DNA of 64,000 nucleotides from NCBI GenBank assembly GCA_008632985.1, contig QPGO01000246.1, forward strand, positions 1-64,000. Reading direction: 5' to 3'. The position numbers and the translations under genes are program-made. Origin of the DNA: Psammoneis japonica (taxonomy: Eukaryota). Every line of letters begins with the position of its first letter. Positions within the stretch are counted from its first letter, which is position 1. This document shows, piece after piece, positions 1 to 64,000 of the stretch. The notes beneath the pieces are model-generated. The model made no database searches and was not told where the DNA came from. It saw only the letters and a program-made list of their open reading frames with translations.

Positions 1-149
1 TTTGATAGAAGAAACAAAAAGATACATGGTGTATTTTACTAGATTGTTGCGCGTAATCTACAAACATATACACTGAACACCAAGTGACGTCGATGGATAC
101 ATAAAAAATACATCCCATGCTACTCCTCGAATTCGGAACCAACGCGCGG

Positions 150-1110
150 TCCCATTTCTTGAAAATATCCGGTTTGGCCGTGACCACACGGTAAAGAAGG
201 TTAGGGTTGTTTCTAACCCGTGCCAACACCTTGGCCCAAATGCCATCAGGAATCGAATCATGACGCAACAACCGCAAAATGTCTCGCAACATCTCCTGGT
301 CCCTTTCAATCTCAGACACTTGATCCTCGCTAATGCCGTGCCACAAATGGCAGGGATTGACCTTCAAATTTTGCTTCACGCCATCCACTGGGGCCGCCTC
401 CCCACCAACCGCGACACACGCACATCCACGATTGTGTTGTTTTATGCAAGCATTTGTCCGAGGGCTCTTGCACCACCATCTCCAATGCCGTTGCCATCAA
501 GATCAAGAGCATCAATGGATGAGCTTTCGTTCACGCTCCTGACCAACGCTTCAGCTCCGTTTTGCCCAACACGACAATTTGACAGCCTCAAACCTGTCAG
601 TTTGTGTTTTTCATCAACAGTTCGCCAAGACATTCTGCACCTCGATTTCCGATGGAGTTTCCTGAGAGGTCGACCCATTCGAACTCTGCACTCTGTTCCC
701 GGGCTTTGCATGAAGACTTTGCACCATCAGGGCCAATGCTGTTGCAGCTCAGAAAGAGTTCCTTCAGCCGAAAAAGAGAAGGGATGACTTCTGACAAACA
801 CGCTGCACCGTCATCCCCAATGTCGCAGCAAGGCAACCCAAGGACAGACAGCTTTGGGAGCAACAAAAGGGCTCGACAAAAATGTTTCATGCCCTCTGAA
901 TCAAGGTTGCAACCAGTCAAACAAAGGTTTGTTAATTTGCAAAAGGAAGGAAGTTTTCGGCTCAATCACTTGGCACCGTCATTGTCAACTTGCAAGATTT
1001 CCAAGTGATCAACTTCGCTCGGCTTCGTCATGGCCAACACATCTTGCAACCGGCTCATGTTTCCCTCATTTTGCAACCACAGGAGATGTGTCAAATGCAA
1101 CAAGCACACA
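150..1110 (-). pseudogene. RNI-like leucine-rich-repeat (NLRC3/NOD3-like) protein, copy 1, frameshifted
   Basis: ORF fragments in different frames: 597-965 (LTNLCLTGCNLDSEGMKHF, LGLPCCDIGDDGAACL, LFLSCNSIGPDGAKS) and 442-711 (LDLDGNGIGDGGARALGQML). C-terminal IPDGIWAKVLARV..NPNLLYRVV-type tail near 180-260. Boundaries approximate. Confidence 0.8.
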
Positions 1111-1299
1111 ACAGCATTGAGCTTGCCCAAAACTCGTGAAAAAATGGGGCTGGCAGTCGAGTTTGTGGCGGCATGATGGGGTGCGATGCCGTGGTGGCTC
1201 TGTCAGAATTTGCCAGTCATGCACACGCAGAAACTGCACCCACGTCTTGGATTTTGACAGAGTCGAACCGGTCAATTCTGCTTTCTAGCTGGAGCAGCC

Positions 1300-1745
1300 G
1301 CAGCAGCAGCAGCTGGTCTTGTGGGTCCTGCAGCAGAGTGCAATTGCAGCAGCAAAGTGGCATTTGAAGTCTCTTCTGTCTAGTTGCAAAACAAGATCCA
1401 ATGCACAGCAAAGTGCAGCATCACTTGCACAAAACAGGGACAACACGACTCCACTCTCTCTCCAGCGTCCTCTCAGCCACCAACAAAAGCAGGTCAACAT
1501 TTTGCCTCACGGCTGCAGCATTTGTTTAAAGGGCAGCTTGGTGCCATTGCACCAGCTGGTGTCTTGCCTTGATGTGGTCCTTGGGGCTCAGATTTCACAG
1601 CCAGAGCATCTGTGCCGCCAACTTGATGCACAAAAATGCGAGCAAAAAGAGGGCCCCTCTTGAGCTGGCACGCTCAGCTCCTCTTCTGGCACTGCTGTGG
1701 AGTGCTGAAGGACCACTTGAATGTTTTTTTGGATGCAGCTGGTGC
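1300..1745 (-). pseudogene. Eroded 3' fragment of the 'VRF..RGLE' gene, paralogous to 7328-7620
   Basis: Aligns by eye to 7240-7620; ORF 1588-1779 KNIQVVLQHSTAVPEEELS vs KNIQTVVQHSAVLPEEELS. Confidence 0.8.
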
Positions 1746-1749
1746 ACAG

Positions 1750-4700
1750 CTGTGTGTCATCATGGCCAACTAACCCCACTCCCAGTGTGAGCCATTCAGC
1801 GGCTCACATCACGCGAAGTTGCGGGTGTCTCAGGTGGTTTGGGTCAAACCAAAAAGACCCAACAGACAACAGGCAAAAATGTGCAAAACAATGAGATGTC
1901 TGCAAAAACTTGGCATCAGTCAATGCAGTGGCATCTGTTTGAGACAGTGCAAGCTCTTGACTTTGGAAGTTTGCTTTGCTCTTTTGTGTCATTTTTGCAA
2001 TCACAGCAAGGGCAAAAGGAGCCAAAATTCTCTTGGACTCCTGTGCAAGTTGTGCAATTTCTGCCATGTGTGCAATTTGCAATGTGGCTGCTGATGCAGT
2101 TTGAATCCTGCTGCTGACCCTGGTCCAACACAAAACACACAACACCTCTGACAAGGAACTCTGCAGCCAACTTTTGTTTGCTCCATTTGAGACAAAATGG
2201 AGAGGCAGCAGTGCTGCCACACAATTTGATTTCAGAAAGGTCTCAGCACTTGTCACATGCTTCTTCCAACCAACCATTCAACAGCTGCTGAGCTCTCTTG
2301 ATGTCTCAAATGTTCCCTGATTTTGAGCCAAGACAAAGGGTTTGCTTGTGAAGCACATCTTTCTTGTCATTTTGTGTGCATCCTTGCCACTGCATCCTTC
2401 TGTTGGAAAATGCTTGAGCCGTCTTCTTTGATGAAAAGTGCCACAAGATTCTTCCCCATGGTGGAAAACCTTTGCTGTGCAGCAACTCAAATGGTGCTCA
2501 CTGGTTCTTGTCCACAATGGCTTTCAGAAGCAGACTCACACTCTCCAGCACTTGGAGTGCTCCCATGCAAGAAGATGAGCAGCACTGCCAAGAAGCAGCA
2601 CCTGCCTTGAACAAAGAGTTTTCACACACATGTTTCTGCCTGGGGTGTGTCCATCCCATCAATTGACAATGATCTTCAACAACATCTGCGCCAGCCCCTG
2701 TGAAACTTGCATGGTGTGAGAAAAAGTGAAAAGGTTTCGGACCAGCGAGAGTGTGAGAGGCAGCCACCATCTTGCTCACATCCAGGGTGATGATGATGCT
2801 CTCACAACTTGTGCGAGCACCAAGAAAGACAGCCTCCTGCAAACTGTTGTGGCACTTCTGCAAGATGTGTGCTGAGTTGGGACAACAAATGGTGTCTCTC
2901 AAAGGTGCCAACCAAACTGCTCTCAACCATGGCCACCTCACTGCCACCTCACTTGCAAAACACTGCTCATGAGGAGCCAATTTGTTTCAAGTCATTGGAG
3001 CAGCCAAGCATTCACTTGCACTGTGCTTGAAGAACAAGCGCACAAATGAAAGCAGAGCAAGGTGCGAAAAGTGGAAATTGTGAGATTAAATTTTGCTCTG
3101 TGATTTTTGGTTTGTCCGAATGAGTTCTCAATGGCCCAGAGCTTCTGCACTGCTTCTGCAGACAAAAAGCCTTTTGGAGAATGCAGTCATGACAACAGAT
3201 TGTCCGAACACAACTGGCGCTGACACACAAGATGTCAACATCATCCATTGATCGTGTTTGCAATTTTTGACTTCTGATCAACTCTGTGTGATCGTTCTGT
3301 CCTTCGCACGCATCCACGATTGTGGCGCGATTGACAGCACAAGTTGTGCGTGATTTTGCAAATGTGCGTGCCGGCATCATGGCAGTTGCGTGCTGCACAC
3401 TGCAGCTTCTGTTTGCATTGGATGCTTGCTCTGCAAAACCATGGCAAAAAGTCTTTGAAGTTGTTGAGAGAGAACCTGATGATGCTCAAAGTCTGTGTGT
3501 TGCCAAGAAGACTGTCCAGGGGACTGGCTGGCCATCACATGCCATCTCATGCCACACAGGAGTGGGATCTGTGAAACAAATGCAGGAGCACCACAACAAC
3601 AAAATGCTGTTGTAAATTGCTTCAAACTGTGACAAACACAACAACCTCATCAAACAATCACAGCTGCCCACAAGCCAGTTCAGTGCTCTCTCATTTGACG
3701 GCAGCTCAGTTCCTGTGCCTTGACTCTGTCATCACAAACAAAGCATCATCATTCCACAAATGCAAACACCAAACCCAAGACTGGCACATTGCACACCCCA
3801 TCCAGAACCATGCCAGTTCAAGAAGCCCTCCCACTCAGACAAATTGAAACATCCCTTGAAGCATGGATCATCAATCCACTCAATTGGGTGCAACCAAACA
3901 TGGTGGGTTCAAAGGAGACACATCTGCTTGCAGAAATCAACTTGCACAAACAAAAGGCAAAGGGGAAATGAGCGGCATTTGTTGCAAGTTGGGCACATCA
4001 CAGGGACAATTGCAAGCACTGCTTTGAGAAAGGAACACAAGTCAGAGAGTTTGGCGACTTCAGGGAGCATCTGAAGGAAGTCCAGAAGTTTTTGATGCAA
4101 CAGGCATCCAACCCATTTGTGACAAAACATGAAAACAAGAGATGGAGAATGATCAGATGCAACACTCAGTCACCAAGCTGAAGCAACAAGCTGGCCAGAT
4201 GGGGCTGGCATGATCAAAAAACAAGTCAACATTGGCTGAGCAGATCTTCAATGGATTTTGGGGAGCAGCAAGAAGTGCTTTTGGAACAATGTTGTTTTCA
4301 ATGGCTGGCGGCCCCTGAACATGCCACTGAAGAGCAGAGGTTTGTTTGATGCTGGATTTTGCAACCAAAGAAGCATCAGCAGGCATCTTGGCATGTTTCT
4401 TTGAGAACATGCTGGCGCTGAAACCAGTGCTGTGGCCTTTCCTGGTTTCACAAAAAACGATGCAATTCTGCTGTTTGGGGCCAAGCAGCAACATGCTTGC
4501 CATTTTGCAAAGTGCAGTCAAGAAGAAAGCAATGAAGACACTGACTTTGGCAATGAAAAGCACATTGACAAAGATGAATCCATGACAGCAGGTGAATGCA
4601 AAACAGCCACAAAAGACACCATTGAGAGCCAAGCCATGAGATGCATCAAGCAAGCAATTGGACACGCCCAAAACATGGCCTTTGTGCAGATGACAGTTGC

Positions 4701-5700
4701 AAGTGATGTTTCCACAAGGAAGGTGCTTGTTTGTGCACTCCTGAATGCTGTGCACAGCTTGCTCAAAGTGTGGTGCTGTTGGTTGTCAACCATGTTCTGT
4801 TTGTGTGCAGTGCGAACAGTCAAGTTGTTCATGTTGTGTGTTGATTGAGTGCACAGATGACCAAGTTTTGAGGCATGTTTGTTGAGGAGGCAATGTCCCA
4901 TGTGCGGGCTTTGCCTTGCACAACGGCTCCAGAGGACGGAAGACTTGGAAGGGAGCAACAAGTTGCCAGAACCATTCAATGACCACAGCAAGCCCTCATG
5001 CTTGTGTGGCATGCTGTGGCAATGCTTGCAGATTGATGGCATCTGCTGCAAGAGAGACGTGGGCCTCTTTTTGTCATCATCAGCCTCATTTTTCTGATGG
5101 TGTGTTGGCGCGCACCACAGGCAGTGCATGCTTCACTCATGCACCCACAACTGCACAGCATGGATGAAGTCTGTCTCAGTCTGCATGACCAAACTGGCAT
5201 GTGGGTGTTGAGGAGGAGACCCTTCTGGTGAGGGATTTTGCAGTGGATCCATGCACATGAGAAAGAGCTGGGGGTGTTTCATGAGCTGGGCTCATCATGT
5301 GAGAGATCAGGGAACATTGACATGTGGTCTGACTTGCAACTTTGATTTGCCCATTCAAAGACCATGACGAGAAGATGATGCATCTGTTTGCAGGACTGTG
5401 TTGGTCAGTCCAGAGGTTGTGCCAGTGTGCAACCGTGTTGTCATGGTCAAACAATGGCCTGCACTTGTGGAGTCTGATTGAAGCTGCACTGCAGTGTCCT
5501 GGCAAGTGCCTTTGCACTTTAGATGTGCAAAGGCATTTCAACTGCATTTGCAGAAGAGGCAGCATTGTTGGTGAATCAAAGAAAGGGAGTGATTGCAATG
5601 GATGGCTTGTGTGGAAGAACAGAGCATCAGTCGGTTGCCAGACACTGCAAACAGGCAAGCAGGGACAATGCCTCCACTGCACAAAGAATGGTCTTTGGTT
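1750..5700. pseudogene. Heavily eroded coding remnants of unknown identity (TpA/CpG-depleted)
   Basis: Protein-like fragments (e.g. 4432-4848, 5342-5746, 1804-2277) rich in Cys/His and lacking Tyr. No domain recognised. Confidence 0.45.
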
Positions 5701-5864
5701 GAAACCAAAAGACACACAGTGCATTGTGCCAGATTGTTCTGGGTGATCTGCAAACATGCAATGAACACCAAGTGACATTGATGGATGCATCTCATGTGCA
5801 TCCCCCCACACTCCTCAAATTTGGAGCCAATGCGTGGCTCATGCTGCCATGTGAACAAAGCAAC

Positions 5865-6830
5865 ATCCTTTTCTTGAGAACATCCAGTTTGGCCTTGACT
5901 GCATGGAAAAGAAGGTTGGGGTTGTGGCCAACCCATGCCAACATCTTGGCCCAAATGCCATCAGAAATCCAATCATGATGCAGCAACTGCAAAATGTCCC
6001 ACAACATCTCTCCTGGTCCCCTTCAATCTCAGATGCTTGATCCTTGCCAATGTCATGCCACAAAATGCAGGGAATGACATTGTGACATTCAAGCTGTCCC
6101 CCTTTTCTCCAAAAGAGGCACACAACACAATCACAAATGTGATTTTGTTGTTGTGCTCAAGCATTTGTCCAAGGGCTCTTGCACCACCATCTCCAGTGTC
6201 GTTGTCATCAAGACAAAGACTGTCAATGAATGTGCTTTCTTCCATGCTCCTGGCCAACATTTTGGCTCTCTTTTGACCAATGCAACAATCAGCAAGGCAC
6301 AAACCTGTCAGTTTGCAATGTTTTGTCAACAGCTCTCACCAAGACATTCTGCACCTTCATCTCCGATTGAGTTTCCTGTGAGGTCGACACTTTCGATTTC
6401 TGCACTCTGTTCAAGCACTTTGCACAAGGACTTTGCACCCTCAGGGCCAACGCCATTGTGGTTGAGCACAAGTTTCTCCAACCGAAAAAGAAAAGGGGTG
6501 ACTTTCGACAAACACTTGATGCCATCATCCCCAATCTTGTTGGATCAAGCACACACAGCTTTGGGAGGAGTGACCGAAGGGCTCGAGACAAACAGTCCAT
6601 TCCCTCTGAACCAGTGGCACAAGCAATCAAATGAAGGTTCATCAATTTGCAAAAGGAGGGAAGAACATGGCCCAATTGCTTGACACCTTTGACATCAATT
6701 TCTTCAGCCAAGATGAAGATGCTGTCGACCCAGCTCGGGTTCGTTTCAGCAAACACATCTTCTTGCAACCAATGCAATTCCCTCATTGCAACTGCAGGAG
6801 ACTTGTCAAATGCAATGAGCACAAAACGGC
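5865..6830 (-). pseudogene. RNI-like LRR protein, copy 2, frameshifted and eroded
   Basis: Fragments 6326-6511 (LVLNHNGVGPEGAKSL, VDLTGNSIGDEGAECL), 5973-6329 (LCLDDNDTGDGGARALGQML) and 5792-6007 (ISDGIWAKMLAWVGHNPNLLFH). Confidence 0.8.
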
Positions 6831-7076
6831 GTTAAGCTTACACTCAAACGTCGTTGAAAGAATGGGACTGAGATTTCTGTTGTGTTGCCGGGGGGGGGGG
6901 CAGGGGACGTGGGGACCGAGGACGCGGGACGCGGCGGCGAACAATCAGTCTCGCGACACCGGCACATCTCCACTCTCCATCGTGAGTCTGTCAAAATTTG
7001 TCAGTCGTGCGTCGTGCGGTAGTAAGTCCTTCACTCTAATAGCTACTAGAGAGCTAGCTACTAGAATGCCATTTGT

Positions 7077-7371
7077 AGCAGCAGAGTGACATTTGAAGTC
7101 TCTTCTATCTACCGGTAGTAACAAAATACGATCTAATATGGCAAAGTGTAGTGTCACTTGCATATAAAACAGGAACAACGCGATTGTACTCTAACGTCCT
7201 CTCAACGAAAGCGGCTCGAGATTTTGCTGCGCGGGCAGCAAAGTGATATTTGAAGTCTCTTCTAATAAGATCTAATATAGCAAAGTGTAGTGTCACTTGC
7301 ATAAAACAGGAACAACACGATTGTACTCTAACGTCCTCTCAACGAAAGCGGCTCGAGATTTTGCTGCGCGG
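7077..7371. repeat. ~140-160 bp tandem duplication covering the stop codon and 3' UTR of the RGLE gene
   Basis: gcaaagtgtagtgtcacttgcat...gattgtactctaacgtcctctcaacgaaagcggctcgagattttgctgcgcgg occurs at ~7141-7234 and ~7280-7371. Confidence 0.9.
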
Positions 7372-8157
7372 CTGCAGCATTCGTTCGAAGGGTAGCTTGA
7401 CACCGTTGCGCCAACTGGTGTCTTGTTTTGAGATAGTCCATTCTATTGTATTTGGGTAGAGATTTCACAGCCAGAGCGTCTGCGTCCCCAACTTGACGTG
7501 CGAGCACACGAGCCAAGAAGGATTGCTCCTGGGCCAGAATGCTCAGCTCCTCTTCTGGCAGTACCGCGGAGTGTTGAACGACCGTTTGGATGTTTTTAGA
7601 TGCGGCTTGACTGCGAACTTGACCGTGTAGTTTAGAAATCCATCGCTCCAAGCCTCGACGCGAATGAGCATGTGTACAGTATTGAATCAAGCCCTGTGAA
7701 CGAAACAAGGACGGAATTAGCAAAAAATGAACTCGTCTTTATTTATCATGACTTTCTCTCGCACAAAAACCCGACTTACCGCATCAGCAGATACTTGGTC
7801 GAGTGAAGTATTCTCGTTCTCAGTTGTTATGAATCGTCGAGTGTTGTTGAATGATTGGTCCAATCCAAGAAGCAGTCGATCATCTCGTCGCTGTCTCGAC
7901 TCTCGACAAATCTGACGAGCTGTTGCTTTGAATGCATAATAATCCTCTTCTTGCCACCAAATAGCGGCCCTTTCGGTCGCTGACATTTCATCAAGTGGAG
8001 CAACATACTCCAACACTTGACAAGAAGGAGCAAACCGAACGGTACTTTTTCGTTCGTGATTTGCGTCAATCACATCCAAGCGTTTCGTACCAGTCTCATT
8101 CTCATCTCGATCAGCGACCTCATGATGCACAGGTGGAGAACTACTCATCATGAACAT
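7328..8157 (-). CDS. Diatom-type hypothetical protein ('VRF..W..DY..RGLE' family); 2 exons, intron 7694-7779
   Basis: Exon 1 has STVRFAPS..IWWQEEDY; a GTAAG..CAG intron joins it in frame to exon 2 GLIQYCTHAHSRRGLERW..VGDADA. Confidence 0.8.
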
Positions 8158-9021
8158 AATGTGGGCGGTACGTTATTATCTGTTCTTTAGTTGCGCAAGT
8201 CTCAGTCTTCGCTTCATGTTGTGTTTGTTGAATGTGCTTCGCTCTTCCAACACGACACAACAAGCTTCACCCCCAACAGAGATCACCGTAGGCGCTGGTA
8301 TTGGTTCTACAGTGATTCGTCTCCGAAATTTGATAGTATCGTTCAATGAGCAGAAAAAAATAGCGAACGCTAGGTAAAAATTATCGTTACTTCATGAGCT
8401 TATGACCAATAACACGTCTGCTCTAAATAAATTTTTATGTATTTTATACAGAATATGTATGTCTCAATTTTTTAGTATCGCTTTTTAGGTACTATGATAA
8501 TGGATCATTGGGGGACGACGTCTGTTCGCAAGCCGACTGTTCGCTCCTCACAATATTTCGATGTTTGGCGGCCGTACTTCAAGGCAAAGTCGGTACTACT
8601 TAACTAGCTATTATGATATGCACCAAAAAACACAATATCATGCATGATACTCTAGGGCCCTATCTATCTCGAGAGCACACCTATTCTTTTCCCCTCTAGA
8701 TCTACGAGTATCTGGTAGGAGCAACAAATCAAAACTCGGTTGGACTGCAACATGAAACTGTTACATTTAGTAGGGTCGAAAGATGTGGGGCAGCGACACA
8801 GGCGACACTTCTGTCGGAAGAGATTTTACGACTTGCCGAACAAGCGCTATTTTAGAGATTACAGTAATGGAATACCATATTGATTTGATTAGAAAAGCTA
8901 CTATACGTTATACACTATTGTTAGAGAGAAAGGCTAAATGATTGTTCCACACAAACAAGGATTCCCTCTCGTTATCAGATTGGCAAAACACCACGTGATC
9001 CCGGTCTAACCCGAATCATCG

Positions 9022-11496
9022 TTAGTTCTCCTTCTTGCTATTCTGGACAGGCGTCAAGGGCGCTACCCACTGCCAAACGTCTCGTTGGCTCCCGTCTTCA
9101 CCAATTTGCGTGAAATTGTGAATACGATGGTCTCGTTTCACTTCCACAACAACCTGCCTCCAAATCGTATTCGTGACGTAGCGACGCTCCTTCCTGGACC
9201 GAGGATACAATTCGTTTGCCACCATGTCACGCAACATCAACACCACCGTGGGTCTACCTTGTTCTTGTAGCCTGGCACAGGCCAAGTCACGGACCCTATC
9301 AACTTCGTTGCGAAACTTCCTATGGCGGATACGAGCCATTGCAACGTGAAGAACCAACATGACAAACACAGCAACTGATACTGCAATGAGTGGATCCTTC
9401 ACTGCCCAGTCGAAAAGAACTTTCGCCAAACTACAGATGCCGCTCCAACCCATCATACCCGAGTCCTTAGCAAAGTGCAAGATCATGCACGAAAGCGGAA
9501 CTTTCAACTCCTTGGTTATAGTTCCGCGAGTCAATCGAATCAGTTGGAGCTCGTTATCGAGTTGAAACAAAGAGTGGTTCAAAGCTAGAAGCGGCGAATC
9601 CAAATCAATATCAACCCGCTTTTGGATATCTCGCATGGCAAACGAAGGAACCTTGTCCTTATCGACTTTGGCTGGCGAAACTGGACACTTCTTCATGGGG
9701 AGCTGGCACCCCAAGTCACAGGTGTATTCCACGGTGAGATTCATCAAGGTATCCTTGATGGCAGATAGTGTGGTGACCGCATCACTGTTCAGGTTGCACT
9801 TGGTACCCCAAGGATCAGGCTCCATGAATTGGCTATCCTGGCAGTGGAGAAGAAAGCCGTTGCTACAGATTCCGCCCTCTGGACATGGGACTCGTTCTTT
9901 GTCGCGACCGGGAGCACAAGCGTTGATTCCTTTATCCAAAAGCCATGGCGGCGTTTCAATGTTTGGGTCTTCATATCCGGGTGTAGGCTCAAAGCATGGA
10001 GGTGCATTCTTACTCAAGGAAGCGCGGGTGGAGGTCTCGTTGCCTACAAGAACGTCGTATACTACAAGAAGACAAACAACGGCCATCGCATAACGCGCCA
10101 CATCCCAAAACGCCTTCATCTTTCGCTTGAGCGGTACCACTTCTTCGTGTTCTTCCTCGTCTTCGCTCACGACCGAGTGCTGGCGATCAGTTGCTTCCTC
10201 GCCAAAATCGGCTGCTTGCGGGACCGGGTTCTGGAGACGGTCTTGCTGAACCTGGTTCTCAAAACGCATCTGAGCCTCACGGGCTTCCCGTTCCTGCTGC
10301 TTGATTCGCTCTGCGATGGCTGCAGGGGATACTGCCTGCTGATATGCGCGCGCGTGATCACCAAACATCATTGCATGAGGAGGTGAGTGCATCATGGCTT
10401 GATAAGGCGCCTGTGGATTGCGCACAAGAGTAGGAGAATTCACAGGGGCTTGGTAATATGCATAAGCTGGATGCTGTACAGGTGGCTGCTGAGCAGAGGG
10501 ACGGACAGCCTCTCCAGTAGCGGCGGCTGGAGGATAGTACAGGGATTGCCCGTCGGCACCACGAGCCTCTCTCATCGCAGCGGCTGGAGGAGATAAGTGA
10601 GATAGCCCGGTGGAATTGAAATCCGCCGTGGGAGCAGTTGGCCCTTGAAGCCCAGCAGCCCTTGCCTCTTGGTTGAAACCGGCAACATCGTCGCGGCTCT
10701 TCCGCGGTCTCCTCCTCCTAACGGTAGAAGAAGACTTGGTCCTTTTCGCTACAGGTTGAACCGTGTTCAAAAAGACATTCTGTCCCTCGGTAAGCTCTTG
10801 TTGAAAGATACTGTTCTGCCTCTCGCTGTTCTGCTCAGTCATATCCTCCTCCTCGTCGTCTTCCTCCTCTTCTTCGCTCATGATAACATCCTCAACATTG
10901 ACTCGTGTGGTACTCTGTCGCTTCGCGGCCCACTCTGTAGCACGAGCCTGTGCCTCGGCACGCTGTTCCTTTTTAGACTTCTTCGCCTTGATTTCGACTT
11001 GCTCCTCTTCTTCTTCAGAGACGTTCTGCTCCGTCATATCCTCGTCGTCGTCTTCCTCCTCTTCTTCGCTCATGATAACGTCCTCCTCCTCGTCTTGTGT
11101 AGTAATCTTCATCTTCTTGGCCCACTCTGCAGCACGAGCCTGTGCCTCGGCAAGCTGCTCCTTCTTCGATTTCTTCGCCTTGTTATTGGACGACGTAGTG
11201 GGCGTCTTCGTCGCGGTAGTACTAGCCGGTAGAGACTTTTGGGTAGAACGTGATGGAGTATTTCTTGTACTAGTAGCCCGTGTCGTCGTCGTCGTAGTCT
11301 TTCGAGTGGGCGTGGTACGGCGACGCTTTGTCGGACGACTTGCTTCAGGCGGAGACGACGTTTTTCCTTTAGCAAAATCAGCAGCGACCCTGTCCTGTAT
11401 CGCTTTCTTCTGTGCCGCCGTCATTTTCTTTTTCGTCTTGTCAGCGGCGGTAGACGACGACCCAGTGATAGAGTCACTCTTTCGTTTGGGTGGCAT
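9022..11496 (-). CDS. MAN1/Src1-like inner nuclear membrane protein
   Basis: Start taken at MPPKRK. Basic/acidic N-terminus, two TM helices flanking a Cys-rich luminal region (CPEGGICSNG), and an MSC-like C-terminus (LRDMV..IWRQVV..DHRI..VWQWV). Confidence 0.75.
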   Translation of the reverse strand: MPPKRKSDSITGSSSTAADKTKKKMTAAQKKAIQDRVAADFAKGKTSSPPEASRPTKRRRTTPTRKTTTTTTRATSTRNTPSRSTQKSLPASTTATKTPTTSSNNKAKKSKKEQLAEAQARAAEWAKKMKITTQDEEEDVIMSEEEEEDDDEDMTEQNVSEEEEEQVEIKAKKSKKEQRAEAQARATEWAAKRQSTTRVNVEDVIMSEEEEEDDEEEDMTEQNSERQNSIFQQELTEGQNVFLNTVQPVAKRTKSSSTVRRRRPRKSRDDVAGFNQEARAAGLQGPTAPTADFNSTGLSHLSPPAAAMREARGADGQSLYYPPAAATGEAVRPSAQQPPVQHPAYAYYQAPVNSPTLVRNPQAPYQAMMHSPPHAMMFGDHARAYQQAVSPAAIAERIKQQEREAREAQMRFENQVQQDRLQNPVPQAADFGEEATDRQHSVVSEDEEEHEEVVPLKRKMKAFWDVARYAMAVVCLLVVYDVLVGNETSTRASLSKNAPPCFEPTPGYEDPNIETPPWLLDKGINACAPGRDKERVPCPEGGICSNGFLLHCQDSQFMEPDPWGTKCNLNSDAVTTLSAIKDTLMNLTVEYTCDLGCQLPMKKCPVSPAKVDKDKVPSFAMRDIQKRVDIDLDSPLLALNHSLFQLDNELQLIRLTRGTITKELKVPLSCMILHFAKDSGMMGWSGICSLAKVLFDWAVKDPLIAVSVAVFVMLVLHVAMARIRHRKFRNEVDRVRDLACARLQEQGRPTVVLMLRDMVANELYPRSRKERRYVTNTIWRQVVVEVKRDHRIHNFTQIGEDGSQRDVWQWVAPLTPVQNSKKEN
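10828..11181. repeat. Intragenic duplication (units ~195 bp apart) in the MAN1-like gene
   Basis: KKSKKEQxAEAQARAxEWAxK..EDVIMSEEEEEDD..DMTEQN occurs twice. Confidence 0.9.
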
Positions 11497-11812
11497 GGTG
11501 GTGAACGTCAATAGCAATACTGTAATACCAACAACAACAACAGACTCGAGCAGTGGTGTAACAACCTTCTGCGAAATCCAACGATCACTTTTTCATGTAC
11601 AGTACGGGTTGTGTGGTATTGTTCACCGTATGTAGCTTTTGTATTACGTTCTATGTAAGTTTTCGAACTGAATCATGTGCACGACTCAACCGTCACCATT
11701 GATTCAGTCGACTCAATCCCGAATCCTCTTCCTGACGGCACACGGACGGTGAGTCGAGATAGGAAGAGTCATTTTTTATTTCCTGCGGCATGACACCTGC
11801 ATCAAGTCGACC

Positions 11813-13244
11813 ATGACGTCTCCGAAAATGACAAACCGTACTCCTTATCGACGTTGTGTCGATATCAAACGCCTTATGTATGCTTTAGTTTGGTTCTTGG
11901 TGATTGTCGTAATCGCCAATGCCTCGGATAAAGAGCAAACATGCCAAGCGGGAGACAACGAGTGTGCGGCAGCTGCTGATGTTAACGAAGATACTTCTTG
12001 TGTAGACAAGCACGAACAATGCAGCTTTTGGGCTTCCAAAGACGAGTGCGTCAGCAATTCCGACTATATGAATGAGAACTGTCCCAAGAGTTGTGGAGTT
12101 TGCAAAAAGAAAAAGCTTACAGAAAGCGCGTGGGGAGTGCCTCAGGATTCGTCCGACTCGCGGGTGGAGGCCGTTTTGAAAACGACCGAGGATTACATGA
12201 CGAATCAAGTCATGGTGGAGGAAAAGTACAAAAACATTCGATCGAATTGTCAGAATCGTCACGAACTATGTGCCTTTTGGGCTGTCGTTGGTGAATGCGA
12301 GATCAATCCACAATACATGGCCCTCCACTGTGCACCGAGTTGCCAATCATGCGAACTCTTGGACTTTCAAACACGATGTCCCTACGACAAAGACGCCCCT
12401 ACTGCGCTGACAAACGAGGGAGAGTTGAATACCATCTTTGAGCGCATCATGACGCTACCTCATTACCAACAGTTCGGTCCAAAAGCGCTTTCCAAACCAA
12501 ACGGCAAGGACGAGGGCGTGATTGAAGGACCGTGGGTAGTCACGCTTGAACACTTTTTGTCTTCGCAAGAATGCAAAGAGCTGATTGAATTGGGTGCTCT
12601 CGAGGGATACGAACGATCCTCGGATGTCGGTGAAGCCCAGTTTGATGGAACGTACGATTCGTTTGAAAACGAGGGACGCACATCCACCAACGCGTGGTGT
12701 GTAGAGAAATGTTACGAGAATGCCACGGTCCAGACGGTTCTCGCGAGAATGGAAAACTTGACTGGGATTCCTAAAGAAAACTACGAGTACTTGCAAATGC
12801 TGCAATACGAAGAAACGCAGCGTTATCAAACTCACCACGACTACATTGAGCATCAATTGGAACGGTCCGAGGGACCGAGAATCTTGACGCTCTTTTTGTA
12901 CCTCAACACTGTGCCCGAAGGCGGCGGTACAAACTTTCCAAGATTGGGTAACACCAAGGATGGCTTGACGGTGGACGCCGTGGAGGGTAAAGCCGTACTA
13001 TGGCCGTCAGTTCTCGATAAAGATCCAAACCGAAAAGATGGAAGAACGACTCACCAGGTACGGCGCTTGTCGTCCATATTTTTAAAACATACAGAGTTAT
13101 GATGTGTGACTAACAATACCTTTTTGTTCTTTTTGCAAACAAAACATTCAGGCTTTACCCGTGATTCGTGGCAGGAAATGGGGTGCCAATGCATGGATTC
13201 ATCAGCGCGACTTTCAGGATCCCTTTAATCGATCTTGTCACTGA
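11813..13244 (+). CDS. ShK-domain prolyl 4-hydroxylase (2OG-Fe(II) oxygenase); intron 13058-13151
   Basis: N-terminal hydrophobic segment, two ShK domains (CVDKHEQCSFWA..C, CQNRHELCAFWA..C), HHD, RILTLFLYLN, GGGTNF; spliced H(Q|A)LPV..KWGANAWIH to TGA at 13242-13244. Confidence 0.92.
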
Positions 13245-13980
13245 ACGAGTATGAGGACTATGGTAGTTCATGAATACCGGTATATACTGTACTCTACATT
13301 TAGTGGTTTAAAAAGCTTGATCAGGATAGTCGACTCTGCACGGCATATGGTGGTTCTCTGTTCGAGAACCCTACGCTTTAGGAGTGATTCTATGGGCACA
13401 ACATCGTACCAGCGATGGTGGTGTTCGCATAACATAAATTCATATACAGCATGTATATATAAGATAAACCACACAAAAAATCTTTCGACACAGAAAAGAT
13501 GCACCATTCAACAACACACACCGCTATCCATCTATCGCAGCAATGTCAAACATCATCGAAGACGTCGTCCGGAACCAACGACGACTGTTTCAGGAACCAC
13601 TTGTCAATGTCAACACAAAGCCAACTGGGAATGCTCTCACCCTTTTCATCTGAATCTTGTTTAATGAGCTGAATTTTGGAAGTGAGTTTAAGCTGTCCGG
13701 AGTGGGAAAGACCTCGGGAAGTTAGCTCGTCGTCAACCTCACGCTCACACCGCTCACTCTCGTGCTTCTTCAGAATCGCAAGTTTTTTCGTAACGTTCAG
13801 CATCCTGTCAAAGTCGGTGACACCGCGATCAACCATCTCTTGCTCCAAGTGTTTTGTGTTGGCTTTGAGACCGAGAGGGCGATGAGAATTGACAGAATTC
13901 TAAGAAGAATTAAAGGTGTATGTCACTCTCTGGCTGAAACATGTGTGACTATGTACAAAAAGCCTGTCAGTTTGAAGAAT

Positions 13981-14050
13981 GCGGTAAATGGTTTAGTCGG
14001 TAACCGGTTATAAGGGGACCTAGGTTCGATTCCTGGGTATCGCAATTTTT
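13981..14050 (+). ncRNA. tRNA-like Pol III cassette in the 5' LTR
   Basis: A box TGGTTTAGTCGG, B box GGTTCGATTCC, T-arm CTAGG-TTCGATT-CCTGG, acceptor-like stem GCGGTA/TATCGC-A, collapsed anticodon arm, T5 terminator. Confidence 0.75.
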
Positions 14051-14342
14051 CAGGTTGATGGGTCGGATTTAATCGAGTTGGTCAATCTTGTTTAAATCCT
14101 GTCATGGTGCGAGGACCGTTGATGATTTGAACCTAGGTGTGTGTGCTCCTTCAAGATGACTCTAAAACTGAGGAGAGGCTGCGGTGAGACAGACCGACGA
14201 TGCACATAGTGCTCTTATTAGGGATGCCGAGGCCGGAATGGCCGCCCAATTATCAGTTCGCCGGGGAGGTCATGACATGTGCAGAAAAATGTGGCCCAGG
14301 TAGAAGGGGAGCTGTGAGAAGTATCATTGTCCAAAGAAAGGA

Positions 14343-14378
14343 ACGTCAGACAGCTTCGTGACGTCAGACAGCTTCGTG
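14343..14378. repeat. 18-bp perfect tandem repeat in the TRIM internal region
   Basis: acgtcagacagcttcgtg x2. Confidence 0.95.
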
Positions 14379-14481
14379 ACATATGGGGAGTGACAGAATT
14401 CTAAGAAGAATTAAAGGTGTATGTCACTCTCTGGCTGAAACATGTGTGACTATGTACAAAAAGCCTGTCAGTTTGAAGAAT

Positions 14482-14551
14482 GCGGTAAATGGTTTAGTCG
14501 GTAACCGGTTATAAGAGGACCTAGGTTCGATTCCTGGGTGTCGCAATTTTT
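14482..14551 (+). ncRNA. tRNA-like Pol III cassette in the 3' LTR
   Basis: Second copy of the cassette; both LTR mismatches fall inside it. Confidence 0.75.
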
Positions 14552-17082
14552 CAGGTTGATGGGTCGGATTTAATCGAGTTGGTCAATCTTGTTTAAATCC
14601 TGTCAAGAATGACATCCGAGAAGTCGCGGCGGCAAGTCTTCTCCTCTTTTCAGTTGACGTGAATTCGGCGCCTTTCTCCTTGTCCCAATTTGCAATAATC
14701 TCACCAACCTTTGCATCGCTTGTTTGTTCTCTTATGTTCTCTGACTTTGACAGCAGTGCGTCTTGAATTTGCTCTCGTCGTTTGGCCAATTCTTCGTGTC
14801 CAACCACGCTTGCCACCGATGCGTGTTGTTTCAGAATGTTCGAAACCGTCCTTTCAATGTCAAGGAGCTTCTTGATCCCATGCCTGTTGCCGCGCTTGCG
14901 CCGTGTTGGCTCATCATCGTTGGCATTGTCCTCTTCGTCTTCTTCTCCTTCGTCTGGCTTCTCTGGTGAGTCCTCCTCTCCATCACGGCGCTCTGTCATG
15001 AATCCATTGCTTGCGATTGCACAGGCATTTGCCATTGTCTCACTCTTGCCCGTTGATGCCATTAGAGCACCAAGCTTCACAAGTCGCTCATTGTCATGCT
15101 GCGTTGCTGATTGCGAGCAAATCTGCGTCAGAGCGATCATGCGAAAGGAGCGAGCGCGGGGATTGGACCGATCCCAAATGTCAAGATCCCCATTGCGATT
15201 TCGTCAACGACGGGTTGATGGCATGCAGCAAGTGGGTGCGACAATGTTTGCCCAAGGGATTCTCCCGGCACCCCCTTTTGAAGGAATGCGTGGAACTTGG
15301 CAAGGTTGATTTGCCTCTGATGAATTGTGGAAAAAAATGTTCCTGCAGCTGGAGTGATCGTTGCATTCTCGCTTTTCAGAAATCGTGCAACGACTTGACC
15401 CGTTGGTTGCTCGGAGCAAATGGCTTTTGTGATCCGCTCTGTCTTCAGGTGACGATCATTGTGTTTCCTCACCTGTGACATCATTTCCTTGACGAAGAGA
15501 CTGACCATTTCTTCTTTCCGGCTGCGACAAGACAGGTCTTGCATTGAGTTCACCTGATCCTTGAACGCCTTGAACTCACTCATTGTTGCCATGACGAAAG
15601 GATCTCCTCCAAATCTTCGATCATGAGGAAGTGTCGTGCGAGTCGATGGGGAGTCAAATGACCCGGGTCACCAACATTTGGATCCGTGCCTTGATGCCAC
15701 TTCACATGCGGGTTGAGCCATTTCTGTGCCATTCCCGCAAGGAAACAAACGTCCGTGACAATCCAAACCGAGGCGGCAAGCGACAAAAGGTTGGAGGCAA
15801 CTGCACTCTCTTTCTCTTTGGTCGTGGCATTTTTTCTCACTCCTTCAGCGATCAGCTTCAAGAATTCTAGAAACTTCCGAACGAAGCATGCGAGACATCC
15901 GATTGTCCACCATCGAGTGACAAGTGGCTCCTGCATGGCAAGCATCAAGTCCATTGGGGCATCAATCTCAGCAAGCAAGTTGTCTGGCAACTGCCCTGAC
16001 TCTCGAATCTTTGTCCACGCTGCACTGCTGACTTTTTCCATGCGGGCTTGAGTTCCTTGTACAATGTGCAGCACGTGTGAATAGCTGGATCGCATTGCGT
16101 TTGTCCAAACCGCCGTCACCGACATGAGTCTGGACTGGAAGCCGAAATGCCGACTGGACATCATGCATTCCGCAGGAATCCGACGTGGCCCTTTCATGAA
16201 CATTCCACAGTTGGCAAGAGCTGCACCAGCAGATTCTGGTGCACCTTGACCGGAGTCGCACGTTGCTCCCATCATTCGTCGATCGGACTGCCAAGCCGCC
16301 GCAGGCCATGTTTTGTCCCCTTCGCAATGTCTTCACTCTTCTTGCCATTGCAGTGAGGTCTGACCAGAACTGTGCAATTGTTCCATCCTCTGCATTTGAT
16401 TTGTCATCCTCGTCCATGTGCTAAAGAGTCTCACCTCTTGCCCGTTGTGTCCCCCATCAGATTGAACGAATGAAGCGCCTGCCTTGGACATGAGGTTTCC
16501 GAATGCAAGCAACTGCATGTGGCAAGCTGGACAACCCAATTGTCCAATGCAGTGTGAGAAGGGCTGCAACGTGCATCTTTGTGAGCGAAAGCCACTCGAA
16601 ATTGAACTTGCGGCCGTGTTCGTCCTCTTTGCAAAGTGCTTGGATCTCCCTCATGAACGCATGTCGAGCGATTGTTGTCAACAACTCTTGGTCAGGAGTC
16701 AAAATCTGAGGGTGACTCGATGAAAATGAAGCAAACAGAGTCATCGCATTCATTGCAGGTGAGTGTTTCCGCCTGCTGCAAAGCTTCTTCATTGCTCGTA
16801 CGACTGCTCTCTCTTGTTTGTAGCGGCCAAGATCTCCCTTCTCGACGAGCTCATGACTGTTCTTGCTGCTCTCTTCTTTTGCCATGCACGCGGATGGATT
16901 GCTCGGTTGGCTGCAACGACCAGTGGAGAGAAGCATTTGGTTGGCCTTGTTGACGGGAAAGAAGCCAACCTGATCGACCGGGAATGGCACGTCAGAACAT
17001 GTCGACTTCCAGGACTCCTGGAGCATCTTGAATGCTTCGTCGAAATTCGTTGGAGCTCTCAGCGTTTTATTTGGCTCCTGTT

Positions 17083-17285
17083 GTTCACCTGGATTGGGCG
17101 TTGTTGGACGCGGTCTTTTTGGGTTGGGCTCGTCGTCTTGATGATTCGTTGTCGGCGCAACCTTCGCCGGAGTGCGTTTGATTTCACCTGGACTGGGCTT
17201 TGCTGGACGCAGTCTTTTTGGTTTGGGCTCGTCGTCTTGGTCATTCTTCTTTGTCGGCGCAACCTTCGCCAGAGTCCGTTTGAGC
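17083..17285 (-). repeat. ~102-bp tandem repeat in the transposase N-terminal region (NLS-like)
   Basis: AKVAPTxxxxQDDEPxPKRxRPxxPxPGE occurs twice. Confidence 0.85.
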
Positions 17286-19247
17286 GTTCGACTGGAAGAG
17301 CGGTTGTCCCACATGGCCTGGTAGAAAGACGCATCTTTAGGAACATCAAAGTTGTTTGTAGCTGATGCACAGTGGAATCGAACATTCTTTTCTTCTTTTC
17401 CTTCATTTGTTGTACGGACAGTGACAACCTTTCTGTTGAAGCCAACAGTTGCACCTGACGGCAGCGTCGTTTTGCCATTGACAAAAACCAACTTTCGAGC
17501 TGTTGCTGTGTTCAAGATGTTTGCAGCACATTTTGGAAGAGACTTCCCAATGTGTCGGACCCACTCTTCATCTGCCATCCATTGATTGTGCATCTCCGGG
17601 CGTTCGGTTGCTTCAACAAATGCCTCGAAGGCCTCATTCCGGGACGACATCTTCTTCAATTTGTCCCTGCAGCTAAAAGTTTTTTGACATGAGCTCAAAA
17701 ACAGCATTGTCAACAAGTGTGCAAAATTCTTTTAGCTGCCGATGGGCACTTTTCAAGAACGGGGTCGCATCGGCTCTTTGCCCATCATCGTTTGTCGGCT
17801 TCTCCCGTGCTTCAGTGCGAGGCGCGCCAAATTGGAGTGAGCAAAAACGACGAGTCGAGCCAGTCAAGTTTCTTGCGAACCCCAAATTTATTGTTTATTT
17901 CAATTCTATGTGAAGTTTATTGTGAAACGGTTTCTACGGGATCTTGTGCCCACAGATTCTTGTCGAAGTCTAGAATCTCCAGGTCGAAGCGTTTTCCGAT
18001 CGTCCACCCAGAGAGAGGGTGCATTTCCACTTTCCACCGGCATTCTCTGGCACAAAATACGTTAGATGCATCTGATGACATGAAATGGCCACACCTTCTG
18101 GTGGACCACTTGGAGTCTACAAACAACTTTGACATGGGTCATCTTGTGTGGTCATGTCGTCTCCGTTGCCATCTTGCCTTCTTGCAGAGGACACGTGGCT
18201 TCTCTGGCTAGAGGTTGCATGGACTGTGTGCTCCGAACACACCTCCGAAGCACCCTTCTACTGGCTGCTGTAGAAGCGCTCTCTACTGCTAGCTAGAGAG
18301 TAGCCCTAGACTATTTCATAGTTGTCTCTACTCTCTACCGGTAGAGTAAGTGCCGTAAAGGAGCAATGAGATAGATGTTCAGAAAATGACGGTCGGTGGT
18401 CATCAAGACTCAAGAGTCTGTTGCAGTCTTGACCTCATGGTAGAGTACACGTGGCTTTTCCTTTGTTACTTAGGAATGGATACTGAAAGGGTGGTGTTTG
18501 TTAAGTAGGTTTGAGCTGGTTTCTGTGTCTTCGGTCTTGGGGCACTTTTTGTTGTCGGAAACAGGATTGAGTATTCAATTGCGTTGACCTACTTGATCGG
18601 TCATTACGACTAAAAGCATCAGTCTTCTCCTTCCTTATCTATTTGGTCTTGCGGGGCAACTTTTTTGTAATTTTAAGTCTTGCTCAATGTCTTTGCAAGA
18701 CATAGCACTTCGTAGTAAGATTCTGTAGGTTGTACAGCGGTGGTCACAATTCGAATGACTGGCCACGCACGTCGGCTGCGGCGCATTTTTTTGGCGGCGC
18801 ACCAAGCTTGGTGTTCGGTGTTCCATCTCACAACTCAACAAACAGCAACAAACGAAAGAGTGTGTTGCTATTGAAGGCGTTGTCCATTGGTAAGTGTATC
18901 CTTCTGTCCCGTCAATTCAGGTTATCGCTGTGTAAAGGCTGCGTCGCGTCACGTCACATCTCGTTTGGTGAGCCGCTCTGTTTCAACGCGGCGGCGGTCA
19001 TAGGTTCAAGGTCATACGGTTGCGACTGGTGTATGGCTTATCTTTGTTTCCCCATGTGGCTACTTATAAAATAAGTTCGGTTTCCCTTTGGTACTCATAA
19101 GACATATGAGTATTTTGTATCCTTATGGTACTTTTGTAAGATGAAGATTTAGTCATGTGTCTCATCCATACCCTTTCTCGTTTCTCCTCACCGAATTACT
19201 AAGGATTTTTTCGAATCGAGAAAAGTACAGTCCACGCTACGTCCAAG

Positions 19248-21011
19248 ATGCTCCTCAAGTTCAGCTCTGCAGCATCGATCATCTTGTCGCTGCTGGTTCC
19301 TGGTAGCGACGGCCACGGTTTGATTGAAGATCCTCCGTCGAGAAACTGGATCTGTGGCGCAGTCACCAAGCCTCACGAAGTCAACAACGGAGATGCTCAG
19401 TACCCACAATGCGGTACAGCTTTTAACTTTCAGAGGGAACCGGGTGGATACCAGTTCATGTCTGTTTTAACGCATGATGTTGGGCGTGCTGGGGTATCTC
19501 CATTGCCCACCAATGTCTGTGGTTTCGACTCTGAGACTTGGTCTGGTGGATCCACTCCGTGGGACGCCCCCATGGATTGGCCCACATCCCCAGCGACTCC
19601 TGGACGTCAGGAAATCAAGTGGAATATTTTCTGGGGACCGCACTTCTCCGATACCGAAGAGTTCCGCTACTGGATCACCAAGTCAGACTTTGTTTACGAT
19701 TCAACAAGAGCCTTGACGTGGAATGATTTTGAATCTGATCCCTTTTGCTACTTGACGTACAACGATAGCGTTCCCACTGCAAACCCAGACGTGATTCCCG
19801 ATACGGGTAGCGCCACGTTCAGCACCTTTTGTGATGTTCCTAATCGCAGCGGTCATCATATCATTTATGGCGAATGGGGGCGAAACCAGTGGACGTATGA
19901 ACGTTTTCACGGCTGTATCGATTTGGACTTTTCTGGTGGAGGCACTCCTTCTGGCCCGTTTCCATCGCCTCCAGGACCCCCCGGTCCAGCGGGCGGTCCA
20001 ACTCCGTCAACCCCAGTCCCGAGTCCTTCGCCCCCTGTCACGGCCGACCTTGCTCTATCACCAAGTGTCAGCAGCATTACAGGATCAGGTACCATTACTT
20101 TGATTGCTTCAGGGTCTTCGGGAAGCAACCTAAGCTACTCGTGGGCCTTCTCCACACCCTCTGGCGATAATTCCCTCTACTCAATTTCTGGCTCTGGAGC
20201 TACGGCCACTCTGACCTATGGTGATCCTACCGCCGAGCGTTCATTGATGATCATGCTGACCGTCTCCAACGCAGATGGTACCAGTACAGAGTCTGTGACC
20301 ATTACGCATTTGCCGTCCACGACAAGCGGCAGTCAGTGGGTTGATCTAGGGCCCCTGACGGACATGAGCATAGTACTTGATGTGGGAGTCCAGGTGAGTG
20401 TCCGCGCTGTCGACTCTAACGGCGTGGACACGTACTATCCAGACCCAGCATTTGTCGCTGGTACCAGCAACCGCTGGGCCGACAACTGGCCTTACTATCT
20501 TTCGCAAGCGATTTCTGCAAGCGCGCCCATTGCTGTAGGACAGCTTAACACTGCAACTGATAGTGTTGATGGTATCTGGAACGCAACCGGTGCTCACATT
20601 TACGCTCGCGTTGGTAACAATATCAACGCCGCCTATCTACATCTCGCAGATCCCGCACCTGCTCCTACGCCCGCCCCTGCGGGTGGCGGCGGAGGAACTG
20701 GCGGCGGTGGAGAGTGCTCTATTTCGTACCAGGCTGCGTGCAATCCTTGGTGGTGTGGATTGGAAGTGGGATTCGATACTCAGACCATGACCTTGGATTT
20801 CACTGGAAGTGGATTGGACCTATCCACTGTTACACAATTTCAAGGCGTATCGGGTGCAGTTCAAAACGGTGCCTTCACTGTCACTCGGTCCGGCCAGACA
20901 TTGCTCCTACAGAAGGAAGGTTGGGTTAGTTTGGGAAACCGCGGATATTTGGGCTTGAACGGTAACAACGTTCCAGCCCTTGCGACCTTTACATTGCCCA
21001 CTTGCATCTGA
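19248..21011 (+). CDS. AA10 lytic polysaccharide monooxygenase with Pro/Gly linker, PKD/Ig-like and GbpA-like accessory modules
   Basis: Signal peptide ending SDG|H (His1), HGLIEDPPSRN, WGPHFSDTEEFRYWITK, LTWNDFE, VPNRSGHHIIYGEWGR, RFHGCIDL. Intronless. Accessory domain calls are tentative. Confidence 0.9.
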   Translation: MLLKFSSAASIILSLLVPGSDGHGLIEDPPSRNWICGAVTKPHEVNNGDAQYPQCGTAFNFQREPGGYQFMSVLTHDVGRAGVSPLPTNVCGFDSETWSGGSTPWDAPMDWPTSPATPGRQEIKWNIFWGPHFSDTEEFRYWITKSDFVYDSTRALTWNDFESDPFCYLTYNDSVPTANPDVIPDTGSATFSTFCDVPNRSGHHIIYGEWGRNQWTYERFHGCIDLDFSGGGTPSGPFPSPPGPPGPAGGPTPSTPVPSPSPPVTADLALSPSVSSITGSGTITLIASGSSGSNLSYSWAFSTPSGDNSLYSISGSGATATLTYGDPTAERSLMIMLTVSNADGTSTESVTITHLPSTTSGSQWVDLGPLTDMSIVLDVGVQVSVRAVDSNGVDTYYPDPAFVAGTSNRWADNWPYYLSQAISASAPIAVGQLNTATDSVDGIWNATGAHIYARVGNNINAAYLHLADPAPAPTPAPAGGGGGTGGGGECSISYQAACNPWWCGLEVGFDTQTMTLDFTGSGLDLSTVTQFQGVSGAVQNGAFTVTRSGQTLLLQKEGWVSLGNRGYLGLNGNNVPALATFTLPTCI

Positions 21012-21187
21012 GCTTGATTGCTTACGGCATGTTTTCTGTGGACAACAACGCGAAATCTGAGGTGATACAAAACTTTTACTATTTGGTACACATTTCTTGT
21101 ACGGTATGGGAGATGTAAAGGATAAATAGTAAAAAGGTGTGAACTAGTCGTTCTCTTGTTGCAGAAACGGGGGAGTTCTTGCTGTTC

Positions 21188-22934
21188 TCATCGTCTTGCT
21201 CGCCTACCGCCTGACGATCTCCTGCCCCTACCACCAGTCCTGCCTCTGTTGCGTTGACCTCCACGATCTCCACGTCCCCCACGTGGTTGTCTTGAAGGAG
21301 GACCGTCATTGCGTCTTGTGTTGTAATCACTTTTTCGACTCGTCAATCCATCCAGCGGTTCTCCACGTTGGACGGCATTCTCAATGGCCTTGGCCAACAC
21401 AAGGTCGCGTTTGGCTACGAGTGCAGTGACGCGTCCATTTCCCATGCGGTCCTTGGTGACACCCCGTGCCGTCCGTCCCGCACGATGCAAATAGTCCAAC
21501 GGATTCAAAGGGAAATCAAACATGACGACATGGTCGCATTCAGGCACATCCAGGCCTCTGGCAGCAAGGTCGGTAGCCACCAAGACGGGAACCTGGTGAG
21601 AGCGGAAGCTTTCTAAATTTTCACTTCGTACCTTGGAATTCAATTCACCATGGTAACACACAGATTCGACATCTGCCTCAGCCAAGGCGTGTTGAACAGC
21701 ACGACAACTGGAAACCGTATTACAAAACACCAAGCAAAGTGCGTCTTGACTGTTGTGCTTGCTTTGACTCCAGCACCCACACCTCCACCTCGGGACGACA
21801 CAACATCTACAAGCAATGACAACTTGTCCATGTTGCCTACAGGGACAAAGACTTGTTGCAACCGAGGCACAGCACGATGCAAACCCGGAGCTGTAATGAC
21901 GCGTAATTGCGGCAGGGTAATCTTGGAGCCATCGGGATCGGGTTTGGTGTAATGACGCTTGGCACCAACCTTGCTTTGTTTAAAGTTCGACGCATCAATA
22001 ATCTTTTGAACCTGTTGCGTCATGGTTGCCGAAGTCAAGATAATCTTGGGAGCCTTGTCTGCCAATTCTTCCGATGCAGTGTTGCTATTGTACAGGAGAG
22101 GATACAAGAGCTGTTGCAAGTCACTCTGAAATCCTTGTTCGAGCATCGTATCCATCTCATCTAACACTACGTAATCAACATTTCCCAAAAATACATTTTG
22201 GTTTGCCTTCCAATGCTTCAACAGTCGCCCCGGGGTCGCAATCAGCACATCAATCGGTCGGTCTAGCTGTTTTCGTTCCTTTCCGTACTCTTGTCCGCCG
22301 ACAACCACTTGCGACGAGAGCTTGATGGTATGGCCAAGAGACTTTACTACGTTTTTGATTTGCACGGCTAATTCTCTTGTCGGAGCCAGTACCAAGAGTC
22401 TCGGGCGTTTCGATCGTTGCTCATACGAGGAGAACATTTCCTGAGCCTTGAGAATTTGCAAAAGCGGCAGTAGATAGGCGAGCGTCTTGCCACTACCAGT
22501 TGCCGCAAGAAAAGCTAATCCATGTTGTTCTTCTTGCTGCTCCAGCTGCAAAATTGCGGGAATAACAAGTTGCTGTACCGGTGTCGGCTGCTCCAATTCT
22601 AATTCTGTCGCAAGACAATTTCCCAATTCATTCAACAAACCCAGTTTTGTCCATGCAATGGGACCCGTCGTCGATGATTCCTTTTGGACGAAACAGAGTC
22701 ATCGACTGAATTCTTGGGCATTCGAAAGGGAGCACGAGAACGTGATATTGCGCTTTGGTCAGACACACTTCGTTGTTGCTGCTGCTCTGAAGAAACGTAG
22801 AGACGATGCAACACGTCACTTCCAAAAATACTCCGACGACTGCGACGACAAGTAGTAAACGCCGCAGACCTTGCTAGCAACCAACAGCTCATGGTCACAA
22901 AACAAAATCTAGTGCTGTAAAGACGACGACTCAT
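21188..22934 (-). CDS. DEAD-box RNA helicase (DEMD variant), probably organelle-targeted; 2 apparent frameshifts (~22690, ~21740)
   Basis: PTPVQ, ATGSGKT, APTREL, ATPGRL, LDEMD, SAT, ATDLAARGLD, YLHRAGRTAR, RG-rich tail; N-terminal ARSAAF. Confidence 0.9.
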
Positions 22935-23206
22935 GTGGAACAGACAACTACAGAGCGCAATGGTGTTATGATGGATCGCAGAAAAGGGAAAAAGTTCTCG
23001 TGATGATTCGGTGCTAATTCGTGGTTGTCGGAGTGGTGGCGTTTTTGGGTAAGAATTCTACGTACCTACAGGTAATGGGTACGGTACGGGTATGCACGAG
23101 GTAACGATCAGACTCCGCCGCACACTGAAACCTATGCTAGTAAGAGCTAATCAAATCAAATGTGTAATTTATGTTATTTTATAATGTGGGGAGGATACTT
23201 CTTCTT

Positions 23207-25019
23207 CTAGTGACTAGACATACCGACGGCTTCCTTGAACATGCTGTCGATGACTTCGGAAAGAGTGGGTGGGTGTGAACAATCATACTGAGCTCCTGGA
23301 CTGTGGATCCGACGGCAACAGCGTTGGCACATTCTTGAATCAAATCGGCAGCATGGATTCCAATAATGTGGACAGCGACAACTTCTCCCGTTTCCTTCTT
23401 GTATAGGCACTTGGCCATTCCGTTGCCCTCTCCCTCGGCAAGTGCCTTGGAGTTAGCGCGGAAGCTACCGACACTCTTTCCCAAGGTCCAGCCCTCCTTT
23501 TCGGCGCGTTCCTTGCACTGCTCTTCGGTGGGACCAACCATGCTGATTTCCGGATGAGTAAAGCAAGCCTAGAGTATGCGAGGGTAGAGATAGGGGTGAG
23601 TGAAGAATACAAAATGTATTTGCCACGCTGGTCACTCTTCGCTACGTACCGCTGGGATGGCGTCGTGATTAACAACATGAGGACGTCCGACAATGTTTTC
23701 AACGGCAGAGATTCCTTGTGCTGAAGCAGCATGGGCAAGCATCATTTTCCCATTGGCATCACCAATGCAATAAACGTTGGGGACAACCTCTCCGTCTTCG
23801 TGCTTGGTCAAGACTTGCATCTTTTCATTGACAGCAACAAAACCGCGCTCAGTGATGATACCGGCATCTTCAAGACCCATGTCTTTGGTGTTGGGGACAC
23901 GGCCGGTGGCAACCATGGCGGCATCCACCTCGAGGGTTTCAACGTGTTCCTTGGTATTGGCGTCAATCATTTTGATGGTAACGGGCTTTTCTCCGGGAAT
24001 ACCGGGTGTGACCTCGGCGGCAAAGGTGTTGGTGTGATAGTTGATGGGACGTTCGCGAATGAGCAATCGTTCGGCCTGCTTGGCAATTTCACGGTCAAAG
24101 GTGGGCATGAGATCGGGAAGAGCCTCGATAAAGGTCACTTCGGCTCCCAATGCAGTGTAAACGTCGGAAAATTCCAATCCAATGTAACCAGATCCGATAA
24201 TGGCGACCCATTCAGGAACATAGGGCAATTCAAGAGCTCCATCCGAAGTGCACACTGTCTTTTCGTCGACAGTCACTCCAGGAGGGACAAACGGAACTGA
24301 TCCAGGAGCCAAAATAATATTCTGTCATGATTCGACAAATGACAAGAGTTTGAGAATGAGATGAAGTAGTTTGAAGGACGAGCATCGCAGCGGCAATGCA
24401 GTATAGGGGATAGGGGAGGAAGAAGCTGTGTAGTCTCATTCGGTGTGCCCTTTATCTACTCCAACTGTTGTTCTCCTTTACTCACCTTGGCAGTGTAAAT
24501 CTTTCCGGTGCTTCCATCCTTGATTTCGTGAGGGTTCGAGGTCAAAATACCGCGTCCTTCGATAACGTCCACACCCAATCCCACAAGAGATGCTTCGAGG
24601 TTTCCCTTCACACGGCTTGCCAAGTTCTTGGCATGATCGGCAACTCCCTGACGATCAAACTTGACATCCCCCTCAACTTGGATTCCCATGGATTCCAAAT
24701 GCGACGCATCCTTCATGTCACGGACACGACCCGAAGCAGCCAACAAGGCCTTGGAGGGAACACAACCACGGTTCACACAAGTACCTCCGACATCGCCACC
24801 GGCAAAGACGGCAGTCTTGAGATCCTGTGCCCGACTGTGCAAAGCCGCTCCATGACCACCTACTCCACAACCGATAATGGCAACGTCAAAATCATATTCT
24901 CCTCCCTCTGACATTTGGAGACTTGACGCCGTGCGAGAAAAGGAGGGAGTGGGTGGAACAAAAGCATTGGCAGTGGATGCTGCCAAGAGGCAAACCACAG
25001 CAGAAAAACGGTGCATCAT
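23207..25019 (-). CDS. DLD: Plastid dihydrolipoamide dehydrogenase (E3); introns 24322-24485 and 23569-23649; 1-nt frameshift ~23268
   Basis: Bipartite presequence (ANAFVP), [56 protein letters not shown]. Confidence 0.95.
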
Positions 25020-25439
25020 TGTTGAATATAGACAAATCTATTGTGTGTGATGTGAGAATATTGGTAAAAGCGAAACGAGAAAGCCAGAGCGCTTGTCACG
25101 AGGAGACGTCGACAACAATCACGACGAAATAAAAAGGGCGATCGTCCACACAAAAAGTGAACACGTATGTGTCGTCCGTATGTCATCCGTAAGTAACGGT
25201 CGGTTGTCTGACACGTCGTATCTTCTCGCCGTACCGGTAGAAGTCTACGTAGCAATTGTTGCTTCTGGCTGTCTTCCGTCATGACGTCATTTTGCGACTT
25301 ATTTTGGAATTTTGGTTTTGGCCAACTTTCGCCAAAGCTGACACCAACGCATTATTTGTTCGAAAGAGAGACAAAGCCTTTCTTCTTTCTCGACGCTGAG
25401 CGCATTATCCCGTTTGCAAACATACTCTGAACGTTCCAG

Positions 25440-26624
25440 ATGATGAATCTGAAGCCACATGATATGAGGTTGAAATTGATTACAACCACTCTATGTTTCA
25501 TGGGCTTGATGGGTGCTGCTGCTGGCTTTTTCTCACCGGCGTTTCTCACGACCGCCAAAACGGGGTGGTCTCCTTCTCGACCATTGTCGATACAGCATGT
25601 CTCTGCGGTAGCAACCGAAATCGCTTCCCGAAAACAAATTCTAGAGTTCCGAGAACCAAAAACCAACGTTTCGGTTGTGCTTGTGGGCGCCATGCACTAT
25701 AATCCAACATCGATCCAATTGGCCGTGGACACGTTGGAGGGGTTGGCAAGTCAGGATCGGCTGGGTTCCGTCATTATTGAAAGTTGCAACGAACGATGGA
25801 ATGAAACAAACACGGTCTATCAGAAGCAACCACTTTTGGAAAAGGTTTTGCAAAACGAAATGAGAGCCGCCAGCAAAGTGGCCTTTGCAAACAATATACC
25901 CGTCGTGTTGGGAGACCAATGCATCAATGAAACAGTCCAGGGCCTCAAGTCATCGTTTGGTGAGACGCTTCTCGATCTAGTTCGTCGACCCGTCCAGCTT
26001 GCACAGGAAATTTCAAGAGACACACAGCTTGCACTGCCGTCGGATCGGACAAACGAGTACTTGGATGTGACGAGTATTCTCGATCCAATGCTCTTGTTGC
26101 CCCTGCCCGTATCTCTAGTCAAGTATCCCTTTTCGTTTATTGCACGGTCTCCCATCAAGGGACTTGCGTTCTTGACATTGGTGTTTGGTCCGCTGGCGTT
26201 TTCGTCTCAACAACTACCGGATGACGCCTTGTTTGTTTCGTTTCAAGACTTGGCCATGTCCATTCTCATTGCGGTTCTGGAAGTAGTTGTGTTTTCGAGA
26301 ATCTTTACAAGAGAACTGTTGGTGAAACGCAATGAAGTGCTGGCTAGAAACATCCTCTCACAGTGTCAATTGATTCGACAAGCCGAGACGTTGGACAAGA
26401 AACAACCATGGTGGAAGAAAATCTTTTCTGACGATGGAGCAGAGCTGCGAGATAGCGACGTGTATGAGGTTGTCTATGCTGCTCCACCCAAAAAAGAAGA
26501 CTATCCCAGCACCAACGGCCACATGTCTAAGAAGGATATGGCAGAAGATAAAGCTGTCGTTGCCGTTCTCGGCCTCGCCCATTGCAACGGAATCAAAAAG
26601 CTATTGCGAGAAGAACTGGTTTAG
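25440..26624 (+). CDS. TraB/PrgY/GumN-like protein with signal/plastid presequence
   Basis: VVLVGAMHYNP, IIESC, NEMRAA, VVLGDQ, RNEVLA, VVAVLGLAHCNGI; N-terminal AAAGF. Real start may be 25464. Confidence 0.75.
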   Translation: MMNLKPHDMRLKLITTTLCFMGLMGAAAGFFSPAFLTTAKTGWSPSRPLSIQHVSAVATEIASRKQILEFREPKTNVSVVLVGAMHYNPTSIQLAVDTLEGLASQDRLGSVIIESCNERWNETNTVYQKQPLLEKVLQNEMRAASKVAFANNIPVVLGDQCINETVQGLKSSFGETLLDLVRRPVQLAQEISRDTQLALPSDRTNEYLDVTSILDPMLLLPLPVSLVKYPFSFIARSPIKGLAFLTLVFGPLAFSSQQLPDDALFVSFQDLAMSILIAVLEVVVFSRIFTRELLVKRNEVLARNILSQCQLIRQAETLDKKQPWWKKIFSDDGAELRDSDVYEVVYAAPPKKEDYPSTNGHMSKKDMAEDKAVVAVLGLAHCNGIKKLLREELV

Positions 26625-27389
26625 AACAAAACGGACGGACATGCCAAACTCGGTTTGCTTCACTGCCGCAACTAAACTTCACCGGTTTTTCTTCGGAGGA
26701 TTGACACTTATCATTACATGCAGCGTCTTTCGTACTTCTCTGGCATTGAACGACACGAGCTATTTCTTCACCAGCTACCGTAAGATTCTGCAACCATATA
26801 CACCATTGCGAAAAATCACCCTTTATTATTTACATTATAGGGCCTTACAGTCTAGAGTCATCTTATGGATTTTCTTCATTGGTGAATTTGTGTGACCCAC
26901 GTCCAATTTGCAGAGCGTGTCGTTTCTCTGTCGATACAATTTAACCCGCCAAACAACTCTTTCAACGAATCAACTGTAAATTGTGTCTTTGAACCATTGC
27001 AACCCATAATCTTTGTTGCTTTGTCCATGTACAGGTTGCTCCATGGGATCGTCTTGTTCAAATGACGAGTGTCAGCTTTCCCCTTGGTCCTTCTCAAAAG
27101 GAGCGAATGCCGCACATTCTCAAGGCACGCACAATCCCCGATCCTCACAATGAGAGCATCCAGATCAATGCAGCATCAACAGCATTCGTCAGCTCTTGCG
27201 CAGTCTTGGGCGTCCGAGCTCGTCGTCTCTTTCAAGGAGGGGAGAGACAAGAGAGTAGCTAGTGAGAACAGCAGGCACGAACTTCGTCCCTACAATATGA
27301 TAAACCGGCTTCAGTAAATAAACCTCTTTACATATCTGCTTAGACTCATAAAGGCTATCACGGTCCACGTTTGCCGCCTTGCAGAGCAA

Positions 27390-28404
27390 TCAAATGTATT
27401 TATCCAAGAAGCTTTCAGCACACGGTAATTTTCGGTCTGATTGAAGTAGTTGTATCCATCGAAGCGATTCAATTCACCTTCGATCCAGAGAAGCTCTTTC
27501 TCCACAGGAGCACTACCATGAATGTTCTCAATGTCCTCTGGTGAGGTGAGAGAGTCCTGGCGAACCTGCGCAAAGAACGTGGGAACCTTGATATCACGAA
27601 TAAACGGAAACGGCGACATATCATCCAAGCCAATACCAGCACGCTTCTGCAAGGCTGCTTCAACGCCCTTGACTTCGCCACCTCCAACCATTGGCAGAAC
27701 CTTTTCTGCCATGTACTTCATAGAGATTGGCTGAATACTCGTCATCACTTTCACCTTGTCAAAAATGTCGGGTTCGTTGCTCATGGCTCTAATAGTGGCA
27801 TTCGAACCCTGAAAAGACAAGGCAAACCTGGTATATGAGGTGCATTTTTGTCTACATGTGCATTATCATACCACACTCAGATGTCAAGTTGACGCTAGTA
27901 GCTACTCACCATACACTGGCTGATCAATGCGATGTCCATGTCTTTCAGATTGGCATTGCCGCGGATGTATTCCATGACACCGAAGATATCCTGCCATTCG
28001 AATGCTCCAACGCCAGCCAGTCCACCACTTCCTTCGGCACTTTCACCATGATTGCGGAAATCCATCGAAATCACGTGGTATCCATCGTCGTGTAAGTTCT
28101 TCAGAAGTGGCAAGAACTCAACATGCACGGGAACGAACTGTGCCACAGGCCCTTCAGGAAGGAATCCATATTTGCTGCAATAAAGAGGGTGGTTCATAAC
28201 AGCAAGCTTGTTGGTTTGTCCCTCGGCGGGTACATACCAAGCAGCAAGCTCGGTTCCGTCTTTTGACGGAAACGAGATCTTTTCAAAACCAAGACCATAG
28301 TCGCCGGGAGTCTTGAGCTGCTTGGCCCGGGTGGGACTAGTGAACAGCTGTGCCAAGGTTTCTGCCGGTGGAGCCTGAGGAGTGTCCTCCAGAGAGTCGG
28401 TCAT
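27390..28404 (-). CDS. Alpha/beta hydrolase with a Cys at the nucleophile elbow; intron 27809-27909; probable terminal frameshift
   Basis: FPSKDGTELAAWYVPA, DFRNHGES, spliced ISQCM|GSNA, IKVPT, KELLWIEG..RFDGYNYF. Confidence 0.85.
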
Positions 28405-28579
28405 GATGCCTGGTGGATATGCAACGAGCAGAATGAAGACGACTTCATTCGACGTGCTGATTGATGTGCTGAAAAAGGAAAAAGATACGAGCGACGCGAA
28501 ATAGCGAGCACATGCCGAAAGCACAGCGATCGACCCGCCGCTTGCGCGTCGCGATCCGCCCTCGCGAGGTGCTGAAAAG

Positions 28580-31500
28580 ATTGTGTCGCCCATCATGACA
28601 CAAGGCTTTCATGCTCTGTCTCAACCTCTGGCATCTGTCACTTTTGTCTCAGTCTGGTGCTTGCAGAGGGACAGACCAGTGCCATCTTCCTGTGCTGCAG
28701 GCACCGAGGATGGAACATGGGGCTGCATTCCCCGCGTGCAAAGATGGGCTGTGCCCTCGCTGTCACGACGCTCACCATTCTCGCATCAACAAAGCTGTGC
28801 ACTTCTGAGTGTGGTTTTTGCCATTTGTCTGCAGCAAGCCACGTCTCTGCTGTGCTTGACGCTGCCTTTGTTCTGGCTTCTTTGTTGCCGGGCAGTGCAT
28901 CCACAGCACACACAGTGCCACAAAAGGAGCAAAACGACATCGTTGTTCAAGGCAAGGCTTGAAATGCTTGCACTTTTTTTGTGGTCCAGCAGAACCTGCT
29001 CTGGCGCACGCACTGCTTGAGTGTTTGCCACAGCATCTGTCACTGCTCTCTCCCACACTGGCGCTGACCAAGGTGTCTTTGCAGCCACCATCTCTCGACT
29101 TGCCAGAGTCCTCATTGACACTCAGCAAACTGCTGGATTGACCAGGACTTTTTGAGATGTGACACAGGTTGATGGCAGGTTTGTCATGTGTGCTGAGGAA
29201 GGCTGGGCAGCCTTTGCCAATGGTCTGCCAAGCTCACTCATCACACAAATCTCATCATGACAAGAAATGGCCAGCCCACCCTTCTTGCACTGAAGAGCAT
29301 GTTGAGTGAAAAACTTGCATTTTCACATCATGTGTGTGCACAGGTGTGCAATCCAGTGGAGACATGTCACAGTTTCTTCTGCAATCTGACACTTGGCATT
29401 GTGTTTCTGGAAGCCATGTGCGTCTGACATTGCCCGGCCTGTCAGCTTCTGGGTGGAGGTCCAGCCATCCCACATGTGAGCACCAACGCAGGAGCTGGTG
29501 CAGGCTGTGCATCATTTCTGGGATCAATCATGCCAAGTTCCCAGCCCCCCCCCCCAGCCCTGGCATTGCTGTGAGAAGCTCATGTGTTGGGTGGCTTGAG
29601 TCACTGGAATGCTGGAAAATGAGTGAGCAGGTGGGTGGAGGCAAGGGGCAAGAAAAAAACACAACAACAGAGGCCAGAATGCATGAAGGTGAGGAGGATG
29701 ACAAAGAAAGCAGCAGCAACAGAGAGCCTGCAGCAAATGTGCAAAGATTTGCTGAAATGCCAATGAGACGCAAACAATGGCAAAGGATGCTGCAAAATGT
29801 CTTTGTTGCAAATCTTTTGTGAGACTCTCCAAGTTGTCAAGGAAACTTTGGATGCTGCTGACTGTGCAGCAGCTGCAGCTTCAAAGCTCTTCTCATTCAA
29901 AGATTTTTGCTTGTCATCAGTGTTTCCAGAGAGCCGTCAATGGTCACTTGTGTGTGGCTTTGACATGATCCCCTTGGCAGCCAAGGCACCATTTCACGCC
30001 TCTTCTGTGGATCCCTGTGCACCAGGAGCGGCCAGGACTGGAGGTTCAAGAGCCGCCAATGCCTCTGGCAACTGAACTGTGTGACTTGCCAATGCAGTTT
30101 TAACACAGATCAGAAGGAATGAGAATGCGAAGAGATGTCTGGAGAGAAGCCAGCCAGAGAGCTGCAAGCTCAACTCTTGATTTTCCTCTGGGTGGGTGAT
30201 TGTGCAGAGCTGCCCTTGATGTCAGCAGGCCCAAGTCAGTGCCCTCTTTGCTTTTTCTGCTGGGGCAACAGCAAAACAGAAAGTCAGAGCAAGTGGCAGC
30301 AGCAAATTGGTTGGTTCTTGGGGGCTCTCAAATCACCATTTGTCTTTCTCCCAAGTGTCTGGCAGTCTTGGGGCAGGGAAGAGTGTTTCTTCCCCAGACA
30401 CTGGCAAAGTTCAACTTTTCAATGTGCCGCCAGTCAACACATCTCCAAATTCTTGGAGATGAATGTGCACAATGTCAGGAGATCAACTGGAGCTGTTTGG
30501 CCAGATGTGCCAACCCATGTGCATTGGGTGTGAGATGGACTTGTGAACAAGTGGCTGTCCATCACATGTGAGCTGCGTGCTGCTGTGCACTGCACACAAA
30601 CCAGACATGCAGCATGTGTGGCTTTCAGCTGTGCTGTGTGCTTGCTGTGAAAGCAGCACAAATGACACATCACCTGAAGACACTTGCTCAGATGGCACAG
30701 CAAATTAACCTTCCATTGCAGCAAAGGGGCTGCTGGATGCTGTGATCAATTGTGTGGATGAGCCCAAGGTTGGGGTGTTGTGAACAAAGTCAGGGAGCAG
30801 CAATGATGTTGCTTCCTTCCACAACAAGGCCACAGCCAGCCCTGCTTGAGTTTGTTGCTCTCAGGCAACTCATTTTTTGCTCCAAAAGTTGGTTGGACAA
30901 TTGGCAGGCCAGTGCTGCTGTGGTTGCTTTTGCCAGCCCACTTCCCCCAGCAACAAGCATGCCAGGTGCATGGACAGCCCCCTTCATTGCCCAGCTCTTC
31001 ATCTTGTGCACATTTGTGGCTCCAATGAAGCAAGGCAGACAAGCCTGCAACAAGGCCATTTCCCAGCACCACACAGACAAACCTTTTGCATTGCAAGGAG
31101 CGATGTGATTCTCACAGAGAGCTCCATGGCCCGACCTGCTTGTGGTGTGTCTTGGGGGGCAGTGTTGGACAGTTTGCATGCATGGCTTGTGACGACTGGA
31201 CCAATCACCAGCAATTTGCAGCTTGGCATCTGCAAGCAAGAAGGAAAAACACAGGGGGCCAGGATGCTCACTCTGTGACTTGCAGCAGAGTTGCTTTCAA
31301 CCATGTGTGCACTTCTTGTGCCTTGCACATGGTTTCCACTCATCACCAACGTGGCACCCAGTGCTGACAAGACACACTTGAGATGAGCCAATTTCAAGAG
31401 AGCCCAACTTGCCACAAAGGCAATCAGGCCATTGTTGCCAGGCAAGGTGGCTGCTGAAAATTCACTTCCCCCTGCTTTTCTTTTTTTCCCAGAAGGGCTG

Positions 31501-34095
31501 CAATTCCACAAGTCCTGAAAATTGAGCCACTTTCCAATGTTGATTTGCAGATTCATTGTGGAGTCTTCCATCAGAGCATGGGTGCAACATGCATGCTGCC
31601 TGGTGCCCACCCATGGAGGCAAGCTCATCTTCAAATGAGGCACAGAGCAAACCCACGCTGTGGCTGTTCAAAGATGAGGCAGCTCCCAAGTGGCAGCAGA
31701 TTGTGCAACCCTTCTTGCCCAACCCCAAACCATCATGGTGAGAGATGAAACTTGAAGGTGCAGCAACTCAAGCACAAAAGCAAGAGCCCAGAATTTCCTC
31801 ACATGCTCAAGGCTGGAGTCACCAACATGCTCATGTGCTGCTGAGGCAGTTGGCAAAAAATTGCACCCCTCCATGTGTGGGGCCACCTGCTGGCACCAGC
31901 ACATGCACCTGTCAACACAAGGCTTGCATGCTTCCACAACAGTCTTGAAGTGAAGCTCATCATCAAGTCATTGGTGGCAATGCCCCCCCCCCCCACTTCA
32001 GGTTCAAGAAACAACCAAACTGGCTGGCTGGTGCCTGAGAGCATGGCTGCCAATGACACTGAGTTTCCAAGAGACAAGCCTGCAGACAATTTGTTGTTCA
32101 AGACAGTGCCCATGGGAGGGAAGGGTGCAACGCACCCTGCCCTGCTGCACCAAACTGCTTCACAGCTGCAATGAAGGTTCTTTTGCCAGAGCAGGAGGGG
32201 TTGAAAGAAGCCAGAGACATCTTCAAAGGAAGCCAAGCCCCCCAGTTTACAAACACCAAGTCTCCAGCGGCAATGTGCTTGAGCATGTTTCACCACCACA
32301 ATGCTTTTGGTTGGCAACAAACAAGCCACCATTGCAGACAAAAAAGAGAGCTTTGGGAGTGGGCGCCTCTCCACAAGGCAAAAAGCCTTGACCAACTTTT
32401 CTTGGCAGGCACACAGTGTGCATTTCCTTGGCTGTGTGCTTCTTCTGGCTTGACTCATTTGTGTCCTGAATGATCATCTCACAAAACACAACCATGCAGG
32501 TGTTCCTTCAATGAATCAACTGCAAATGTTTTTGAACAGTGCTGCTCCCCCACAGTCTTTTGTTTTTGCTTTGACTGTGCATGATTTGAAATGCTCTTGT
32601 TCAAGGGCTTTGTGGTCATCTGTTGTTTTCTTGACAGCGGGCTCAGAGAAACATCCCTTGCTGAAAAAAAAGCCTCCATGTCAGCCATTTGAGCTGCAAT
32701 GCAGAGCATGTCTTTGGTGTTCAGCACATCATGTTGGGGCTCACACCACCAGCATTGAATGCCTGGGAAATGCCTTGCTTTTCTGTGGTGTGAGTCAGCA
32801 CATTTTTGAGGCCAATGGCAGCATCCTGTCTTGAGTGTGCAACATTGAGAGGGTTTGGTTTGCCAAGTCTGCAAAACAACAAAAATTGGCCACCTGATGT
32901 CTGCCTTTGCAGCCCTCATGATTGTTTGCACTGGCCATGATTGTTTGTGGCCATTGAACCCACCACAAATTGTTGGGGCTGGCCATGGCACAACAGCATC
33001 AAATTGCCAGAGCACTGCACCCATGTCACTTGATTTTTTGTTGAGCACTGCACCCGTCACTTGATTTTTTGTTCTCAAACACCACACAAACCTCCCTTGA
33101 GCTGGCAAACAACTCATCCAAGCTTTGTGCTGCAGACACTCTCTCTCACAGACATGTTTTGCCAAGCAACTCAAGCGCGGCAGCTCAGCTGAGGTGCTGC
33201 CACCTCCTCTCCTCAACCAAAACATCATTTGCGTGTGCACACTGCCATTTGTCTTGATGGCAGTCTTGTGCTCATGAGATGCTCCTGCTTCTTGGTGGAC
33301 GAGATTGTGTGGGCACAATTGGCAAAAGAAGAAAATCTTTTTGACTCAAAGCAGGGGGGGCTGTGCCTTCTCGGTGAACGAGATTGTGTGGGCACAATTG
33401 GCAAAAGAAGAAAATTTTTTGACTCAAAGCAGGGGGGGTTGTGCAGCATTAACTTGCTCTTTTGACAGCCTCACACCAGCCAAAGAGCGGAATTTGGAAA
33501 AGACAGACTTTCTGTCAGTGTCTCTTGGCGTCTCCGCCAAGTCAATGATCATGACAAGCACTGTTCTTGATGATGTCTCTTCGTTGCAATTTGCAAGAAG
33601 TCTTGTTGCAACAGCATCTGCAGAGTCTCTTTCCACACATTTGCCAGGTGCAGAGACCATCAGTGTTGTGAGCAGCTCCAGCAACAAGAAAAGAGCCGTG
33701 AGAACAGCCACCTGGCTTGCGCAAATTTGACGTTTTTCTTTGACCAAGCTGGCTGTCATTGTGTTTCATGATCACTTCTTTGAAAAGACCAGCACAGCTG
33801 CACATGACACATAAAGAGAGAGTGCTCCTCAGAGAGCTCAGCAACAAAGAGAAAAGAAGCACAGGCTTGAACCCGGCACAGCTGCTTTGCTTTTTGAGCC
33901 ACACAGGAGGGCAGAGTTCTCCCGAAAGGAGGCGAAGTGAACCAAATCAATGCTTTGACATGGGGTCACCCATTTCCCACCATTGTTCCCATTGCTTTAC
34001 AAAATTAACAAAATTGTTGGCAACAAACCAACACTGTGTGGTGTCTTGTGGTGGTCTCCAGGTGAGAGTAAAACAAGCTGTGCTCGGTGCTCGAC
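28580..34095. pseudogene. 5.5-kb TpA/CpG-depleted domain with eroded, unidentified coding remnants
   Basis: About 8 TpA seen in ~5.5 kb. Cys/His-rich overlapping ORFs. 33424-33759 has an N-terminal TM-like segment. No TIR or LTR found. Confidence 0.55.
33288..33444. repeat. ~79-bp tandem duplication
   Basis: cttct(t/c)ggtg(g/a)acgagattgtgtgggcacaattggcaaaagaagaaaat..gactcaaagcaggggggg(c/t)tgtgc x2. Confidence 0.92.
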
Positions 34096-34343
34096 AGATG
34101 GGGGGGGGGGGGCGGGTGATGCGAGATGCGATGGGCGCGCGGCGAGATGAAGTGAACGACGTCAACGACCTGACGTCACAGTTTCAGTTGGAGGGAAAAA
34201 ACGAACGAAAAAAAACCGCGACGTCGCGGGGCGAGAATAAGCATAATGATGAGCAATGAGGCAGGGGGAATAAAGAACACTTTCTCTCCTCACTGGCACT
34301 GCCAGAGGACGACAAAACAAAAAGATCGATTAGGAAAAACCCA

Positions 34344-35681
34344 ATGTTGTCGATTTTCATTAGTTACCTGCTGGCAAACACATTGTTTGTTCAAGGCTTC
34401 ACGCTTTCGCGGTCAACGTCCCGCAACGGCGTCGTACCGCTTTCATCCGCGGCTTCAGATGACGAAGAAAAGCGAATGGAAATGGTTCGGCAACTCCAAA
34501 AGACCTTTTACAACTCTGCTGCTGATGAACAGGACAGGCCGCAACTGGAAAAAGAGACTGGTCGAGTCACGAATCTTCCACTGTGGAGAGTCGGATGGAT
34601 TGAAGTTCCCGGACGAGCAAATTGTTTGAATGTGCACGAAGGTCACTACACCAACATGTTTGAAAAGATCATTTCTGGACCAAAGCCGTGGTATTTTGGG
34701 CACTTGTATCTGCCTGGAGGAACCAAAGCCGCCCGAACAGACGAAAAGCGTTTTCAGCTCAAGAGCTGGCGGGACGAAATCCAAGACACGGATAGGTTTG
34801 ATCAAGAGGAGCGATCGGCCGTTGTAGGGTGTTTAATGCGTATCACAGACTTTCGGCGACTTCAAGATGGACGGCTCACGATATTGGTTCATGCTCTGGA
34901 GCGATTTGTGGTGGATGAGGTTGTGGAATCCTTTCCTCATGGTGTTGCTCATGTACAGATCCTACCAGATACAGAAGACATGCCGACTAAGGTTGACGAG
35001 AATTTTGGCAAAATTGCCCGGGCAGATGCGGTAAGGCGATCCTTTCAATATCATGATTACGAATGCGATTCAATAGAACTGCCACTGCCAAAAGATACAG
35101 ATTACATGTCAACACAAGACGTGGGTGTGTATGGATTGAAAATTGCAAAATGCTTGCCGTTTGCCTTTTACTCCAAGAATGACACGTCCTTGGAAAGAAT
35201 AGAACCTGTCAGTAGCCGCTATGACGAAGGTAATTGTAGTTTTGCAGGTGGCCAACCTCTACTGGAGGAAAGATTGCAAGCGGACTTGGTTCTGCGGAAC
35301 CCTCCACCGCTTCCTGGTGTCAAGAGCCAAGCGTCACAAGACGCAGACGCGCTTGAAAAGTTCATCTGGTTGGCATTGGAAGATTTTTGTCGAGCGTCCG
35401 ATTTTGTTCTTCCAGAAGAAATATTGTGTCTGCTGCCTCCCGACATGGAATACCTTGACATGGGCCCTCCAAAGCAGTGCTTGTCAGACAAGTACCCCAA
35501 GCAGCGCCGGCAGCGTAGACTGAGCTACCACTTGCCAAAATTGATCGAGAACACAAACGTTGGCGCCGCGATTCCCATGCGGCAAGTCTTGTTGAACACA
35601 CCGAGCACACAAGCAAGACTAGCGGCAGTGTTGGAACGCTTTCAGTTGATCAATGATGCCGTAATGGGACAATTCCAATAA
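34344..35681 (+). CDS. LON peptidase N-terminal (substrate-binding) domain protein, likely plastid-targeted
   Basis: Signal peptide ending VQGF; LPLWRV..EVPG..LNVHEGHYTNMFE, VVGCLMRI..DGRL..ALERF, RQVLLNTPSTQARL. Confidence 0.7.
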   Translation: MLSIFISYLLANTLFVQGFTLSRSTSRNGVVPLSSAASDDEEKRMEMVRQLQKTFYNSAADEQDRPQLEKETGRVTNLPLWRVGWIEVPGRANCLNVHEGHYTNMFEKIISGPKPWYFGHLYLPGGTKAARTDEKRFQLKSWRDEIQDTDRFDQEERSAVVGCLMRITDFRRLQDGRLTILVHALERFVVDEVVESFPHGVAHVQILPDTEDMPTKVDENFGKIARADAVRRSFQYHDYECDSIELPLPKDTDYMSTQDVGVYGLKIAKCLPFAFYSKNDTSLERIEPVSSRYDEGNCSFAGGQPLLEERLQADLVLRNPPPLPGVKSQASQDADALEKFIWLALEDFCRASDFVLPEEILCLLPPDMEYLDMGPPKQCLSDKYPKQRRQRRLSYHLPKLIENTNVGAAIPMRQVLLNTPSTQARLAAVLERFQLINDAVMGQFQ

Positions 35682-36000
35682 TGTCCGAAAAAACGAAAGA
35701 TTACTTCGTTAGAAACATTAGAGTAGATATCGAAATTATGTGAGCGAAAAGTTGGGTGGAAGGAGTATAGCACAAAAGATGGGGCTTCGCAACTATTGGG
35801 AACTAGGAGCATCTTTTTATCATGATATCATCTCTAGCCCTAGTATTATGATCAAAGTGTGTTCCCTCGTAAATGCAACAACCTGCTCTCGAGAAACAGA
35901 ACTGCAGGTCTGCACCCTCTGTGCGCCCAATACACGTGGCACCCTTTCTAGCTAGCTATTACTGCAAAGCTAGTCATTTATGTCGGGCAGTAAGCCAAAT

Positions 36001-37541
36001 TCATTGGCCAGTCTTGGACTCTTCTTGTGCCAACTTGTCTTCATCCTTGACGATCGCTGGCTCTTGGACAGCATGTTGCTCTTTCTTGGACTGAATCTGC
36101 TTCAAGTAGTCTCTTGGGTCAAGTTTTCCAGAAGCAATTTGCTCGGCGATTTCAACAGGCGCAGCGTTGGCGGGGTCCTTGATGGTTTGAGAATGCGGTG
36201 CTTCTTGACTGAGTTTCGGTGGAGGTTCTTCTCCAACCTTGCTCACGTCTCGGGGTTTCCAGTACTCATCCTTTTTGTTTTCAAAGAACTCAACCCACGG
36301 TGCCCAGTGGTCCTTCTTGACGTACGACAGTGGCGGCGCCCCACGGCAGTCCACCACGTTCAGTAGCCGTTCGTCAGCCTTGAGAATGAGTTCTACACAT
36401 TCAAAGCTCGGCTCGGCTGTCCAGCAGGCGTCATGAAGCGGCGTTCTGCCAAAGTCATCCGTAACCTGTAGGGAGCAACCCGCGTCCAGCATCACCTTAA
36501 GAAGCTTGGCGTCTCCCCGTCGGCAGACCATGTGTACAGCAGATTCACCAAAGTTATTGCATGGATTCGGACTGAGACCGCAGTTGAGCATGTCTCTAAG
36601 AAGCGTTTCGTTCGAAGCGCGGATCGCCTGTATCACTTTGATGCCGTAGGATGCCTTTTGCAGAGGTGATGGTTTGCAATAGTAGCCACCCTCTAGTGAA
36701 CAGAACTTCTGATTCGAATACCCTCGTGAATCGATAATTTTGTCCAGGCACTTTTGCGGAGAAACCTCGACCTTATCGAGAACCTGTACAGCAAGCGAAA
36801 AGCACAACTTAGTCAGACTCTGGCATACGAAACATGATTGCCTCTGTTTCTCGCTATTGTACGTACCGCTGATGATGATAATGACCTAGGTATATCTGTT
36901 TTCCCTCCCACAACTTTGCGGTACTTGTAGCTACTCCCCGACAAGTCACTCGGTGCACTATTGACACGCGTACTGAGTCCCCCCTCGCTCGTGGTTTTGA
37001 TTTTGTTTTGCTGTTCCACAATACCTTGAGCTCGTACCGTAGCACGGCTCGCAGATGAATAAAAGCGTGGCTTGGAAGGTTGAGGCGCAATCTTTTCGGG
37101 TGGCAGTGTGAAACCTCCACTGGGAGCAAACGCAATCTTATTGGAAGTCCGCAGCAATGCTTCTGTGGCAGGTCGCTTCATGCCCGCTTTCGGAGAGCGA
37201 AAGGATGCAGTTTGATTTGAAGCATTCAGTTGTTGCTTAGAAGCAAGTCGAGCCACTTGATTTTGTGGTTGCTGTTGTTGCTGTTTTGCGTTTTCTATTG
37301 TGGGTGGAGGTTGTCCAGCTGTCGTGACTGTGATTGGGTATGCTGTTGGTAATGTTGTGGCTGTGTTGTTTGCGTGACTGATGTGAATTAACGTGGGCGA
37401 AGGCGTCACGGCTGGGATCTGAAACCCAGCGGCCTTTGCTTCCTCGGTGGGGCGAATCAAGTGTTGCGGACCATTGTTGCTAGCATTGCTACCGGGAGCA
37501 GTCGCTGTAGTGCAAAAGAATGGTCCTGGTGCCGATGCCAT
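36001..37541 (-). CDS. Ankyrin-repeat protein; intron 36784-36866
   Basis: GLSPNPCNNFGESAVHMVCRRG, DDFGRTPLHDACW, DCRGAPPLSY; low-complexity N-terminal exon. Confidence 0.85.
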
Positions 37542-38769
37542 TTTGCTGTGTTGTTGTCCTTACAGATTAGAAAATTGTCTTCCCGATTGTGGTCTTTGTG
37601 TGCAATCCCAAAGCAGCTGCGATATGGTTGAAACTGAAGAATACAGATCCATCTGTGTGCTGCAGATGTTGTTGACAGTACTGGAGCTCGATCGCATGCA
37701 AAGAACATCGGGGGTGATGTGTTTTGTTGATCACGTCACATCAGATCAGCTGTGAAGGGCCAAAAGGCCAACAGCAGGTCGATTTGTTGCGACGTGGTCG
37801 CTGCGACACGTGTGTGTGTTGTCGTGTCACACACACGTAGGTATTACTTATGGTAAAATATCAAAGAAGGGCGATTCAGATGTCAATGTGTCCATGTCGA
37901 TAATTAAATAAATCGATGTCCATGCGACGTGGCACGAAAATAGAGGGAAACGGAACTCGCTGAAAAATTTCCTACGTAGGTTTTACGTTAAAGCTGGTAC
38001 GGGTGCATTTCGCATGCACTGAGACGGCCGGATGGCGTCACTCTAACGCGAGAAACAGCTGGGCGATATCAATTGATTCCGTCATACTTTCGTAAAGAAT
38101 AAAAAAGGGCAGTTACAAAGATACTTCAATCTTTGTGTTTCTGGGAATGTTTAAGGGTCAAGCGTCATACTTTCTTTGTTTCTGTCGTTTCCGATGCAAC
38201 ACTTAGATCATTGGCGACACGAATTACATCACTGCCTCTTCTACAGTATCTTCTGTGTGTCTGCCGACCGGCCGCCGACACAAGTCCTGTATGTGGACGG
38301 GGGACACCCGCGCGCGTTCGATCCACCTCCGATGGCAGCGATTGACTGGCGATTGATGCCAACACTTGGCGACATTCTACTCTCTAGCTAGCTCGAGCTT
38401 AGTACTGCTCCGACCGAGTTAGACTCGAGCTAGAGGGCCTACTGAACAAGTAAAGGAGTTGGAAATACATTAGTTCCTGTCCGCACTATCTCAGATTAAA
38501 TAAAGCTCTTCCTTCATAAATGTAGTAGGGATCTTACTCTACTCTCTAGGCCCTACTAGCGACCATGAAGTTGCTGCCTTCCCTGTCGCAGTCTTTTTAA
38601 AAACGATCAGCTCTAGCGGTGGTCCAAGAAAGAAGCAGTTGAATTGGTGGATCTAAAACAGTCGGCTCACCTATGGTTTGTAGACATGATTGCCATTATT
38701 TGAGATAATTTTCAGTTTGCGTTTAGTATAAATTATAATTGTGTAGTTCCTGTAGACGTGTGAAGTTTC

Positions 38770-39417
38770 TCATGCAGCAATCGCCACTCCCTTTGATGTG
38801 TTGCTGTCTAAACTAACCATTTCCTGTTGAGTAGCAGTGCTCGATGCCTTCTCCATCATCCTCATCATTGATGCATCAAGTCGGCTTCGACCTGGTGCTG
38901 GAGCAGTCAGGGAGCGTTGATCGGCCAATCCCATTTGGTTGGCAAATATTCTGGCGTTCTTTGATAGCAATTGGGAGACTCTTGCCAATTGGTCGCTATT
39001 GACTCGGCCAAAGTGCTTTCGTTGAACTTCTTGATCATGAATGACAGCCTTGATAGCTTGCTGCTGCGAACGCTTTCTTTCTGAACCGTGCCTTCTGCAG
39101 CACCACATTTCTAAACCTCGTCGAGACACTAGGCGTGTCGTCCACTGCTCAAGAACTCGTTGCGTCCGTTGTCTTGACGTTGCTCTTGTGTTTCCAAAGG
39201 TATTGTCAAGGATGTTGCTACAGCTCGATTGTCTCGATTCCCGTGCGATCATTTGGGCCTGTAACTTGAAAGTATCGTAATCTTCACTACTCCACCATGA
39301 CTCGTCATCATCGAACTGTGTTCTACGAATGTCGCTCTCGATGTAAGTCTTTTCTTCTTGGAAGCGCACCCTGCATCGATGCGTTTGCGTTTCTTGTTCG
39401 TTATCTTGATTGCCCAT
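38770..39417 (-). CDS. Diatom-type 'VRF..RGLE' family hypothetical protein
   Basis: RVRFQEE, WWSSEDY, SRRGLEMW, ANQMGLAD. Confidence 0.8.
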   Translation of the reverse strand: MGNQDNEQETQTHRCRVRFQEEKTYIESDIRRTQFDDDESWWSSEDYDTFKLQAQMIARESRQSSCSNILDNTFGNTRATSRQRTQRVLEQWTTRLVSRRGLEMWCCRRHGSERKRSQQQAIKAVIHDQEVQRKHFGRVNSDQLARVSQLLSKNARIFANQMGLADQRSLTAPAPGRSRLDASMMRMMEKASSTATQQEMVSLDSNTSKGVAIAA

Positions 39418-40749
39418 GTTGACGGCTAACAAAAAAGGAAAGAGAAAGGAACTGATGGGACTGCTAAACAGTAAAGTGGTGTGTCGAAAAGGGGAAGGGG
39501 AAGAGATGAACGGTGAACAAAGAGAAGTTGTTCTTTTGTCAAATACCCCGACGCATTCTCACACTCACTTCTCTTGGGCGTGACCCTCCTTTTAGCCAAT
39601 CACATCTCGTGAAAAAATCTGGACAGATGACCAAAGAAGGGACATTTGGTAAGTATCAGATTGAATGAGAAAACATGATTAGAAATCGCTCCCAGGTCAC
39701 TTTCGACGTGAAGTGAGGGCACAAATACACAGCTGTAGGTATTGGCGGGAAAAACGAATCCAAACACGTTGGGTCACATCGGTATTTAACAAATTTTCAA
39801 AATTACTGGGGCATATATAGAGTTTATTTATAGAAGGAGATAGTAAAGATTTCCCGCCATTTTGATACGGCGCTGTTCGTGGTATCGACAAAATTTTTCT
39901 TCGTCAGCTATGTGGGTGGATTTATGCCCGCGGTCTTTTCATCTACCAAACCCTGTGTGTGTCCACCTCACCGTTTTGGTCGCGGCAAAAGTGACCGACA
40001 CATTGATCTCTTGTTGGGACTCAATCTTCTCTTACTTGTACGGATGAAACAGAACAGTGTGATCAAAGACGCAGTGCCGCTTCCCCGAATTACAATGTCT
40101 CTTTTGATATGACATGTCCGAGTCCAGTCGAGATCTGGTAGTCCCGGTGGCTTCCGCCACACGATGAAGTAAGCACACAGAATTGGGCGACCTGCACACA
40201 AGACGGTTGGGCCTGACGTCCAAAGTTCAACATCCTCATGCAGAAGAATGTTGGAGGCTCCGTTCAAAATCACGGTGCTTTGGTGCCAACCTCCAGCAGT
40301 AAGTAGGAACTAGAGAGTAGAGAGAGCGAGGCGAAAGGCACCACCCACCTGACCCGCGTCACAGAGAGTGCCTGAACAAAAGGCCAAAACTTACGAAAGC
40401 GAAAAGCGTGGTATCATAGCGAAAAATCAGATGATACGAACGGTGCTCTACCTACTATGACATAACTTTTAGTATCCCTACTTACTGCTCTTCTTTAGCT
40501 ACTAGTACCGTAGCTCTAGAGTAGAGTGTTGGAAGCAGCGCGACGATCACGGGACTCACCACAAACTGCTTTTCGTGGGCCGCGTCCACATCGCGCACAC
40601 CGCGGGAGCGTCGACGACGCGACGACACGGAACACGGACGCGATTGGAGATTGGAGCGCAGGCGGTGGATGCGGTGCCGCAGCAATCAACAACAGCAACA
40701 GCCCAAGTTCAGACCACCGTACTTCTGCTCGTTTTAGGTCTCATTCACC

Positions 40750-43700
40750 ATGTTTGAGAAGACTCTGACAGATGTAGTCAAGGGCATTCGTGCCTCCAAG
40801 CGAGATACGGCTCTTTACATTTCTCAATGCATTGCCGAAATCAAGGTCGAAATCAACTCGACTGATCCTTACGTCAAGGCGAACGCACTGCAAAAAATCA
40901 CATTTCTCCAAATGATGGGGTACAGCATGAGTTGGGCCAGCTTTGCTTCCATTGAAGTCATGAGCTTTCCCAGATTTGCGCACAAACGAATAGGCTATTT
41001 GGCGGCGTCACAGGGCTTTACTCAAGATACCGATGTAATTCTCCTGACAACGAATTTACTCAAGAAAGAACTTCGCGGAGCTGTCGGTGGGAGTATGAGG
41101 GGTGTGTATGAAGCTGGATTGGCGATCAACTGTCTGTCAAACATTGTCACAGAAGACTTGGCAAGAGATTTACTACCCGAAGTTACAAACCTTACAAAGC
41201 ACCCTCAACCTTACCTGAGAAAAAAGGCGGTTTTGTGCCTCTTCAAACTGTTTATCAAGTACCCTCAAGGCTTACGCTTGACCTTCGCGAAGGTGCAGCA
41301 ATGCTTAGATGATCAGAATGCCTCGGTTGTGTCATGCGCAGTCAATGTAATTACCGAGCTCAGTGACAAGAATCCCAAGAACTATCTGCATTTGGCCCCT
41401 GCCTTTTTCCAGCTGCTTACATCGAGTAGTAACAATTGGATGCTCATCAAGGTGGTCAAGCTTTTAGGCTCGCTTGTTCAGGAAGAGCCGAGACTGGCGA
41501 GGAAATTGTTGGAACCGCTAGCAAACATTGTCAAATCGACTCAAGCAAAGTCACTTCTTTACGAAGCCGTCCATACCATTACGCTCTCCTTACCATATTG
41601 CAGAAAAGCCGACGGAACAATGCCGCCATCCGTTCCAGGCATCGTTACCCTCTGTGCTCAAACGTTACGCGAGTTTGTGGAGGAATCCGATCAAAATTTA
41701 AAGTATCTGGGGTTGGTGGGATTTGGATCGCTCATGGCGTCTCATCCAAAGGTTCTAATGGCACCGGATTACCGCCCACTCATCCTGGCATGCCTCAGTG
41801 ATGAAGATGTCACTATCCGCACCCGCGCTTTGGATTTACTAGGCGGAATGGCATCCCGAAAGAACTTGCGCGAGCTCGTTTCTCAGCTTGTCAAGCATGT
41901 CGAACTCGCGACGGGCGAATATAAGAATGATTTGGTTCTCAAGATTGTAGAAATGTGCTCTTCGGACAGATACGCCTTGCTGCAAGATTTTGCGTGGTAT
42001 CTTGATATTTTGCTGGAACTAGGACACGAACGCGGTATTGACGTTCATGCCGAATTATTAGCCAATCAAGTATCAAATGTCGCGCTGCGTGTCCTTCCGG
42101 TTCGAGCTTATGCCGTGCAACGAGGCATGGAGGTTTTGTATGAAGGCGAGAAATCAAGGAAAGTCCTCCAAGGCAATCTAGGAAATGCTGAAGAAGACGA
42201 GGATACTTTTGCAGCAGATAACGGACGTGGGAAGCATATAATGCCGGAAATACTTCCTTCTGTGGCGTGGCTTGTTGGAGAATACTCTGATTTAATTCGC
42301 GACGCCGACATAGACGAAGAAGGCATTGCCGCGATGCTTAAGACTTACAAGGGACTCTATCATGGGACAATTGAATCTCTCTTGGCTCCATCCAATACCC
42401 AGGAACTTCAAACTACAACTCAAAGTGTCTATGTGCAAGCCGCAATGAAGGTATTTGCGGCTGCCACGGGCGATGGCAAGGTTTCTGGGAAAGAGCTAGA
42501 ATGTTGCGTGGAGTGTCTATCGAAGTATTTGCCATTGTACATGCAGAGCACCAATGTGGAAGTGCAGGAACGTGCGTTTACTTTGTACGAGCTGCTTCGC
42601 GCTGTCGACATTCTTTCGGACGGTTCTTTTGGCGCAGACATGCCCAATCTGGCTCTTCTAGGAAACAACGAAGAAGATTCTTCGAGTGACGAAGATAGCG
42701 CTGGCGGTGGCCTAGAAGGCGATTTGCTTGGAGTAGGATCGGGGTCCAGTCAGGGCCAGAACAAGAGCACAAAGAAGAAAAAGAGCGTAGCGGCTGGTGC
42801 ATCTTCTTCTGTTTCCTCCAGGTGCCGAGCTGCGTCGTCCACATTGCAATATCTGCTCAAGCCAGAACCAATGAAGCCTATTAGTGCCAAAGCTCAACGA
42901 AAGAAACGACAGGCGCCTATTGGCTTTTCAGCGGAAGTTTTAGATGCGCCGGTCAACATGGATGTGTTTGCCGACCTCTTGGAGGAGGAGCGGACGCATC
43001 GACCAAGTGGTGGAGGACTGGTTAGCATCGAGTCTGTGAGTTTTACCCAGCAACGACCTTTACGAAGCGCCGCAACCACGACCCCGGCACCAAACGTTCG
43101 ACAACCTTTTACTGCTGTACAGCCATCGACTGTAAGCGACGGCGTAGGCGGTAACACCTTTCCTTCCGGCTTCCAATCCACTACCGGGGGAATGGGAGAA
43201 GCGGGAACCCTTGCCCCTCAATTGAACCGTCCACCAAACCAGCATGACCCGTTCTATCTCAATTCAGGAGGTGAAACTAACATGGATGTGGAATCCCGCG
43301 AGCAACAGGGCAACGTGTTTGGAGCCATCCAATTGGTCGACAGTGATGGAGAAGAGGACCATGAAGTTAGCCCCAAAAAGAAAAAGAAGAAACAGCGTAA
43401 GAAGGATCGAAGCCGGAAGCAAAAGAAGGGGGATGCAGTTACAACCCAGATAGGTTTGGAAGATTTTGCAATGCTCTCCATGACAGACACGTCTCAGAAA
43501 CCATCAGCAGCCATGGATTATACTGTTTACGGAAGCGACGAGGAGGAGCATGGAGGAACGAACCATGCTCGTGGCTCTATTACGGGGCGTAGAGGAAGTG
43601 GGATCGTCAACAAGGAATTTGACTCACTTTCAAAAATTGATTTGACTACACCATTGAGGGAGGACGAAGTCATGCCGACGAGAGAGCACCATGTCGTGGC

Positions 43701-44820
43701 TGAGCGACCGCCGCCGGAAGCAGCCGGTGGAAGATCTTCTGATGCCAAGAAGAAAAAGAAGGAGTCCAAAAAGGCAAAGAAAGCCGCATCCAAGAAGCGC
43801 CACGGAAAATCAAAGGAAGAAACCGGTGCAACGGATTCTCAAGCGACAACGGGTGATCTGCTCGATCTCGGCATGTTCGCACCAACTACAGCTGCTCCCG
43901 CTACTCCCGCAACAAAAGAACCGGTAGCAATGCAAACCACGGACAACCCAATAAGTACAGCTTTTGACGACTTGCTGGGATTGACGACGGAGTCTGAAAG
44001 CAACGTCGTTCCGGCAGTGTCTGCCTCCCGCGATGGTTTTGAATCGCTTGGTGGTTCATCTCCATCTCCGCTACCTGCAGCTGCACTATTAGCTGCCGTT
44101 CCGTCCACCAAGTCGTCGGGCAAGCATCCATGGTTGAAATGCACAGTCAAAGCATCCGGCGGTTCCGGTACGGTCGATTGGGAGAAAGTGTCTGTCTACT
44201 CAAAAGTGTACCCGCACTCTGGAGGTGCTGCAGCCATGATCAAGATCAAAGTCGTAAACGAAATGGAAAGCGTCGCTTTGGAAAATGTCGTTATTAAGCT
44301 TAAAGGAAAGAAAACACAAGATATTGTGATTGGCATGATTTCTCCGGGAGGAAAGGGGGAATCCTCAAAGTCGGGTCCCATTCCATGCGATGCACTTCAA
44401 GGATCGGCGACTGATATTCGGGGATCCATTGTCTCGACCACAGGTGATTCTTTTGTTTCGTTCAAGTTGACTCTTCCGGCCACGCTTGGACTTGTTGCAA
44501 TGCCCGGGTTGTCACAAGAATCCGTGCTTTCAGAGCTGACAACTGGTCAGTGGTCTTCGCACTCTGTGACGATTCAAGCATCCTCCGCCGATGGAAAGCG
44601 AGTAAAGTCTATTGTCGGCTCCTTTCTTCAAGCTGCTGAAGTTGAGGGCGAAAGCAGTGATTCAATGTCGGGAACGTTTGCTGCAAGTTTGCCTGGATCT
44701 GCCGTGCAAGTGCGAGCGCTTGTCAAGGTGAAAAGCTCATCGGTAAAGGTGGACCTCAAGAGTACTGACGCGAGCTTGGGCAAGGCGGTGGCAAAGGATC
44801 TCAAAAAGATTGTGTTGTAA
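40750..44820 (+). CDS. AP3D1: AP-3 adaptor complex delta subunit
   Basis: MFEKTLTDVVKGIRA, KRIGYLAASQ, LLTTNLLKKEL, SNNWMLIKVVKL, EPRLARKL, DQNLKYLGL, VEVQERA; 1356-aa intact ORF. Confidence 0.95.
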   Translation: MFEKTLTDVVKGIRASKRDTALYISQCIAEIKVEINSTDPYVKANALQKITFLQMMGYSMSWASFASIEVMSFPRFAHKRIGYLAASQGFTQDTDVILLTTNLLKKELRGAVGGSMRGVYEAGLAINCLSNIVTEDLARDLLPEVTNLTKHPQPYLRKKAVLCLFKLFIKYPQGLRLTFAKVQQCLDDQNASVVSCAVNVITELSDKNPKNYLHLAPAFFQLLTSSSNNWMLIKVVKLLGSLVQEEPRLARKLLEPLANIVKSTQAKSLLYEAVHTITLSLPYCRKADGTMPPSVPGIVTLCAQTLREFVEESDQNLKYLGLVGFGSLMASHPKVLMAPDYRPLILACLSDEDVTIRTRALDLLGGMASRKNLRELVSQLVKHVELATGEYKNDLVLKIVEMCSSDRYALLQDFAWYLDILLELGHERGIDVHAELLANQVSNVALRVLPVRAYAVQRGMEVLYEGEKSRKVLQGNLGNAEEDEDTFAADNGRGKHIMPEILPSVAWLVGEYSDLIRDADIDEEGIAAMLKTYKGLYHGTIESLLAPSNTQELQTTTQSVYVQAAMKVFAAATGDGKVSGKELECCVECLSKYLPLYMQSTNVEVQERAFTLYELLRAVDILSDGSFGADMPNLALLGNNEEDSSSDEDSAGGGLEGDLLGVGSGSSQGQNKSTKKKKSVAAGASSSVSSRCRAASSTLQYLLKPEPMKPISAKAQRKKRQAPIGFSAEVLDAPVNMDVFADLLEEERTHRPSGGGLVSIESVSFTQQRPLRSAATTTPAPNVRQPFTAVQPSTVSDGVGGNTFPSGFQSTTGGMGEAGTLAPQLNRPPNQHDPFYLNSGGETNMDVESREQQGNVFGAIQLVDSDGEEDHEVSPKKKKKKQRKKDRSRKQKKGDAVTTQIGLEDFAMLSMTDTSQKPSAAMDYTVYGSDEEEHGGTNHARGSITGRRGSGIVNKEFDSLSKIDLTTPLREDEVMPTREHHVVAERPPPEAAGGRSSDAKKKKKESKKAKKAASKKRHGKSKEETGATDSQATTGDLLDLGMFAPTTAAPATPATKEPVAMQTTDNPISTAFDDLLGLTTESESNVVPAVSASRDGFESLGGSSPSPLPAAALLAAVPSTKSSGKHPWLKCTVKASGGSGTVDWEKVSVYSKVYPHSGGAAAMIKIKVVNEMESVALENVVIKLKGKKTQDIVIGMISPGGKGESSKSGPIPCDALQGSATDIRGSIVSTTGDSFVSFKLTLPATLGLVAMPGLSQESVLSELTTGQWSSHSVTIQASSADGKRVKSIVGSFLQAAEVEGESSDSMSGTFAASLPGSAVQVRALVKVKSSSVKVDLKSTDASLGKAVAKDLKKIVL

Positions 44821-44837
44821 TAAATAGAAAGAACCGT

Positions 44838-45848
44838 TCAATCGTCTCTTTCCATGCACATCTCTTTAGGCAGCTGCCACTTCCCGGTAGCGTATTTCAA
44901 CCGCATTCGCAGTACCTCAAGGAGCATAACTAAAGAAACACGAATAGTTCCACCCGGTTCCTGTTCCAATTTTGAACCCTTCTTGTCTTGCCACACAACG
45001 ACGCGCTCCGCTACTGGCACTTTGAGACGCTTGGCCCGAAAAATCACTTCCACGTCGTGTGCCCACCTTGTGAGATACAAGTTTTGATAGAGCATTTGAG
45101 CCGCACTTGCCGTCATGAGTTTGAATCCGCATTGCGTATCTCGCACACCTAAATTTCCACAACACAGCAGCACGGTTGTTCGAAAACCCCATCTTGTAAT
45201 GGCACGAGATACGGACGTTCCTTGATAGCCACGATCACCAACCACCATGGCTGGTTTTGTAAAGTCGCCCTGTACAAGATCTGTCAAGTCTTGTAGCAAG
45301 TTTTCAACACACGAAATCTCGCCGCTCCCGTCTGCGTCAGCGACCAAAATAATGCCTCCGCAGCCTTCATCCTGTTGTTTAATGACTTCTTGGACGCCTC
45401 TGGCTATCGCGGCACCCTTTCCTGTATTCTTTTCCAAGCTTACAACTTGAATAGGTGTACAGGAACTGTTTCTTTTCGAACTGATTTTCTTTGCGACATT
45501 GACAGTTTGATCCGACGATCCATCACTCACAATCAACATTTGGCTTGTGAATTGAGGGTGTGTTTTTGCCTCATTCTTTTCACCTCCAATCGAAAACTGA
45601 TCTAGATAGCTGGAATACCGCTGAATTGTTTCCGAAATCCGATCTTGTTCATTGTACGCCGGAAGTATGACGGTCAACCTCGGACGAACATTATGGTTTT
45701 TTCCGTTCTGAAATGTACGTGTTGCCAGTCCTTCGACGCGAGGGCTTATAATAAAGCAAAACGATGCAAAGATCAACCCAAACTGTAACGATAATGTCAT
45801 TACACCTTTCCAGCATAGCACTGGTGAGGGAACAGGCCGATGCTTCAT
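44838..45848 (-). CDS. ALG5: Dolichyl-phosphate beta-glucosyltransferase-like GT2
   Basis: VILPAYNE, SDGSSD, NTGKGAA, ADADG, DTQCGFKL, WAHDVE, W..KKGSKL. Start uncertain. Confidence 0.8.
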   Translation of the reverse strand: MKHRPVPSPVLCWKGVMTLSLQFGLIFASFCFIISPRVEGLATRTFQNGKNHNVRPRLTVILPAYNEQDRISETIQRYSSYLDQFSIGGEKNEAKTHPQFTSQMLIVSDGSSDQTVNVAKKISSKRNSSCTPIQVVSLEKNTGKGAAIARGVQEVIKQQDEGCGGIILVADADGSGEISCVENLLQDLTDLVQGDFTKPAMVVGDRGYQGTSVSRAITRWGFRTTVLLCCGNLGVRDTQCGFKLMTASAAQMLYQNLYLTRWAHDVEVIFRAKRLKVPVAERVVVWQDKKGSKLEQEPGGTIRVSLVMLLEVLRMRLKYATGKWQLPKEMCMERDD

Positions 45849-46167
45849 GACATGGACCGTCTTCAATCTCACATTTTATTAATAGCCATGCTGCCGAACG
45901 AGAAACCACACAGGAGAAACCGCCGGAATCGAATGCGCGCGCCTGATAACGCGAGATGACGTCAGACTGGGTTTTCCCGCCATTTCAGTCACGAACGTGA
46001 CTTATGGCCCACCTGCGATCTTCGATCCTTTCGAATCAACACGCCATGAGCCTTGGAGCTTGACAGCAAACGACGACAGAGGTGAGAGAGAAGAGAGACA
46101 TACCATAGACCCTTCTTGTCCTGTAACTCTACAAGTTCGCTGCTTGAAAAAAGAATCGAAGTAGAAT

Positions 46168-48918
46168 ATGGCTCCAGTAGAAGAAGAAAACGAAAGTGTC
46201 GCCGGCACAAGCAGCGACGAGGAATCAGAATGCTTGCTCCCGGATTCTCCGCCTCTGAGCAATGACGAATCAGAGCAAGCTATAGACGCCGACAAGAACA
46301 AATCTCAAGCTCTTCCAACAAATGATCCAGAAGCTACTGGCAAAGAGTCATCAAAACGGACGCTTGTAGAGGCCACTGAGGTTGAACCAAGTTCTCCTGC
46401 TCCTGATCAGGCAACGAAGGAATCAAAAAGTGCTACACAGCATAAGTCAGATCAGACTTGTCCAGAGCCCATGGATTCTGAGGCTACAAGCAACGCGCGT
46501 CATCGAAACGCACACTTTTGGATTTCTTTGGCTCTCCTACTCAAGCAACCAAAAAAAGACCCAGACAGGTACCCAAAGGCGTGCAACAAGAGGCTAAGGC
46601 AACAGAACGTGTGGGAGAGCCCACGGATTCAGAGCCTGCAAGCAAGGAGGCCGTGTCTCCTCCTTCTGATAAAGCAGTAAAGGAACCCGGGACAGGATTC
46701 TAAGGACACTGCTGGTAAAGAAGACAAGAATCCTGCATCCGCTGCTACAATTATTATTCCGAGTCCAATTGTTCCCGAGTTGGTCACGAGTCCATCGCGT
46801 GCCGCTTGGGTCACTCGACGCGATTGCCTGATTGTACGAAAAGACAAGTCCGCAAAGGAACATCGCACCAAGGCGGCTGCCTTTGATTTGGATCAAACCT
46901 TGTTGCTATGGAGGTGTGCGGGGTGGCCATCCAAACCCGAGCATTATGAACTATGGTCTGCAGAGGTCATTCCCAAGCTACAGCAGCTCTCGGACGACGG
47001 ATATCAATTGGTCATTTTCTCCAATCAAGGCGGCATCCGATCTGCGTTCAACGGAAAGACTGCGTCGCGTGCCAAGGGATTGATTGAATGGATTGCGTCA
47101 AAGCTGAACAAACCATTGTTTGCGATTCTGAGTACAAAATCAAAGTCGGGGTATCACAAACCAAGTCCGCAAATGTGGGAAATCGTTGAGCAAGAATGCA
47201 ACGGTGGAGTCCAGTTTGATTTGGAGCAGAGCTTTTATGTTGGAGACTCGGATGGCGAAGCGGACGGCAAGAACGATTCCTACCAAGAACAGGGTGTTGA
47301 CAAGATGTTTGCCGAGAATGTTGGTAAATTGCGTAGTCAAGTTCTCCGGTTTCAGAATCCTGTACAGTTCTTTGGACCGAGTGACTTGGGACGACGTCAA
47401 GAGGCCAGGCTAGACGCGAAGCTGTCCAGCATGCCGTACGAGACTCCTCCGGAATCGGCATTGAAGACGCGAGCCGCTCTTTTAGGAGGCTATCTTGAAG
47501 GAAATATCATGCTGATATTGTGTGGGGTTCAAGGCTCGGGAAAGTCCTATTTCTGTAAGGAACTCACCCGTCTTTCAAAGTGGGTGCATTTGTCACAAGA
47601 CACGATTGCAAAAGGCAAGCCCGGCAAGCGAGAAAAGGTTGAGAAAGCGGCTATTGAGGCCTTGCAAAAGGGTGACTCGGTAGTAATCGATCGGATGCAT
47701 TTGGATGTCCAGCAGCGAAACTACTTTCTAGAGGTGGCAAAAAATGCCGGCGACGTACCGGTGCACGTGTTGTGGCTCAATGCACCAAGGCATCAAGTGG
47801 AAGAGAGGGTTCGATCTCGCACCGACCACCCCGGTGGAGTACAGGGAGAGCGCGGTGCAAAGATGGCAGTGTCCTTCATGGAGAAGCTCGAAGCCCCGAA
47901 GTATCAAGAAGGCTTTTCTTTGGTGAGCATCGCTTCCAATCCCAGAGCCGTTGCATCTTTCTGTCAACTCTACAGTCAGATGTGTCCAAAAGACGTGATT
48001 AGCTCAACTCCGGGCATGAAATCGCACTTTGAGTTGTCGCCGTACAAGGACGGAAAGTCTTCAGACGTACAGCTGCCATCTTTGTCACTTGGGACGCAGA
48101 AAGTTGGAAAGCGTGTGGCGTCATCCGTCGTTTCACTCGCGCTTCAAAAAGGATTCCGTGCTGTCGACACAGCTCCCACCTATAACAACGAGACCGAAGT
48201 TGGTGGCGGATTGTCGAACCAAGACGGGGTAGTTGTCGTTGTGAAGGTCCCGAAAAGGGCGACGCAACCCTCGGATGTTCGTGACGAGATAATGTCAAGT
48301 TTGAAAAAGCTGCAATGCGAGAATGCTGACTTGGTATTGTTGCACTGGCCTTGTGACTTCATCGAGGCTGATTCTCTTGGGAGCGTATGGAAGACTTTAG
48401 AGGAAATGGTTTCCGAAGGCATCGTCAAAGCCTTGGGCGTGTCGAATTTCTCGGTGGGTGCCTTGCGATTTCTTTTGCCTCTATGCGAGTCTGTGATGCC
48501 TGTCGTCAACCAGGTGGAGCGTCATCCACTGTTGCCGCAGTGGGAATTGCTAGACTTCTGCATCAATCACAATATTCTGATGCAAGCACACACTTGCCTT
48601 GGACAGGGCCGCGACGAATTGCTGCAGCATCCCACGATTGTCAAAGTCGCCACTAAAGCGAATCGCTCCCCGTCTCAAGTATTGGTTGAATGGAACTTGA
48701 AACAGAACGTGGCTGCCGTAGCGAAGTGTGCATCAGAGGAGCATATGCAAGAACTCCTGAAAGTGTTGACTGACGACGCGTCGCTTGATGTCCATGCTAT
48801 GAAGGCGTTGGACGGTATTGGGACAAGCGAGGCGAATTGCTTACGGTTTGTTTCGCCGCCCTTCATGTACAAGCCGGACGCTCCTTACTCCTGGGGCGCA
48901 CGAATGCCGAAAAAGTAA
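46168..48918 (+). CDS. Polynucleotide 3'-phosphatase/5'-kinase (PNKP-like) fused to an aldo-keto reductase; acidic N-terminus with apparent frameshift ~46500
   Basis: AAFDLDQTL, IFSNQGGI, HKPSPQMW, FYVGD; P-loop LCGVQGSGKS, VVIDRMH; AKR motifs VDTAPTYNNE, DLVLLHWP, LGVSNF, NQVERHP. All in the single ORF 46780-48918. Confidence 0.85.
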
Positions 48919-49141
48919 CGAAAGATTAGAGAAATATCTCCAAGAATAGAAATCGAGCCCCGAAGGGATAGTAGAAACTTTGCACTCAAAGTTGGATAGG
49001 AGTTTGTTTTACATAATATGTTATTCGTTGAAGTCTGGACGGCATTCGCAAAAGTATTCTCAATTAGCACAGCTTTGCTGGTAGACGAGTAAACGTGGTC
49101 TTTCTCTCCCCTACACGTATTACTCGGTGTATACTACGTAG

Positions 49142-49918
49142 CTATGCCGCGATGGGGAATTCATCGTGTGATACTGATGATTCAGAGGGTTCTCTTTCAA
49201 TGTCTTGAATAGCATTCTCGATGCCGCTGAAACTTCGTTCATCAATCACGGGAAGAATATCCAAGGTAGAGAGCTTTCCACGATTCAGCTTATCGCTTCT
49301 CAACATGGAGTTGGAATGTGCCGGATTTTTGACAGGCTTCAAGACAGCTGCGTTTGAAGCAATGCGATTCTGAAATTCTTTAGCCTTCTTTGAAGCGCTG
49401 TTTTGGGTCATGGAGAGCCTACAACGTTCTGCTTCGCATGCGTCAGCAGTGCCCATTCGTACTGCAAATTCTCGCGCGTTCTGTGTTAGGTGCGAGTACA
49501 CCTTCGCCAGATGTCCTGGATCGATATCTCCTGAGTTGCGCTGAACTTTTTGCGAATGGAGAACACATCTTATCGAGTTTCTCCTTTCTCTGTCTCTTCG
49601 GGACCCATGTTCCAGGTTTGATTTTAGTTCCAGGCCTCGTCTTGAGAGGCGACACCAGCGATTGAGCGACCTTTGCTGATGGTGGGGATACTCCCTGAAT
49701 CTATCATTCAGCAACTGTCCTGCACCTAACTCTCTTGAATCTTTTTCCACCATCTTTGCTTTCTGCCTTATAACAACATAGTCCTCATACGTCAACCATG
49801 TGAGACCCTCAGCTGCGCATTCAGACGTGGGAGTGGTCAAAGGAATTTGCTCAATGTGTTCGCTGAAACGAACCTTCGACTTTTGCTTTCGCATGTATTC
49901 TTCTCGTCGATCGTACAT
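49142..49918 (-). CDS. Diatom-type 'VRF..RGLE' family hypothetical protein
   Basis: KVRFSE, TWLTYEDY, SRRGLEL, AVRMGTADA. Confidence 0.8.
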   Translation of the reverse strand: MYDRREEYMRKQKSKVRFSEHIEQIPLTTPTSECAAEGLTWLTYEDYVVIRQKAKMVEKDSRELGAGQLLNDRFREYPHHQQRSLNRWCRLSRRGLELKSNLEHGSRRDRERRNSIRCVLHSQKVQRNSGDIDPGHLAKVYSHLTQNAREFAVRMGTADACEAERCRLSMTQNSASKKAKEFQNRIASNAAVLKPVKNPAHSNSMLRSDKLNRGKLSTLDILPVIDERSFSGIENAIQDIEREPSESSVSHDEFPIAA

Positions 49919-50965
49919 GTTGTAAGGATGAGCGATATGTCGGTAACATTAAAAACAATAAACTGATCTTTGATCGAGTGAACCTGTGAAGGATTTTGGT
50001 CGCGTTGTTTCTCACTCCAAGTAATTTTGCTCAAAGGGAAACGGTATCGTGTTTTGTTTCAAATTTCACGTTGCGTTTGCGAACTCTTCATGTCTTGGTC
50101 TGTTAATTGAATTACAAGTCAATATTTTACTTATGCTATTAAGGCAATATACATGAATTCTCATCGTTAATTGAATTTTTCGGATATTTGTCAACTGTTT
50201 ATGGATCAACAGCTGTCTGGTTCTCAGTGATCGTGATCGTTATATAAATTTTGAGTCGTGACTACATCACGTGAGAATGATTTAGCATTGCATCGGAGTT
50301 TGGACAAAAATTGTTCCTTAATAATTGATTATAAATGTATTTTAACTTGATTATTACATTGTTCCGGGACTGTACAAAAATTTGGATATTAAAGACTTAC
50401 TTAAAGGACGCGGAAGAAACACAAAGTAAAGGGGGGCAATATCTCGCGCGCTGGAACTGCTTGGACGTGGGAGTGATCAAATCCCGTGCGTCGTCGCCGC
50501 GTGGTCTGTGGTCTGTGGTCTCCATCCATACATTGTCCCATCCCTGTTCCATGAGCTCGTAATCATAGGCTACTCGCCTCTTTAGAGTAGAGACAATCAC
50601 TGATCTCTCTAGTAGCTACGGTATTCTCTAGAGTAGCTACCAGTAGCCACTCTAGAGAGTAGAGTACGCTCTCTCTACTAGAGAAGAGATTTAGTGTTGA
50701 GTTTGCCTTCGGGGTATTCAACTAGCTAGCTAGTAGTACAACGACTGCAAAAGAATCGTGCAATTCGAAAGCCGATCTCAAAACGAAAAACAGAATTTTG
50801 CGAGCACTCGTAAGCTGAGAAACTAGAAGTATGAAGACGTAGCAAGTACTATGAGTCGATAACGACCTGTGCAACGTAATTATGTTACACTACTGGGCTT
50901 CTGATCACATCTTTAGGACCAGAGCGCTTGATCGATCACTACAATGTCTATTCATTCTAACAATT

Positions 50966-52523
50966 TCAACCCTGTGATGATTTTGCTCTCCACGCGCGAA
51001 CAAAATTCAAGACACTTTCCGCATGCGGTTGCTTTATCAACACTTCATTCTTTGCTGCAGAACTCCACGCATGCGCCCCATGTTTCATAGCATATTCCTT
51101 GACAGCATTGAATTCTCCAGGCAACAAGCACGTATGAACGTGAACCTTTGTAAACCGGCACCGATGCCGTTCACGGTCCCACAACCAAATTTGATCCACG
51201 ACATTTTGTGGAAGTGGACTCTTGTTGCTACCCGCGTTGCTCATCAAGAGCTTGTAATGCGCGTGCTTTTCCAAAAAGCTCAAGATTTGGTTTGCCGTGA
51301 TTCCAAACGCAAAGGCCGCCTTGACGGAATCACGAGTGAGCGCCATGAATACCACGTTGGGCATGCGTCGAATCGTATCGACATTGCAAAACAATCCCAG
51401 CATGGACACGTGCAATTCACTCGTCGTATAGGCACAGACTTGAAAATTGGTTTGTACAATAATGGCCAGGTTGTTGGGGTCCGGCGTCGGCGCGGACAAG
51501 TTGGCTTCCAGGACCTTGGTGGATGGACGAGCAATGTTACTGCTGCTCTTGTCGTCCATGGTCTTTAACAATTGAACAGCCACTCGCGTGGGATAGAAAA
51601 ACACGTGTCCCTTGTCTAGCTTGGCAACGTACAAGAGTCCAAAGAGACTCAAATCCATCATGAGCGTCCTTGCGTTCTTGTTGAGACACTTGCCGTCGTA
51701 TGCGTCCCCGACACGCCCAAACGAGAGCGAGATGAGAAACAAGAGCGCTTCCTTTTTGAGTTCCTTGGCCTTTTTGTGTCCCTCTAACTTGTCTTGAGGT
51801 ATTCTTGTACAAAATGCCACACTTGATCTTGCTGAGGTTGCAACATAAAGTCGTAGCCCTTGCGTGTAATAACGAGCGTGTCTGAATTGTTCGATTCTGG
51901 ATCGGGTTGCATAAGGCCGGTTTGAAGTAAAAAGTGAACAACATGTGGAGGCGGATCCTCTTGTTGATTCGTCCCACGAGAAAATGCAACACAATATTCC
52001 ACTGACGTTGAGTATATTGATCTAATTCATCCAAACTAGGCAGCTTCTTTGCAAGCTGCACTCGTTTCTTAAGAATGGCCTCGGGAGTTGGTTCATTCGC
52101 AGCGACTGTATCGACTGCCGCTTGCAATTGTTGTTGAGTCAAGGGGGTCCATGGTGATGAATCTAGCTCCTCCAGAGACGTCTGCAATCCCTTATGAAAC
52201 GAAGCATTCAAAGTCAAGGCTTTATTATCATCCTGTTTCTGATGCTTTTCCACGATATTCCACTTCCGCAGTTCTTTCAGCATGTGATTGTATTCTTGAA
52301 CGTTGTTTTTGATCCACACCATGACACCCGCCACTGGAAAGGTACCACCACAGCAGCATAATCGTAAAACAACTTGTTGTGTGCTTGGCGAAAGCTGCTG
52401 CAGAATAGCACGGCAAACGTACTTGCCCCGAGTCGCGTCTTGGTACAAATCGAGCAGCGTTGATTCATCCTTGTGAATTAGATACTCTAAAACACCACCG
52501 CTGCCACTGACTGTGCTTTTCAT
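50966..52523 (-). CDS. GTF2H4: TFIIH subunit p52 (Tfb2); apparent frameshifts ~51980 and ~51800
   Basis: QWNIVLHFLVG, ITRKGYDFML..QVW, FYPTR, IIVQTNFQVCAYT, LTRDSVKAA..GITANQI, LPQNVVDQIWLWDRER. Confidence 0.9.
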
Positions 52524-52984
52524 ACTTCTTGAACTGTACGTCAAGTGTAACAGGGGCTAGAGTATAAAGAACACTAGATGGTGTTGCATCTATGCCATTG
52601 TATTACCGGTATATGGCAACGAGGAACGTGTGAGTCGAGTTGTGTTCGCACCTCGCTCTCGAGCTCGCTCTCTCGCGTCGCGTCGTTCTGGAATGAAAGC
52701 TCGCACGGCCGGGTCTCACGCGTCTCAATCTGGTTGGGTCGAACGAATCAAATTTAACGGTTGGATGTTTCATTCAAATCGCCATCAAAAACGACAACAC
52801 ACATCGCCGCGGTGGAACATTTTAGCGTTGACAATGTCCAACGCCACAAATCTGACGGCAGCGTCATGTCCCACCTCGACTACTCCCATACATCAAGTAT
52901 CGGCAGAAGTTGCTGCCATGGAGTCACACGCCAAACATACGTATCGTCCACCGGGAAATCAACATCAACATGTAACATGTCGCC

Positions 52985-54345
52985 ATGTCGTTAGAACAAC
53001 AACACGCTGTTCCGGTAGAATTGGTACGAAACGCTGATGGGACTCCGCTTGTTGATTCCAAGGGTCAAATAGTTTCCGTCGACAAAATTTTGGCAACCAA
53101 ACCGCTCCGTCACGAGTTGAGCAGTCGTCCGGGTCCGGGAAATCGCAAACTCACGTACCGTACTTGTCGGGCGAAGGTGTGACTCGCACACTCAATGACA
53201 TTTTTGGGTACAGCGGATGGAATCTCGACATCAAATCAACCAAGCGAGAAGAATGCGTCAAGGACGACAAGGAACGATATCACGTGGCATATACTGCAAC
53301 GGTACGATTGACCTTGTGCAAATCGGGAGCGTACAAGGAAGACTGTGGGGCGGGGGATGCAATCGATCGGTCTTTGGGAACAGCGATAGCGAATGCACTC
53401 AAGGCTTCCGTGACGGATGCCATGAAGCGAGCAGCGAGACATTTTGGCGATAAGCTTGGGAATTGTACGTGTAAAGTGACTCGTAATTGTTTTCGTGAAT
53501 AATCACATAGTGTCTCACGTTCTATTATTGTTGTTCTTTTCTGTCGGGTTCTCAGCACTCTACAATGGAAATTTCAGCATGAACAAAGCACCCACCTCTC
53601 TTCAAACCGCTCTCGACCAGTATGATATCGATCGAGCTAATACAAAGTTTGGATTTCCAAAAGATCGTGTTGCGAAGGCTATTGTTCAGACAAGTAATGC
53701 TCCGACCGTACAGAAACAAACGAATACTTCCCAGCCAGAAAACGCCAGCGCACATAAGGCTGCAGTCACTGCCACCCCAAGCACTACAACAAGCGTACTC
53801 AAGCCACCGCCGGCACGCGTCAGCATGGGAAATACTGCTAACAGGCAAGCTTCTCCATATCAACCGACACCGCGTCCTTCCGACAATCAAAGCAATCGTC
53901 CCATGGTCACGCCTCAACCACCACAAACTTCGCAATACCATAAACCCATTGCTGGTGCTACTAAAGTTCCTCAATCCAAGCCGCCGCCACTACCACCACA
54001 CAGCAGAGCCAACCCAAGGTTCCTCCCTTTCAGTCAAAACCGACAAGTACGAGCCAATCGAATACTACCCCATCGCAATCCAACAAACCCCTCTCTGCTC
54101 GACAAAGTCTCGAGTCCAGTGCTCTCTTTGATTTGTCCATGTTTACAGCCGGAACCAAAACAACGACGTCGGCTCTGCAAAGCAACAATGAAAATATAGA
54201 TCCGTACGACATGCCAGCCACGGGACGAGGACCCATGGCTGGTAAAAAGAGGGCGACAGCATCTTTGCAAGAAGCAGAGACGACTCGCAGCAAGAAACAA
54301 CCATCCGATGGGGTCAACAATCCCTATCTTGCAAATAGTTTGTAG
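52985..54345 (+). CDS. RAD52: RAD52 DNA repair protein; intron 53465-53555; frameshifts ~53160 and ~54000
   Basis: LSSRPGPGNRKLTY/LSGEGVTRTLNDIFGYSGW, EDCGAG, ALKASVTDAMKRAARHFGDKLGN|SLY. Confidence 0.92.
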
Positions 54346-54989
54346 TCGTGGTGGTCTATAGGGCGCACCTTGGGCAATTATTGGTGTGTGAATTCCGCCA
54401 GCACGCTATCCACGACCATTGTCCAACCGAATGGGGTTTTCAAGCTTTTGGATATATGTCGCAATTTACAGGTCCCGAGATGTTATTCAATTGCATTATG
54501 GGACTGTCTATTTCAAAGAGTGTCAGTAGGAGCAAAATTATCTACAGAATACTCATACTATGGACTACGGGCTACTACCAGGTATGGAGTTTGAATGTTT
54601 CTATCCCAGATAGAGACTGGAAAAGATCCATGCACTTTGTAATCTAGCATGTTACTACTGGCTCCAACGAATGTGTATCTCCTCTAGCTAGACAGTACCC
54701 TGGATCTCTGCAAGAATAGCACTGCCATCGGCCAACGACTCTTCATCCGACGTGTAACGATGCTAGTTTGCGCAACAGTGCTCTAGATTAGAAACTACAT
54801 ACCACCGAAACCCCGGCTTCTCCTTTGATGGAGCTCCCAAGGGCTCACCCTGGAGTGTCACAGTCTCCTCAGGTGCCCTCCCACTTCTTTGACTGACTTC
54901 CTTCTTGTGTACGAGATAGACGTTTGCTTCTAATTTACACCCAGGTACTTGTAGGTACTTGTAGCTACATGAGATAAATGCCGTTTGTG

Positions 54990-56322
54990 CTAAAAGACAC
55001 AGTCCCGTTCATCCGCATCCTTGAAATCACCCAATGGATCCACGCGTTGGCTCCAAATTTGTTTCCGCGTTCCACAACAAGAGCCTCGTGTTCGGTTCTG
55101 CGATCTATTTTCATCAAGTCGTCATTCATGACGGAGGGCCAAATAAGGGCACGTCCCTTTTTGGGCATGACCGTCAAGTCAAGTTCGGTAAAGCGTGTCC
55201 CGCCTCCCTCAAGGCCCTCGTCATTCAAATACATGAATACCGTCAACAATCGTGGTCCCATGGGTCGTTGATTCTGCATATCAATAAAATCGTGATGTTC
55301 ATGATAGTATTGATTCTCTTCGTACTGAGTAGTTGCAAATGCTCCGAGTAGCGTTCGGGAACGCCCGTCAAGTTACCGATTCGTTCCATGATCCCACGGT
55401 AATGGGCTTTCGTGGCACTCATCATAGCACCAAGCTTGTTGCGAGGTACGATAGTCCGTTACCTCGGCTTCAAACAAGCCCGTCTCGGACGAGTCTACGG
55501 CTTGTGCCGTGGATCGTTCGTATCCAAGAGCGGTGCCCAATTCAATCAAGGCGTCACATTCCGTGTCGTTCAAAAAGTTATCCAGCGTTATAATCCATGG
55601 TCCATCGCGATTTTCGTCATTGTTTGATGGTTGTGAAAGAATGGAAATTTCATACAATTCTCTCCACTGTGATTCTGGATTGGTAATGCGCTCAAACATT
55701 TTGTGAATTCCACCGGGATCCATGGCAAGCGGAACGGTGGGATCCCACGGGCATCTCAACATGACGTCTAAATCAAAACAATTCAAACACGACGCTCCAC
55801 ACTGTTCCAGCATAACTGGGCATTGTTTCGCATTCCCCCACCGACTTCCAATAGGCACAGCTCTCGTTGGAATTGACACACTTGTCTCGCACAAATTCAT
55901 AATCGGAATCCGCGTGCACTTGAGTGTACAGATAATCCAGCGTTTCAGCCACAACCCGTCGGACTGCTTCGTGGTTGCCGTGCGGCATGACTTGGGGACC
56001 CCCAAATCAATCGATCCGTCGTTACAAGCGTTCGGACAACTCTTGCGACAAACAGATCGGACTCGGGATGAAAAGGAAGCACGGCAATAACCCGCTCGTG
56101 CCCATGTGGTACATTGACTGTACTCATCCACACAATCCAAAGGAACATGATCCATATCATGGAGATGCGGGTTGCTCTCGAGACTTGGTCTCTTTTGAGT
56201 ATCAGACAGCAGTCGAAGCGGTGCATTGTACTGTTGCTTGTTGAAACAGCAGCCACGTAATTAGATGTTTCGTGTGCTTCATGATCATTGGTAGCTATAC
56301 TCGACAAGTCCTTTTGCTCCAA
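54990..56322 (-). CDS. Second ShK-domain prolyl 4-hydroxylase, multiply frameshifted (pseudogene or assembly errors)
   Basis: CVDEYSQCTTWA, CVNSNESCAYWK, GPWIITLDNFL, YSEHLQLL, RLLTVFMYLN..GGGTRF, HEAL..KFGANAWIH, spread over several frames. Start uncertain. Confidence 0.75.
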
Positions 56323-56599
56323 TGACTATATGAAATAGATTGTTTATTGTATTGCACTCTTAACTCTTCGACCTGGCCGGTAACGATGAGACCGCCATGG
56401 CTCAGACCGAAAGGCCGAATATCTTTCGGAATGTATTTTTAATTTATTCATATAAAATTTTAAAAGCAATAAAATATGAATGAAGATACAAATTATCTCT
56501 CTCCCGATGATAGTGACAGCGTTGGATTCGACCAAAATTTCAAAAAAAGTGCGGGAAAACACACGCAAATTTTTCAGTAAAAACAAGTAAAAGCTCAAA

Positions 56600-57900
56600 A
56601 AATGTGAGGCTGGCATGTCTCATGCATTGTGGCATGGCGCTGTCACTTCACATCCTTGGTGTGCTTGCATTGAAGCCAACGCATCAGTTTTGTGCCCCGA
56701 CAATGGCACCCACATCAACAGTGAGAAGAAGTCGTCGTCACTCAGCATCATGGAGCCATGTCGGAAGCAATGTGGAGAGCTGTCTCACAACAGCAGCAAC
56801 GCCAAAAACTCCATGTTGGTCGACAAAAGTCAACAGTGTCAACTCACTGTCCCAAGTCCATCATTGCACTTCATGTTGCCAAGCTGTCCAACACTTAATT
56901 TGCATGATCAGTGCATTGATCGGGGGATGTCTGTTTGCGGCGCCAGCGTCATTGGCGTCGTGCGCAACACTCTGACACGTGAGCTTTCGAGCCACCAGTG
57001 CGGCGCCCTTGTGTGTGGCTTCTTTTTTGTGCTTGGGGCTTTTTTGAATGGGTTGGCATGTCACCCACCTGGCTGTTGGCAGAGTCAAAGACCCCTTGAC
57101 ACCACTTGCCAGCAAGGAAGTGCAGCACACGATGGCACAAGAAGCACAAGAGAATCTGGAGCTGTGCCACGTGTGTGTGTGACAATGATGCTGCCATTCC
57201 AAGTTTTCACAACAAGGCTTTGTCGCTGGAACATTTTGCACAATCTCTTCAAAGACAAGTTGGGCACAAAAACACGTCTGGCACCAGCTTGGATCATGTC
57301 ACAAGCTCTTGCCCCTGCTTGTTGTTTGCTGTTTGTGTTTTGTTTTCTGGAAAAAAGAGAGAGTGTGTCTTCTTGTTGCTGAGATCTCATTGTTGGTCTC
57401 AGAAATGTGGGTTTTGTGTGCAACACTGAGGACCCTCTTTGCACATGTGCCAAGATCCTTTCTCAAAAAAGTCTTTGGTCTCTGGAAGCCCACATGTCAG
57501 TGCTGGTGCCCCAGAGCTTGGCAGCCCGCCGCGACGGAATCCAGTGTGTGTTTTTCAGTCAAACTCCAGCGAGAACCTTTGCCTCTCTTTGGCAGCAGAC
57601 CCACCTCCTCATGTTTGCCACCCCTGAATTTTGTCAGAGGCATGACCAAACAGTCAAACAAAATTTCTGCAGCGGAAAAGCTGCTGTGCACCCTGGCGAT
57701 TTTCGCACAGTTGCGTGCAGCCCCACAGCCCAGAGCTGTTGTGCAGCTGATGATTTCAATGCCTCTGGTGTGGTTTCCATGGTGTTGATCCACCACACTG
57801 CTTCCTTCATTTTCTTGCTGTGTTCAGGATCTGCATCTTGTTTCACAAAGTGCAGCCACTGCAGATGGTGCCTGCCTCTGCTGGCTCTCAATCACGCACA
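56600..57900. other. Small TpA-depleted (and largely CpG-depleted) domain of unknown origin
   Basis: A single TpA seen (cttaat, ~56896) in ~1.3 kb; Cys/His-rich ORFs; AT-rich flanks. Confidence 0.7.
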
Positions 57901-58471
57901 CACCGGTACATGGCTGGAACAATCCGTCCATCCGCCTGTCCGCTCGCTCGCTTAACCGGGACCATCACTGATCTGCCTCGTTTAACAGGGGCGTCGCCTA
58001 TCTTTATATTCACATACACCGATGAATGATAGTTAAAGGTTTCTTTGGTGTCGGCGATCATTTGCCTTGACTGAGATTATGGATATAAACCAAATTATGA
58101 AAGGGCAGTTTAATTGGATAAAAATCATCTGAAAGCATTTAAAGGAAAAGGTCATTATGAATGACAAGAGTGTTCTCATGTCGAAGAACGCTGTTGAAGT
58201 CGTGTGTAATTTGGCAGTAGAATTCTACGCGGTAAAGAACAATCTCGTGAGAACATACCAACATTCTACGCTCCTGGCAAATGATGTCACAATTCTAACA
58301 CTTTCCATTGGTTCCCTCGCGTGCAATCCTCGTCTTTTTGCGAAGGCGGAAACTGGGCAGCGAACTCCATCAATCCGACGACGTTGTACGATTGATGGAA
58401 AGGGTGGCGAAGAACAAATCCGAATCGCTCTCTAACACCAGAGACACGACGCACTCTTCATAAAAATTGTT

Positions 58472-61105
58472 ATGAGAGAAGCATCTCACGAGTCTTCATC
58501 CATGAGTGCCTATGTCATGTCCGCAACGCCCTCTTCTACCTCGAGCAACGATTTTATAAAGCCGCCGCAGCCAGAGCTTTCACATCAGCAGCCGCAATCT
58601 GAGCAACGACCTCAACAGCAACAAATGCCGACGATCGTCATGAATGTGCAACCGAATTCTCTAGCGTCAGCATCGATTTACAATATGCAAACTGGTCAGG
58701 TATATCAAGTACAGCATGAAGGGTCATCGTGGCCATCAGGTATTGTAGCTGTCGCTCCTCCTCCGGGACAGTCTTGTGCGGTCTCTGTGACTTCAAAGGA
58801 CCCCACATACTCGGCAGTCGCGACCGTCATGCCACCTGAAGCACCGGCTTCGAACAAGCCGGATAATAATCTCGAGCAAGAAGCAGAACTTGCGCTGGAA
58901 CAATACAATCTCTTGAAAAAGCGAACTGGCACGGTGCCAGATGAACCGCTAAGTCAAAAGAACCTGGAAAAAGAAGCAGAACAGGCACTTAAAGAATATC
59001 GTCAACAGAAGAACAATTCAAACGCCTCCTCAATACCCAGTCAACCTACTCCTCCATCCGAGCATGTGCTACATCAGCACAATCTTGAGCTACTCCAGCA
59101 AGCCTTTAACAGCGCCTATGCTGTCAAGTCGTCGTCTCCCGGTGTGTCTGATAATACTTCTCAGTCATCATCCGCACCCGTCAAGCAGGAAGGTACTACT
59201 ACTGCCCCTCCGCAGGTCATTCCGAACAACAAGAGGCTCTTCCTTGACAACAAGGTCGCCCCCATTGAGCAAGAAGTACCATCTCGTGAGGAGCCCTTCC
59301 ATCACTCGGAGTTATTCAAGGACGAGGAAGCAGCCATGTGGAAGGAACTCAAAGAGATTGCCGGGGTTGAAGATTGCGGTTTTCCGTCGGGCAATGTGTC
59401 CGAGATTGAGCAAGACGGATTCATCTCCGAGACGTCTTCGATATCAGGTTTACCGCCTTACCAGTACCTCAAGGCAGTGGCCCCTTCCCCTGGTCCACTG
59501 CAGTCCATCAAGGAAGGTTCCACGACGCCCCCGCCGCCTCTTCCAGCCGTACAATCTTCCATGTATCAGCCACACCAAATGCAACAGCTGTCTGCTGCTG
59601 TAGCTCCAGCTGTTGCTCCACCACAGAGCACCGTTGCTACGCCGGTTTCGTTTCTTCCGCAACAGCAACAAGCAGTGATGCCACAGGCCACAATGTATCA
59701 AATGCCAGTCACTCAGCAACGGGCCATGCCTCCGGCGCCAACGTTTCCCGCCGTGCCCCAAGCAACAGCTGTTCCTGTCGCGCAGCAAACGTCAAGTGCC
59801 CCAACCACTACGGGTCAACAAGACTTTCAGCGGGCCTCCTACGGCTCCGCGTCAAGAACAGGTGAACAGTCAGCCAGTCTCATCGCAACCAGTTGCTACT
59901 ACCGTGCAACAAATGATCGGTTCGCCAATTGTATTGTCCACGGGTCAAGTATTGCCGTCGCCTGCCCCAGCGTCCATGGGTCAATCAGCAATGGGTTCTC
60001 CCGTTTTGATTTCAATGGGTCAACCCGGTGTCCCTGTACAGGTTATCCCACCCGCCGCTCCATCGGCGAATCCACCATCTGCCGCAATGGACTATCAGGT
60101 AGTCCCATCCCCACCCATGGTTCCTGTCGTTCAAGCGCCTTCTCCGGCCTTCACCGCCATGAGCCAGCCGGCCCCTTCGCCAGCAATGATGCCAGTGGCT
60201 CAACCCACGTATGCTTCACCGGCTGTGACTTCCATGGGCCAGCCGACCGTTGCGGCAGCCGCTTCGCCCCGCAAGATGACCAACAAAGCGACTCCAGCTC
60301 GAGCTGCATGCGGTGCAGCCGCCAAGCACAAGAAGGTTCACGTGTTTGGTGGTAAAGCCGAACAGTTGTCCAGCAAGCACTCTGATAGTAGTGGAGAGGT
60401 GTCGCCGAATACTGTTCTTACAAGAATTCTCCAAGAACGTGGCTACCACACTTACCAAATGCCCGGATTGAAATCTGGGTACAACACAAAGCCCACACCT
60501 CTGCAGTTGGCATCGTTTGGAACCCAGGTTGTTCAAGCTGTGCACAAGTCCGACGTAAATCACCTCAAGGCGGTCTTGGAGTTTGGGTTGTCACCAAACC
60601 CATGCAACTCCTTTGGCGATTCTCTGCTGACATTGTGTGCAAGCGTTCCAATTTTCCAATCTTTAAGTGTCTTGTCGATCACGGCTGCAACCTACGGGTC
60701 TGTGATGGGTTTGGAAGAACCCCACTGCACAACGCAGCTTGGTCAGGAACGTTTTGCGAGCCACTGGTTGACTTGATCTTGCGAAACGACCCACTACAGG
60801 TGCTGATTCAAGACAAGCATGGGAAAACTCCCATGGAATATATTCGCAAGCAATTCTGGGGTGTCTGGATTGACTTCCTTATGCGAAACAAGGACAAGTA
60901 TTGGCCTATCGGAGGTGCCTTCCAGGCGCCTCCCGGTGCTGACGATCAGCGAGCCGACCCGGTCGATTCCATATCGCTAGATTTGGCAAAGAACATTGCG
61001 TCAGGGGGGATCTCTCTCGAAGAGGTCAGGGCGATGGATGCACAGACAAGAACAAGTTACAAAAGTGATAGCCACCCGAAACCACAGGGGATTTTCAAGT
61101 TTTAA
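58472..61105 (+). CDS. Ankyrin-repeat protein with long Q/P-rich N-terminus; apparent frameshifts ~59810 and ~60635
   Basis: GYNTKPTPLQLASFG, GLSPNPCNSFGDS, DGFGRTPLHNAAW, DKHGKTPMEY; same family as 36001-37541. Confidence 0.8.
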
Positions 61106-61288
61106 GTGGGGATATCATTCGCGTCAGGGAAAAATGGACGCAACAAAAGAAACATTGTACATAGTATGATTGCAGCCCGAAAGATCAGGGGATTTTCAAG
61201 TTTTACAAACGCATCAGTCTTATACATAGAAATACATGCTAACTGATTATGAAACTACGACTATTCGTGTTGTTCGTGCTTTAGAATT

Positions 61289-62344
61289 TTATTGTATTCG
61301 AAAAGCCGAGTTTATTGGCCGCGGAGGAAATTCAATGTCCCCTTTGCTTTGTACGAGTTGCATTTCTCGTGATGCAACACTCTCGCCTGAACGAGCAGCT
61401 GTTCGTGCAATGACTGCCGACATGGTCCCCATTACACTTGTCAACACGTCCCGAAGAAAGAATTCATCCCCCATTTTACAATTGGATTTTGCCGTGTGTC
61501 CCAACAAGAGAGCAGCACACAAGTCACCCGTACCAGTGAATCGTCCTTCCACAAATGGAATATCCATTCTCCACACTTCATCATTTGGTCCAGTATCATC
61601 CGTGTTTTTCAGCCGCTGAGATGCCAAAACAGTCATCGTTTTATCTAGTTCAGCTGAATCATGTTTTAGAGTCATGCTAGTGATGAATACAAGCTCAGGG
61701 CCCATGTCGTGAAGTGCTTTGCAAGCACTCACGGCATCAGAAACGTTCTCAACCTTCCCGCCGGTAAGCTGCTCTACTTCAAATTGATTCGGCGTAATCA
61801 CATTCGCCATGGGGATAACCTTTTCCTTGTAAACTTGTACCAGAGAAGGAGGAACATAAAACTTGCCATGATCGCCCAATACGGGGTCACACACAAAGCG
61901 CAGGGTTGGTTGATCTTGTCGTATTGTATTTACAACTTCAATTACTGCCTCCAAGAAGGATTCTGATCCAATAAACCCAGTTAGGACGTGTTGTATATTG
62001 GACAAGAGTTTGTTTCGTTTCAAGCCTTGTAAAATAGAACGCAGCTGTTCTCCGTTCAAAACTTCTCCTTCCACCCCATCTTCGTACCCTGTGTGATTGG
62101 AAAACTGTACAGAATTTATCACGTCGACATCGAAACCGAGCAGTTGCAACGGGAAAACAGATGATTTATTTCCAACATCTGTGCATAAATCACGACCATT
62201 TCTTAGATGTCCATTAGTCCAAAACACAATATCCATTCCTCTTTGTCTACACTTACAGCCAGAGACAACGTGCGATTGAATTGAAAGTACACGTTGAGGT
62301 GTAGGTTCGTCCGCGTATTTCGTTTTCGTTTGGAGATTCGACAT
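61289..62344 (-). CDS. PDXK: Pyridoxal kinase; intron 62179-62256
   Basis: RVLSIQSHVVSG(Y)VGNK, VQFSNHTGY, VCDPVLGD, ITPNQFE, FTGTGDL. Confidence 0.95.
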   Translation of the reverse strand: MSNLQTKTKYADEPTPQRVLSIQSHVVSGCKCRQRGMDIVFWTNGHLRNGRDLCTDVGNKSSVFPLQLLGFDVDVINSVQFSNHTGYEDGVEGEVLNGEQLRSILQGLKRNKLLSNIQHVLTGFIGSESFLEAVIEVVNTIRQDQPTLRFVCDPVLGDHGKFYVPPSLVQVYKEKVIPMANVITPNQFEVEQLTGGKVENVSDAVSACKALHDMGPELVFITSMTLKHDSAELDKTMTVLASQRLKNTDDTGPNDEVWRMDIPFVEGRFTGTGDLCAALLLGHTAKSNCKMGDEFFLRDVLTSVMGTMSAVIARTAARSGESVASREMQLVQSKGDIEFPPRPINSAFRIQ

Positions 62345-62639
62345 GATACATGAAAGCCAAAGAAGATCAAAGAAAAGCTTCTAGAAGGAGTCCAGTGTTC
62401 TAGATGCGCATGAATGGGAGATCACCTCACAATTACGAGCAGATGTGTATTTCGCAAGGCAAGCAACAACGACAACAAACAACAATAGGCTGATGTAGGC
62501 GATGACGACCAGAAATGGGGACCATGATCAGTGATCATGCGCGCTCGGAATACGCACGACCGCACGCTGCGCGCGATGATGTCTGTGCGAGCGTCGGCCG
62601 CAGATTTCTTCATTCCAACGCTCACTCGTCCTTGTCACC

Positions 62640-63236
62640 ATGATGAATTTCAAGCGGACGTTTGCCCTCGTGGTGGTTCTGTTGCTCTCTTCACCAGTCA
62701 GTTGTCAAGATGATTACCGAGAAGATTATGCACAAGACAATCTCTATCACGATTATGCCATGAGGCAACAAGAAAAGCAAGCACCAAAAGGGTATGTCGT
62801 TGATGTTTCAATTTTTGAACAATTCCCGAATTTCGTATTCATGACAGACTTGCAATACGTAATTTGTCCCACGGTCGTATTCGAATTTCGTATCAAAGTT
62901 TGTGTTGTTCCACGCGTAACGATGATGGTCGGATGTTCGACTATCGACGACACTACTTGGTGGGTATCATCACAATTGTTTCTCACTCTCTTTTCAATTT
63001 CATCTCACTCTATTTACAGTGGCGGTGGCTTTGGCAAGTTAATAGTTGGTTTTGGTGTGGGTTGGTTTGCCGGGGCGAAATTCCACACTCGACGTGTCAA
63101 GAAAAAGCTATCCGCCAAATTTCAAGCCGATCAAAAGAACTTGTACACACAATACTACAATGACGTGTATACTCTTCAGGAGCAAAATGCACAACTTGTG
63201 CGAGCACTGGAGGAAATGGGTGTAAAGCTAAAATAA
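62640..63236 (+). CDS. Hypothetical membrane protein with signal peptide; probable intron 62792-63019
   Basis: Signal peptide, YAQDNLYHDYA, GTATGT..TTACAG intron (228 nt, in frame), a Gly-rich TM segment and a coiled-coil tail. Confidence 0.7.
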   Translation: MMNFKRTFALVVVLLLSSPVSCQDDYREDYAQDNLYHDYAMRQQEKQAPKGYVVDVSIFEQFPNFVFMTDLQYVICPTVVFEFRIKVCVVPRVTMMVGCSTIDDTTWWVSSQLFLTLFSISSHSIYSGGGFGKLIVGFGVGWFAGAKFHTRRVKKKLSAKFQADQKNLYTQYYNDVYTLQEQNAQLVRALEEMGVKLK

Positions 63237-63659
63237 GACGGTAGAGGACGTAGTGGTCCTTTCTGGATGATGTGATGGGCAGATTGGCGCTGACTCTCTG
63301 GTTTTGGCTTCCAAAGTCGAACGGCAAATGTATACTGCCCTCCAGCCCCCACTTTTGGGTTGAGAACGTAAACTGTTTACGCAAAAATCGGGATTAAAAT
63401 GATTAAAGAATGCTATGCTTTACACAATGAATTGTTCCCCTTTCTCATTGGCGAGACCTATTTCGTCCAACTTGTGCCGATCCCCTTCGTGATGCTCAAC
63501 AGTCACATTTTGTTTCGTAACGTTGGGGCTAGTTGAGAGTCAAAGATTCTATGGTGTTAACGCTGCTTTGCAATACACACGGATCAGAGCTACCGGTACA
63601 GCATAGAGGCTTGGGTTGATTTATGGTCGTCTGTTGTTCGTGTTTAGCACGATCCAACA

Positions 63660-64000
63660 GTTCAAAATGTACACCAGTCTCTTTCGCTCAGTGGATGGCA
63701 TTTCCAGAAATATGGTCAAACTCTGCAGGTGCCCATCACATGTTCACACAATTGACAGGGCAAACCCATGGCAAACAACACACAGGAGCAGCAACAACAC
63801 AATGCAGTGGTGGCAAGCAAAGCAAAACTTTCACAGGCATCAGTGAACCATGGACACCAAAAAAAAGTGACTGCCAATGCTGTGAATCTTCCAAGAATGG
63901 CATCATAACAGGTGGTTGACATGGAAAGGAATTTATTTTGGGTGGGGACAAATTTTGCCATGGGTGCCACTGTGCAACAAGAGCTGACAGCATTTGCGTT
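63660..64000. other. Edge of another TpA/CpG-depleted domain
   Basis: TG/CA-rich with few CG or TA; continues past the window end. Confidence 0.55.

Follow-up and report, generated by a model that had tools for sequence, protein, structure and literature searches.

Position-dependent loss of TpA and CpG from a pair of direct paralogues in a contig of the diatom Psammoneis japonica

The window analysed here, 64,000 nucleotides of contig QPGO01000246.1, begins with an old pair of direct paralogues (11-1752 and 5701-7607) that flank a rewritten stretch of 6.4 kb, referred to below as island 1. The duplicated content is an LRR gene together with the last exon of an adjoining gene, here called gene G; a repeat search and blastn recover it as two blocks, one pairing 11-1152 with 5701-6870 and the other pairing 1349-1740 with 7235-7607. 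Nucleotide identity between the copies is 70-72%, rising to 86-92% when bases are coded as purine or pyrimidine. Copy 1 (11-1752, minus strand) consists of LRR gene fragments, with a Pfam match to LRR_6 at 597-965 (minus), and of a decayed last exon of gene G (1481-1752); its TA and CG content is normal up to ~215-444 and lost beyond. Copy 2 (5701-7607, minus strand) has a decayed LRR part (5701-6870) in island 1, and its TA and CG content is normal rightwards from 6833.

The unchanged part of copy 2 carries the last exon of gene G as an open frame (7328-7692, minus), next to an 86-nt GT..AG intron (7693-7778, minus) and an upstream exon (7779-8172, minus) that lies outside the duplication. 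Contigs of sequencing run X2 span 7289-8187, and one of them skips the intron, so that this run, labelled 'DNA?', probably includes transcripts; most of the island is without X2 cover, an absence that we do not count as evidence. A run of eleven G (6890-6900, plus strand), 58 nt beyond the right edge of island 1, starts a GC-rich stretch of ~95 nt that is absent from copy 1. Compared with the neighbouring bins, 1-600 has roughly three times the summed word depth, and while word depth is not copy number, further LRR paralogues may account for it.

Between the copies lies a core (1753-5700) that is single-copy within the window, has the lowest CG, and gave no repeat within the window by blastn, even when purine/pyrimidine-coded. 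It includes a short repeat (3062-3336, a span bounded by loose ends) that is very abundant in reads, the summed word depth being 30878 in 3001-3300 vs 50-63 nearby.

Four islands nearly free of TpA

Island 1 (444-6832) contains 8 TA where 247 are expected and 97 CG where 360 are expected; its TG and CA number 1456, its pyrimidine-purine steps total 1561 against 1550 expected, and its GC fraction is 0.479. The left edge is soft, with TA thinning from ~215 to 444, and the right edge is sharp at 6832/6833. CG loss is graded and nested 0.3-1 kb inside the TA-free zone, its observed/expected ratio across the island running 1.00, 0.64, 0.49, 0.26, 0.04 ... 0.24, 0.73, 1.11; the ratio for TA is 0.00-0.07 in the islands.

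Three other islands occur in the window. Island 2 (14734-17673) has lost ~90% of its TA (12, with 114 expected) with CG undiminished (163, with 166 expected), and bears ORFs on the minus strand, the longest of 424 aa, with a Tyr content of 0.3%. Island 3 (28503-33811) retains 4 TA and 64 CG (205 and 299 expected), and island 4 (56589-57906) retains 1 TA and 34 CG (51 and 74 expected). Observed and expected pyrimidine-purine steps are again close (691/713, 1285/1288 and 334/320 for islands 2 to 4), and the GC fraction of the four islands is 0.479-0.509 vs 0.482 outside. Since this total is conserved and GC is unchanged, CG and TA have been interconverted with TG and CA by transitions; and since island 2 lost TA only, the loss of TA is separable from that of CG.

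Both strands are affected, TG and CA products being mixed. Counts of the two (TG/CA) are 687/769 in island 1, 291/225 in island 2, 601/616 in island 3 and 154/145 in island 4. Their order is intermixed in island 1 (runs-test z -0.25), and with z of +2.4, -2.3 and -0.85 in islands 2, 3 and 4 and -0.8 to -2.0 in controls, the runs test found no strand-specific runs of products beyond controls in islands 1-4. These counts bear on an explanation in which mutation is bound to transcription, each island being one transcribed unit whose R-loops or single strands are the substrate, with a sharp edge at the start and a soft one at termination. Island 1 does have its sharp edge (6832) where the minus-strand LRR copy 2 has its 5' end, and the 3' side of the island is soft; the sharp start of island 3 adjoins a divergent gene at its 5' end; island 4 begins immediately beyond AT-rich sequence with many TATA-like words; and island 2 matches a set of minus-strand ORFs (14583-17731). 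However, TG and CA show no consistent strand bias, and the counts in island 2 (291/225) are opposite to the prediction, so that we regard a transcription-bound process as distinctly improbable.

No relatedness among the islands was found by blastn, plain or purine/pyrimidine-coded, and within the window islands 2-4 are not bordered by repeats under either coding. Pfam searches of 1201-6000 (island 1) and 28301-34000 (island 3), each read through in six frames (12 in all), returned 0 families, as did those of five island or edge ORFs, and the sole tblastn match of neighbouring genes to the islands is the gene-G-like part already described. A search for RNA genes as boundary elements found no tRNA gene, and no Rfam family reached the gathering score; one hit below threshold is taken as chance.

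Reciprocal rewriting of the paralogues

The paralogues were compared in a pairwise alignment of 1-1800 with 5681-7700, in which substitution counts depend on the alignment parameters. At the left edge (columns 11-260), 29 CG or TA of copy 1 are aligned gap-free, and copy 2 has TG or CA at 23 of these, keeps the dinucleotide at 1 and has another at 5, while the opposite direction (CG or TA in copy 2, TG or CA in copy 1) occurs 0 times (binomial 2.4e-7). At the right edge (columns 1340-1745) the roles are exchanged: 28 of the 35 CG or TA of copy 2 are TG or CA in copy 1, with 4 kept and 3 other, and a single site in the opposite direction (binomial 1.1e-7). A Fisher test on the 2x2 table of both edges gives 6.8e-14. 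The polarised sites of the two regions comprise 25 TA, all of which became TG or CA, that is, A:T changed to G:C, and 21 CG that became TG or CA.

The pattern is reciprocal because each paralogue is rewritten only where it lies inside the island; at their outer ends both copies are spared, copy 1 over 250-430 nt and copy 2 over 775 nt, though these parts are homologous to altered DNA. The first-pass annotation had described just this, an intact copy 1 facing a changed copy 2 on the left and the reverse on the right, quoting short strings that were all found in the alignment at the places it gave, and had called the process directional and positional. The alignment and tabulation by dinucleotide and copy that it proposed yield the asymmetry reported here, and which copy is changed is set by position in one contiguous island, not by copy status. 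Its observation that the copy inside ~260-6830 loses TA and CG also holds, although the edges need amendment to the soft (~215-444) and sharp (6832/6833) ones given above. Five other repeat pairs in the window, used as controls, have small symmetric counts (1:0, 3:3, 1:2, 2:0 and 0:1) and no CA/TG discordance. Within the unchanged sequence at the right edge, 7328-7607 is coding, and selection could have preserved it, although 6833-7288 is noncoding and likewise unaltered.

In the middle part (columns 261-1115) both copies lie inside island 1 and both are altered. Copy 1 retains CG or TA opposite TG or CA of copy 2 at 18 sites (15 CG, 3 TA) and the converse holds at 4, with 8 CG common to both, so that the copy closer to the core shows the greater CG loss. 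Differences of the CA-vs-TG kind, in which both letters differ, number 22 between the copies, with 0-5 in each of the other seven double-transition classes, and 15 of the 22 fall in the middle part, compared with ~16 expected if ~31 ancestral TA had been converted independently in each copy. These 15 discordant sites, in DNA that the copies share, indicate that the two were altered independently and after the duplication.

Polarity was drawn from internal evidence only, since protein searches gave no usable relatives that could serve as an outgroup. The C-terminal part encoded in copy 1 (2-364, minus) had one weak match in 1.84 billion protein representatives; the ORF of the last exon of gene G (7328-7738, minus) had no match among longer proteins, an island 2 ORF (16457-17731, minus) no protein match, and 15580-16332 (minus) no usable match in Atlas. 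Three internal observations nonetheless support a change from CG and TA to TG and CA. Besides the excess of discordant sites, there is the state of the gene G exon, which is open in the copy outside the island, beside a spliced intron, and has an in-frame TAA and frameshifting gaps in the island copy, where replacements are of Arg by Cys, His or Trp and of Tyr by His. Moreover, the reads are polymorphic at such sites: among the 40 variants listed of 185, 29 of the 30 in island 1 are transitions and 19 of the 30 are of the CG/TA vs TG/CA kind, three of these 19 being CA/TG doubles, whereas 3 of the 10 in the flank are transitions.

The same comparisons bear on the possibility that island 1 came by recombination from a previously mutated donor, imported through gene conversion, an unequal crossover or a circular copy that integrated, with junctions in the LRR homology. 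Both edges of the island do lie within duplicated sequence, which homologous exchange could use. But one crossover should leave both copies switching at one point, and 444-1115 is altered in both; CG loss is graded on both sides, with no step; islands 2-4 terminate in unrelated sequence; and the CA/TG outcomes in the middle parts are independent. We therefore consider such a donor very improbable. The graded CG profile on both sides and the greater CG loss in the copy near the core instead support action in place.

A sequencing or assembly artefact, such as base-calling errors at modified bases, is scarcely credible. Systematic error can yield complete loss of two dinucleotides, but exact 31-letter words of run X1 cover the island at a depth of 50-63 and the flanks at 60-73, a similarity that argues against an assembly artefact; X1 may be the source sample, so that this support is not independent. 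Contigs also match the island, one over 458 nt with 0 differences and others over 475-817 nt with 5-9 differences, and indels and transversions also separate the island copies from their paralogues.

Paralogues that straddle an island edge allow one sequence to be read in both its altered and its unaltered state. It follows that mutation produced the odd composition of the island in place, after duplication and with a defined direction and limits, and that the island is neither foreign DNA nor a selected composition.

A two-component process and its possible trigger

The account that we think probable, if not strongly so, is a duplication followed by a position-confined conversion of TpA and CpG to TpG and CpA, in two components and within a presumed silenced domain. 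The comparisons above show which way the change runs, that it depends on position, strikes both strands and postdates the duplication, and that its two components can be separated; the domain is the presumed part. In a first step, a direct duplication would have placed an LRR gene and its neighbour's last exon on either side of a core of ~4 kb. A mutation process limited to ~215/444-6832 would then have converted TpA and CpG by transitions on both strands, with one component erasing TpA almost completely, from A:T to G:C, between edges that are sharp or nearly so, and another removing CpG more slowly and in graded fashion, 0.3-1 kb inside the TA-free zone. Erasure of TpA by A:T-to-G:C transitions never makes an in-frame stop codon.

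The stretch may be a chromatin domain, as the first-pass annotation proposed, and would then be silenced and cytosine-methylated, seeded in the core and extending ~1.1-1.3 kb into each flank. The CpG component would in that case be ordinary deamination of 5-methylcytosine, while the TpA component would require an activity so far undescribed. We know of no enzyme for the TpA step in DNA in vivo; candidates would be thymine oxidation that leaves a mispairing base, or deamination of adenine in DNA by an enzyme preferring a 5' T. The six frames of the core have no Pfam domain and no recognisable transposon domain, which counts against a known seed of such a domain. The sole abundant repeat of the core (3062-3336) has a single TA and retains its CG (13 in 3201-3400), which counts against the silenced-domain explanation itself.

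The arrangement of repeat, linker and repeat in island 1 matches the heterochromatin branch of RIP, and it suits a trigger by homology as well as it does a domain: the repeats would be sensed as a duplication, and silencing and mutation would fall mainly on the linker and on the inner portions of each repeat, weakening outwards. In a Neurospora study (10.1101/115501), close direct repeats trigger mutation of the linker via DIM-5, HP1 and DIM-2, beyond the repeated DNA, and this mutation falls chiefly on the single-copy linker. The contrast that the first-pass annotation drew with RIP is borne out in that the outer parts of the copies are spared, but it is too simple, since mutation between repeats belongs to RIP also. 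The centre of the TA-free zone (444-6832) is 3638 and that of the linker (1753-5700) is 3726, and since differences between the copies at the edges, other than those from CG or TA to TG or CA, amount to only ~11-13%, the two may still have been sufficiently similar at the time of mutation. Yet no repeats border islands 2, 3 and 4 within the window, both copies escaped in their outer parts, and repeat pairs outside islands are unaltered (one of 223 nt at 98% identity, others of 143-160 nt), although these may be too short. We consider a homology trigger unlikely, if less so than the other alternatives, and retain the position-confined process acting on a domain.

It is tempting to speculate that an undescribed mutator resembling a genome defence operates in this diatom, marking bounded stretches of DNA in which every TpA is erased first and CpG decays after; we offer this tentatively, as something slightly short of an even chance. 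Such a mutator appears to be still active, as alleles or strains differ at such sites. If it is real, RIP-like systems would extend beyond fungi, here with a chemistry directed at adenine or thymine for which no counterpart is known, and an enzyme able to turn A:T into G:C at TpA in the double-stranded DNA of chromosomes would be of interest to base editing. The process becomes testable in that its substrate rules, its order (TA first, CG later) and its reach of ~1.1-1.3 kb can be read from sequence. For diatom genomics, islands of this kind keep gene finders and similarity searches from recognising transposons and decayed genes, and long false ORFs arise in TA-free DNA because TAA and TAG stops are lacking. 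The literature, as represented by the partial texts retrieved, held no description of TA erasure, of joint loss of TA and CG, or of RIP-like mutation in diatoms. Metagenome loci surrounding relatives of the AP-3 delta gene (80 loci, 609 kb) had no TA-free stretch >310 nt at GC <0.55, a weak negative since these contigs are gene-rich and none is from a close relative.

Comparison with known systems

To our knowledge, none of RIP, CpG decay in methylated DNA and deaminase editing of retro-copies removes TpA. RIP makes C-to-T changes only, mostly at CpA, so that it enriches TpA and lowers GC, and it covers the whole homologous length of both copies (see also the abstract of PMC2621366). Like the RID branch of RIP in Neurospora and other Pezizomycotina, the process described here leaves dense, context-specific transitions that destroy coding capacity, acts after duplication and mutates the copies independently. 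Unlike RIP, it erases TpA by A:T-to-G:C changes (8 left vs 247 expected), affects cytosine in the CpG context, leaves GC unchanged, spares the outer parts of the copies instead of covering their full homologous length (23:0 and 28:1 at the two edges), and is found in a diatom. With the DIM-5/HP1/DIM-2 branch, as described in the Neurospora paper, it shares the repeat-linker-repeat layout, a single-copy linker as main target and spread past the repeats, whereas the chemistry differs and three other islands have no flanking repeats in the window.

The CpG component resembles the decay of methylated CpG in vertebrates, plants and rust fungi, in which CG gives way to TG and CA with a matching gain and in graded fashion. 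Such decay leaves TpA untouched, whereas here TpA is also affected, its loss being earlier, wider and more complete than that of CG, and in island 2 TA alone is lost. Hyper-editing of retroelements by ADAR and APOBEC would offer A-to-G changes beside a 5' T together with C-to-T changes. ADAR (A-to-I, with a 5'-U preference) and APOBEC act on RNA or cDNA, however, producing strand-specific clusters and needing a retro-copy step, whereas the changes described here are even on both strands, no reverse-transcriptase domain was found in the 12 frames of islands 1 and 3, and the parts of the host LRR gene and of gene G were altered in place.

Reciprocal change in a duplicated segment

The segments at 11-1752 (copy 1) and 5701-7607 (copy 2) are direct paralogues that align in two blocks (11-1152 with 5701-6870 and 1349-1740 with 7235-7607). 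This duplication, proposed in a first-pass annotation, is real, and every string quoted there is found in the pairwise alignment of the copies. Identity rises from 70-72% at the nucleotide level to 86-92% under purine/pyrimidine coding, so transitions make up more than half of all copy differences.

Sites with CG or TA in one copy and TG or CA in the other were tabulated from one pairwise alignment, on which the counts depend: in columns 11-260, copy 1 has 29 aligned CG/TA, 23 of which correspond to TG/CA in copy 2, with no reverse case, and in columns 1340-1745, copy 2 has 35, of which 28 correspond to TG/CA in copy 1, with one reverse case (binomial tests, 2.4e-7 at the left edge and 1.1e-7 at the right; Fisher's test, 6.8e-14). 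The earlier claim that the copies changed reciprocally, in a directional and position-dependent manner, is borne out by this tabulation; symmetry of substitutions, which would contradict it, was looked for, and the counts are strongly asymmetric (23:0 and 28:1). As a control, five further repeat pairs in the window gave small, symmetric counts and retain their shared CG/TA. A tandem duplication of ~140-160 nt at 7078-7379, where copy 2 is unchanged, is represented by a single unit in copy 1; its units show 5 differences over 143 aligned positions and have 14 CG/TA in common, so mutation spares close tandem repeats that lie beyond the island.

Islands depleted in TA and CG

The changed parts of both copies belong to one contiguous stretch, 444-6832 (island 1), where TA occurs 8 times and CG 97 times; the composition of the remaining window predicts 247 and 360. 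The summed count of CG, TA, TG and CA (1561 vs 1550 expected) and the GC content (0.479 vs 0.482) are unaltered, which indicates that CG and TA were turned into TG/CA by transitions at constant net composition. The right edge is sharp, TA being absent over 1312 nt up to 6832 and of normal density from 6833, and the left edge is soft, TA becoming gradually sparser from about 215 to 444. Such a pattern of sharp and soft edges agrees with a model in which the islands are transcribed units, but both strands are affected evenly, and the model does not fit this lack of strand bias. CG loss is graded and nested within TA loss (observed/expected per 500 nt 1.00, 0.64, 0.49, 0.26, 0.04 ... 0.24, 0.73, 1.11). 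The island extends beyond the 4-kb core between the copies (1753-5700) by about 1.3 kb on the left and 1.1 kb on the right, and CG decay is strongest in the core and weaker in whichever paralogue sits further from it. Import of the island by recombination does not fit, given the graded CG loss and a middle part that is changed in both copies.

Near the centre of island 1, a short repeat (3062-3336) has a summed word depth of 30878 in the public read run X1, vs about 55 nearby. Its X1 contigs are mostly 90-95% alike, and a second run, X2, which probably contains RNA, has a similar copy as well. The repeat retains CG but only a single TA, and may either have inserted later or have seeded the island.

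Island 3 (28503-33811; TA 4 vs 205 expected, CG 64 vs 299) and island 4 (56589-57906; TA 1 vs 51, CG 34 vs 74) are depleted in both steps. Island 2 (14734-17673; TA 12 vs 114, CG 163 vs 166) has lost ~90% of its TA and no CG; TA loss is thus separable from CG loss and possible without it, and probably precedes it. The minus strand at 14583-17731 holds a run of ORFs (424, 250, 176 and 206 aa; Tyr 0.3%) that matched no Pfam family and gave no relatives in protein searches; island 2 could be a gene or mobile element that was hit recently. Across island ORFs Tyr is 0-0.3%, vs 2.3% in 11 normal ORFs, and Cys, His and Trp are elevated. A possible fifth island starts near 63686: 63686-63996 is without CG, and three TA are the only ones after 63670, the stretch being cut off by the window end.

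Among the surviving TA of islands 1, 3 and 4, 7/13 lie within TTAA (933, 1527, 3087, 30101, 30706, 33450 and 56896). These may have arisen secondarily from CpG that changed twice, rather than having escaped the process, since the TA at 1527 in copy 1 aligns with TCGA in copy 2. In island 2, G precedes 6 of the 12 survivors. Only four G/C homopolymer runs of at least 8 occur in the 64 kb, all tied to islands: G11 (6890-6900) 58 nt outside island 1 on its right side, G13 (34100-34112) 290 nt outside island 3, likewise on the right, and C11 (29545-29555) and C12 (31983-31994) within island 3. By rough estimate, not computation, chance would give about 0.01 per window; the runs may represent the ends of elements, filler at junctions or polishing artefacts.

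Polarity and timing of the change

Protein searches gave no usable outgroup, and polarity was judged from three internal lines instead. At 22 aligned dinucleotides one copy has CA and the other TG, vs 0-5 in each of the seven other double-transition classes. These sites are informative because CA and TG lie two steps apart, but a single step leads to either of them from an ancestral CG or TA. Of the 22, 15 fall in columns 261-1115, where island 1 covers both copies, close to the ~16 expected from about 31 ancestral TA converted independently in each copy; the discordance shows that the process acted after duplication.

The second line is a reading frame. The duplicated segment comprises an LRR gene on the minus strand (LRR_6 in 597-965) and the last exon (7328-7692) of an adjacent minus-strand gene, gene G, whose upstream exon (7779-8172) is not part of the duplication. 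The exon frame is open outside island 1 and decayed inside it, where the copy at about 1481-1752 shows a TAA in frame, gaps that shift the frame, and the replacements expected for the process, Arg to Cys/His/Trp and Tyr to His. Gene G is probably spliced and expressed, since an X2 contig skips its 86-nt GT..AG intron (7693-7778, minus strand), and X2 probably contains transcripts despite its label 'DNA?'.

The third line, variants in public reads, draws on a single study, and the source sample may be X1 itself. In X1, 78% of sampled words of 1-9000 are present, island words at a depth of 50-63 and flank words at 60-73, which argues against an assembly or base-calling artefact. Among the 40 of 185 variants listed, 29/30 inside the island are transitions, vs 3/10 in the flank, and 19/30 are of the CG/TA vs TG/CA kind (3 CA/TG doubles, 7 with CG kept in the reads, 2 with TA kept in the reads and 4 with CG kept in the window), suggesting that the process continued after the separation of two haplotypes or strains.

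A candidate mechanism and its relation to known systems

The window is nuclear DNA of a diatom. It encodes an AP-3 delta adaptin (1360 aa, 40738-44820) with best protein matches, at 69-77% identity, named from Ditylum, Bacillariaceae, Cylindrotheca, Nitzschia, Amphora, Fistulifera, Mayamaea and Pseudo-nitzschia, and ordinary eukaryotic domains in other long, intron-poor ORFs. As a weak negative, no comparable island was present in metagenome contigs, 609 kb in all, that surround relatives of this gene. Within the scope of this one 64-kb window, we interpret the feature as directed hypermutation, of a new variety, of presumably silent DNA.

The process is most likely confined to a contiguous domain, acts on both strands evenly and has two components, one removing TpA almost completely with sharp edges, the other a slower decay of CpG. 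We infer that the domain is silenced and methylated, and CpG would be lost there through deamination of 5-methylcytosine, an established chemistry. The TpA step would need a separate, undescribed A:T-to-G:C activity, and we know of no counterpart to this branch. It follows directly from the genetic code that TA to TG/CA never makes a new in-frame stop, hence the ORFs of up to 424 aa in island 2; the islands that also lost CG are full of stops, because CGA becomes TGA.

Literature searches, in the excerpts available, gave nothing on joint TA and CG loss, nor on RIP-like mutation in diatoms. The serious alternative to a domain-confined process is a homology trigger, in which the repeats of island 1 induce mutation of the linker, although the outer repeat parts of both copies are spared. 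In a Neurospora study, repeat-linker-repeat constructs are reported to be mutated chiefly in their single-copy linker, via DIM-5/HP1/DIM-2 (10.1101/115501). Island 1 shares this layout, whereas islands 2-4 are unlike it, having no flanking repeats within the window.

What the first reader, a model, noticed from the sequence alone, without database searches (positions are those of the whole stretch)
260..6830. Regional TpA->TpG/CpA hypermutation ('reverse-RIP'-like) together with CpG decay
Seen: between ~1773 and ~6830 I find only 3 TpA by eye (~3087, ~3613, ~5520). CpG is also scarce and TG/CA are abundant, while flanking genes have ordinary TA and CG. ORF remnants have Cys/His where Tyr is expected, and TAA/TAG stops are gone. 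Established: 5mC deamination explains CG->TG/CA and fungal RIP creates TpA, but neither removes TpA. Inference: a second, domain-targeted mutagenic process converts TpA to TpG/CpA in silenced or repeated DNA. Candidates are adenine deamination, a modified T/A base, or error-prone pol-eta-type repair (known WA->WG bias). I know of no description of such a genome-defence system in diatoms, but cannot confirm novelty without a literature search.
Basis: partly seen in the sequence, partly recalled or inferred. Interest (0 to 1): 0.95.

Follow-up and report, generated by a model that had tools for sequence, protein, structure and literature searches.

The report
TpA-erasing hypermutation domains in a diatom
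Several kilobase-sized blocks of this diatom chromosome have had almost every TA step rewritten to TG or CA, a DNA-scrambling signature so far reported only in a 2026 preprint on an unrelated alga, and here it also runs into neighbouring host genes.

Summary
Positions 1773-6830 hold exactly 3 TpA (O/E 0.01), against about 200 expected from the flanks. CpG O/E is 0.20 and TG/CA O/E is 1.8-1.9. The TA-free block runs 215-6832. The window has three more complete blocks (14734-17700, 28503-33998, 56589-57906) and the start of a fifth at about 63711.

The block starts inside one copy of a duplicated LRR gene region and ends inside the other, so un-mutated paralogous stretches give polarity. Of 28 aligned ancestral TpA, 24 became TG or CA and none survived. 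Of 40 CpG, 27 became TG or CA. In block 2, conserved Tyr columns of relatives read His or Cys.

High-accuracy contigs from a public run reproduce the TA-free sequence at single-copy depth, so a base-calling artefact is unlikely.

The organism is a diatom. The same TpA>TpG/CpA hypermutation was seen directly in Bigelowiella natans mutation-accumulation lines (bioRxiv 10.64898/2026.01.13.699255). Six literature searches and two targeted look-ups found no diatom report.

Verdict: a real, in-situ, domain-restricted TpA hypermutation plus separable CpG decay. It is a new member of a very recently described kind, and the enzyme is unknown.

The parts
215..6832 (.). TA-free block D1 (the finding). 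It holds 10 TA against about 258 expected; CG O/E is 0.29, TG 703, CA 797.
11..1152 (-). LRR (RNI-type) gene region, copy 1. Positions 11-214 are un-mutated; from about 215 onward it is TA-free. LRR_6 hits fall in two reading frames, so it is a pseudogene.
1341..1740 (.). Mutated copy of the upstream region; its un-mutated paralogue lies at 7070-7607.
1773..5700 (.). Core of D1. It holds 3 TA and is also CpG-poor. It is single copy at 80% or more likeness, and its origin cannot be recognised (no Pfam hit in any of six frames).
3040..3340 (.). Approximate limits. A high-copy repeat sits inside the core (k-mer depth about 19,000 against about 50). It is CpG-rich but has only 1 TA.
5701..6870 (-). 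LRR gene region, copy 2. It is mutated up to 6832 and un-mutated beyond.
6890..6900 (+). G11 run followed by a CpG-rich stretch, 57 nt outside the right edge of D1.
14734..17700 (-). TA-free block D2. It holds 13 TA against 116 expected, but CpG is normal (O/E 0.86). It is a multi-copy gene of an unnamed family with several frame breaks, and conserved Tyr reads His/Cys.
28503..33998 (.). TA-free block D3. It holds 5 TA against 214 expected; CG O/E is 0.19. No recognisable coding content.
34100..34112 (+). G13 run followed by a CpG-rich stretch, about 100 nt outside the right edge of D3 and upstream of the LON-domain gene at 34260-35681.
56589..57906 (.). TA-free block D4. It holds 1 TA against 51 expected; CG O/E is 0.41, and the CpG-poor core lies at about 57000-57500.
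63711..64000 (.). Start of a fifth TA- and CpG-poor block, cut by the end of the window.

Best explanation
In this diatom, a chromosomal, region-restricted mutational process changes the A:T pair of TpA steps into G:C, so that TA becomes TG or CA. It acts one hit per site, on either strand with about equal chance, and it has run to saturation in kilobase-sized blocks.

The blocks are centred on degraded DNA that is probably foreign or mobile, and they extend 0.4-1.5 kb into neighbouring host sequence, stopping sharply. A second and slower process, deamination of methylated CpG, has eroded CpG in the inner parts of the older blocks.

The process is of the same kind as the TpA hypermutation seen de novo in Bigelowiella natans. 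The most likely chemistry is enzymatic deamination of adenine to hypoxanthine in a 5'-T context on DNA marked as silent chromatin; I put this at about 40-45% on its own. This step is inferred, not shown. Because TpA is its own reverse complement, sequence cannot tell whether the A or the T is the base attacked. The confidence given (0.6) is for the whole statement; that the blocks are real, in-situ TpA>TpG/CpA mutation I hold at about 0.85-0.9.
For: Shown:
- TA O/E is 0.01-0.07 in four blocks with edges sharp to 100 nt or less.
- D1 begins inside one copy and ends inside the other copy of a 5.7-kb-spaced duplication. Un-mutated paralogous DNA therefore gives polarity. In zone A, 15 TpA gave 7 TG, 6 CA and 2 other. 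In zone C, 13 TpA gave 8 CA, 3 TG and 2 other. None of the 28 was retained and none became CG.
- A>G per A is 13/31 and 12/27 after T. After A, C or G it is 3/49, 3/34 and 0/27 in zone A, and 10/58, 8/56 and 7/52 in zone C.
- Where both copies are mutated, 16 aligned YR steps are CA in one copy and TG in the other. This means the hits were independent and came after the duplication.
- In D2, relatives from 11 metagenome loci have normal TA (O/E 0.44-0.66), and their conserved Tyr reads His/Cys in the window.
- D2 and the outer 0.4-1.5 kb of D1, D3 and D4 lack TA but keep CpG, so the two losses are separable.
- Contigs of run X1 (458-817 nt, depth 50-63, 0-9 differences each) carry the TA-free sequence at the depth of single-copy flanks.
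- Half of the listed differences between those contigs and the window in the core (9 of 18) are CpG<->TpG/CpA. CpG decay is therefore still polymorphic, while TA is gone in both.

Inferred:
- The process acted persistently or recently. With 5-8% C>T differences at non-CpG sites, the 1183 CA+TG of the core should have re-created roughly 30-95 TA if the purge had been early and single. Only 3 are present.

Precedent:
- In B. natans, 230 of 231 single-nucleotide mutations in the two hypermutable regions were A>G or T>C, and all of these fell on TpA (sections read).
Against: - No enzyme, base modification, chromatin mark or transcript could be examined, because no whole genome is held.
- The cores of D1 and D3 have no recognisable homologue. 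Their foreign or mobile origin is therefore assumed. For those cores, the TA-to-TG/CA direction rests on continuity with the polarised flanks.
- The 'ancestral' copies are paralogues, not true ancestors. Background divergence is 13-18%.
- In zone C, non-TpA A>G is also raised (25 AT>GC against 12 GC>AT), so specificity may not be absolute.
- The sequencing platform of run X1 is not on record, and the run may come from the same sample as the assembly.
- Host LRR genes are hit as well, which sits awkwardly with a purely 'anti-foreign-DNA' reading.
Confidence: 0.6

Rival explanations
1. A modified base at TpA, not deamination of adenine, is the lesion. Candidates are a hydroxymethyl-uracil or J-type thymine modification, or a methylated adenine, placed in silent chromatin. 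It mispairs at replication and gives T>C (or A>G) transitions.
For: TpA is palindromic, so T>C and A>G at TpA give the same products. Outcomes are not far from parity (10 TG: 14 CA in zones A+C). There is no strand clustering beyond background at 50-500 nt scales. This fits a symmetric mark on duplex DNA at least as well as a single-strand deaminase does. That dinoflagellates carry 5-hydroxymethyluracil preferentially at TpA is recalled, not checked.
Against: The high-accuracy contigs read plain TG/CA, so the changes are fixed mutations, and any modification is not needed to explain the reads. No TET/JBP-type gene could be looked for, because no genome is held.
Confidence: 0.2
2. Error-prone repair synthesis makes the A:T mutations as a by-product of repairing T:G mismatches from 5mC deamination in methylated blocks. 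The model is pol-eta-type WA>WG, as in phase II of somatic hypermutation.
For: TpA loss and CpG loss coincide in the cores of D1, D3 and D4.
Against: D2 and all block margins lose TpA without losing CpG. AA, the other WA motif, is not depleted (AA O/E 1.21-1.23), and A>G at AA is 3/49 and 10/58 against 13/31 and 12/27 at TA. Conversion is saturating (0 of 28 TpA kept), with almost only transitions (24 of 28).
Confidence: 0.06
3. The blocks are foreign DNA, viral or other, that already avoided TA and CG before it integrated. On this view nothing mutated in place.
For: The cores of D1 and D3 have no homologue and no polarity information.
Against: The same signature continues without a break into host-derived LRR gene copies and their upstream region, where un-mutated paralogues prove TA>TG/CA in place. 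It also appears in D2, whose relatives have normal TA and Tyr. The frames are full of TGA stops and are Cys/His/Gln/Trp-rich, which marks decay, not adapted coding.
Confidence: 0.05
4. RNA-level A-to-I hyper-editing (ADAR-like) of transcripts, followed by reverse transcription and re-integration or gene conversion.
For: ADAR prefers a 5' U. This is stated in the preprint's discussion.
Against: Both strands are hit within the same short stretches (the TG and CA outcomes are interleaved in zone A). Specificity for TpA is near absolute. The block spans two host gene copies, their intergenic DNA and an unrelated core in place, with edges unrelated to any transcript.
Confidence: 0.03
5. Sequencing, base-calling or polishing artefact at modified bases.
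For: The platform behind the assembly and behind run X1 is not on record.
Against: Contigs rebuilt from a public run by exact 31-mers, at depth 50-63, carry the TA-free sequence with 0-9 differences per 458-817 nt. That depth is the same as in the flanks, and it is not attainable with noisy reads. The blocks also carry indels, frame breaks and 13-18% ordinary divergence, as real old pseudogenes do.
Confidence: 0.03

Closest known systems
TpA hypermutation of integrated NCLDV/virophage DNA in Bigelowiella natans (Mettrop et al., bioRxiv 10.64898/2026.01.13.699255; abstract, Results and Discussion read; supplements closed)
   Same: The change is the same (TpA>TpG or CpA, transitions only). It is regionally confined, and there is a long-term footprint of TpA-poor, CpA+TpG-rich clusters. 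Affected genes are mostly unannotated or TE/virus-like.
   Different: The lineage is different (diatom, Stramenopila, against chlorarachniophyte, Rhizaria). Here the end state is saturated (TA O/E 0.01-0.07), whereas the preprint gives Rho 0.45 for the NCLDV region and a cluster cut-off of 0.43. Here the block demonstrably overruns host LRR gene copies, and it coexists with CpG decay that has a narrower footprint. No de novo mutations were observed here, and viral origin is not shown.
Fungal repeat-induced point mutation (RIP)
   Same: It is a regional, saturating, transition-only scrambling that destroys reading frames in duplicated or mobile DNA.
   Different: The direction is opposite: RIP turns CpA into TpA and so creates TpA. 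RIP follows the limits of duplicated segments, whereas D1 starts and ends in the middle of the duplicated segments. RID/DIM-2 dependence is not testable here.
CpG decay by deamination of 5-methylcytosine in methylated transposons
   Same: CG>TG/CA at 27 of 40 aligned CpG. C>T is specific to CpG: 10/28 and 20/52, against 11% or less in other contexts.
   Different: It explains only the CpG part. Its footprint is narrower than the TA-free footprint, and it is absent from D2.
ADAR A-to-I hyper-editing and APOBEC/AID DNA deamination (metazoan antiviral editing)
   Same: Deaminase-type transitions with a preference for the neighbouring base, aimed at foreign or repeated nucleic acid.
   Different: The substrate here is chromosomal duplex DNA in place. 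Both strands are hit without strand-coordinated clusters, and the target is A:T, not C:G.

Membership tests
TpA>TpG/CpA regional hypermutation (B. natans type) | Mutations fall on TpA and give TpG or CpA | tested here: met
   24 of 28 aligned ancestral TpA became TG/CA, 0 were kept and 0 became CG. A>G after T is 13/31 and 12/27, against 0-17% after A, C or G.
TpA>TpG/CpA regional hypermutation (B. natans type) | Confined to discrete regions, with a rate orders of magnitude above the rest of the genome | tested here: inconclusive
   The discrete blocks with edges of 100 nt or less are shown. The rate is only inferred, from 3 TA present against 30-95 expected to re-arise. No mutation-accumulation data exist.
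TpA>TpG/CpA regional hypermutation (B. natans type) | Targets integrated viral, transposon or other foreign DNA | tested here: inconclusive
   D2 is multi-copy (depth 160-320 against about 50). A relative of its gene lies about 2 kb from a Mutator-like transposase in 1 of 11 loci (L005). The cores of D1 and D3 are unidentifiable. A viral-contig scan found no relative. Host LRR gene copies are also hit.
TpA>TpG/CpA regional hypermutation (B. natans type) | De novo, episodic occurrence in cultured lines | not testable with these tools
   This needs mutation-accumulation lines of this diatom.
Fungal RIP | C:G>T:A transitions, mostly at CpA, creating TpA | tested here: not met
   TpA is removed, not created. 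C>T at CpA is 2/35 and 6/56.
Fungal RIP | The mutated tract coincides with the duplicated segments | tested here: not met
   The duplicated segments are 11-1740 and 5701-7607, and the mutated tract is 215-6832.
5mC-driven CpG decay | CpG>TpG/CpA, specific to the CpG context | tested here: met
   27 of 40 CpG became TG/CA and 5 were kept; context specificity comes. Methylation itself is not testable.
Pol-eta-type WA>WG mutagenesis | Both AA and TA are targeted, with some transversions and strand bias | tested here: not met
   AA O/E is 1.21-1.23 in the block. A>G at AA is 3/49 and 10/58. There is no strand clustering.
ADAR-type RNA hyper-editing fixed through a retro-copy | A>G on one strand only, within transcript limits | tested here: not met
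   TG and CA outcomes are interleaved. The block spans genes, intergenic DNA and an unrelated core.

The most novel reading that the evidence does not exclude
Diatoms and chlorarachniophytes, and hence possibly much of the SAR supergroup, share a chromatin-targeted DNA-editing defence. It recognises the palindromic TpA step on duplex DNA and rewrites one of its two A:T pairs per site. It is independent of cytosine methylation, spreads from invading DNA into adjacent host genes, and is halted at promoter-like G-run/CpG-rich boundaries. It would be a eukaryotic 'mirror image' of RIP, with an as yet unidentified enzyme that may attack thymine rather than adenine.
Probability: 0.35. Interest if true: 0.88.

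Novelty: new member of a known kind. Interest (0 to 1): 0.72.

Why it matters
If the process is what it appears to be, TpA-specific hypermutation is not a peculiarity of one chlorarachniophyte. It would be a genome-defence or heterochromatin-linked mutator present in diatoms, one of the most important groups of marine primary producers.

The diatom blocks show the saturated end state, with TA virtually extinct. They show that the process overruns host genes, pseudogenising members of an LRR family. They also show that it can be separated from CpG methylation decay.

This has three practical consequences:
- TA-free blocks are a trivially computable marker for finding targets genome-wide and across algae.
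- They explain why much diatom repeat DNA has no recognisable homologues.
- They give a tractable system, since diatoms are transformable, in which to identify the enzyme. That enzyme would be a natural, sequence-context-specific A:T-to-G:C DNA editor.

Tried and rejected
- **Whole genome.** Not held, so no genome-wide scan, no TE consensus spectra and no search for deaminase or TET/JBP genes was possible.
- **Pfam, six frames.** D1 core and D3 scanned with stops read as X: 0 families at E<=1. Pfam on the long ORFs of the blocks also gave 0 families.
- **HMMER on a D3 frame.** A 782-codon D3 frame against 1.84 billion representatives gave 1 hit at E 4.7e-4 and none at 1e-10, so it is uninformative.
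- **ESM Atlas.** Closed for new sequences.
- **Viral-contig scan with the D2 family.** 12 pattern matches, 0 confirmed.
- **Rfam on the whole window.** 0 matches.
- **Internal repeats in the D1 core.** None.
- **Strand-coordinated (kataegis-like) tracts.** One polarised stretch shows 8 TA>CA followed by 3 TA>TG (2 runs; about 0.012 by my own count of arrangements, from the order printed). The other polarised stretch is mixed. CA-versus-TG dispersion in 50-500-nt bins and runs tests are no different from background. I therefore do not claim strand processivity.
- **RNA evidence.** No RNA holder listed.
- **Earlier findings of this scan.** No notes on this genome and nothing on this sequence. 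The TpA word search returned only phage and bacterial cases among the 8 shown.
- **Literature for diatoms.** Searches found none. Passages of PMC6604790 (P. tricornutum mutation accumulation) report a GC>AT bias and no TpA hypermutation. 10.1101/2025.10.24.684338 has 0 occurrences of dinucleotide, RIP, hypermut, deamination, TpA or methylation.
- **Supplements.** bioRxiv supplements (Tables S2, S6-S11 of the B. natans preprint) are closed and were not seen.
Full report
**Observation.** Between 1773 and 6830 (5058 nt) there are three TpA, at 3087, 3613 and 5520. TA O/E is 0.01, CG 0.20, TG 1.94 and CA 1.82. The next 5 kb has TA 0.70, CG 1.07 and TG/CA about 1.1. Outside the depleted blocks, TA occurs at 0.039 per nt, so 215-6832 should hold about 258 TA and holds 10. 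The longest TA-free gap (1907 nt) has probability about 5e-33 per start. The edges are abrupt: 17 TA in the first 214 nt and then 2 in the next 250 nt, and 0 TA for 1313 nt before 6833 followed by normal density.

**The feature is not unique in the window.** Three further complete blocks exist: D2 at 14734-17700, D3 at 28503-33998 and D4 at 56589-57906. A fifth starts near 63711. Together the four complete blocks cover about 16.4 kb of the 64 kb.

**Polarity.** Self-comparison shows a direct duplication about 5.7 kb apart: 11-1152 matches 5701-6870, and 1341-1740 matches 7070-7607. The duplicated DNA is an RNI-type LRR gene on the minus strand plus its upstream region (LRR_6 hits, split over two frames in copy 1).

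The TA-free block begins inside copy 1, near 215, and ends inside copy 2, at 6832. Some stretches are therefore mutated in one copy and pristine in the other. Using the pristine copy as a proxy for the ancestor gives the following:
- In zone A, 15 TpA gave 7 TG, 6 CA and 2 other.
- In zone C, 13 TpA gave 8 CA, 3 TG and 2 other.
- None of the 28 was kept and none became CG.
- Of 40 CpG, 27 became TG/CA and 5 were kept.
- All other sites differ by 13-18%.

Folded over both strands, A>G occurs at 13/31 and 12/27 As preceded by T, which is about one hit per TpA. After A, C or G the figures are 3/49, 3/34 and 0/27 in zone A, and 10/58, 8/56 and 7/52 in zone C. C>T is specific to CpG.

Where both copies are mutated, 16 aligned YR steps read CA in one copy and TG in the other. 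This is the mark of independent resolution of the same ancestral site after the duplication.

A third comparison used the same mutated stretch against a second tandem un-mutated copy. It is not independent, and it agrees: of 10 TpA, 7 became CA, 1 became TG, 1 was kept and 1 became TT. A fourth, short and poorly aligned stretch at the right edge (1 TpA, 11 CpG, 32% background difference) was left out of the totals.

**Protein-level confirmation.** D2 carries long minus-strand frames of an unnamed family. There are 13 homologues at 38-56% identity, all either labelled 'hypothetical protein' or unnamed, and none with a Pfam domain. In the alignment of the window's frame with 11 of these 13, the nearly invariant Tyr of WYQG, VRYFLM and D[VI]Y[FL] read His, His and Cys in the window.

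Counted per column, of 7 columns where at least 60% of at least 3 relatives have Tyr, the window has His 4, Cys 1, Ala 1 and Tyr 1. All 11 Trp columns and 14 of 22 Phe columns are kept. Counted per cell, which is not independent, 104 Tyr cells give 43 His, 12 Cys, 12 Phe and 6 Tyr.

DNA of 11 metagenomic relatives has ordinary TA (O/E 0.44-0.66), so the depletion is specific to the window's copy. D2 is multi-copy in the organism: contig depth is 160-320, against about 50 for single-copy DNA. In one of the 11 relatives' loci (L005, the only one examined for neighbours), a Mutator-like transposase (PF20700, E 3e-25) lies about 2 kb away on the other strand. This is a hint, no more, that the family rides on a DNA transposon.

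**Artefact test.** One public run (X1) holds 75% of the sampled 31-mers of 1500-7500. Its contigs cover the TA-free core in pieces of 458-817 nt, at k-mer depth 50-63, with 0-9 differences each. That is the same depth as the neighbouring single-copy DNA. Such exact-word depth implies accurate reads, which report modified bases as their canonical parents. I infer the platform, because it is not on record, and the run may come from the same sample as the assembly.

The differences are informative. Of the 18 listed in the core (the table shows only the best supported), 9 are CpG<->TpG/CpA and two together make a CA<->TG double change. No contig restores a TA. CpG decay is therefore still segregating, whereas TpA loss is complete in both sequence versions.

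**Two processes, not one.** D2 has lost TpA (O/E 0.07) but not CpG (0.86). In D1, D3 and D4, the TA-free footprint exceeds the CpG-poor core by about 0.4-1.5 kb per side, except at the right edge of D3 where the two end together. A roughly 300-nt high-copy repeat inside D1 (depth about 19,000) is CpG-rich yet has one TA.

I read this as a fast TpA process plus a slower, narrower, methylation-type CpG decay. A single enzyme with two activities is not excluded, but it would need very different kinetics or targeting for the two activities.

**Target and spread.** D1 does not follow the limits of the duplicated segments (11-1740 and 5701-7607, against 215-6832). It is therefore not repeat-induced in the RIP sense. 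It looks like a domain centred on the unrecognisable 3.9-kb core, extending about 1.5 kb to the left and 1.1 kb to the right into host LRR genes.

The right edges of D1 and D3 lie 57 and about 100 nt before G11 and G13 runs. These are followed by CpG-rich DNA upstream of genes. The only other G/C runs of 8 or more in the window lie inside D3. This suggests promoter-like barriers, but it is an observation from four runs only.

**Strand behaviour.** TG and CA outcomes are not far from parity (10:14 in the two independent zones). One stretch shows 8 CA followed by 3 TG. However, bin dispersion at 50-500 nt and runs tests do not differ from background. I therefore see no evidence for long single-strand, processive events. 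The data fit site-by-site hits on duplex DNA, or many small events over time.

**Persistence (inference).** C>T differences at non-CpG sites are 5-8%, and the core holds 1183 CA+TG. About 30-95 new TpA should therefore have arisen if the purge had been early and single. Three are present. The process was thus recent or long-lasting. This assumes that the core is as old as the duplication.

**Identity of the organism and state of knowledge.** The AP-3 delta adaptin in the window is closest to diatom proteins: Ditylum 72%, Nitzschia inconspicua 71%, Cylindrotheca and Bacillariaceae bins, and an unnamed best hit at 76%.

The closest described phenomenon is in a 2026 preprint on the chlorarachniophyte Bigelowiella natans. 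I read its abstract, Results and Discussion; its supplements are closed. In mutation-accumulation lines, 230 of 231 single-nucleotide mutations in an integrated giant-virus region and a virophage region were A>G or T>C, all of these on TpA, at about 6e-7 per site per generation. The authors report 124 clusters of TpA-poor, CpA+TpG-rich 1-kb windows, and they propose an ADAT2-like DNA adenine deaminase.

Six full-text searches and targeted look-ups in a diatom mutation-accumulation paper and a diatom TE preprint found no report for diatoms. The library does not hold most subscription-journal papers.

**Mechanism.** I commit to in-situ, chromatin-domain-restricted hypermutation of TpA. The most likely chemistry is adenine deamination. 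A mispairing modified T or A at TpA is the main rival. Because TpA is palindromic, sequence cannot separate the two. Four other readings each fail a tested feature (see the rival explanations and the membership test): pol-eta-type WA mutagenesis, ADAR editing fixed through retro-copies, pre-integration composition of foreign DNA, and artefact.

**Verdict.** It is no longer categorically new because of the B. natans preprint. It is a new member of that kind, in a second and ecologically major lineage. It adds three features: saturation, overrun of host genes, and separability from CpG decay.

Noticed in passing
window 6890-6900, 34100-34112, 29545-29555, 31983-31994: These are the only four G or C homopolymer runs of 8 or more in the 64 kb. 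All are tied to TA-free blocks. Two G runs (11 and 13) lie 57 and about 100 nt outside the right edges of D1 and D3, each followed by CpG-rich promoter-like DNA. Two C runs (11 and 12) lie inside D3. They may be boundary or element-end features.
   Followed up: partly
window ~3040-3340: A very high-copy repeat (contig k-mer depth about 19,000 against about 50) is embedded in the D1 core. It is CpG-rich (11 CpG in 3251-3500) but has a single TA. No Rfam match.
   Followed up: partly
window 46681-48918 (+): A single 745-aa frame joins polynucleotide kinase 3'-phosphatase (PNK3P + AAA_33 kinase) to an aldo/keto reductase domain. This is an unusual fusion of a DNA-end repair enzyme with an oxidoreductase.
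   Followed up: no
window 19203-21011 (+): A frame with LPMO_10, a PKD-like domain and GbpA domain 2: a chitin-active lytic polysaccharide mono-oxygenase architecture in a diatom.
   Followed up: no
window 13882-14104 and 14383-14605: A 223-nt direct repeat at 97.8% identity lies just left of D2. It may be a terminal or sub-terminal repeat of the element that carries D2.
   Followed up: no
L005 5610-7805 (-): A Mutator-like transposase (PF20700, E 3e-25) lies about 2 kb from a relative of the D2 gene family in a metagenome contig. The unnamed family may be a MULE passenger or accessory gene.
   Followed up: partly
L010 (1402 nt): This relative of the D2 family has an intermediate dinucleotide profile (TA O/E 0.44, CG 0.47, TG 1.39, CA 1.37). 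It may be a partly mutated copy in another environmental diatom.
   Followed up: no
window 2354-2355: The window reads CA where the public run's only contig reads TG. This double difference is best explained by the two sequence versions having resolved the same ancestral TA or CG independently.
   Followed up: partly

Follow-up and report, generated by a model that had tools for sequence, protein, structure and literature searches.

With a probability of about 0.95, the 716-bp TRIM found in the 64,000-nt stretch of Psammoneis japonica DNA analysed here (the window; contig QPGO01000246.1, positions 1 to 64,000) is a non-autonomous Helenus-type LTR retrotransposon that is reverse-transcribed and integrated by the dominant Copia family of the genome. 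This assignment rests on the anatomy of the element and on its link with its helper. In addition, there is somewhat less than an even chance that reverse transcription of the TRIM starts, at its primer site (PBS), on an element-encoded primer, namely the RNA of a tRNA-like cassette present in each LTR.

Anatomy of the TRIM and of its tRNA-like cassette

The sequence-only reading of the window had described a complete TRIM with TG..CA LTRs, a PBS, a purine tract and an AGAAT TSD. All of these features were located (Table 1), the purine tract being short. The two LTRs of 215 nt each enclose a non-coding interior of 286 nt, for a total of <1 kb. A TGG-type PBS follows the 5' LTR, the PPT precedes the 3' LTR, and the TSD has 5 bp. 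The two LTRs of this copy differ at two positions, 126 and 150. We considered the disruption of a host gene by the insertion and rejected it, as the reading frame of the empty site continues for only 20 codons beyond the junction. The DNA contigs of X1 and X2 contain no joint spanning the insertion, a result that is uninformative on expression or zygosity.

Table 1. Features of the TRIM, with positions in the window.
Feature	Position	Strand	Remark
Left TSD, AGAAT	13885..13889	+	matches right copy
5' LTR, 215 nt, TGACAG...CTGTCA	13890..14104	+	ends are those of the helper Copia LTR, inverted; 19/21 nt at right end
Flanking stem, 5' arm (19-bp, G-U-rich stem bracketing the cassette)	13962..13980	+	folding
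tRNA-like cassette, 64 nt; acceptor, D and T stems, no anticodon arm	13981..14044	+	
A box of cassette	13989..14000	+	
B box of cassette	14023..14033	+	
Flanking stem, 3' arm	14045..14063	+	folding
T5 run, Pol III terminator-like, one base 3' of cassette	14046..14050	+	
PBS core TGGTGCGA	14105..14112	+	complements CCA plus last 5 nt of cassette and of tRNA-Gly(CCC)
Box complementary to cassette T arm	14124..14138	+	13 Watson-Crick pairs and 1 G-U of 15
Two tandem 18-nt units	14343..14378	+	three in copy L009, one in copy L010
PPT GGGGAG, short	14385..14390	+	identical to that of helper Copia
3' LTR	14391..14605	+	its cassette 14482-14545, its T5 14547-14551
Right TSD, AGAAT	14606..14610	+	matches left copy

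The cassette can be drawn with an acceptor-like stem of 6 bp, a D stem of 4 bp and a T stem of 6 bp, and its A and B boxes correspond to the consensus. A 13-nt linker stands in for the anticodon arm, hence the short distance between U8 and T54 (36, compared with 44-47 in 23 host tRNAs). The parts listed in the sequence-only reading (A box, B box, T stem, acceptor-like stem, T5, no anticodon arm) were found again; it had overlooked the 4-bp D stem, the flanking stem and the match between PBS and cassette. ARAGORN called no tRNA in the element, and the cassettes scored 15.5-15.9 bits with the Rfam tRNA model, below the cut-off of 29. No 5S sequence was detected by the Rfam scan even with E up to 10, so that the element lacks the 5S-derived LTR sequence by which Cassandra and Ajax are defined. 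By end similarity, the nearest of 42 host tRNA genes is Gly(CCC) with 31, narrowly ahead of Lys(CTT) and Gly(TCC) with 30 each; a loose resemblance to tRNA-Gly, as first proposed, is thus a fair description. The tRNA-like fold represents 2.4% of the computed ensemble and lies 0.9 kcal above the MFE, which counts against self-priming.

Two features place the element in Helenus. The A and B boxes of a tRNA-derived sequence are conserved in the LTR (20/20 young LTRs, with Rfam scores below the cut-off), and the cassette is unlikely to be a functional tRNA, as it has no anticodon arm and is negative with ARAGORN. Thus, the element fits Helenus by definition, in a comparison of features rather than of descent. 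The presence of a tRNA-derived, Pol III-type cassette in the LTRs of a TRIM is therefore supported, including by the retention of both boxes in the family, with Pol III transcription itself being a prediction.

A young family and its Copia helper

Searching the genome with the TRIM yielded 33 matches, and since seven of them are full-length with 93-100% identity, the TRIM is not a chance arrangement. The young family, called A, comprises at least 15 loci, and the A box, the B box and the T5 run are each intact in 20/20 of its LTRs. The LTRs of an older subfamily, B, are about 75-80% identical to those of A; it has a different interior of 437 nt and includes one tandem array. Its copies are mostly heavily mutated duplicates of one insertion, plus one other decayed LTR, and they have the A box in 13/13, the T5 run in 13/13 and the B box in 2/13 LTRs. 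Conservation of the A and B boxes across copies had been proposed as a check on the cassette; it is complete in the young family, and the low B-box count belongs to the hypermutated older subfamily. An internal CCTGTCA at LTR positions 75-81 was considered as a relic LTR end and discarded, since it is lost in subfamily B.

Repeats of this genome are hypermutated from TA to TG or CA, and a similar TA-loss process appears to be reported in bioRxiv 10.64898/2026.01.13.699255. The TRIM has 9-14 TA per 300 nt and its right flank 0-2; this retention of TA next to a depleted flank supports the youth of the element. The two LTR mismatches had been taken as the sign of a recent insertion. Recency holds on the basis of TA retention, but the mismatches give no age: one of the two is of the TA>TG hypermutation type, and the insertion is thus undatable. 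Among the seven full copies of family A, the two LTRs differ at 2-4 positions in six and at 12 in one.

The last 11 bases of the TRIM occur 975 times in the genome, versus 20 for a control. We chose 20 same-strand pairs among the first 100 sites listed, and all 20 were LTR pairs of one family, up to about 7 kb. The single copy scanned codes for an RVT_2 (Copia) domain, and the TSDs of this family are 5 bp long (16 exact and one near among the 17 read). Its LTR ends are those of the TRIM in inverted order (19/21 nt at one end), and the PPT and the 5-bp length of the TSD are common to both.

The strongest link between the two elements comes from their target sites. Three of the seven full TRIM copies have their own exact 5-bp TSD and one has a near-match. 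The remaining three have no TSD of their own and adjoin a full-length Copia LTR, with 0-2 extra bases in between. In these, the TSD is composite, as the 5-mer before the TRIM recurs past the far end of the Copia element (identical for CTTCT and GGCAA, and with a single TA>TG change for TTTAC/TTTGC). Most simply, the TRIM and Copia cDNAs would have been joined and then integrated as a single event. Nine of the 15 family A loci, a number that is a lower bound, are joined to this Copia (three full composites and six chimeras), one lies inside a distant Copia and five are without Copia. With its 15 young loci and its co-integration with Copia, the element belongs to a dispersed family moved by an autonomous LTR element, as is typical of TRIMs, and the TRIM-helper pair is established through common target-site duplications.

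The helper does not have a TGG-type PBS. In 17/18 copies tested, 12-15 of the 15 nt of its primer site match the host tRNA-Asn anticodon arm. As the helper PBS is thus of the half-tRNA-Asn type and that of the TRIM is another, the TRIM is independent of the primer of its helper, and the match to a primer is not what ties the two together. Of the partner that the sequence-only reading had anticipated, one sharing termini and PBS, the termini were found, in inverted order, but the PBS differs. Three pattern scans of the genome revealed no other LTR element with the PBS of the TRIM.

The primer site and its candidate primers

The PBS of the TRIM is bipartite, with an 8-nt core and, 11 bases downstream, a 15-nt box, the two parts being in the order expected for one primer. 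The core pairs equally well with the 3' end of the cassette or of host Gly(CCC). The box pairs with the T arm of the cassette at 14/15 nt, and its letters correspond to the cassette's own T stem, not to that of Gly(CCC). Calculated duplex energies with the PBS region are -37.4 to -38.1 kcal/mol for the cassette, -34.0 for Ser, -30.4 for Gly(TCC) and -28.9 for Gly(CCC). For the box alone, two tRNA-Ser score 13.8 and 12.5, the cassette 12.3 and Gly(CCC) 7.4; the Ser tRNAs thus fit the box as well, yet their match to the PBS is limited to 3 nt. In a comparison with 42 host tRNA genes, only the cassette combines a high score for the 3' end with a high score for the box. The host tRNA set is incomplete (63 of 3479 candidates scored; intron-bearing or non-canonical genes would escape detection), and it lacks Gly(GCC) as well as several other isoacceptors. 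Judging from these computed pairings, the PBS fits its own cassette better than any host tRNA found in that incomplete list, with Gly(CCC) tying at the 8-nt core.

The box match was reached by 0/1000 dinucleotide shuffles of fixed length, 0/2000 position-restricted shuffles and 1/1577 real 40-nt windows. Scored locally with the whole interior, it is only at about the 95th percentile of 200 shuffles, which counts against self-priming, and the box is in part a generic anti-T-loop sequence. The lack of a T-arm box in subfamily B also counts against self-priming. The least changed PBS of that subfamily (L028) matches its own cassette over 9 nt, the state of the cassette being deduced from a TG/CA mixture. 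The ancestral letters of subfamily B at cassette +1, position 72 and PBS position 5 are ambiguous, and one reconstruction gives a mismatch. A three-way covariation of these positions between subfamilies is attractive but not established, since T>C changes in old copies are not confined to TA, and C stands at position 72 in 13/13.

Several other candidates were set aside. The complement of a 14-nt reading of the PBS is present in no host tRNA, and all 12 matches are the TRIM itself. Loci L099 and L103, considered as a second family with PBS and box, have no LTR and are located in other sequence. Seven CTGTCATGGTACGA matches belong to the gag region of a young, unrelated Copia whose termini and PBS are different. 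A Gly(CCC)-type PBS gave 13 matches versus 7 for the control, none of them at LTR ends. In a metagenome scan of at least 120 loci, no relative of the TRIM was present among the matches listed, and a 6-nt self-match in three of the 120 loci listed was taken as chance.

We propose, while giving it somewhat less than an even chance, that this gene-less element encodes its own primer: a Pol III-transcribed tRNA mimic in the LTR, matured by the host, would act on a tailored bipartite PBS and bypass the half-tRNA primer of the Copia. Pol III would transcribe the LTR cassette and mostly halt at T5, yielding a tRNA-like RNA of ~65 nt, which host enzymes would trim and supply with CCA. This RNA would anneal to the bipartite PBS through 8 nt at its 3' end and 14 nt of its T arm and prime minus-strand synthesis, so that the half-tRNA-Asn primer of the helper would not be needed. 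The genomic RNA would arise by read-through of the first T5, with R corresponding to the cassette, or by Pol II transcription, and the arms around the cassette would keep its two ends together. The short RNA would be the main Pol III product because T5 is an ordinary terminator in this host, T4 or T5 being the first run in 25/30 tRNA genes. T5 is not diagnostic, as fungal Helenus also have T runs after the cassette; that they do so with no reported match between cassette and PBS (PMC10886601) counts against self-priming. That the element has no further T4 run is not significant (P 0.21 and 0.27). Self-priming gained weight from the composite TSDs, because they fix a helper with a different primer.

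It is also quite possible, and only slightly less likely, that the cassette is only a promoter, in line with the published reading for Helenus (PMC10886601). Transcription would start in the 5' LTR, pass a leaky T5 and end in the 3' LTR. Priming at the 8-nt PBS, helped by a generic anti-T-loop box, would fall to a tRNA-Gly of the host, either CCC or a GCC that escaped detection, and the match with the cassette would result from common tRNA descent. Gly(CCC) indeed pairs with all 8 nt of the core and is the nearest host tRNA to the cassette, and the core of the box pairs with many T loops. However, Gly(CCC) scores low on the box (7.4 vs 12.3); the B box of its gene departs from the consensus, and T4 is missing from the next 30 nt, the first long T run being about 50 nt downstream. 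The ends of the read-through RNA are predicted to be closed by 41 long-range pairs (mean probability 0.84), which speaks for this model, but T5 is expected to stop most Pol III transcripts. In a Helenus-like LTR of a metagenome contig (L189, L192), T6 follows the cassette and the PBS does not resemble the cassette end, which fits a promoter-only role. Against this role, pattern scans of this genome found no autonomous element with a Gly-type PBS. Acceptor and D stems would be superfluous for a pure promoter, an argument that carries little weight since they are invariant between subfamilies.

The arms around the cassette are relevant to a further, improbable model in which the element is transcribed by Pol II and relies on a host primer. 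The cassette, together with the flanking stem, would then serve as a TFIIIC site or local RNA structure, and the box would gate the PBS by folding back in cis on the 5' cassette. The 19-bp, G-U-rich flanking stem folds locally with a z of -3.96, 0/1000 shuffles matched it in a separate test, and its arms straddle cassette +1 and T5, thus requiring sequence 5' of +1 and 3' of T5. In its 8-bp core, four pairs have changed between A and B without loss of pairing, one of them through changes on both sides; over the whole stem, 4/19 pairs are broken in subfamily B. The same arms would pair equally well as a 5'-3' closure of read-through RNA, and they could thus either pair locally in a longer (Pol II) transcript or link the ends of a read-through RNA made by Pol III. 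The computed probability of cis pairing between the box and the T arm of the 5' cassette is 0.41 for a 220-nt fragment at 37 C, but 0.03 at 20 C and 0.0 in longer folds, and 20/20 young LTRs have kept the A box, the B box and T5, which counts against this model. Finally, it is very improbable that the cassette is a passenger left over from the insertion of a tRNA or SINE and devoid of current role: between subfamilies it is no better kept than U5 (55/64 vs 38/41 nt), a point that also weighs against self-priming, and its Rfam score is low, but the differences concentrate in the linker (9/13 shared) and spare the arms (46/51 shared), both boxes and the T5 run persist, and the cassette is matched by the PBS region.

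Comparison with known systems

At minimum, this element extends tRNA-bearing TRIMs to stramenopiles; 24 matches to silicon transporters point to a diatom as the host. Helenus elements (Kojima 2024, PMC10886601) are TRIMs with a tRNA-derived sequence in their LTRs, and Table 1 of that paper includes fungi, animals and one lycophyte, but no stramenopile; the word 'diatom' has 0 occurrences in its supplement. The occurrence in fungi, animals and plants mentioned in the sequence-only reading agrees with that table, the plants amounting to one lycophyte, as does its suggestion that a diatom example may be new. PMC13570524, in the part considered here, only cites Helenus.

Our TRIM shares with Helenus/TRIMp3 (TRIMs of 311-1263 bp; PMC10886601) a tRNA-derived A/B-box unit in each LTR, a PBS, a PPT, a 5-bp TSD and a T run after the cassette, as well as the Copia dependence of the fungal families. 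Among the entries considered in the PMC10886601 supplement, fungal Helenus have T4 after the cassette, three of the four cases being distinct elements. The TRIM differs in its stramenopile host and its deleted anticodon arm. It also has an 8 + 14 nt match between cassette and PBS, whereas no such complementarity was found in published Helenus (PMC10886601). The helpers of fungal Helenus were deduced from PBS types common with Copia partners; here the helper is revealed by composite TSDs, and it uses another primer. The same paper argues for multiple origins of Helenus, and it leaves unexplained how TRIMs maintain their dependence on helpers, that of Cassandra being unidentified. If the cassette is the primer, the tRNA-like part of Helenus would gain a role excluded by the defining paper (PMC10886601).

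Cassandra and Ajax (PMC10886601) similarly carry a Pol III-type unit in the LTR, and Cassandra transcripts span LTR to LTR; in contrast with these 5S-derived TRIMp3, the TRIM has a type 2 (tRNA) promoter, as predicted from its motifs. Ty1 and Ty3 offer a parallel for the bipartite site: in the part of PMC4974528 considered, a short PBS with downstream boxes pairing to the T and D arms of the primer is established, and the CYC5/CYC3 cyclisation of Ty1 is a 5'-3' pairing of the genomic RNA. These autonomous elements use host tRNA-iMet, whereas the best-fitting primer of the TRIM would be element-encoded. As for the helper, rather than the TRIM, it resembles half-tRNA-primed Copia elements (Ty5, Drosophila copia and rust Copia, as far as cited in PMC10886601) and diatom CoDi (PMC2806351) in being an RVT_2 Copia with a PBS for the anticodon arm of tRNA-Asn. 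The part of PMC2806351 considered here names diatom Copia lineages and mentions neither tRNA nor TRIM.

Our literature search, largely confined to open-access papers, yielded neither a tRNA-bearing TRIM from a diatom nor a self-encoded tRNA-like primer. Should the cassette be the primer, an element-encoded tRNA mimic would be added to the ways in which LTR elements are known to be primed; being young and only 716 bp long, the element lends itself to a direct test of this question. Reduced-arm tRNA-like RNAs that receive CCA are known in the form of mascRNA-like tRNA mimics. Tf1 is self-primed, its primer being cleaved from the 5' end of its own mRNA, with no separate tRNA-like gene or CCA known to be involved. 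Thus, the TRIM would resemble Tf1 in that the primer comes from the element itself, and would differ from it by using a tRNA-like gene and CCA.

Junctions between the TRIM and Copia elements

At four loci of the host genome (L365, L366, L367 and L368), TRIM and Copia cDNAs are fused end-to-end, with 0-2 bases at the junction. The terminus shared by the two elements forms a perfect palindrome at two of these junctions. TRIM pieces are also found in Copia interiors, in both orientations, at L369, L320, L008, L010 and L371. Two of them are flanked on both sides by duplicated Copia sequence, of about 22 and 600 nt. Template switching or capture of cDNA would account for the look of these embedded pieces.

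TRIM variants and TA loss

In a contig of sequencing run X1, the 3' internal motif of the TRIM is preceded by uncharacterised sequence, a hint that another internal variant exists. An isolated cassette fragment of 53 nt from subfamily B, the older, hypermutated TRIM relatives, lies outside any LTR, with most of its TA sites intact.

A TA-erased domain adjoins the TRIM, and TA loss also affects repeats genome-wide. The outcome, TA>CA versus TA>TG, varies with the 5' neighbour; after G, CA is favoured in three of four contexts (0.68-0.80).

Locations of the features described
Feature	Location
TA-erased domain	window 14700-16200
Joint in X1 contig	window 14361
Subfamily B cassette fragment	L348:960-1012
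LPMO_10/GbpA_2 frame	window 19203-21011 (+)
Silicon-transporter frame	G000:C38:226311-230342
Helenus-like LTR, metagenome	L189:1150-1330; L192

Host tRNA and other genes

The host tRNA-Gly(CCC) gene (L045/L370) has a compensated A53-T61 pair and a non-consensus B box, and its terminator is far away. Three further sets of tRNA calls are unusual: a Phe with anticodon AAA (L087), a Lys-like gene whose intron is odd (L090) and related Thr/Ala-like genes with differing anticodons, clustered on one contig (L059, L089 and L092).

An intronless 602-aa frame in the window, with LPMO_10 and GbpA_2 domains, is similar to bacterial GbpA-type chitin oxidases; horizontal acquisition of this gene is possible. 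Elsewhere in the host genome, a single 1511-aa open frame comprises three silicon-transporter units.

Primer sites and Helenus-like elements

A separate Helenus-like LTR of about 150 nt (TGACAG...TGTCA), present in two metagenome contigs, carries a full-length tRNA-like unit and T6. The PBS of this element, TGGTATCAGAG, does not match its own cassette and is presumably of the initiator-Met type. A second, very young Copia family (L361-L363; 337-nt LTRs, 99-100% identity, TA intact) has a PBS that is neither TGG-type nor Asn-type. The dominant Copia family (L109-L128; 975 LTR-end sites) is probably primed by a tRNA-Asn half, judging from its PBS match. In the supplement to Kojima 2024 (PMC10886601), which defined Helenus, the PBS of a rust Helenus starts with the same letters as that of the dominant Copia.

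Follow-up and report, generated by a model that had tools for sequence, protein, structure and literature searches.

A probable TpA-directed hypermutation footprint in a hAT-like transposon of a diatom-like genome

Described systems and their likeness to the locus

The closest described counterpart of the locus considered here comes from mutation-accumulation lines of Bigelowiella natans, in which change from TpA to TpG or CpA was measured directly (Mettrop et al., 2026, bioRxiv 10.64898/2026.01.13.699255). New mutations in two integrated viral regions were almost without exception A>G or T>C (210 of 211 in one region, 20 of 20 in the other), all falling at TpA, with a rate there of ~6e-7 per site and generation. 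In 124 clusters of the genome, TpA is depleted, CpA+TpG is enriched and transposon domains are overrepresented; the agent proposed is an ADAT2-like deaminase, and ADAT2 DNA editing in amphioxus is cited in the same work (bioRxiv 10.64898/2026.01.13.699255). A full-text literature search returned no report of TpA-directed hypermutation of invading DNA beyond this 2026 preprint.

The DNA analysed here (the window, 64,000 nucleotides in length) contains a hAT-like DNA transposon that lies in nuclear DNA of a diatom or a close relative. As far as the available text of the preprint describes the B. natans system, the two share changes at TpA only, their appearance as TpG or CpA according to strand, and their restriction to local stretches of DNA that is foreign or mobile. 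They also share TpA-depleted, CpA+TpG-rich clusters where annotation now fails for most genes, and the TpA-depleted genes of B. natans are enriched for DDE-transposase and reverse-transcriptase domains. However, the host here is a diatom-like stramenopile rather than a chlorarachniophyte, and the targets are a hAT-like transposon, repeats that defy identification and a fragment of an LRR gene rather than giant-virus and virophage insertions. Likewise, TpA depletion is near total here (rho 0.03–0.09) compared with 0.45 in the B. natans NCLDV region, and CpG decay co-occurs in the domain cores, whereas CpG is mentioned nowhere (0 occurrences) in the available text of the preprint. Furthermore, a mutation rate was measured in B. 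natans (locally ~1000x baseline), whereas the present locus offers a footprint alone. We read the diatom-like case as being of the same type as that of B. natans and as new in its host, in its transposon target and in the CpG decay layered on top. Such a footprint in a diatom-like genome suggests that the process is not confined to one lineage, and it moves the question to a group with genetic tools and mutation-accumulation resources. What the locus adds, relative to the available text of the preprint, is that a cut-and-paste DNA transposon has also been struck and that the process can be distinguished from CpG decay, the element showing TpA loss only and the older-looking domains showing both, one nested within the other.

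Other known systems are similar only in part. Repeat-induced point mutation (RIP) among ascomycete fungi is also a DNA-level, transition-only, context-specific hypermutation that locally ruins blocks of repeated or mobile DNA; however, it converts C to T mainly at CpA, makes TpA and lowers GC, whereas here TpA is destroyed and A:T becomes G:C, and, unlike in RIP, a short, high-copy repeat within the element has escaped. Fungal RIP, which acts C>T at CpA and leaves an excess of TpA, does not fit a TpA rho of 0.00–0.09 across all affected zones. The decay of methylated CpG in the silenced transposons of vertebrates and plants resembles the CG>TG/CA signature of three domain cores, but it explains no TpA loss and is absent from the element; diatom transposons are methylated. 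Adenosine deaminases (ADAR; ADAT2/TadA and the derived adenine base editors) turn A into I, which is read as G, and their preference for a 5′ pyrimidine or U fits TA>TG; we know of none that erases TpA from chromosomal domains.

TpA and CpG across the window

Against a background of 45,233 nt outside the depleted zones (TA 39.1/kb, CG 56.5/kb), the interior of the element at 14606..17800 (3195 nt) holds 16 TA (rho 0.08) where ~125 would be expected (Poisson P(TA<=16) ~1e-34) and 177 CG (rho 0.87) where 181 would be, together with 308 TG (rho 1.36) and 245 CA (rho 1.44). Taken per kb over 15001–17000, rho is 0.03–0.09 for TA and 0.80–0.82 for CG. This amounts to a loss of ~87% of the expected TpA and of no CpG, and a C>T component is absent from the element. 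With host coding DNA as the reference, a TA deficit of ~27/kb stands against a CA+TG gain of ~26/kb; the strand ratio of the outcomes inside the element is uneven. The initial annotation had described abundant CpG with scarce TpA in this region, quoting CpG-rich strings that we locate at 14623 and 15200, and had held that TpA loss is not a by-product of CpG deamination; both statements are borne out, since TpA loss is nearly complete where CpG is intact. The comparisons with relatives and paralogs given below mark the TpA loss as mutational and not native.

Four TpA-depleted zones are present in the window, with defined edges that include 14605/14606 and ~6870. A second TpA-poor, CpG-normal zone (200..1200) lies on an LRR_6 gene fragment that is copy X1 of a direct repeat; its 200-nt bins over 201–1000 hold 3, 1, 0 and 1 TA and 9, 11, 7 and 6 CG, in agreement with an earlier description of ~260–800 as being in the same intermediate state as the element. 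The doubly depleted domain at 1200..6870 (9 TpA, 70 CpG, 631 TG and 685 CA) has a sharp right edge (~6870) and a left edge that is graded for CpG loss. Another such domain, at 28600..34000 (6 TA and 53 CG over 28700–34000), is TA-free at both edges with CpG only partly depleted there, and dinucleotide counts mark 56600..57800 as TpA-free with partial CpG loss. Unlike the element, the doubly depleted domains contain nothing recognisable as a gene.

Two paralog pairs, X1/X2 and Y1/Y2, straddle a domain edge and allow the changes to be read directly. Copy X2 (5701..6870, plus strand), in the depleted domain, is paralogous to X1 (11–1152), and copy Y1 (1349..1740, plus strand), also in the domain, is paralogous to Y2 (7235–7607), which lies outside it. 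When the copies outside the doubly depleted domain are taken as the reference (Y2, and X1, which is itself partly eroded), none of 30 TA is kept inside the domain and 27 read CA (16) or TG (11); for CG, 14 of 71 are kept and 43 read TG or CA. X1 and X2 have a raw identity of 72%, which becomes 88–90% with purines and pyrimidines collapsed; with transitions ignored, the pairs are 86–90% identical, and the paralogs also differ by 10–14% transversions and indels. The depleted and undepleted halves follow the domain edge, not the repeat. The transitions are A>G or T>C, confined to TpA and giving TpG or CpA, both in the paralogs (27/30) and at the tyrosine codons discussed below (CAC, CAT and TGT), and they affect both strands, with 16 CA and 11 TG on one strand and both His and Cys in place of Tyr. 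At the level of sequence, these comparisons demonstrate in which direction and context TpA changed, that both strands were hit and that the changes are locally confined, and also that the process acted in place on the X/Y paralog pair.

We consider it probable that the interior of a degenerate hAT-like transposon has undergone TpA-specific, DNA-level hypermutation with a B. natans-type signature, and that CpG decay has been added on top. The host would direct this hypermutation at mobile, repeated or foreign DNA, converting ~87% of the expected TpA to TpG or CpA via transitions on both strands while CpG stays at background.

The element, its gene and its insert

Inverted ends and flanking direct copies of GATTC delimit a full-length element of 4564 nt (4.56 kb) at 13391..17954, with its transposase gene on the minus strand. 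The ends are best read as an inverted repeat of 11 nt, TATGGGCACAA on the left (13391..13401, plus strand) and TGTGGGCACAA on the right (17944..17954, minus strand, the reverse complement of the plus-strand letters), matching at 10 of 11 positions; the sole difference is TA versus TG. The ends noticed earlier as ctATggg and ctGTggg correspond to CTATGGG at 13390–13396 (plus) and CTGTGGG at 17949–17955 (minus), although the element itself extends beyond the coordinates first given for it (14606..17900). The GATTC copies at 13386..13390 and 17955..17959 form a putative 5-bp target-site duplication; no 8-bp duplication was found, the 8-nt flanks differing and only the 5-bp direct GATTC being present at the ends. 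TA is retained in the outermost 110–150 nt at each end, and the TA-free zone corresponds approximately to the transposase gene, the short sequence upstream of it and a portion of the left arm. The initial annotation was right that this zone is TA-poor but not that it starts at 14606: it resumes at ~13500–13880, beyond a 725-nt insert, in a left arm (13500..13880) with 6 TA in ~380 nt that the insert divides from the main zone.

The gene is a pseudogene (14586..17731, minus strand) that in three-frame translation falls into four main stop-to-stop pieces (17731–16460, 16650–15583, 15667–15140 and 15203–14586), with an in-frame TGA at 16335–16333 and several frame changes; tblastn with 150 relatives covers 16906–14646 with hops between frames. 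The open reading frame singled out at first (16457–17707, minus strand) does have 2 Tyr and the string VRFHC (residue 109), but is 416 aa from its ATG and not 419. Near-invariant D, D, C..H and RWW residues are common to the relatives. One of these, P0121, which is 33–37% identical to the window's gene, has a predicted model (pLDDT 80.5, pTM 0.77) whose top 10 Foldseek matches in the PDB are all Hermes transposase chains with probability 1.00 (E 5e-7 to 1.4e-5, TM on target 0.36–0.57). A Hermes-type RNase-H-like DDE core with an all-helical insertion domain is found on this predicted model, not on the eroded copy. Neither the window's pieces nor 16 relatives matched any Pfam family, the hAT dimerisation domain included, even with E allowed up to 10, and a sequence search of the PDB likewise gave no match. 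We therefore describe the element as hAT-like, an assignment that is purely structural, given a target duplication of 5 bp and no Pfam match. Its short inverted ends, internally deleted derivative copies and the Hermes-like predicted fold of P0121 resemble those of hAT elements (Hermes, Ac, hobo); the apparent target duplication of 5 bp rather than 8, proteins of 700–1200 aa and unmatched Pfam hAT models do not. Some hAT groups make shorter target duplications.

The insert (13881..14605) is TA-normal and contains a tRNA-like box and a 223-nt repeat twice, at 13882–14104 and 14383–14605, the two copies being 98% identical. It is high-copy in run X1 (depth 520–930), where the contigs include another element copy that joins 13879>14672 across the insert site. 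Other contig joins in this run (13704>17711, 13646>15300, 15331>17639 and 15351>17682) are as expected of internally deleted element copies elsewhere, and thus support the end-to-end element. Summed contig depth is 164–323 over 14675–18009 compared with 49–53 over 18010–20000, and 3–6 sister copies of the element, plus deletion derivatives, are present at a likeness of at least 80%.

It is conceivable, but on balance unlikely, that the TA-free state arose in an ancestral copy from which transposition, mobilised in trans, carried it onward. This would account for the sharp TA edge at 14605/14606 between the TA-normal insert and the depleted zone, for spared ends as the need of a still-mobile element, and for the existence of sister copies and deletion derivatives; the locus would then be uninformative on what happens at this site, or when. 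However, such inheritance would alter the place of erosion, not its nature, the X/Y paralog pair was eroded in place along a domain edge, and a transposase without its conserved Tyr is unlikely as an active source. Returning to the preferred reading, TpA-directed hypermutation, one fact that speaks against it is that the insert keeps normal TA inside the element despite its high copy number: either the process had ended here by the time the insert arrived, or some repeats escape it, or the element took over its TA-free state from an ancestor copy.

CpG loss, chemistry and the remaining alternatives

Of the window's 320 bins (200 nt each), 237 are normal, 52 have few TA and few CG alike, 30 have a TA deficit alone and 1 has a CG deficit alone; hence 52 of 53 low-CpG bins are also low in TpA, the single exception being an edge bin. 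TpA and CpG loss are therefore separable yet share targets. The claim that they are uncoupled stands insofar as TpA is lost without CpG, but not in the other direction, CpG loss being nested in TpA-free zones. This nesting, a CpG loss that is graded inward from the domain edges, and a summed rho of TA+CG+TG+CA that stays at ~3.8–3.9 in all states would also suit one deaminase or repair defect that turns both TA and CG into TG/CA, TA faster, and deamination of A as well as C in DNA is on record for ADAT2 enzymes (cited in bioRxiv 10.64898/2026.01.13.699255). It is improbable that the two losses are coupled in cause in this way and differ only in rate. The element's loss of most TA and no CG would require a rate ratio far above 50, the B. 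natans spectrum is, in the available text, essentially without C>T (1/211; bioRxiv 10.64898/2026.01.13.699255), and decay of methylated CpG, an ordinary cause, suffices alone for the loss of CG. Under TpA-directed hypermutation, the CpG loss in the other TpA-free cores may be a separate process, second and slower, passing over the same targets, and would most simply be deamination of 5-methylcytosine in repeats that are presumably methylated; TpA loss would come first and CpG loss after it. A time series, with the element early and 28.6–34 kb late, is plausible as the initial annotation proposed it, the element being still gene-like and the domains not, although differences in methylation would look alike.

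The most likely chemistry would be enzymatic deamination of the adenine in 5′-TA-3′ to hypoxanthine, which is read as G and would yield TA>TG, the same event on the other strand yielding TA>CA; the enzyme is probably an adenine deaminase. Targeting via transcription or an RNA guide would fit a TA-free gene interior with spared ends. In an oxidative route, a TET/JBP-type enzyme would turn the T of TpA into 5-hydroxymethyl- or 5-formyl-uracil, and mispairing with G would then give T>C. Oxidised thymines mispair with G, and 5hmU in dinoflagellates favours TpA. The outcome (TA>CA, and TA>TG from the other strand) is the same as that of adenine deamination, and the paralog and Tyr data fit both. 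Nonetheless, we regard thymine oxidation as quite improbable, the sole experimental precedent proposing adenine deamination, itself also without proof in the available text (bioRxiv 10.64898/2026.01.13.699255). As to how far adenine deamination might extend, we hesitate, and lean slightly against, a stronger proposal: that diatoms possess a dedicated, TpA-specific defence that edits adenine in DNA and acts on transcribed mobile-element interiors, earlier than cytosine methylation and independent of it. If true, the diatom and chlorarachniophyte cases would point to an old, widespread eukaryotic “adenine RIP”, overlooked because its products merely look CA/TG-rich.

The tyrosine codons are informative about native composition. 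Tyr occurs in at least 25% of relatives at 18 alignment columns and in this copy at none of them (0/18), the relatives in this test being 31–58% identical to it and not its own family's consensus. At the best-conserved columns, those with Tyr in 92/120, 5/7, 12/26 and 41/130 relatives, the codons here are CAC, TGT, CAC and CAT, respectively, each one transition from TAC or TAT. Element ORFs hold 3 Tyr in 1056 residues compared with 159 in 6932 for host ORFs, and have more His (3.2% versus 2.0%) and Met (3.7% versus 2.4%). The initial annotation recognised that a transposon natively poor in TA and Tyr would undo its claim; the relatives are neither, with Tyr at 2.83% overall in 150 of them and, in 14 metagenome loci that encode relatives, a TA rho of 0.31–0.61 and 31.6 TA/kb over the homologous stretch compared with 4.0/kb here. 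Avoidance of TA by the family itself, whether through codon usage, a TA-cutting nuclease or TA-targeting mariner insertions, could draw on the long ORFs in every frame that arise where TGA is the only stop, and on the TA retained at the element ends. It is nonetheless very improbable, being largely refuted by His and Cys at conserved Tyr positions, by the normal Tyr and TA of relatives, by a gene broken by frame changes and a stop, and by the loss in place in the X/Y paralogs. In practical terms, the TGA-only stops of TpA-free zones create long false ORFs, and TpA loss leaves transposon proteins Tyr-free and hard to annotate and distorts divergence-based repeat dating.

Equally hard to credit is an artefact of sequencing or polishing, with modified bases at TA and CG systematically miscalled and the two strands coming out as TG or CA: miscalls that are symmetric between strands at palindromic modified sites would imitate both the TG/CA pattern and Tyr>His/Cys, but exact-word contigs (~50x) of run X1, which may be the window's own assembly data and whose library type is not on record, match at 98–100% identity, unexpected from error-prone reads, and the paralogs differ by transversions and indels as well. 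At this word depth, the contigs reproduce the depleted sequence, a 458-nt record having 0 differences at 3290–3747 and a 444-nt record 5 differences at 17104–17547. Among the listed differences between the window and these contigs over 2354–5351, 10 of 18 are exchanges between CpG and TpG or CpA.

TpA depletion in a hAT-like transposon

Dinucleotide odds ratios (rho), computed per kb over the 64-kb window, distinguish three states. The background state has a TpA rho of roughly 0.4–0.85 and a CpG rho of roughly 0.8–1.3; a TpA-free but CpG-normal state is found at 15001–17000 (TpA rho 0.03–0.09, CpG rho 0.80–0.82); and a doubly depleted state, at 2001–6000 and 29001–33000, combines TpA rho of 0.00–0.03 and CpG rho of 0.07–0.33 with TpG/CpA of 1.85–2.02. 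The second of these states belongs to a degenerate DNA transposon. Specifically, 14606–17800 holds 16 TA, 177 CG, 308 TG and 245 CA (rho 0.08, 0.87, 1.36 and 1.44, respectively), when 125 TA and 181 CG are predicted from the background of the window, in which 45,233 nt average 39.1 TA/kb and 56.5 CG/kb. This confirms a TpA deficit far beyond chance (Poisson P ~1e-34 for 16 or fewer TA). The initial annotation had described abundant CpG and few TpA in the transposase region and had argued against TpA loss as a by-product of CpG loss, and these counts support both statements; the CpG-rich strings that it quoted lie at 14623 and 15200. Likewise, the region at ~260–800 is in the same state, as had been proposed (bins 201–1000 are TA-poor and CG-normal), and the depletion of both dinucleotides at 28.6–34 kb is borne out by the 6 TA and 53 CG of 28700–34000.

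The element spans 13391–17954 (4564 nt) and is flanked on each side by a direct GATTC. Its ends, TATGGGCACAA and, inverted, TGTGGGCACAA, match at 10/11 positions, and their sole mismatch is TA versus TG; this is the difference noted earlier between CTATGGG, which is present at 13390, and CTGTGGG, which is present on the opposite strand at 17949–17955. The minus strand contains one long gene in pieces, with frame changes and one in-frame TGA. The transposase ORF at 16457–17707 (minus strand) has the two Tyr and the VRFHC ascribed to it, although its length is 416 aa rather than 419 aa, and a tandem duplication of ~100 nt (87% identical, 17084–17283) lies in its basic, Pro/Lys-rich N-terminal part. 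Contigs of the public sequencing run that covers the window join 13704 to 17711, 13646 to 15300, 15331 to 17639 and 15351 to 17682, the joins that sister copies with internal deletions would produce. In that run, the contig depths sum to 164–323 over 14675–18009 versus 49–53 in the flanking gene. A second run, X2, has no cover over the TA-free zones and does not enter the evidence.

The identity of the transposase emerges from its relatives and their fold. No piece of the gene matches Pfam, and neither do the relatives; when 5 and then 118 ORFs from all depleted zones were searched, only LRR_6/LRR_1, in an undepleted repeat copy, exceeded the curated cut-offs, the few other Pfam rows falling below them. 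When the 416-aa ORF was used in a word-indexed homology search, no match was obtained among proteins of 228–728 aa. An exhaustive profile-free search with a 250-aa piece returned 206 relatives at E ≤ 1e-3, which are 700–1200 aa when full-length and have in common the near-invariant residues D, D, C..H and RWW. A profile of 16 relatives found nothing below E 1.7 among PDB sequences; the predicted structure of one relative, P0121 (pLDDT 80.5, pTM 0.77), has the Hermes hAT transposase as all of its top ten PDB matches (E 5e-7 to 1.4e-5, probability 1.00). By this predicted fold the element is hAT-like, and the fold match, together with the shared residues, makes its earlier designation as a DNA transposon the right one. 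Neither family-model matches nor an 8-bp target duplication, the two usual hAT criteria, was found for the element.

Erosion versus native avoidance of TpA

Three independent tests, based on the protein, on its relatives and on an internal paralog control, identify the TpA poverty of the element as erosion. In the first, 150 relatives were aligned onto the element by tblastn, yielding 18 codon columns in which at least 25% of relatives have Tyr. The element has Tyr in 0/18, reading F at six, H at three, E at two and S, W, A, R, Q, C and L at one each. At the four best-supported columns its codons are CAC (Tyr in 92/120 relatives), CAT (41/130), CAC (12/26) and TGT (5/7), each one transition away from a Tyr codon. 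Overall, Tyr accounts for 3/1056 residues of the element (0.28%) versus 159/6932 (2.29%) in twelve host ORFs; His (3.2% versus 2.0%) and Met (3.7% versus 2.4%) are more frequent in the element than in these ORFs, and Cys is barely so.

The relatives themselves are neither Tyr-poor nor TA-poor. Their Tyr content is 2.83% overall, with just 6 of the 150 below 1%. A metagenome search, which rested on a five-sequence alignment, provided 14 loci encoding relatives (31–53% identity) whose homologous stretch has TA rho of 0.31–0.61 and CG rho of 0.40–0.98, and in which TA density is 31.6/kb versus 4.0/kb in the corresponding stretch of the element. Native TA avoidance, the reading under which intact copies would be poor in TA and Tyr from the outset, is therefore rejected, since the element has lost Tyr at columns where its relatives conserve it. 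A base-calling artefact as the source of the loss was also rejected.

Public protein sets also include some nearly Tyr-free relatives (P0164, 0/206 residues; P0156, 1/312; P0129, 1/211), and the few Tyr-poor relatives have His or Cys at columns rich in Tyr. Their sequences suggest that the Tyr-poor relatives may be eroded copies of the transposase family in other assemblies. Two of the 14 metagenome loci, L011 and L014, have a milder signature (TA rho 0.32–0.33, CG 0.60–0.67, TG/CA 1.38–1.41).

The internal control is provided by two paralog pairs around the doubly depleted domain at 1.2–6.9 kb: X1 (11–1152) with X2 (5701–6870), and Y1 (1349–1740) with Y2 (7235–7607). X2 and Y1 are within the domain, Y2 is clear of all depletion, and X1 is in a TA-poor, CG-normal zone at the left edge of the domain. 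None of the 18 TA of X1 is kept in X2, where 8 read CA and 8 read TG; likewise, none of the 12 TA of Y2 is kept in Y1, where 8 read CA and 3 read TG. The CG of the outside copies are kept inside the domain at 14/71 sites and read TG or CA at 43/71. Raw identity of 71–72% rises to 86–90% when transitions are ignored, and at 23 further sites one X copy has CA where the other has TG, the pattern that independent mutation of the two copies from TA or CG would leave. The depleted state tracks the domain, not the repeat unit, and a self-comparison with purines and pyrimidines collapsed found the depleted domains unrelated to one another.

As a whole, 11–1740 and 5701–7607 constitute a diverged direct repeat with 5.7 kb spacing, and the depleted domain spans it from mid-copy to mid-copy. 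The first part of the repeat encodes RNI-type leucine-rich repeats, with LRR_6 matches in the less eroded copy only (445–965, minus strand).

Relation between TpA loss and CpG loss

Classifying 320 bins of 200 nt by TA and CG content leaves 237 normal bins, 52 low in both dinucleotides, 30 low in TA only and a single one, located at an edge and holding 2 TA, that is low in CG only. The element contributes 13 of the TA-only bins; others include 401–1200, 3201–3400, 28601–29000 and 56601–57000. Wherever TA loss is present it is all-or-none, and CG loss is limited to domain cores and fades toward their edges. Because bins low in TA only exist and CG loss is confined to TA-free zones, TA loss does not require CG loss, while CG loss, in this window, always accompanies TA loss. 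The proposal that the two processes are uncoupled thus holds in the sense that they are separable, as the 30 TA-only bins attest, but not in the sense of independent targets, since 52 of the 53 low-CG bins are also low in TA. The two losses are separable but have the same targets, and the element is the cleanest case of TpA loss without CpG loss.

It is plausible, in line with the initial annotation, that TA is lost first and fast and CG later and slowly, an order that fits the data. The gene of the element can be aligned to relatives over ~2.2 kb; in the doubly depleted domains nothing recognisable was found by Pfam on ORFs or by an Atlas search with a 288-aa ORF of the 28.6–34 kb domain, and their paralogs differ by 10–14% even without transitions. 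However, domains that differ in cytosine methylation would fit equally well. A change of CpG to TpG/CpA is what 5-methylcytosine deamination ordinarily yields. Within the first domain's core, CpG is still turning over: among 18 differences listed between the window and public-run contigs at 2354–5351, at least 10 exchange CpG with TpG/CpA and at least one is a CA/TG double.

A very high-copy short repeat with many loose contig ends lies at ~3040–3340, inside the same doubly depleted domain, and the contig depths of bin 2669–3335 add up to 19,080. Bin 3201–3400, with 13 CG and 0 TA, is another TA-free, CG-rich patch, possibly a more recent insertion, stripped of TA and not yet of CG.

Targeting, chemistry and known systems

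The TA-free zone of the element extends from ~17800 to 14606 and again over ~13880–13500, covering approximately the transposase gene, the short sequence upstream of it and some of the left arm. TA is retained in the outermost ~110 nt on the left (11 TA in 13391–13500) and ~150 nt on the right. The interruption is a TA-normal insert of 725 nt (13881–14605) that contains twice, at 13882–14104 and 14383–14605, a 223-nt tRNA-like repeat (98% identical) ending in a tRNA-like GGTTCGATTCC box. The insert is high-copy in the public run (depth 520–930) and looks like a SINE-type element, with no tRNA (ARAGORN) or Rfam match to it or anywhere in the 64-kb window. Given that this short high-copy repeat is unaffected, targeting would not simply be of anything repeated, with transcription or an RNA guide as a possible route. 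The alternatives are that the insert postdates the end of erosion, or that the TA-free state was passed to the element by an ancestor copy.

Both TA to TG and TA to CA changes are present on the same strand, so that the process is one that acts at the DNA level, on both strands. The coding strand has 97 CA/kb versus 77 TG/kb over the whole transposase gene, with a ratio that is patchy along it, and, within the 750 nt that align best, 64 CA versus 71 TG. As TA to TG is an A to G change, the simplest chemistry would be deamination of adenine to hypoxanthine in 5′-TA-3′, with TA to CA reflecting the same deamination on the opposite strand. Oxidation of T followed by mispairing with G is an alternative with an identical outcome. 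Editing of a single RNA intermediate would not yield TG and CA outcomes on the same strand. Fungal RIP is a functional analogue of the TpA loss described here, but it is chemically opposite in that it creates TpA, and is rejected as an explanation.

Full-text searches of the literature returned one relevant report, that of Mettrop et al. 2026 (bioRxiv 10.64898/2026.01.13.699255), and the element is a further case of the kind described in this single recent preprint. According to the text of the preprint, two integrated viral regions in mutation-accumulation lines of Bigelowiella natans mutate at ~6e-7/site/generation, with A>G or T>C changes, all at TpA, making up 210/211 and 20/20 of the new mutations. 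The B. natans genome is described there as containing 124 clusters depleted of TpA and enriched for CpA+TpG, in most of which the genes cannot be annotated, with transposase and reverse-transcriptase domains enriched among the TpA-depleted genes; an ADAT2-like DNA adenine deaminase is proposed, and the word "CpG" is absent from that text. Compared with what is described there, the element has the same TpA signature but comes from a different supergroup, the target is a cut-and-paste transposon, the loss is near-complete and CpG decay is layered on it. The case is of real interest because the process is thereby extended to diatom-like algae and to transposons.

It is also worth considering what the loss of TA does to reading frames. 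Between 14606 and 17800 the plus strand has 72 TGA versus 3 TAA and 8 TAG, and the minus strand has 68 TGA versus 5 TAA and 3 TAG. With TA gone, TGA is nearly the sole stop codon, so that long spurious ORFs arise in each of the six frames of any depleted zone, where they can mislead gene callers. The source organism is a diatom or close to the diatoms: a search with the TFIIH-Tfb2 ORF of the window returned 234 proteins at E ≤ 1e-20, the best at 60% identity, and every match with a species name comes from a diatom. Its genes in the window are compact and have few introns. One host ORF (19203–21011) carries GbpA_2 and PKD domains alongside an AA10 lytic polysaccharide monooxygenase domain; such a chitin-active arrangement is unusual among eukaryotes.

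Follow-up and report, generated by a model that had tools for sequence, protein, structure and literature searches.

Strand-wise sequence context of TpA loss in repeat DNA of the diatom Psammoneis japonica

RIP, as known from ascomycetes, makes TpA from CpA and lowers GC. The process closest to the one described here is a hypermutation confined to TpA that affects viral DNA integrated into the genome of Bigelowiella natans, for which RIP is named as a comparison (Mettrop et al., bioRxiv 10.64898/2026.01.13.699255, preprint). As reported in the main text of that preprint, the rate is ~1000-fold per generation and the process is on in some lines only, TpA-poor clusters are enriched in transposon domains, and an adenine deaminase is proposed, not shown (10.64898/2026.01.13.699255). 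A natural genomic-DNA adenine deaminase acting as a defence has so far been proposed, not identified. The main text states no flank rule (“context”, “flank”, “trinucleotide” and “diatom” have 0 occurrences), and the supplementary mutation table may hold flanks. Our literature search, which covered the process in diatoms and natural DNA adenine deaminases with a TA context, gave this preprint as its sole relevant result. Among engineered enzymes, TadA-derived editors are described as favouring YAY and disfavouring AAA (PMC10188366), favouring TAT (PMC11983105), and preferring TA genome-wide in rice (10.1101/2022.02.09.479813).

The window analysed here is the whole 64-kb stretch of diatom DNA (64,000 nucleotides). 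Its interval 28580-34095 contains 8 TA, compared with ~234 expected at the background density of 42 TA/kb, while GC is unchanged (0.50), CG is low too (10 per kb), and the AT dinucleotide shows no depletion in erased DNA. The eight residual TA that an earlier note had listed are all present and are the sole TA of the interval. All 8 are TTA or TAA (p = 0.0015, given that 44% of the domain's TG/CA precursor sites have such flanks), and from such sites the note had proposed that a 5′ T or 3′ A protects, leaving V-TA-B as the target. The domain and its neighbourhood comprise the following features.

28591..34097, no strand: old TpA- and CpG-erased domain, decayed and repeat-derived, with no recognisable protein; 8 TA, 10 CG/kb, GC 0.50
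28654..29320, no strand: diverged fragment belonging to a ~1.1-kb dispersed repeat family; 13 other places, 70-92% over 49-183 bases
33288..33420, + strand: 79 bases duplicated in tandem, a feature of the window allele only
34260..35681, + strand: adjoining host gene, which encodes a LON substrate-binding domain; its TA content is normal, and it marks the sharp right border of the erased domain

The other allele of 28591..34097 (G000:C304:43715-49142, here C304) is 92-93% identical to it, and the alleles share 98.2% identity in the flank 34278-49800. Short-read contigs of one run cover 30/30 bins of 28400-35400, with the window form and the C304 form both present; the run may be the assembly's own sample and tests the assembly, not independent biology. 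Naming the source element failed: 0/9 tested ORFs of the domain reach the Pfam cut-off, nor does any of 5 ORFs tested from related loci, and in tblastn of 754 ORFs from analysed loci against 28591-34097 the matches are confined to the first 700 bases. Loci matching the 28654-29320 repeat have 1.0-1.2 kb in common among themselves, with further weak matches across 28654-29320. For the right end of 28591-34097 a copy was found in C304 alone, and no RNA holder is listed for the domain.

Rates were read from F1, a young Copia element, with a real copy (L057:1925-8495) as the reference and 21/22 loci used. The 21 copies contain 1586 TA>TG/CA events at 245 sites (901 TG and 685 CA on the sense strand) and changed independently after insertion. 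At one and the same site, some copies now read TG and others CA, and near-identical copies range from unhit to saturated (0 to >90% of sites changed). Among the LTRs of 15 copies, the 5′ LTR carries 117 changes and the 3′ LTR 61, with only 38 identical in both; because of these 38, some changes must pass through transposition. Changes are densest near the element's 5′ part and fade 3′-ward. Copia copies and relics are affected, flanking genes keep ~42 TA per kb, and three metagenome Copia families show the same RTAY loss.

We are confident that the rate is set strand by strand by the base 3′ of the changed A, with TAY preferred. On the changed strand, the F1 rates are 0.23 for A, 0.35 for G, 1 for C and 0.9 for T, and a second family, F6, follows the same rule (3′ G relative to C, 0.35 in F1 and 0.24 in F6), so that 3′ C or T is ~3-4x faster than G or A. 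Smaller effects come from bases two away (+2 A 0.45, -3 T 0.50); since -3 T mirrors +2 A, duplex shape may be part of the effect. A 5′ purine makes loss ~2-fold faster in F6, and in F1 such an effect is seen for A only. The protection by 3′ A claimed in the earlier note is real on the changed strand only, with G protecting too; 5′ T by itself leaves the F1 rate unchanged (0.94, site-bootstrap 0.62-1.35) and is merely the 3′ A of the opposite strand. A model with the 3′ base only (4 parameters) gave an nll of 2005 vs 2062 for a strand-symmetric tetramer model (10 parameters), which was rejected as the worse fit despite more parameters. At asymmetric sites, the TAY strand is ahead at 94/112 decided sites in F1 (131 with ties) and 73/97 in F6 (136 with ties).

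The mutator acts after insertion, on both strands alike and on one site per event. After context, the strand term is near 1 (0.94 and 1.04), and strand-coordinated clusters were not seen: 216/395 neighbouring changes within 10 bases are on the same strand (permutation mean 213.5), with no coordination up to 400 bases. Nine TAAY>TGGY doubles, with 0 for TAG, hint at coupled edits. Each duplex site is lost at the summed rate of its two strands, and therefore TTAA, CTAA/TTAG and CTAG, with a 3′ purine on both strands, last longest and RTAY is lost first (TTAA 54% kept vs RTAY 8%). This rules out V-TA-B as the target. TTAC or GTAA sites are lost because they are shielded on one strand only and change via the other, so that in hot zones RTAA/TTAY (TTAC/GTAA-type) is kept at 56/325 (17%) vs 70/492 (14%) for RTAG/CTAY (GTAG/CTAC-type) and 12/43 for CTAG, both of which count as targets under V-TA-B.

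The spectrum is equally narrow. Hot zones show T[A>G] at 923/1298 vs A[A>G] at 25/2994, C[A>G] at 35/4004 and G[A>G] at 12/3956, with 995 A>G vs 3 A>C and 2 A>T. The small leak beyond TA (72/10954 other A) has the same 3′ bias (NAY 63/5011 vs NAR 9/5943; 63/72 with a 3′ pyrimidine), and no 3′ bias is seen in cold zones (NAY 21/11794, NAR 17/13267). In 18 young F1 copies, TA>TG/CA/CG occurred at 1199/4224 vs CG>TG/CA at 146/5909, a TA loss ~11x the CG loss, and CpG loss is raised in hot zones as well (84/3307 vs 32/6482). A spectrum that is limited to A:T>G:C, almost confined to TpA, and regional is not drift, in agreement with the earlier note; the enzymatic origin that the note favoured is likely.

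The residual sites of the domain can be read against these rates.

30100..30103, no strand: TTAA (30101 tttTAac), with TA on the window allele and TG on C304; among precursor sites, its predicted rate falls in the lowest 6%
30705..30708, no strand: TTAA (30706 aatTAac), in the window allele only
32247..32250, no strand: TTAC in tTTACa (32248 gttTAca), common to both alleles; lowest 4% of predicted rates
33449..33452, no strand: TTAA (33450 catTAac) on the window allele, TGAA on C304
33811..33814, no strand: ATAA (33812 acaTAaa), in the window allele only; C304 has TGG for TAA
33997..34071, no strand: three TA, TTAC 33998 cttTAca, TTAA 34006 aatTAac and GTAA 34069 gagTAaa, common to both alleles, in the domain's last 100 bases

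The exposed strand of the TTAC at 32248 is shielded by -3 T and +2 A, which makes this site slow, and edge position may have added to the survival of the TA at 33998, 34006 and 34069. Across the allele pair, 10/14 TA are present in one allele only; many surviving TA are recent, not old protected sites. T[A/G] makes up 5/111 single transitions between the alleles, and CA<>TG 15/38 double changes. The pair L186/L189 has 4 T[A/G] among 10 single transitions, too few to polarise.

The window holds three further TA-depleted domains.

215..7019, no strand: another old erased domain, containing direct repeats that are separated by 5.7 kb; V-TA-B in 2/12 TA
14734..17888, no strand: TA-poor, CG-rich (less advanced) domain; 8/14 TA are V-TA-B, contrary to the earlier rule
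56589..57906, no strand: small erased domain with a single TA (TTAA at 56896); V-TA-B 0/1

The sites that the earlier note cited from other domains (3087, 3613, 5520 and 56896) read as written, but 14734-17888, with its 8/14 V-TA-B, had been omitted; the CTAG at 1381, given as an exception, is real and has a second CTAG at 1286 beside it. Where 215-7019 has TTAA at 1527, its other repeat copy reads TCGA. Outside the window, pooled counts come from 721 kb of mostly repeat-centred loci rather than genome-wide. When CG is the sole criterion for calling domains CG-poor, V-TA-B accounts for 12/89 of their TA vs 4400/6961 in the background (Fisher p 7e-22) and RTAY for 1/89 vs 2317/6961 (p 2e-14). 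Counting NTAN contexts in depleted domains against background, together with the repeat-family rates, shows clearly non-uniform survival; the strong flank dependence that the note had claimed is measured directly in two families, and the uniform survival that it had named as its refutation was not found. The F1-fitted rates also predict the 94 old-domain survivors, with an AUC of 0.84 vs 0.71 for V-TA-B, and TA per precursor drops from 0.059 to 0.0005 across F1 rate classes in old domains. Creation bias alone was rejected (chi2 129.8). Giving a plain birth-death model tetramer rates lowers chi2 to 31.5, which is still an underfit for the old survivors.

In chromosomal repeat DNA of this diatom, a regional mutator changes A:T to G:C almost exclusively at TpA. 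As a whole, this is best read as the work of a putative DNA adenine deaminase that is directed to repeats and favours TAY much as TadA does; adenine deamination is likely to be the chemistry. At silenced chromatin, a recruited deaminase (TadA/ADAT2-type or other) would turn DNA adenine into hypoxanthine, and the change would be fixed at replication. The slower CpG loss in the same places is probably 5-methylcytosine decay. In old domains, TA stands at a birth-death balance, where ordinary transitions and CG decay create TA that is erased unless its context is slow. Engineered TadA requires single-stranded DNA, and the absence of strand coordination between neighbours is set against the deaminase reading on this account.

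Genes for an ADAT2-like (L135) and a TadA-like (L132) protein are present, as judged by translations and Pfam matches, and may be ordinary tRNA enzymes. PF00383 has 10 matches in the genome, and PF02137 has 4, in 2 genes. The A_deamin genes on C40 and C79 both carry catalytic motifs; the second (C79) has relatives across many diatoms, and an atlas search with its deaminase exon found the A_deamin family only. Endonuclease V (PF04493), an enzyme able to act on DNA inosine, is present, which counts against the deaminase reading. Profile searches of the genome for AAG/MPG, Tet_JBP and MT-A70 (PF02245, PF12851, PF05063) gave no match; of these negatives, that for AAG/MPG suits the deaminase reading. 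The deaminase genes found look like an ordinary household set, and the survey of these six profiles singled out no candidate as the mutator.

Sequence counts read the same for a change on A as for one on the paired T, which limits the deaminase reading. A thymine modification or lesion at R-T-A (e.g., oxidation to a G-pairing form) is compatible with all counts, T>C in RTA being the mirror of A>G in TAY; pure transitions and the resemblance to the TadA motif make it unlikely, as does the missing Tet_JBP match, although gaps in the assembly are possible and dioxygenases of other kinds exist. Quite unlikely is an ADAR/ADAT1-fold deaminase that edits the DNA strand of RNA:DNA hybrids from repeat transcripts or small RNAs. 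The two A_deamin genes and the fading of changes from the element's 5′ part would suit it, and ADAR is described as editing DNA in hybrids with 5′ T favoured, but in the same source editing is highest at TAG (94%) and AAG (81%) and lower at AAT (43%) and CAC (53%) (PMC5389660). The 3′ G preferred by ADAR is slow here, no strand preference is seen, and the C79 gene has its relatives in many diatoms. We give still less weight, as very unlikely, to a mark such as 6mA that is placed on the adenine of TpA in silenced DNA and later deaminated or miscopied, with the context being the writer's. It would parallel the CpG loss by 5mC decay in the same domains, and regional spreading is compatible with a chromatin mark; eukaryotic 6mA, however, is mostly at ApT, yet AT is undepleted here, and MT-A70 has no match, a weak point as the search found none in any control genome either.

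Error-prone repair synthesis of the polymerase eta type in methylated repeats would draw on WA, the known A:T hotspot of somatic hypermutation (PMC6423074), and on the raised CpG loss in hot zones. It should change AA along with TA and add transversions; instead, AA changed ~85x less often than TA and not above the level of CA, A shows 5 transversions against 995 A>G, same-strand clusters are absent and TA loss is ~11x CG loss. The AA and transversion counts largely refute this highly improbable reading. RNA-level editing of retroelement transcripts followed by reverse transcription could account for the 38 LTR changes identical in both LTRs of one copy, but sense-strand CA is nearly as frequent as TG, most LTR changes are in one LTR only and copies differ site by site, which refutes it as the main route and leaves it a negligible probability. 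The remaining alternative is that no context rule exists and that drift, base composition, TA origin, selection or assembly artefact suffices. The domain n is only 8, 3/4 shared survivors lie at its edge and many survivors are new; nevertheless, creation bias alone fits badly, context-dependent rates were measured directly in two families and the same TA-less sequence occurs in short-read contigs. The polarised counts refute this reading, which has next to no probability.

Returning to the deaminase, we tentatively suggest, a little short of holding it probable, that diatoms and at least one metagenome organism have a natural defence in which a DNA adenine deaminase, once directed to silenced transposons, begins near their 5′ end, spreads along the element and, preferring T-A-Y, edits double-stranded chromatin one site after another. 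Such a reverse RIP would strip transposon tyrosine codons, might be an old SAR defence common with Bigelowiella, and could be a source of a natural DNA A-to-G editor. The strand-resolved motif (T-A-Y with an N-A-Y leak, lacking both transversions and strand clusters) narrows down the class of enzyme, and RTAY lost, YTAR kept and Tyr to His and Cys offer a cheap marker for other lineages with the system. It also explains how transposon relics escape annotation, with GC unchanged while catalytic Tyr residues vanish.

Compared with known systems, the TpA process itself is reported from B. natans, in a preprint without a flank rule in its main text, and what is added here is the strand-resolved T-A-Y flank rule; it gives a prediction that can be checked directly on the B. 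natans mutation table. As far as the preprint's main text goes, both cases share almost exclusive A:T>G:C transitions (995 A>G vs 5 transversions here), TpA restriction (TA 923/1298 vs other A 72/10954 here, a small leak), changes on both strands (TG 901, CA 685) and a regional action on foreign or repeated DNA that spares host genes (flanking genes ~42 TA/kb). They differ in supergroup, in the targets, which here are multi-copy transposons and relics, in the near-complete erasure with CpG lost too, and in the rate being measured in lines there and read from copies here. ABE7.10/ABE8e, as described, share A>G with a strong 5′ T and 3′ pyrimidine preference and AAA as the worst context, and T-A-Y holds here as well; however, 5′ T is far stricter here (CA ~80x slower than TA), and those editors are engineered and Cas9-linked, whereas this process is natural and repeat-confined with a putative protein. 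DNMT5-type methylation decay of diatom transposons, as described (PMC9998398), explains the slower CG>TG/CA loss and the transposon restriction but cannot remove TA, whose loss in young copies is ~11x faster. RIP, like the process here, is confined to repeats and ruins transposon genes through dinucleotide-specific transitions on both strands, but it runs in the opposite direction: in place of C:G>T:A changes that raise TpA and lower GC, TpA is erased here and GC stays near 0.50 (0.48-0.51).

The window, from a eukaryotic assembly of 91 Mb, carries alga-like genes with few introns and four domains that lack TA. The source is taken to be a diatom, as diatoms account for all named relatives in the best 120 hits of a gene from another contig. 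Within these domains GC is unchanged (0.48-0.51) and TG and CA are elevated, while CG is also scarce in three of the four.

TA-lacking domains of the window
215-7019
14734-17888
28503-34237
56589-57906

Direct repeats at 68-1728 and 5756-7597 are spaced about 5.7 kb apart, and the right copy (5756-7597) is erased to about 7020 and TA-rich past it, which places a sharp border within one repeat. A different dispersed repeat, about 320 bases long, is represented at 3017-3336, which matches two retrieved loci, L124 (85%) and L060 (78%). A 223-base direct repeat (98%) occupies 13882-14104 and 14383-14605, 501 bases apart, directly left of the second domain (14734-17888), and a gene with LPMO_10 and GbpA_2 domains, of a chitin-active type usual in bacteria, lies at 19203-21011 (+).

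The earlier note held that the TA surviving in 28580-34095 are almost all TTA or TAA, and that a 5′ T or 3′ A protects a site, leaving V-TA-B as the target. The region holds 8 TA against about 234 expected, each at a site listed there and each either TTA or TAA (p 0.0015 relative to the flanks of precursor sites). The remaining sites cited from other domains of the window are also correct, but 14734-17888, which was passed over, has 8 of its 14 TA as V-TA-B. Contexts were counted in a pool of 720,815 non-redundant bases in 91 segments, mostly repeat-centred loci, which also took in 70 kb picked by place, contigs C246 (that of the window) and C304, and left out the C304 copy of the 28580-34095 domain; old domains were defined from CG alone. 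Old domains outside the window (32 kb) contain 89 TA, with 12 V-TA-B, 54 YTAR and 1 RTAY (Y, C/T; R, A/G), compared to 4400, 1022 and 2317 of 6961 background TA, so survival is far from uniform across contexts. The context rule is real and well supported, while its form is refined from that first reading.

The rates come from F1, a young Copia family of 6.6 kb comprising a reference copy (L057:1925-8495) and 22 loci that are 86-99% identical; L099 was excluded, its best match repeating the stretch already covered by L093. Sites were used only where at least four of five lightly hit copies match the reference. Across 18 young copies, 1199 of 4224 TA had changed to TG, CA or CG, compared to 146 of 5909 CG that had changed to TG or CA. 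Copies can differ at a single site, some reading TG and others CA, and in 15 copies there are 117 hits in the 5′ LTR and 61 in the 3′ LTR, with 38 identical in both. Thus, most hits postdate insertion and struck DNA in the chromosome, and others were transmitted by later transposition. Hit density peaks at 500-1500 (66%) and is down to 6-8% at 5500-6500. Across the family (L078-L098), TA loss is heaviest just inside the 5′ end and weakens toward the 3′ LTR, with the 5′ LTR left unhit in some copies, and the gradient looks as if TA loss nucleates and then spreads. The element L060:2524-2850, inside a Copia copy, spans 330 bases and has inverted ends of 44 bases; the matches listed include some 30 copies (93-98%).

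Because a hit on the + strand yields TG and one on the - strand yields CA, the split between the two outcomes identifies the strand that was hit. In F1, TG versus CA counts are 5 and 32 at GTAA, 3 and 19 at GTAG, 147 and 32 at TTAC, and 213 and 78 at CTAC. With local exposure fitted, a model lacking context gave an nll of 2173. Adding the 5′ base lowered it to 2131, the 3′ base to 2005 and both bases to 1966, and a strand-symmetric 10-parameter model reached 2062. Since the fit records are site-by-copy and not independent, 95% ranges were obtained by site bootstrap. Relative to C as the next base, the rates are 0.23 for A (0.13-0.34), 0.35 for G (0.24-0.47) and 0.90 for T (0.63-1.31). Counting around the changed A, outer bases also contribute (+2 A, 0.45, 0.24-0.58; -3 T, 0.50, 0.28-0.75; -3 A, 2.07). 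In F6, a second family in which 4 loci were compared to a single TA-rich copy (489 records from 273 sites), the next-base rates are 0.25 for A, 0.24 for G and 1.46 for T, and the kept fractions match F1 in outline.

TA kept in hot zones (F1; F6)
TTAA: 41/76; 5/14
CTAA/TTAG: 53/138; 12/25
CTAG: 12/43; 6/15
RTAA/TTAY: 56/325; 14/79
RTAG/CTAY: 70/492; 17/71
RTAY: 37/483; 2/88

Protection by a 5′ T is not borne out, as its rate relative to C is 0.94 (0.62-1.35) in F1 and 1.22 (0.48-2.89) in F6. Other F1 bases before the T give 1.41 (A) and 0.79 (G); a 5′ purine brings a 2-fold gain in F6, and in F1 the gain is for 5′ A only. The strand-resolved rates and kept fractions therefore show that the 5′ T effect is the shadow of a 3′ A on the opposite strand, and that shielding of one strand alone does not rescue a TA site.

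Rates fitted to F1 without the old domains were then used to rank 94 old-domain survivors against 9027 TG/CA precursors, with an AUC of 0.84, compared to 0.77 for the 3′ base alone and 0.71 for V-TA-B. A birth-death model with tetramer rates lowered chi2 from 130 to 31.5, with underfit remaining. The 28580-34095 domain has a second copy at C304:43715-49142, 92-93% identical and continuing into 15.5 kb at 98.2%. Both forms occur at similar depth in one short-read run, and are therefore most likely alleles. A dispersed repeat family accounts for its first 700 bases, and no protein name could be assigned to it. The left boundary of the domain (window 28591) is also the exact start of homology between the two contigs, and upstream of it C304 (33000-43715) carries a 10-kb TA-poor, CG-rich block absent from the window.

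Between the alleles, T[A/G] makes up 5 of 111 single transitions in the domain, compared to 19 of 105 in flanking sequence. CA<>TG accounts for 15 of the 38 double changes; thus, new TA or CG in the old domain is carried onward to TG or CA. All 14 TA sites across both alleles fall within the lowest 36% of predicted rates, and the TTAC survivors of the earlier note are tTTACa, slow because of their outer bases. Ten of the 14 are TA in one allele only, and three of the four common to both lie within the final 100 bases of the domain. In the first domain, TTAA at 1527 stands opposite TCGA in the other direct-repeat copy. Most survivors are therefore TA that arose recently in slow contexts.

In hot zones of young copies, A>G occurred at 923 of 1298 TA, 25 of 2994 AA, 35 of 4004 CA and 12 of 3956 GA, alongside three A>C and two A>T. 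The leak outside TA is 3-7 times that of cold zones and still follows the 3′ rule (NAY 63/5011, at 50 positions, versus NAR 9/5943). These context, transversion and leak counts exclude polymerase eta-type errors, for which WA is described as a hotspot (PMC6423074). Editing by ADAR fits poorly, as ADAR is reported to edit TAG best (PMC5389660). The spectrum instead resembles that of TadA-derived editors, described as favouring YAY and disfavouring AAA (PMC10188366), as favouring TAT (PMC11983105) and, in rice, TA genome-wide (10.1101/2022.02.09.479813). A T-centred lesion at RTA, rather than a change on A, may also account for the sequence pattern. TAAY gave TGA 43, TGG 9 and TAG 0 times, and TAAR gave TGA 72 and TGG 0 times; the TAAY doubles, at a few recurring positions, are a small hint of coupled edits. 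Neighbouring hits in F1 copies showed no excess of same-strand clustering over permutation.

Candidate deaminase genes in the genome are one ADAT2-like and one TadA-like (labels by motif) and two A_deamin; endonuclease V is present as well. A profile search of the genome found no match to AAG/MPG or Tet_JBP, nor to MT-A70, for which the same search matched in no control genome. The A_deamin (ADAT1/ADAR-fold) genes lie at L141/L142 (contig C79) and L140/L143 (contig C40), and the C79 gene has relatives in many diatoms. L134:316-1785 (-) encodes a fusion of deaminase domain and 2OG-Fe(II) dioxygenase, and L139:1318-1773 (-) is a decayed deaminase-like piece adjoining a TA-poor stretch. CpG loss in the erased domains is best read as methylation decay; DNMT5 methylation is described on diatom transposons (PMC9998398).

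In TA-poor families of the assembly (L028, L030, L047, L049-L051), conserved Tyr of the reverse transcriptase domain is replaced by His or Cys, and YVDD reads HVDD or HTDD. As TA loss eliminates TAA and TAG stops as well, these families retain open frames of 600-2200 codons. Among related Copia reverse transcriptase loci from metagenomes (best 80 of 520 confirmed), the RTAY fraction is 0.011 in L189, 0.015 in L186 and 0.043 in L222, with the next lowest at 0.222 and a median of 0.298. In a pool of these three and L203:1-3600, a segment picked with its profile already in view, the 98% alike L186/L189 count as one locus, and RTAY makes up 6 of 237 TA versus 4907 of 15,886 in 75 other loci. V-TA-B fails here, accounting for 117 of the 237, and no +2 effect was seen in these loci (AUC 0.63), where coding constraint may shape the survivors. 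In the pol frames of L186, L189, L222 and L203:1-3600, Tyr makes up 0-0.9% of residues, and His and Cys together 6-9%. Identity of the four loci to retrieved loci of the assembly does not exceed 71%, across some 300 bases, so they probably derive from other organisms. Their TA erasure, near-absent RTAY and Tyr to His/Cys replacement match those of the assembly and suggest that the mutator occurs in other organisms. L181 and L184, which come from other metagenome records and are 98% identical, differ by T[A/G] in 24 of 63 single transitions. A pyrimidine follows on the 3′ side in 19 of these, which hints weakly at an early stage.

The TA-erasing process of this diatom is not RIP, and a literature search, with most subscription papers outside its scope, found no report of a TpA process in diatoms. 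A>G limited to TpA has already been described in B. natans (10.64898/2026.01.13.699255); flank context is absent from the main text of that preprint, although its supplements may bear on it. As far as the B. natans process is described there, the diatom process works alike and shows its sequence features.
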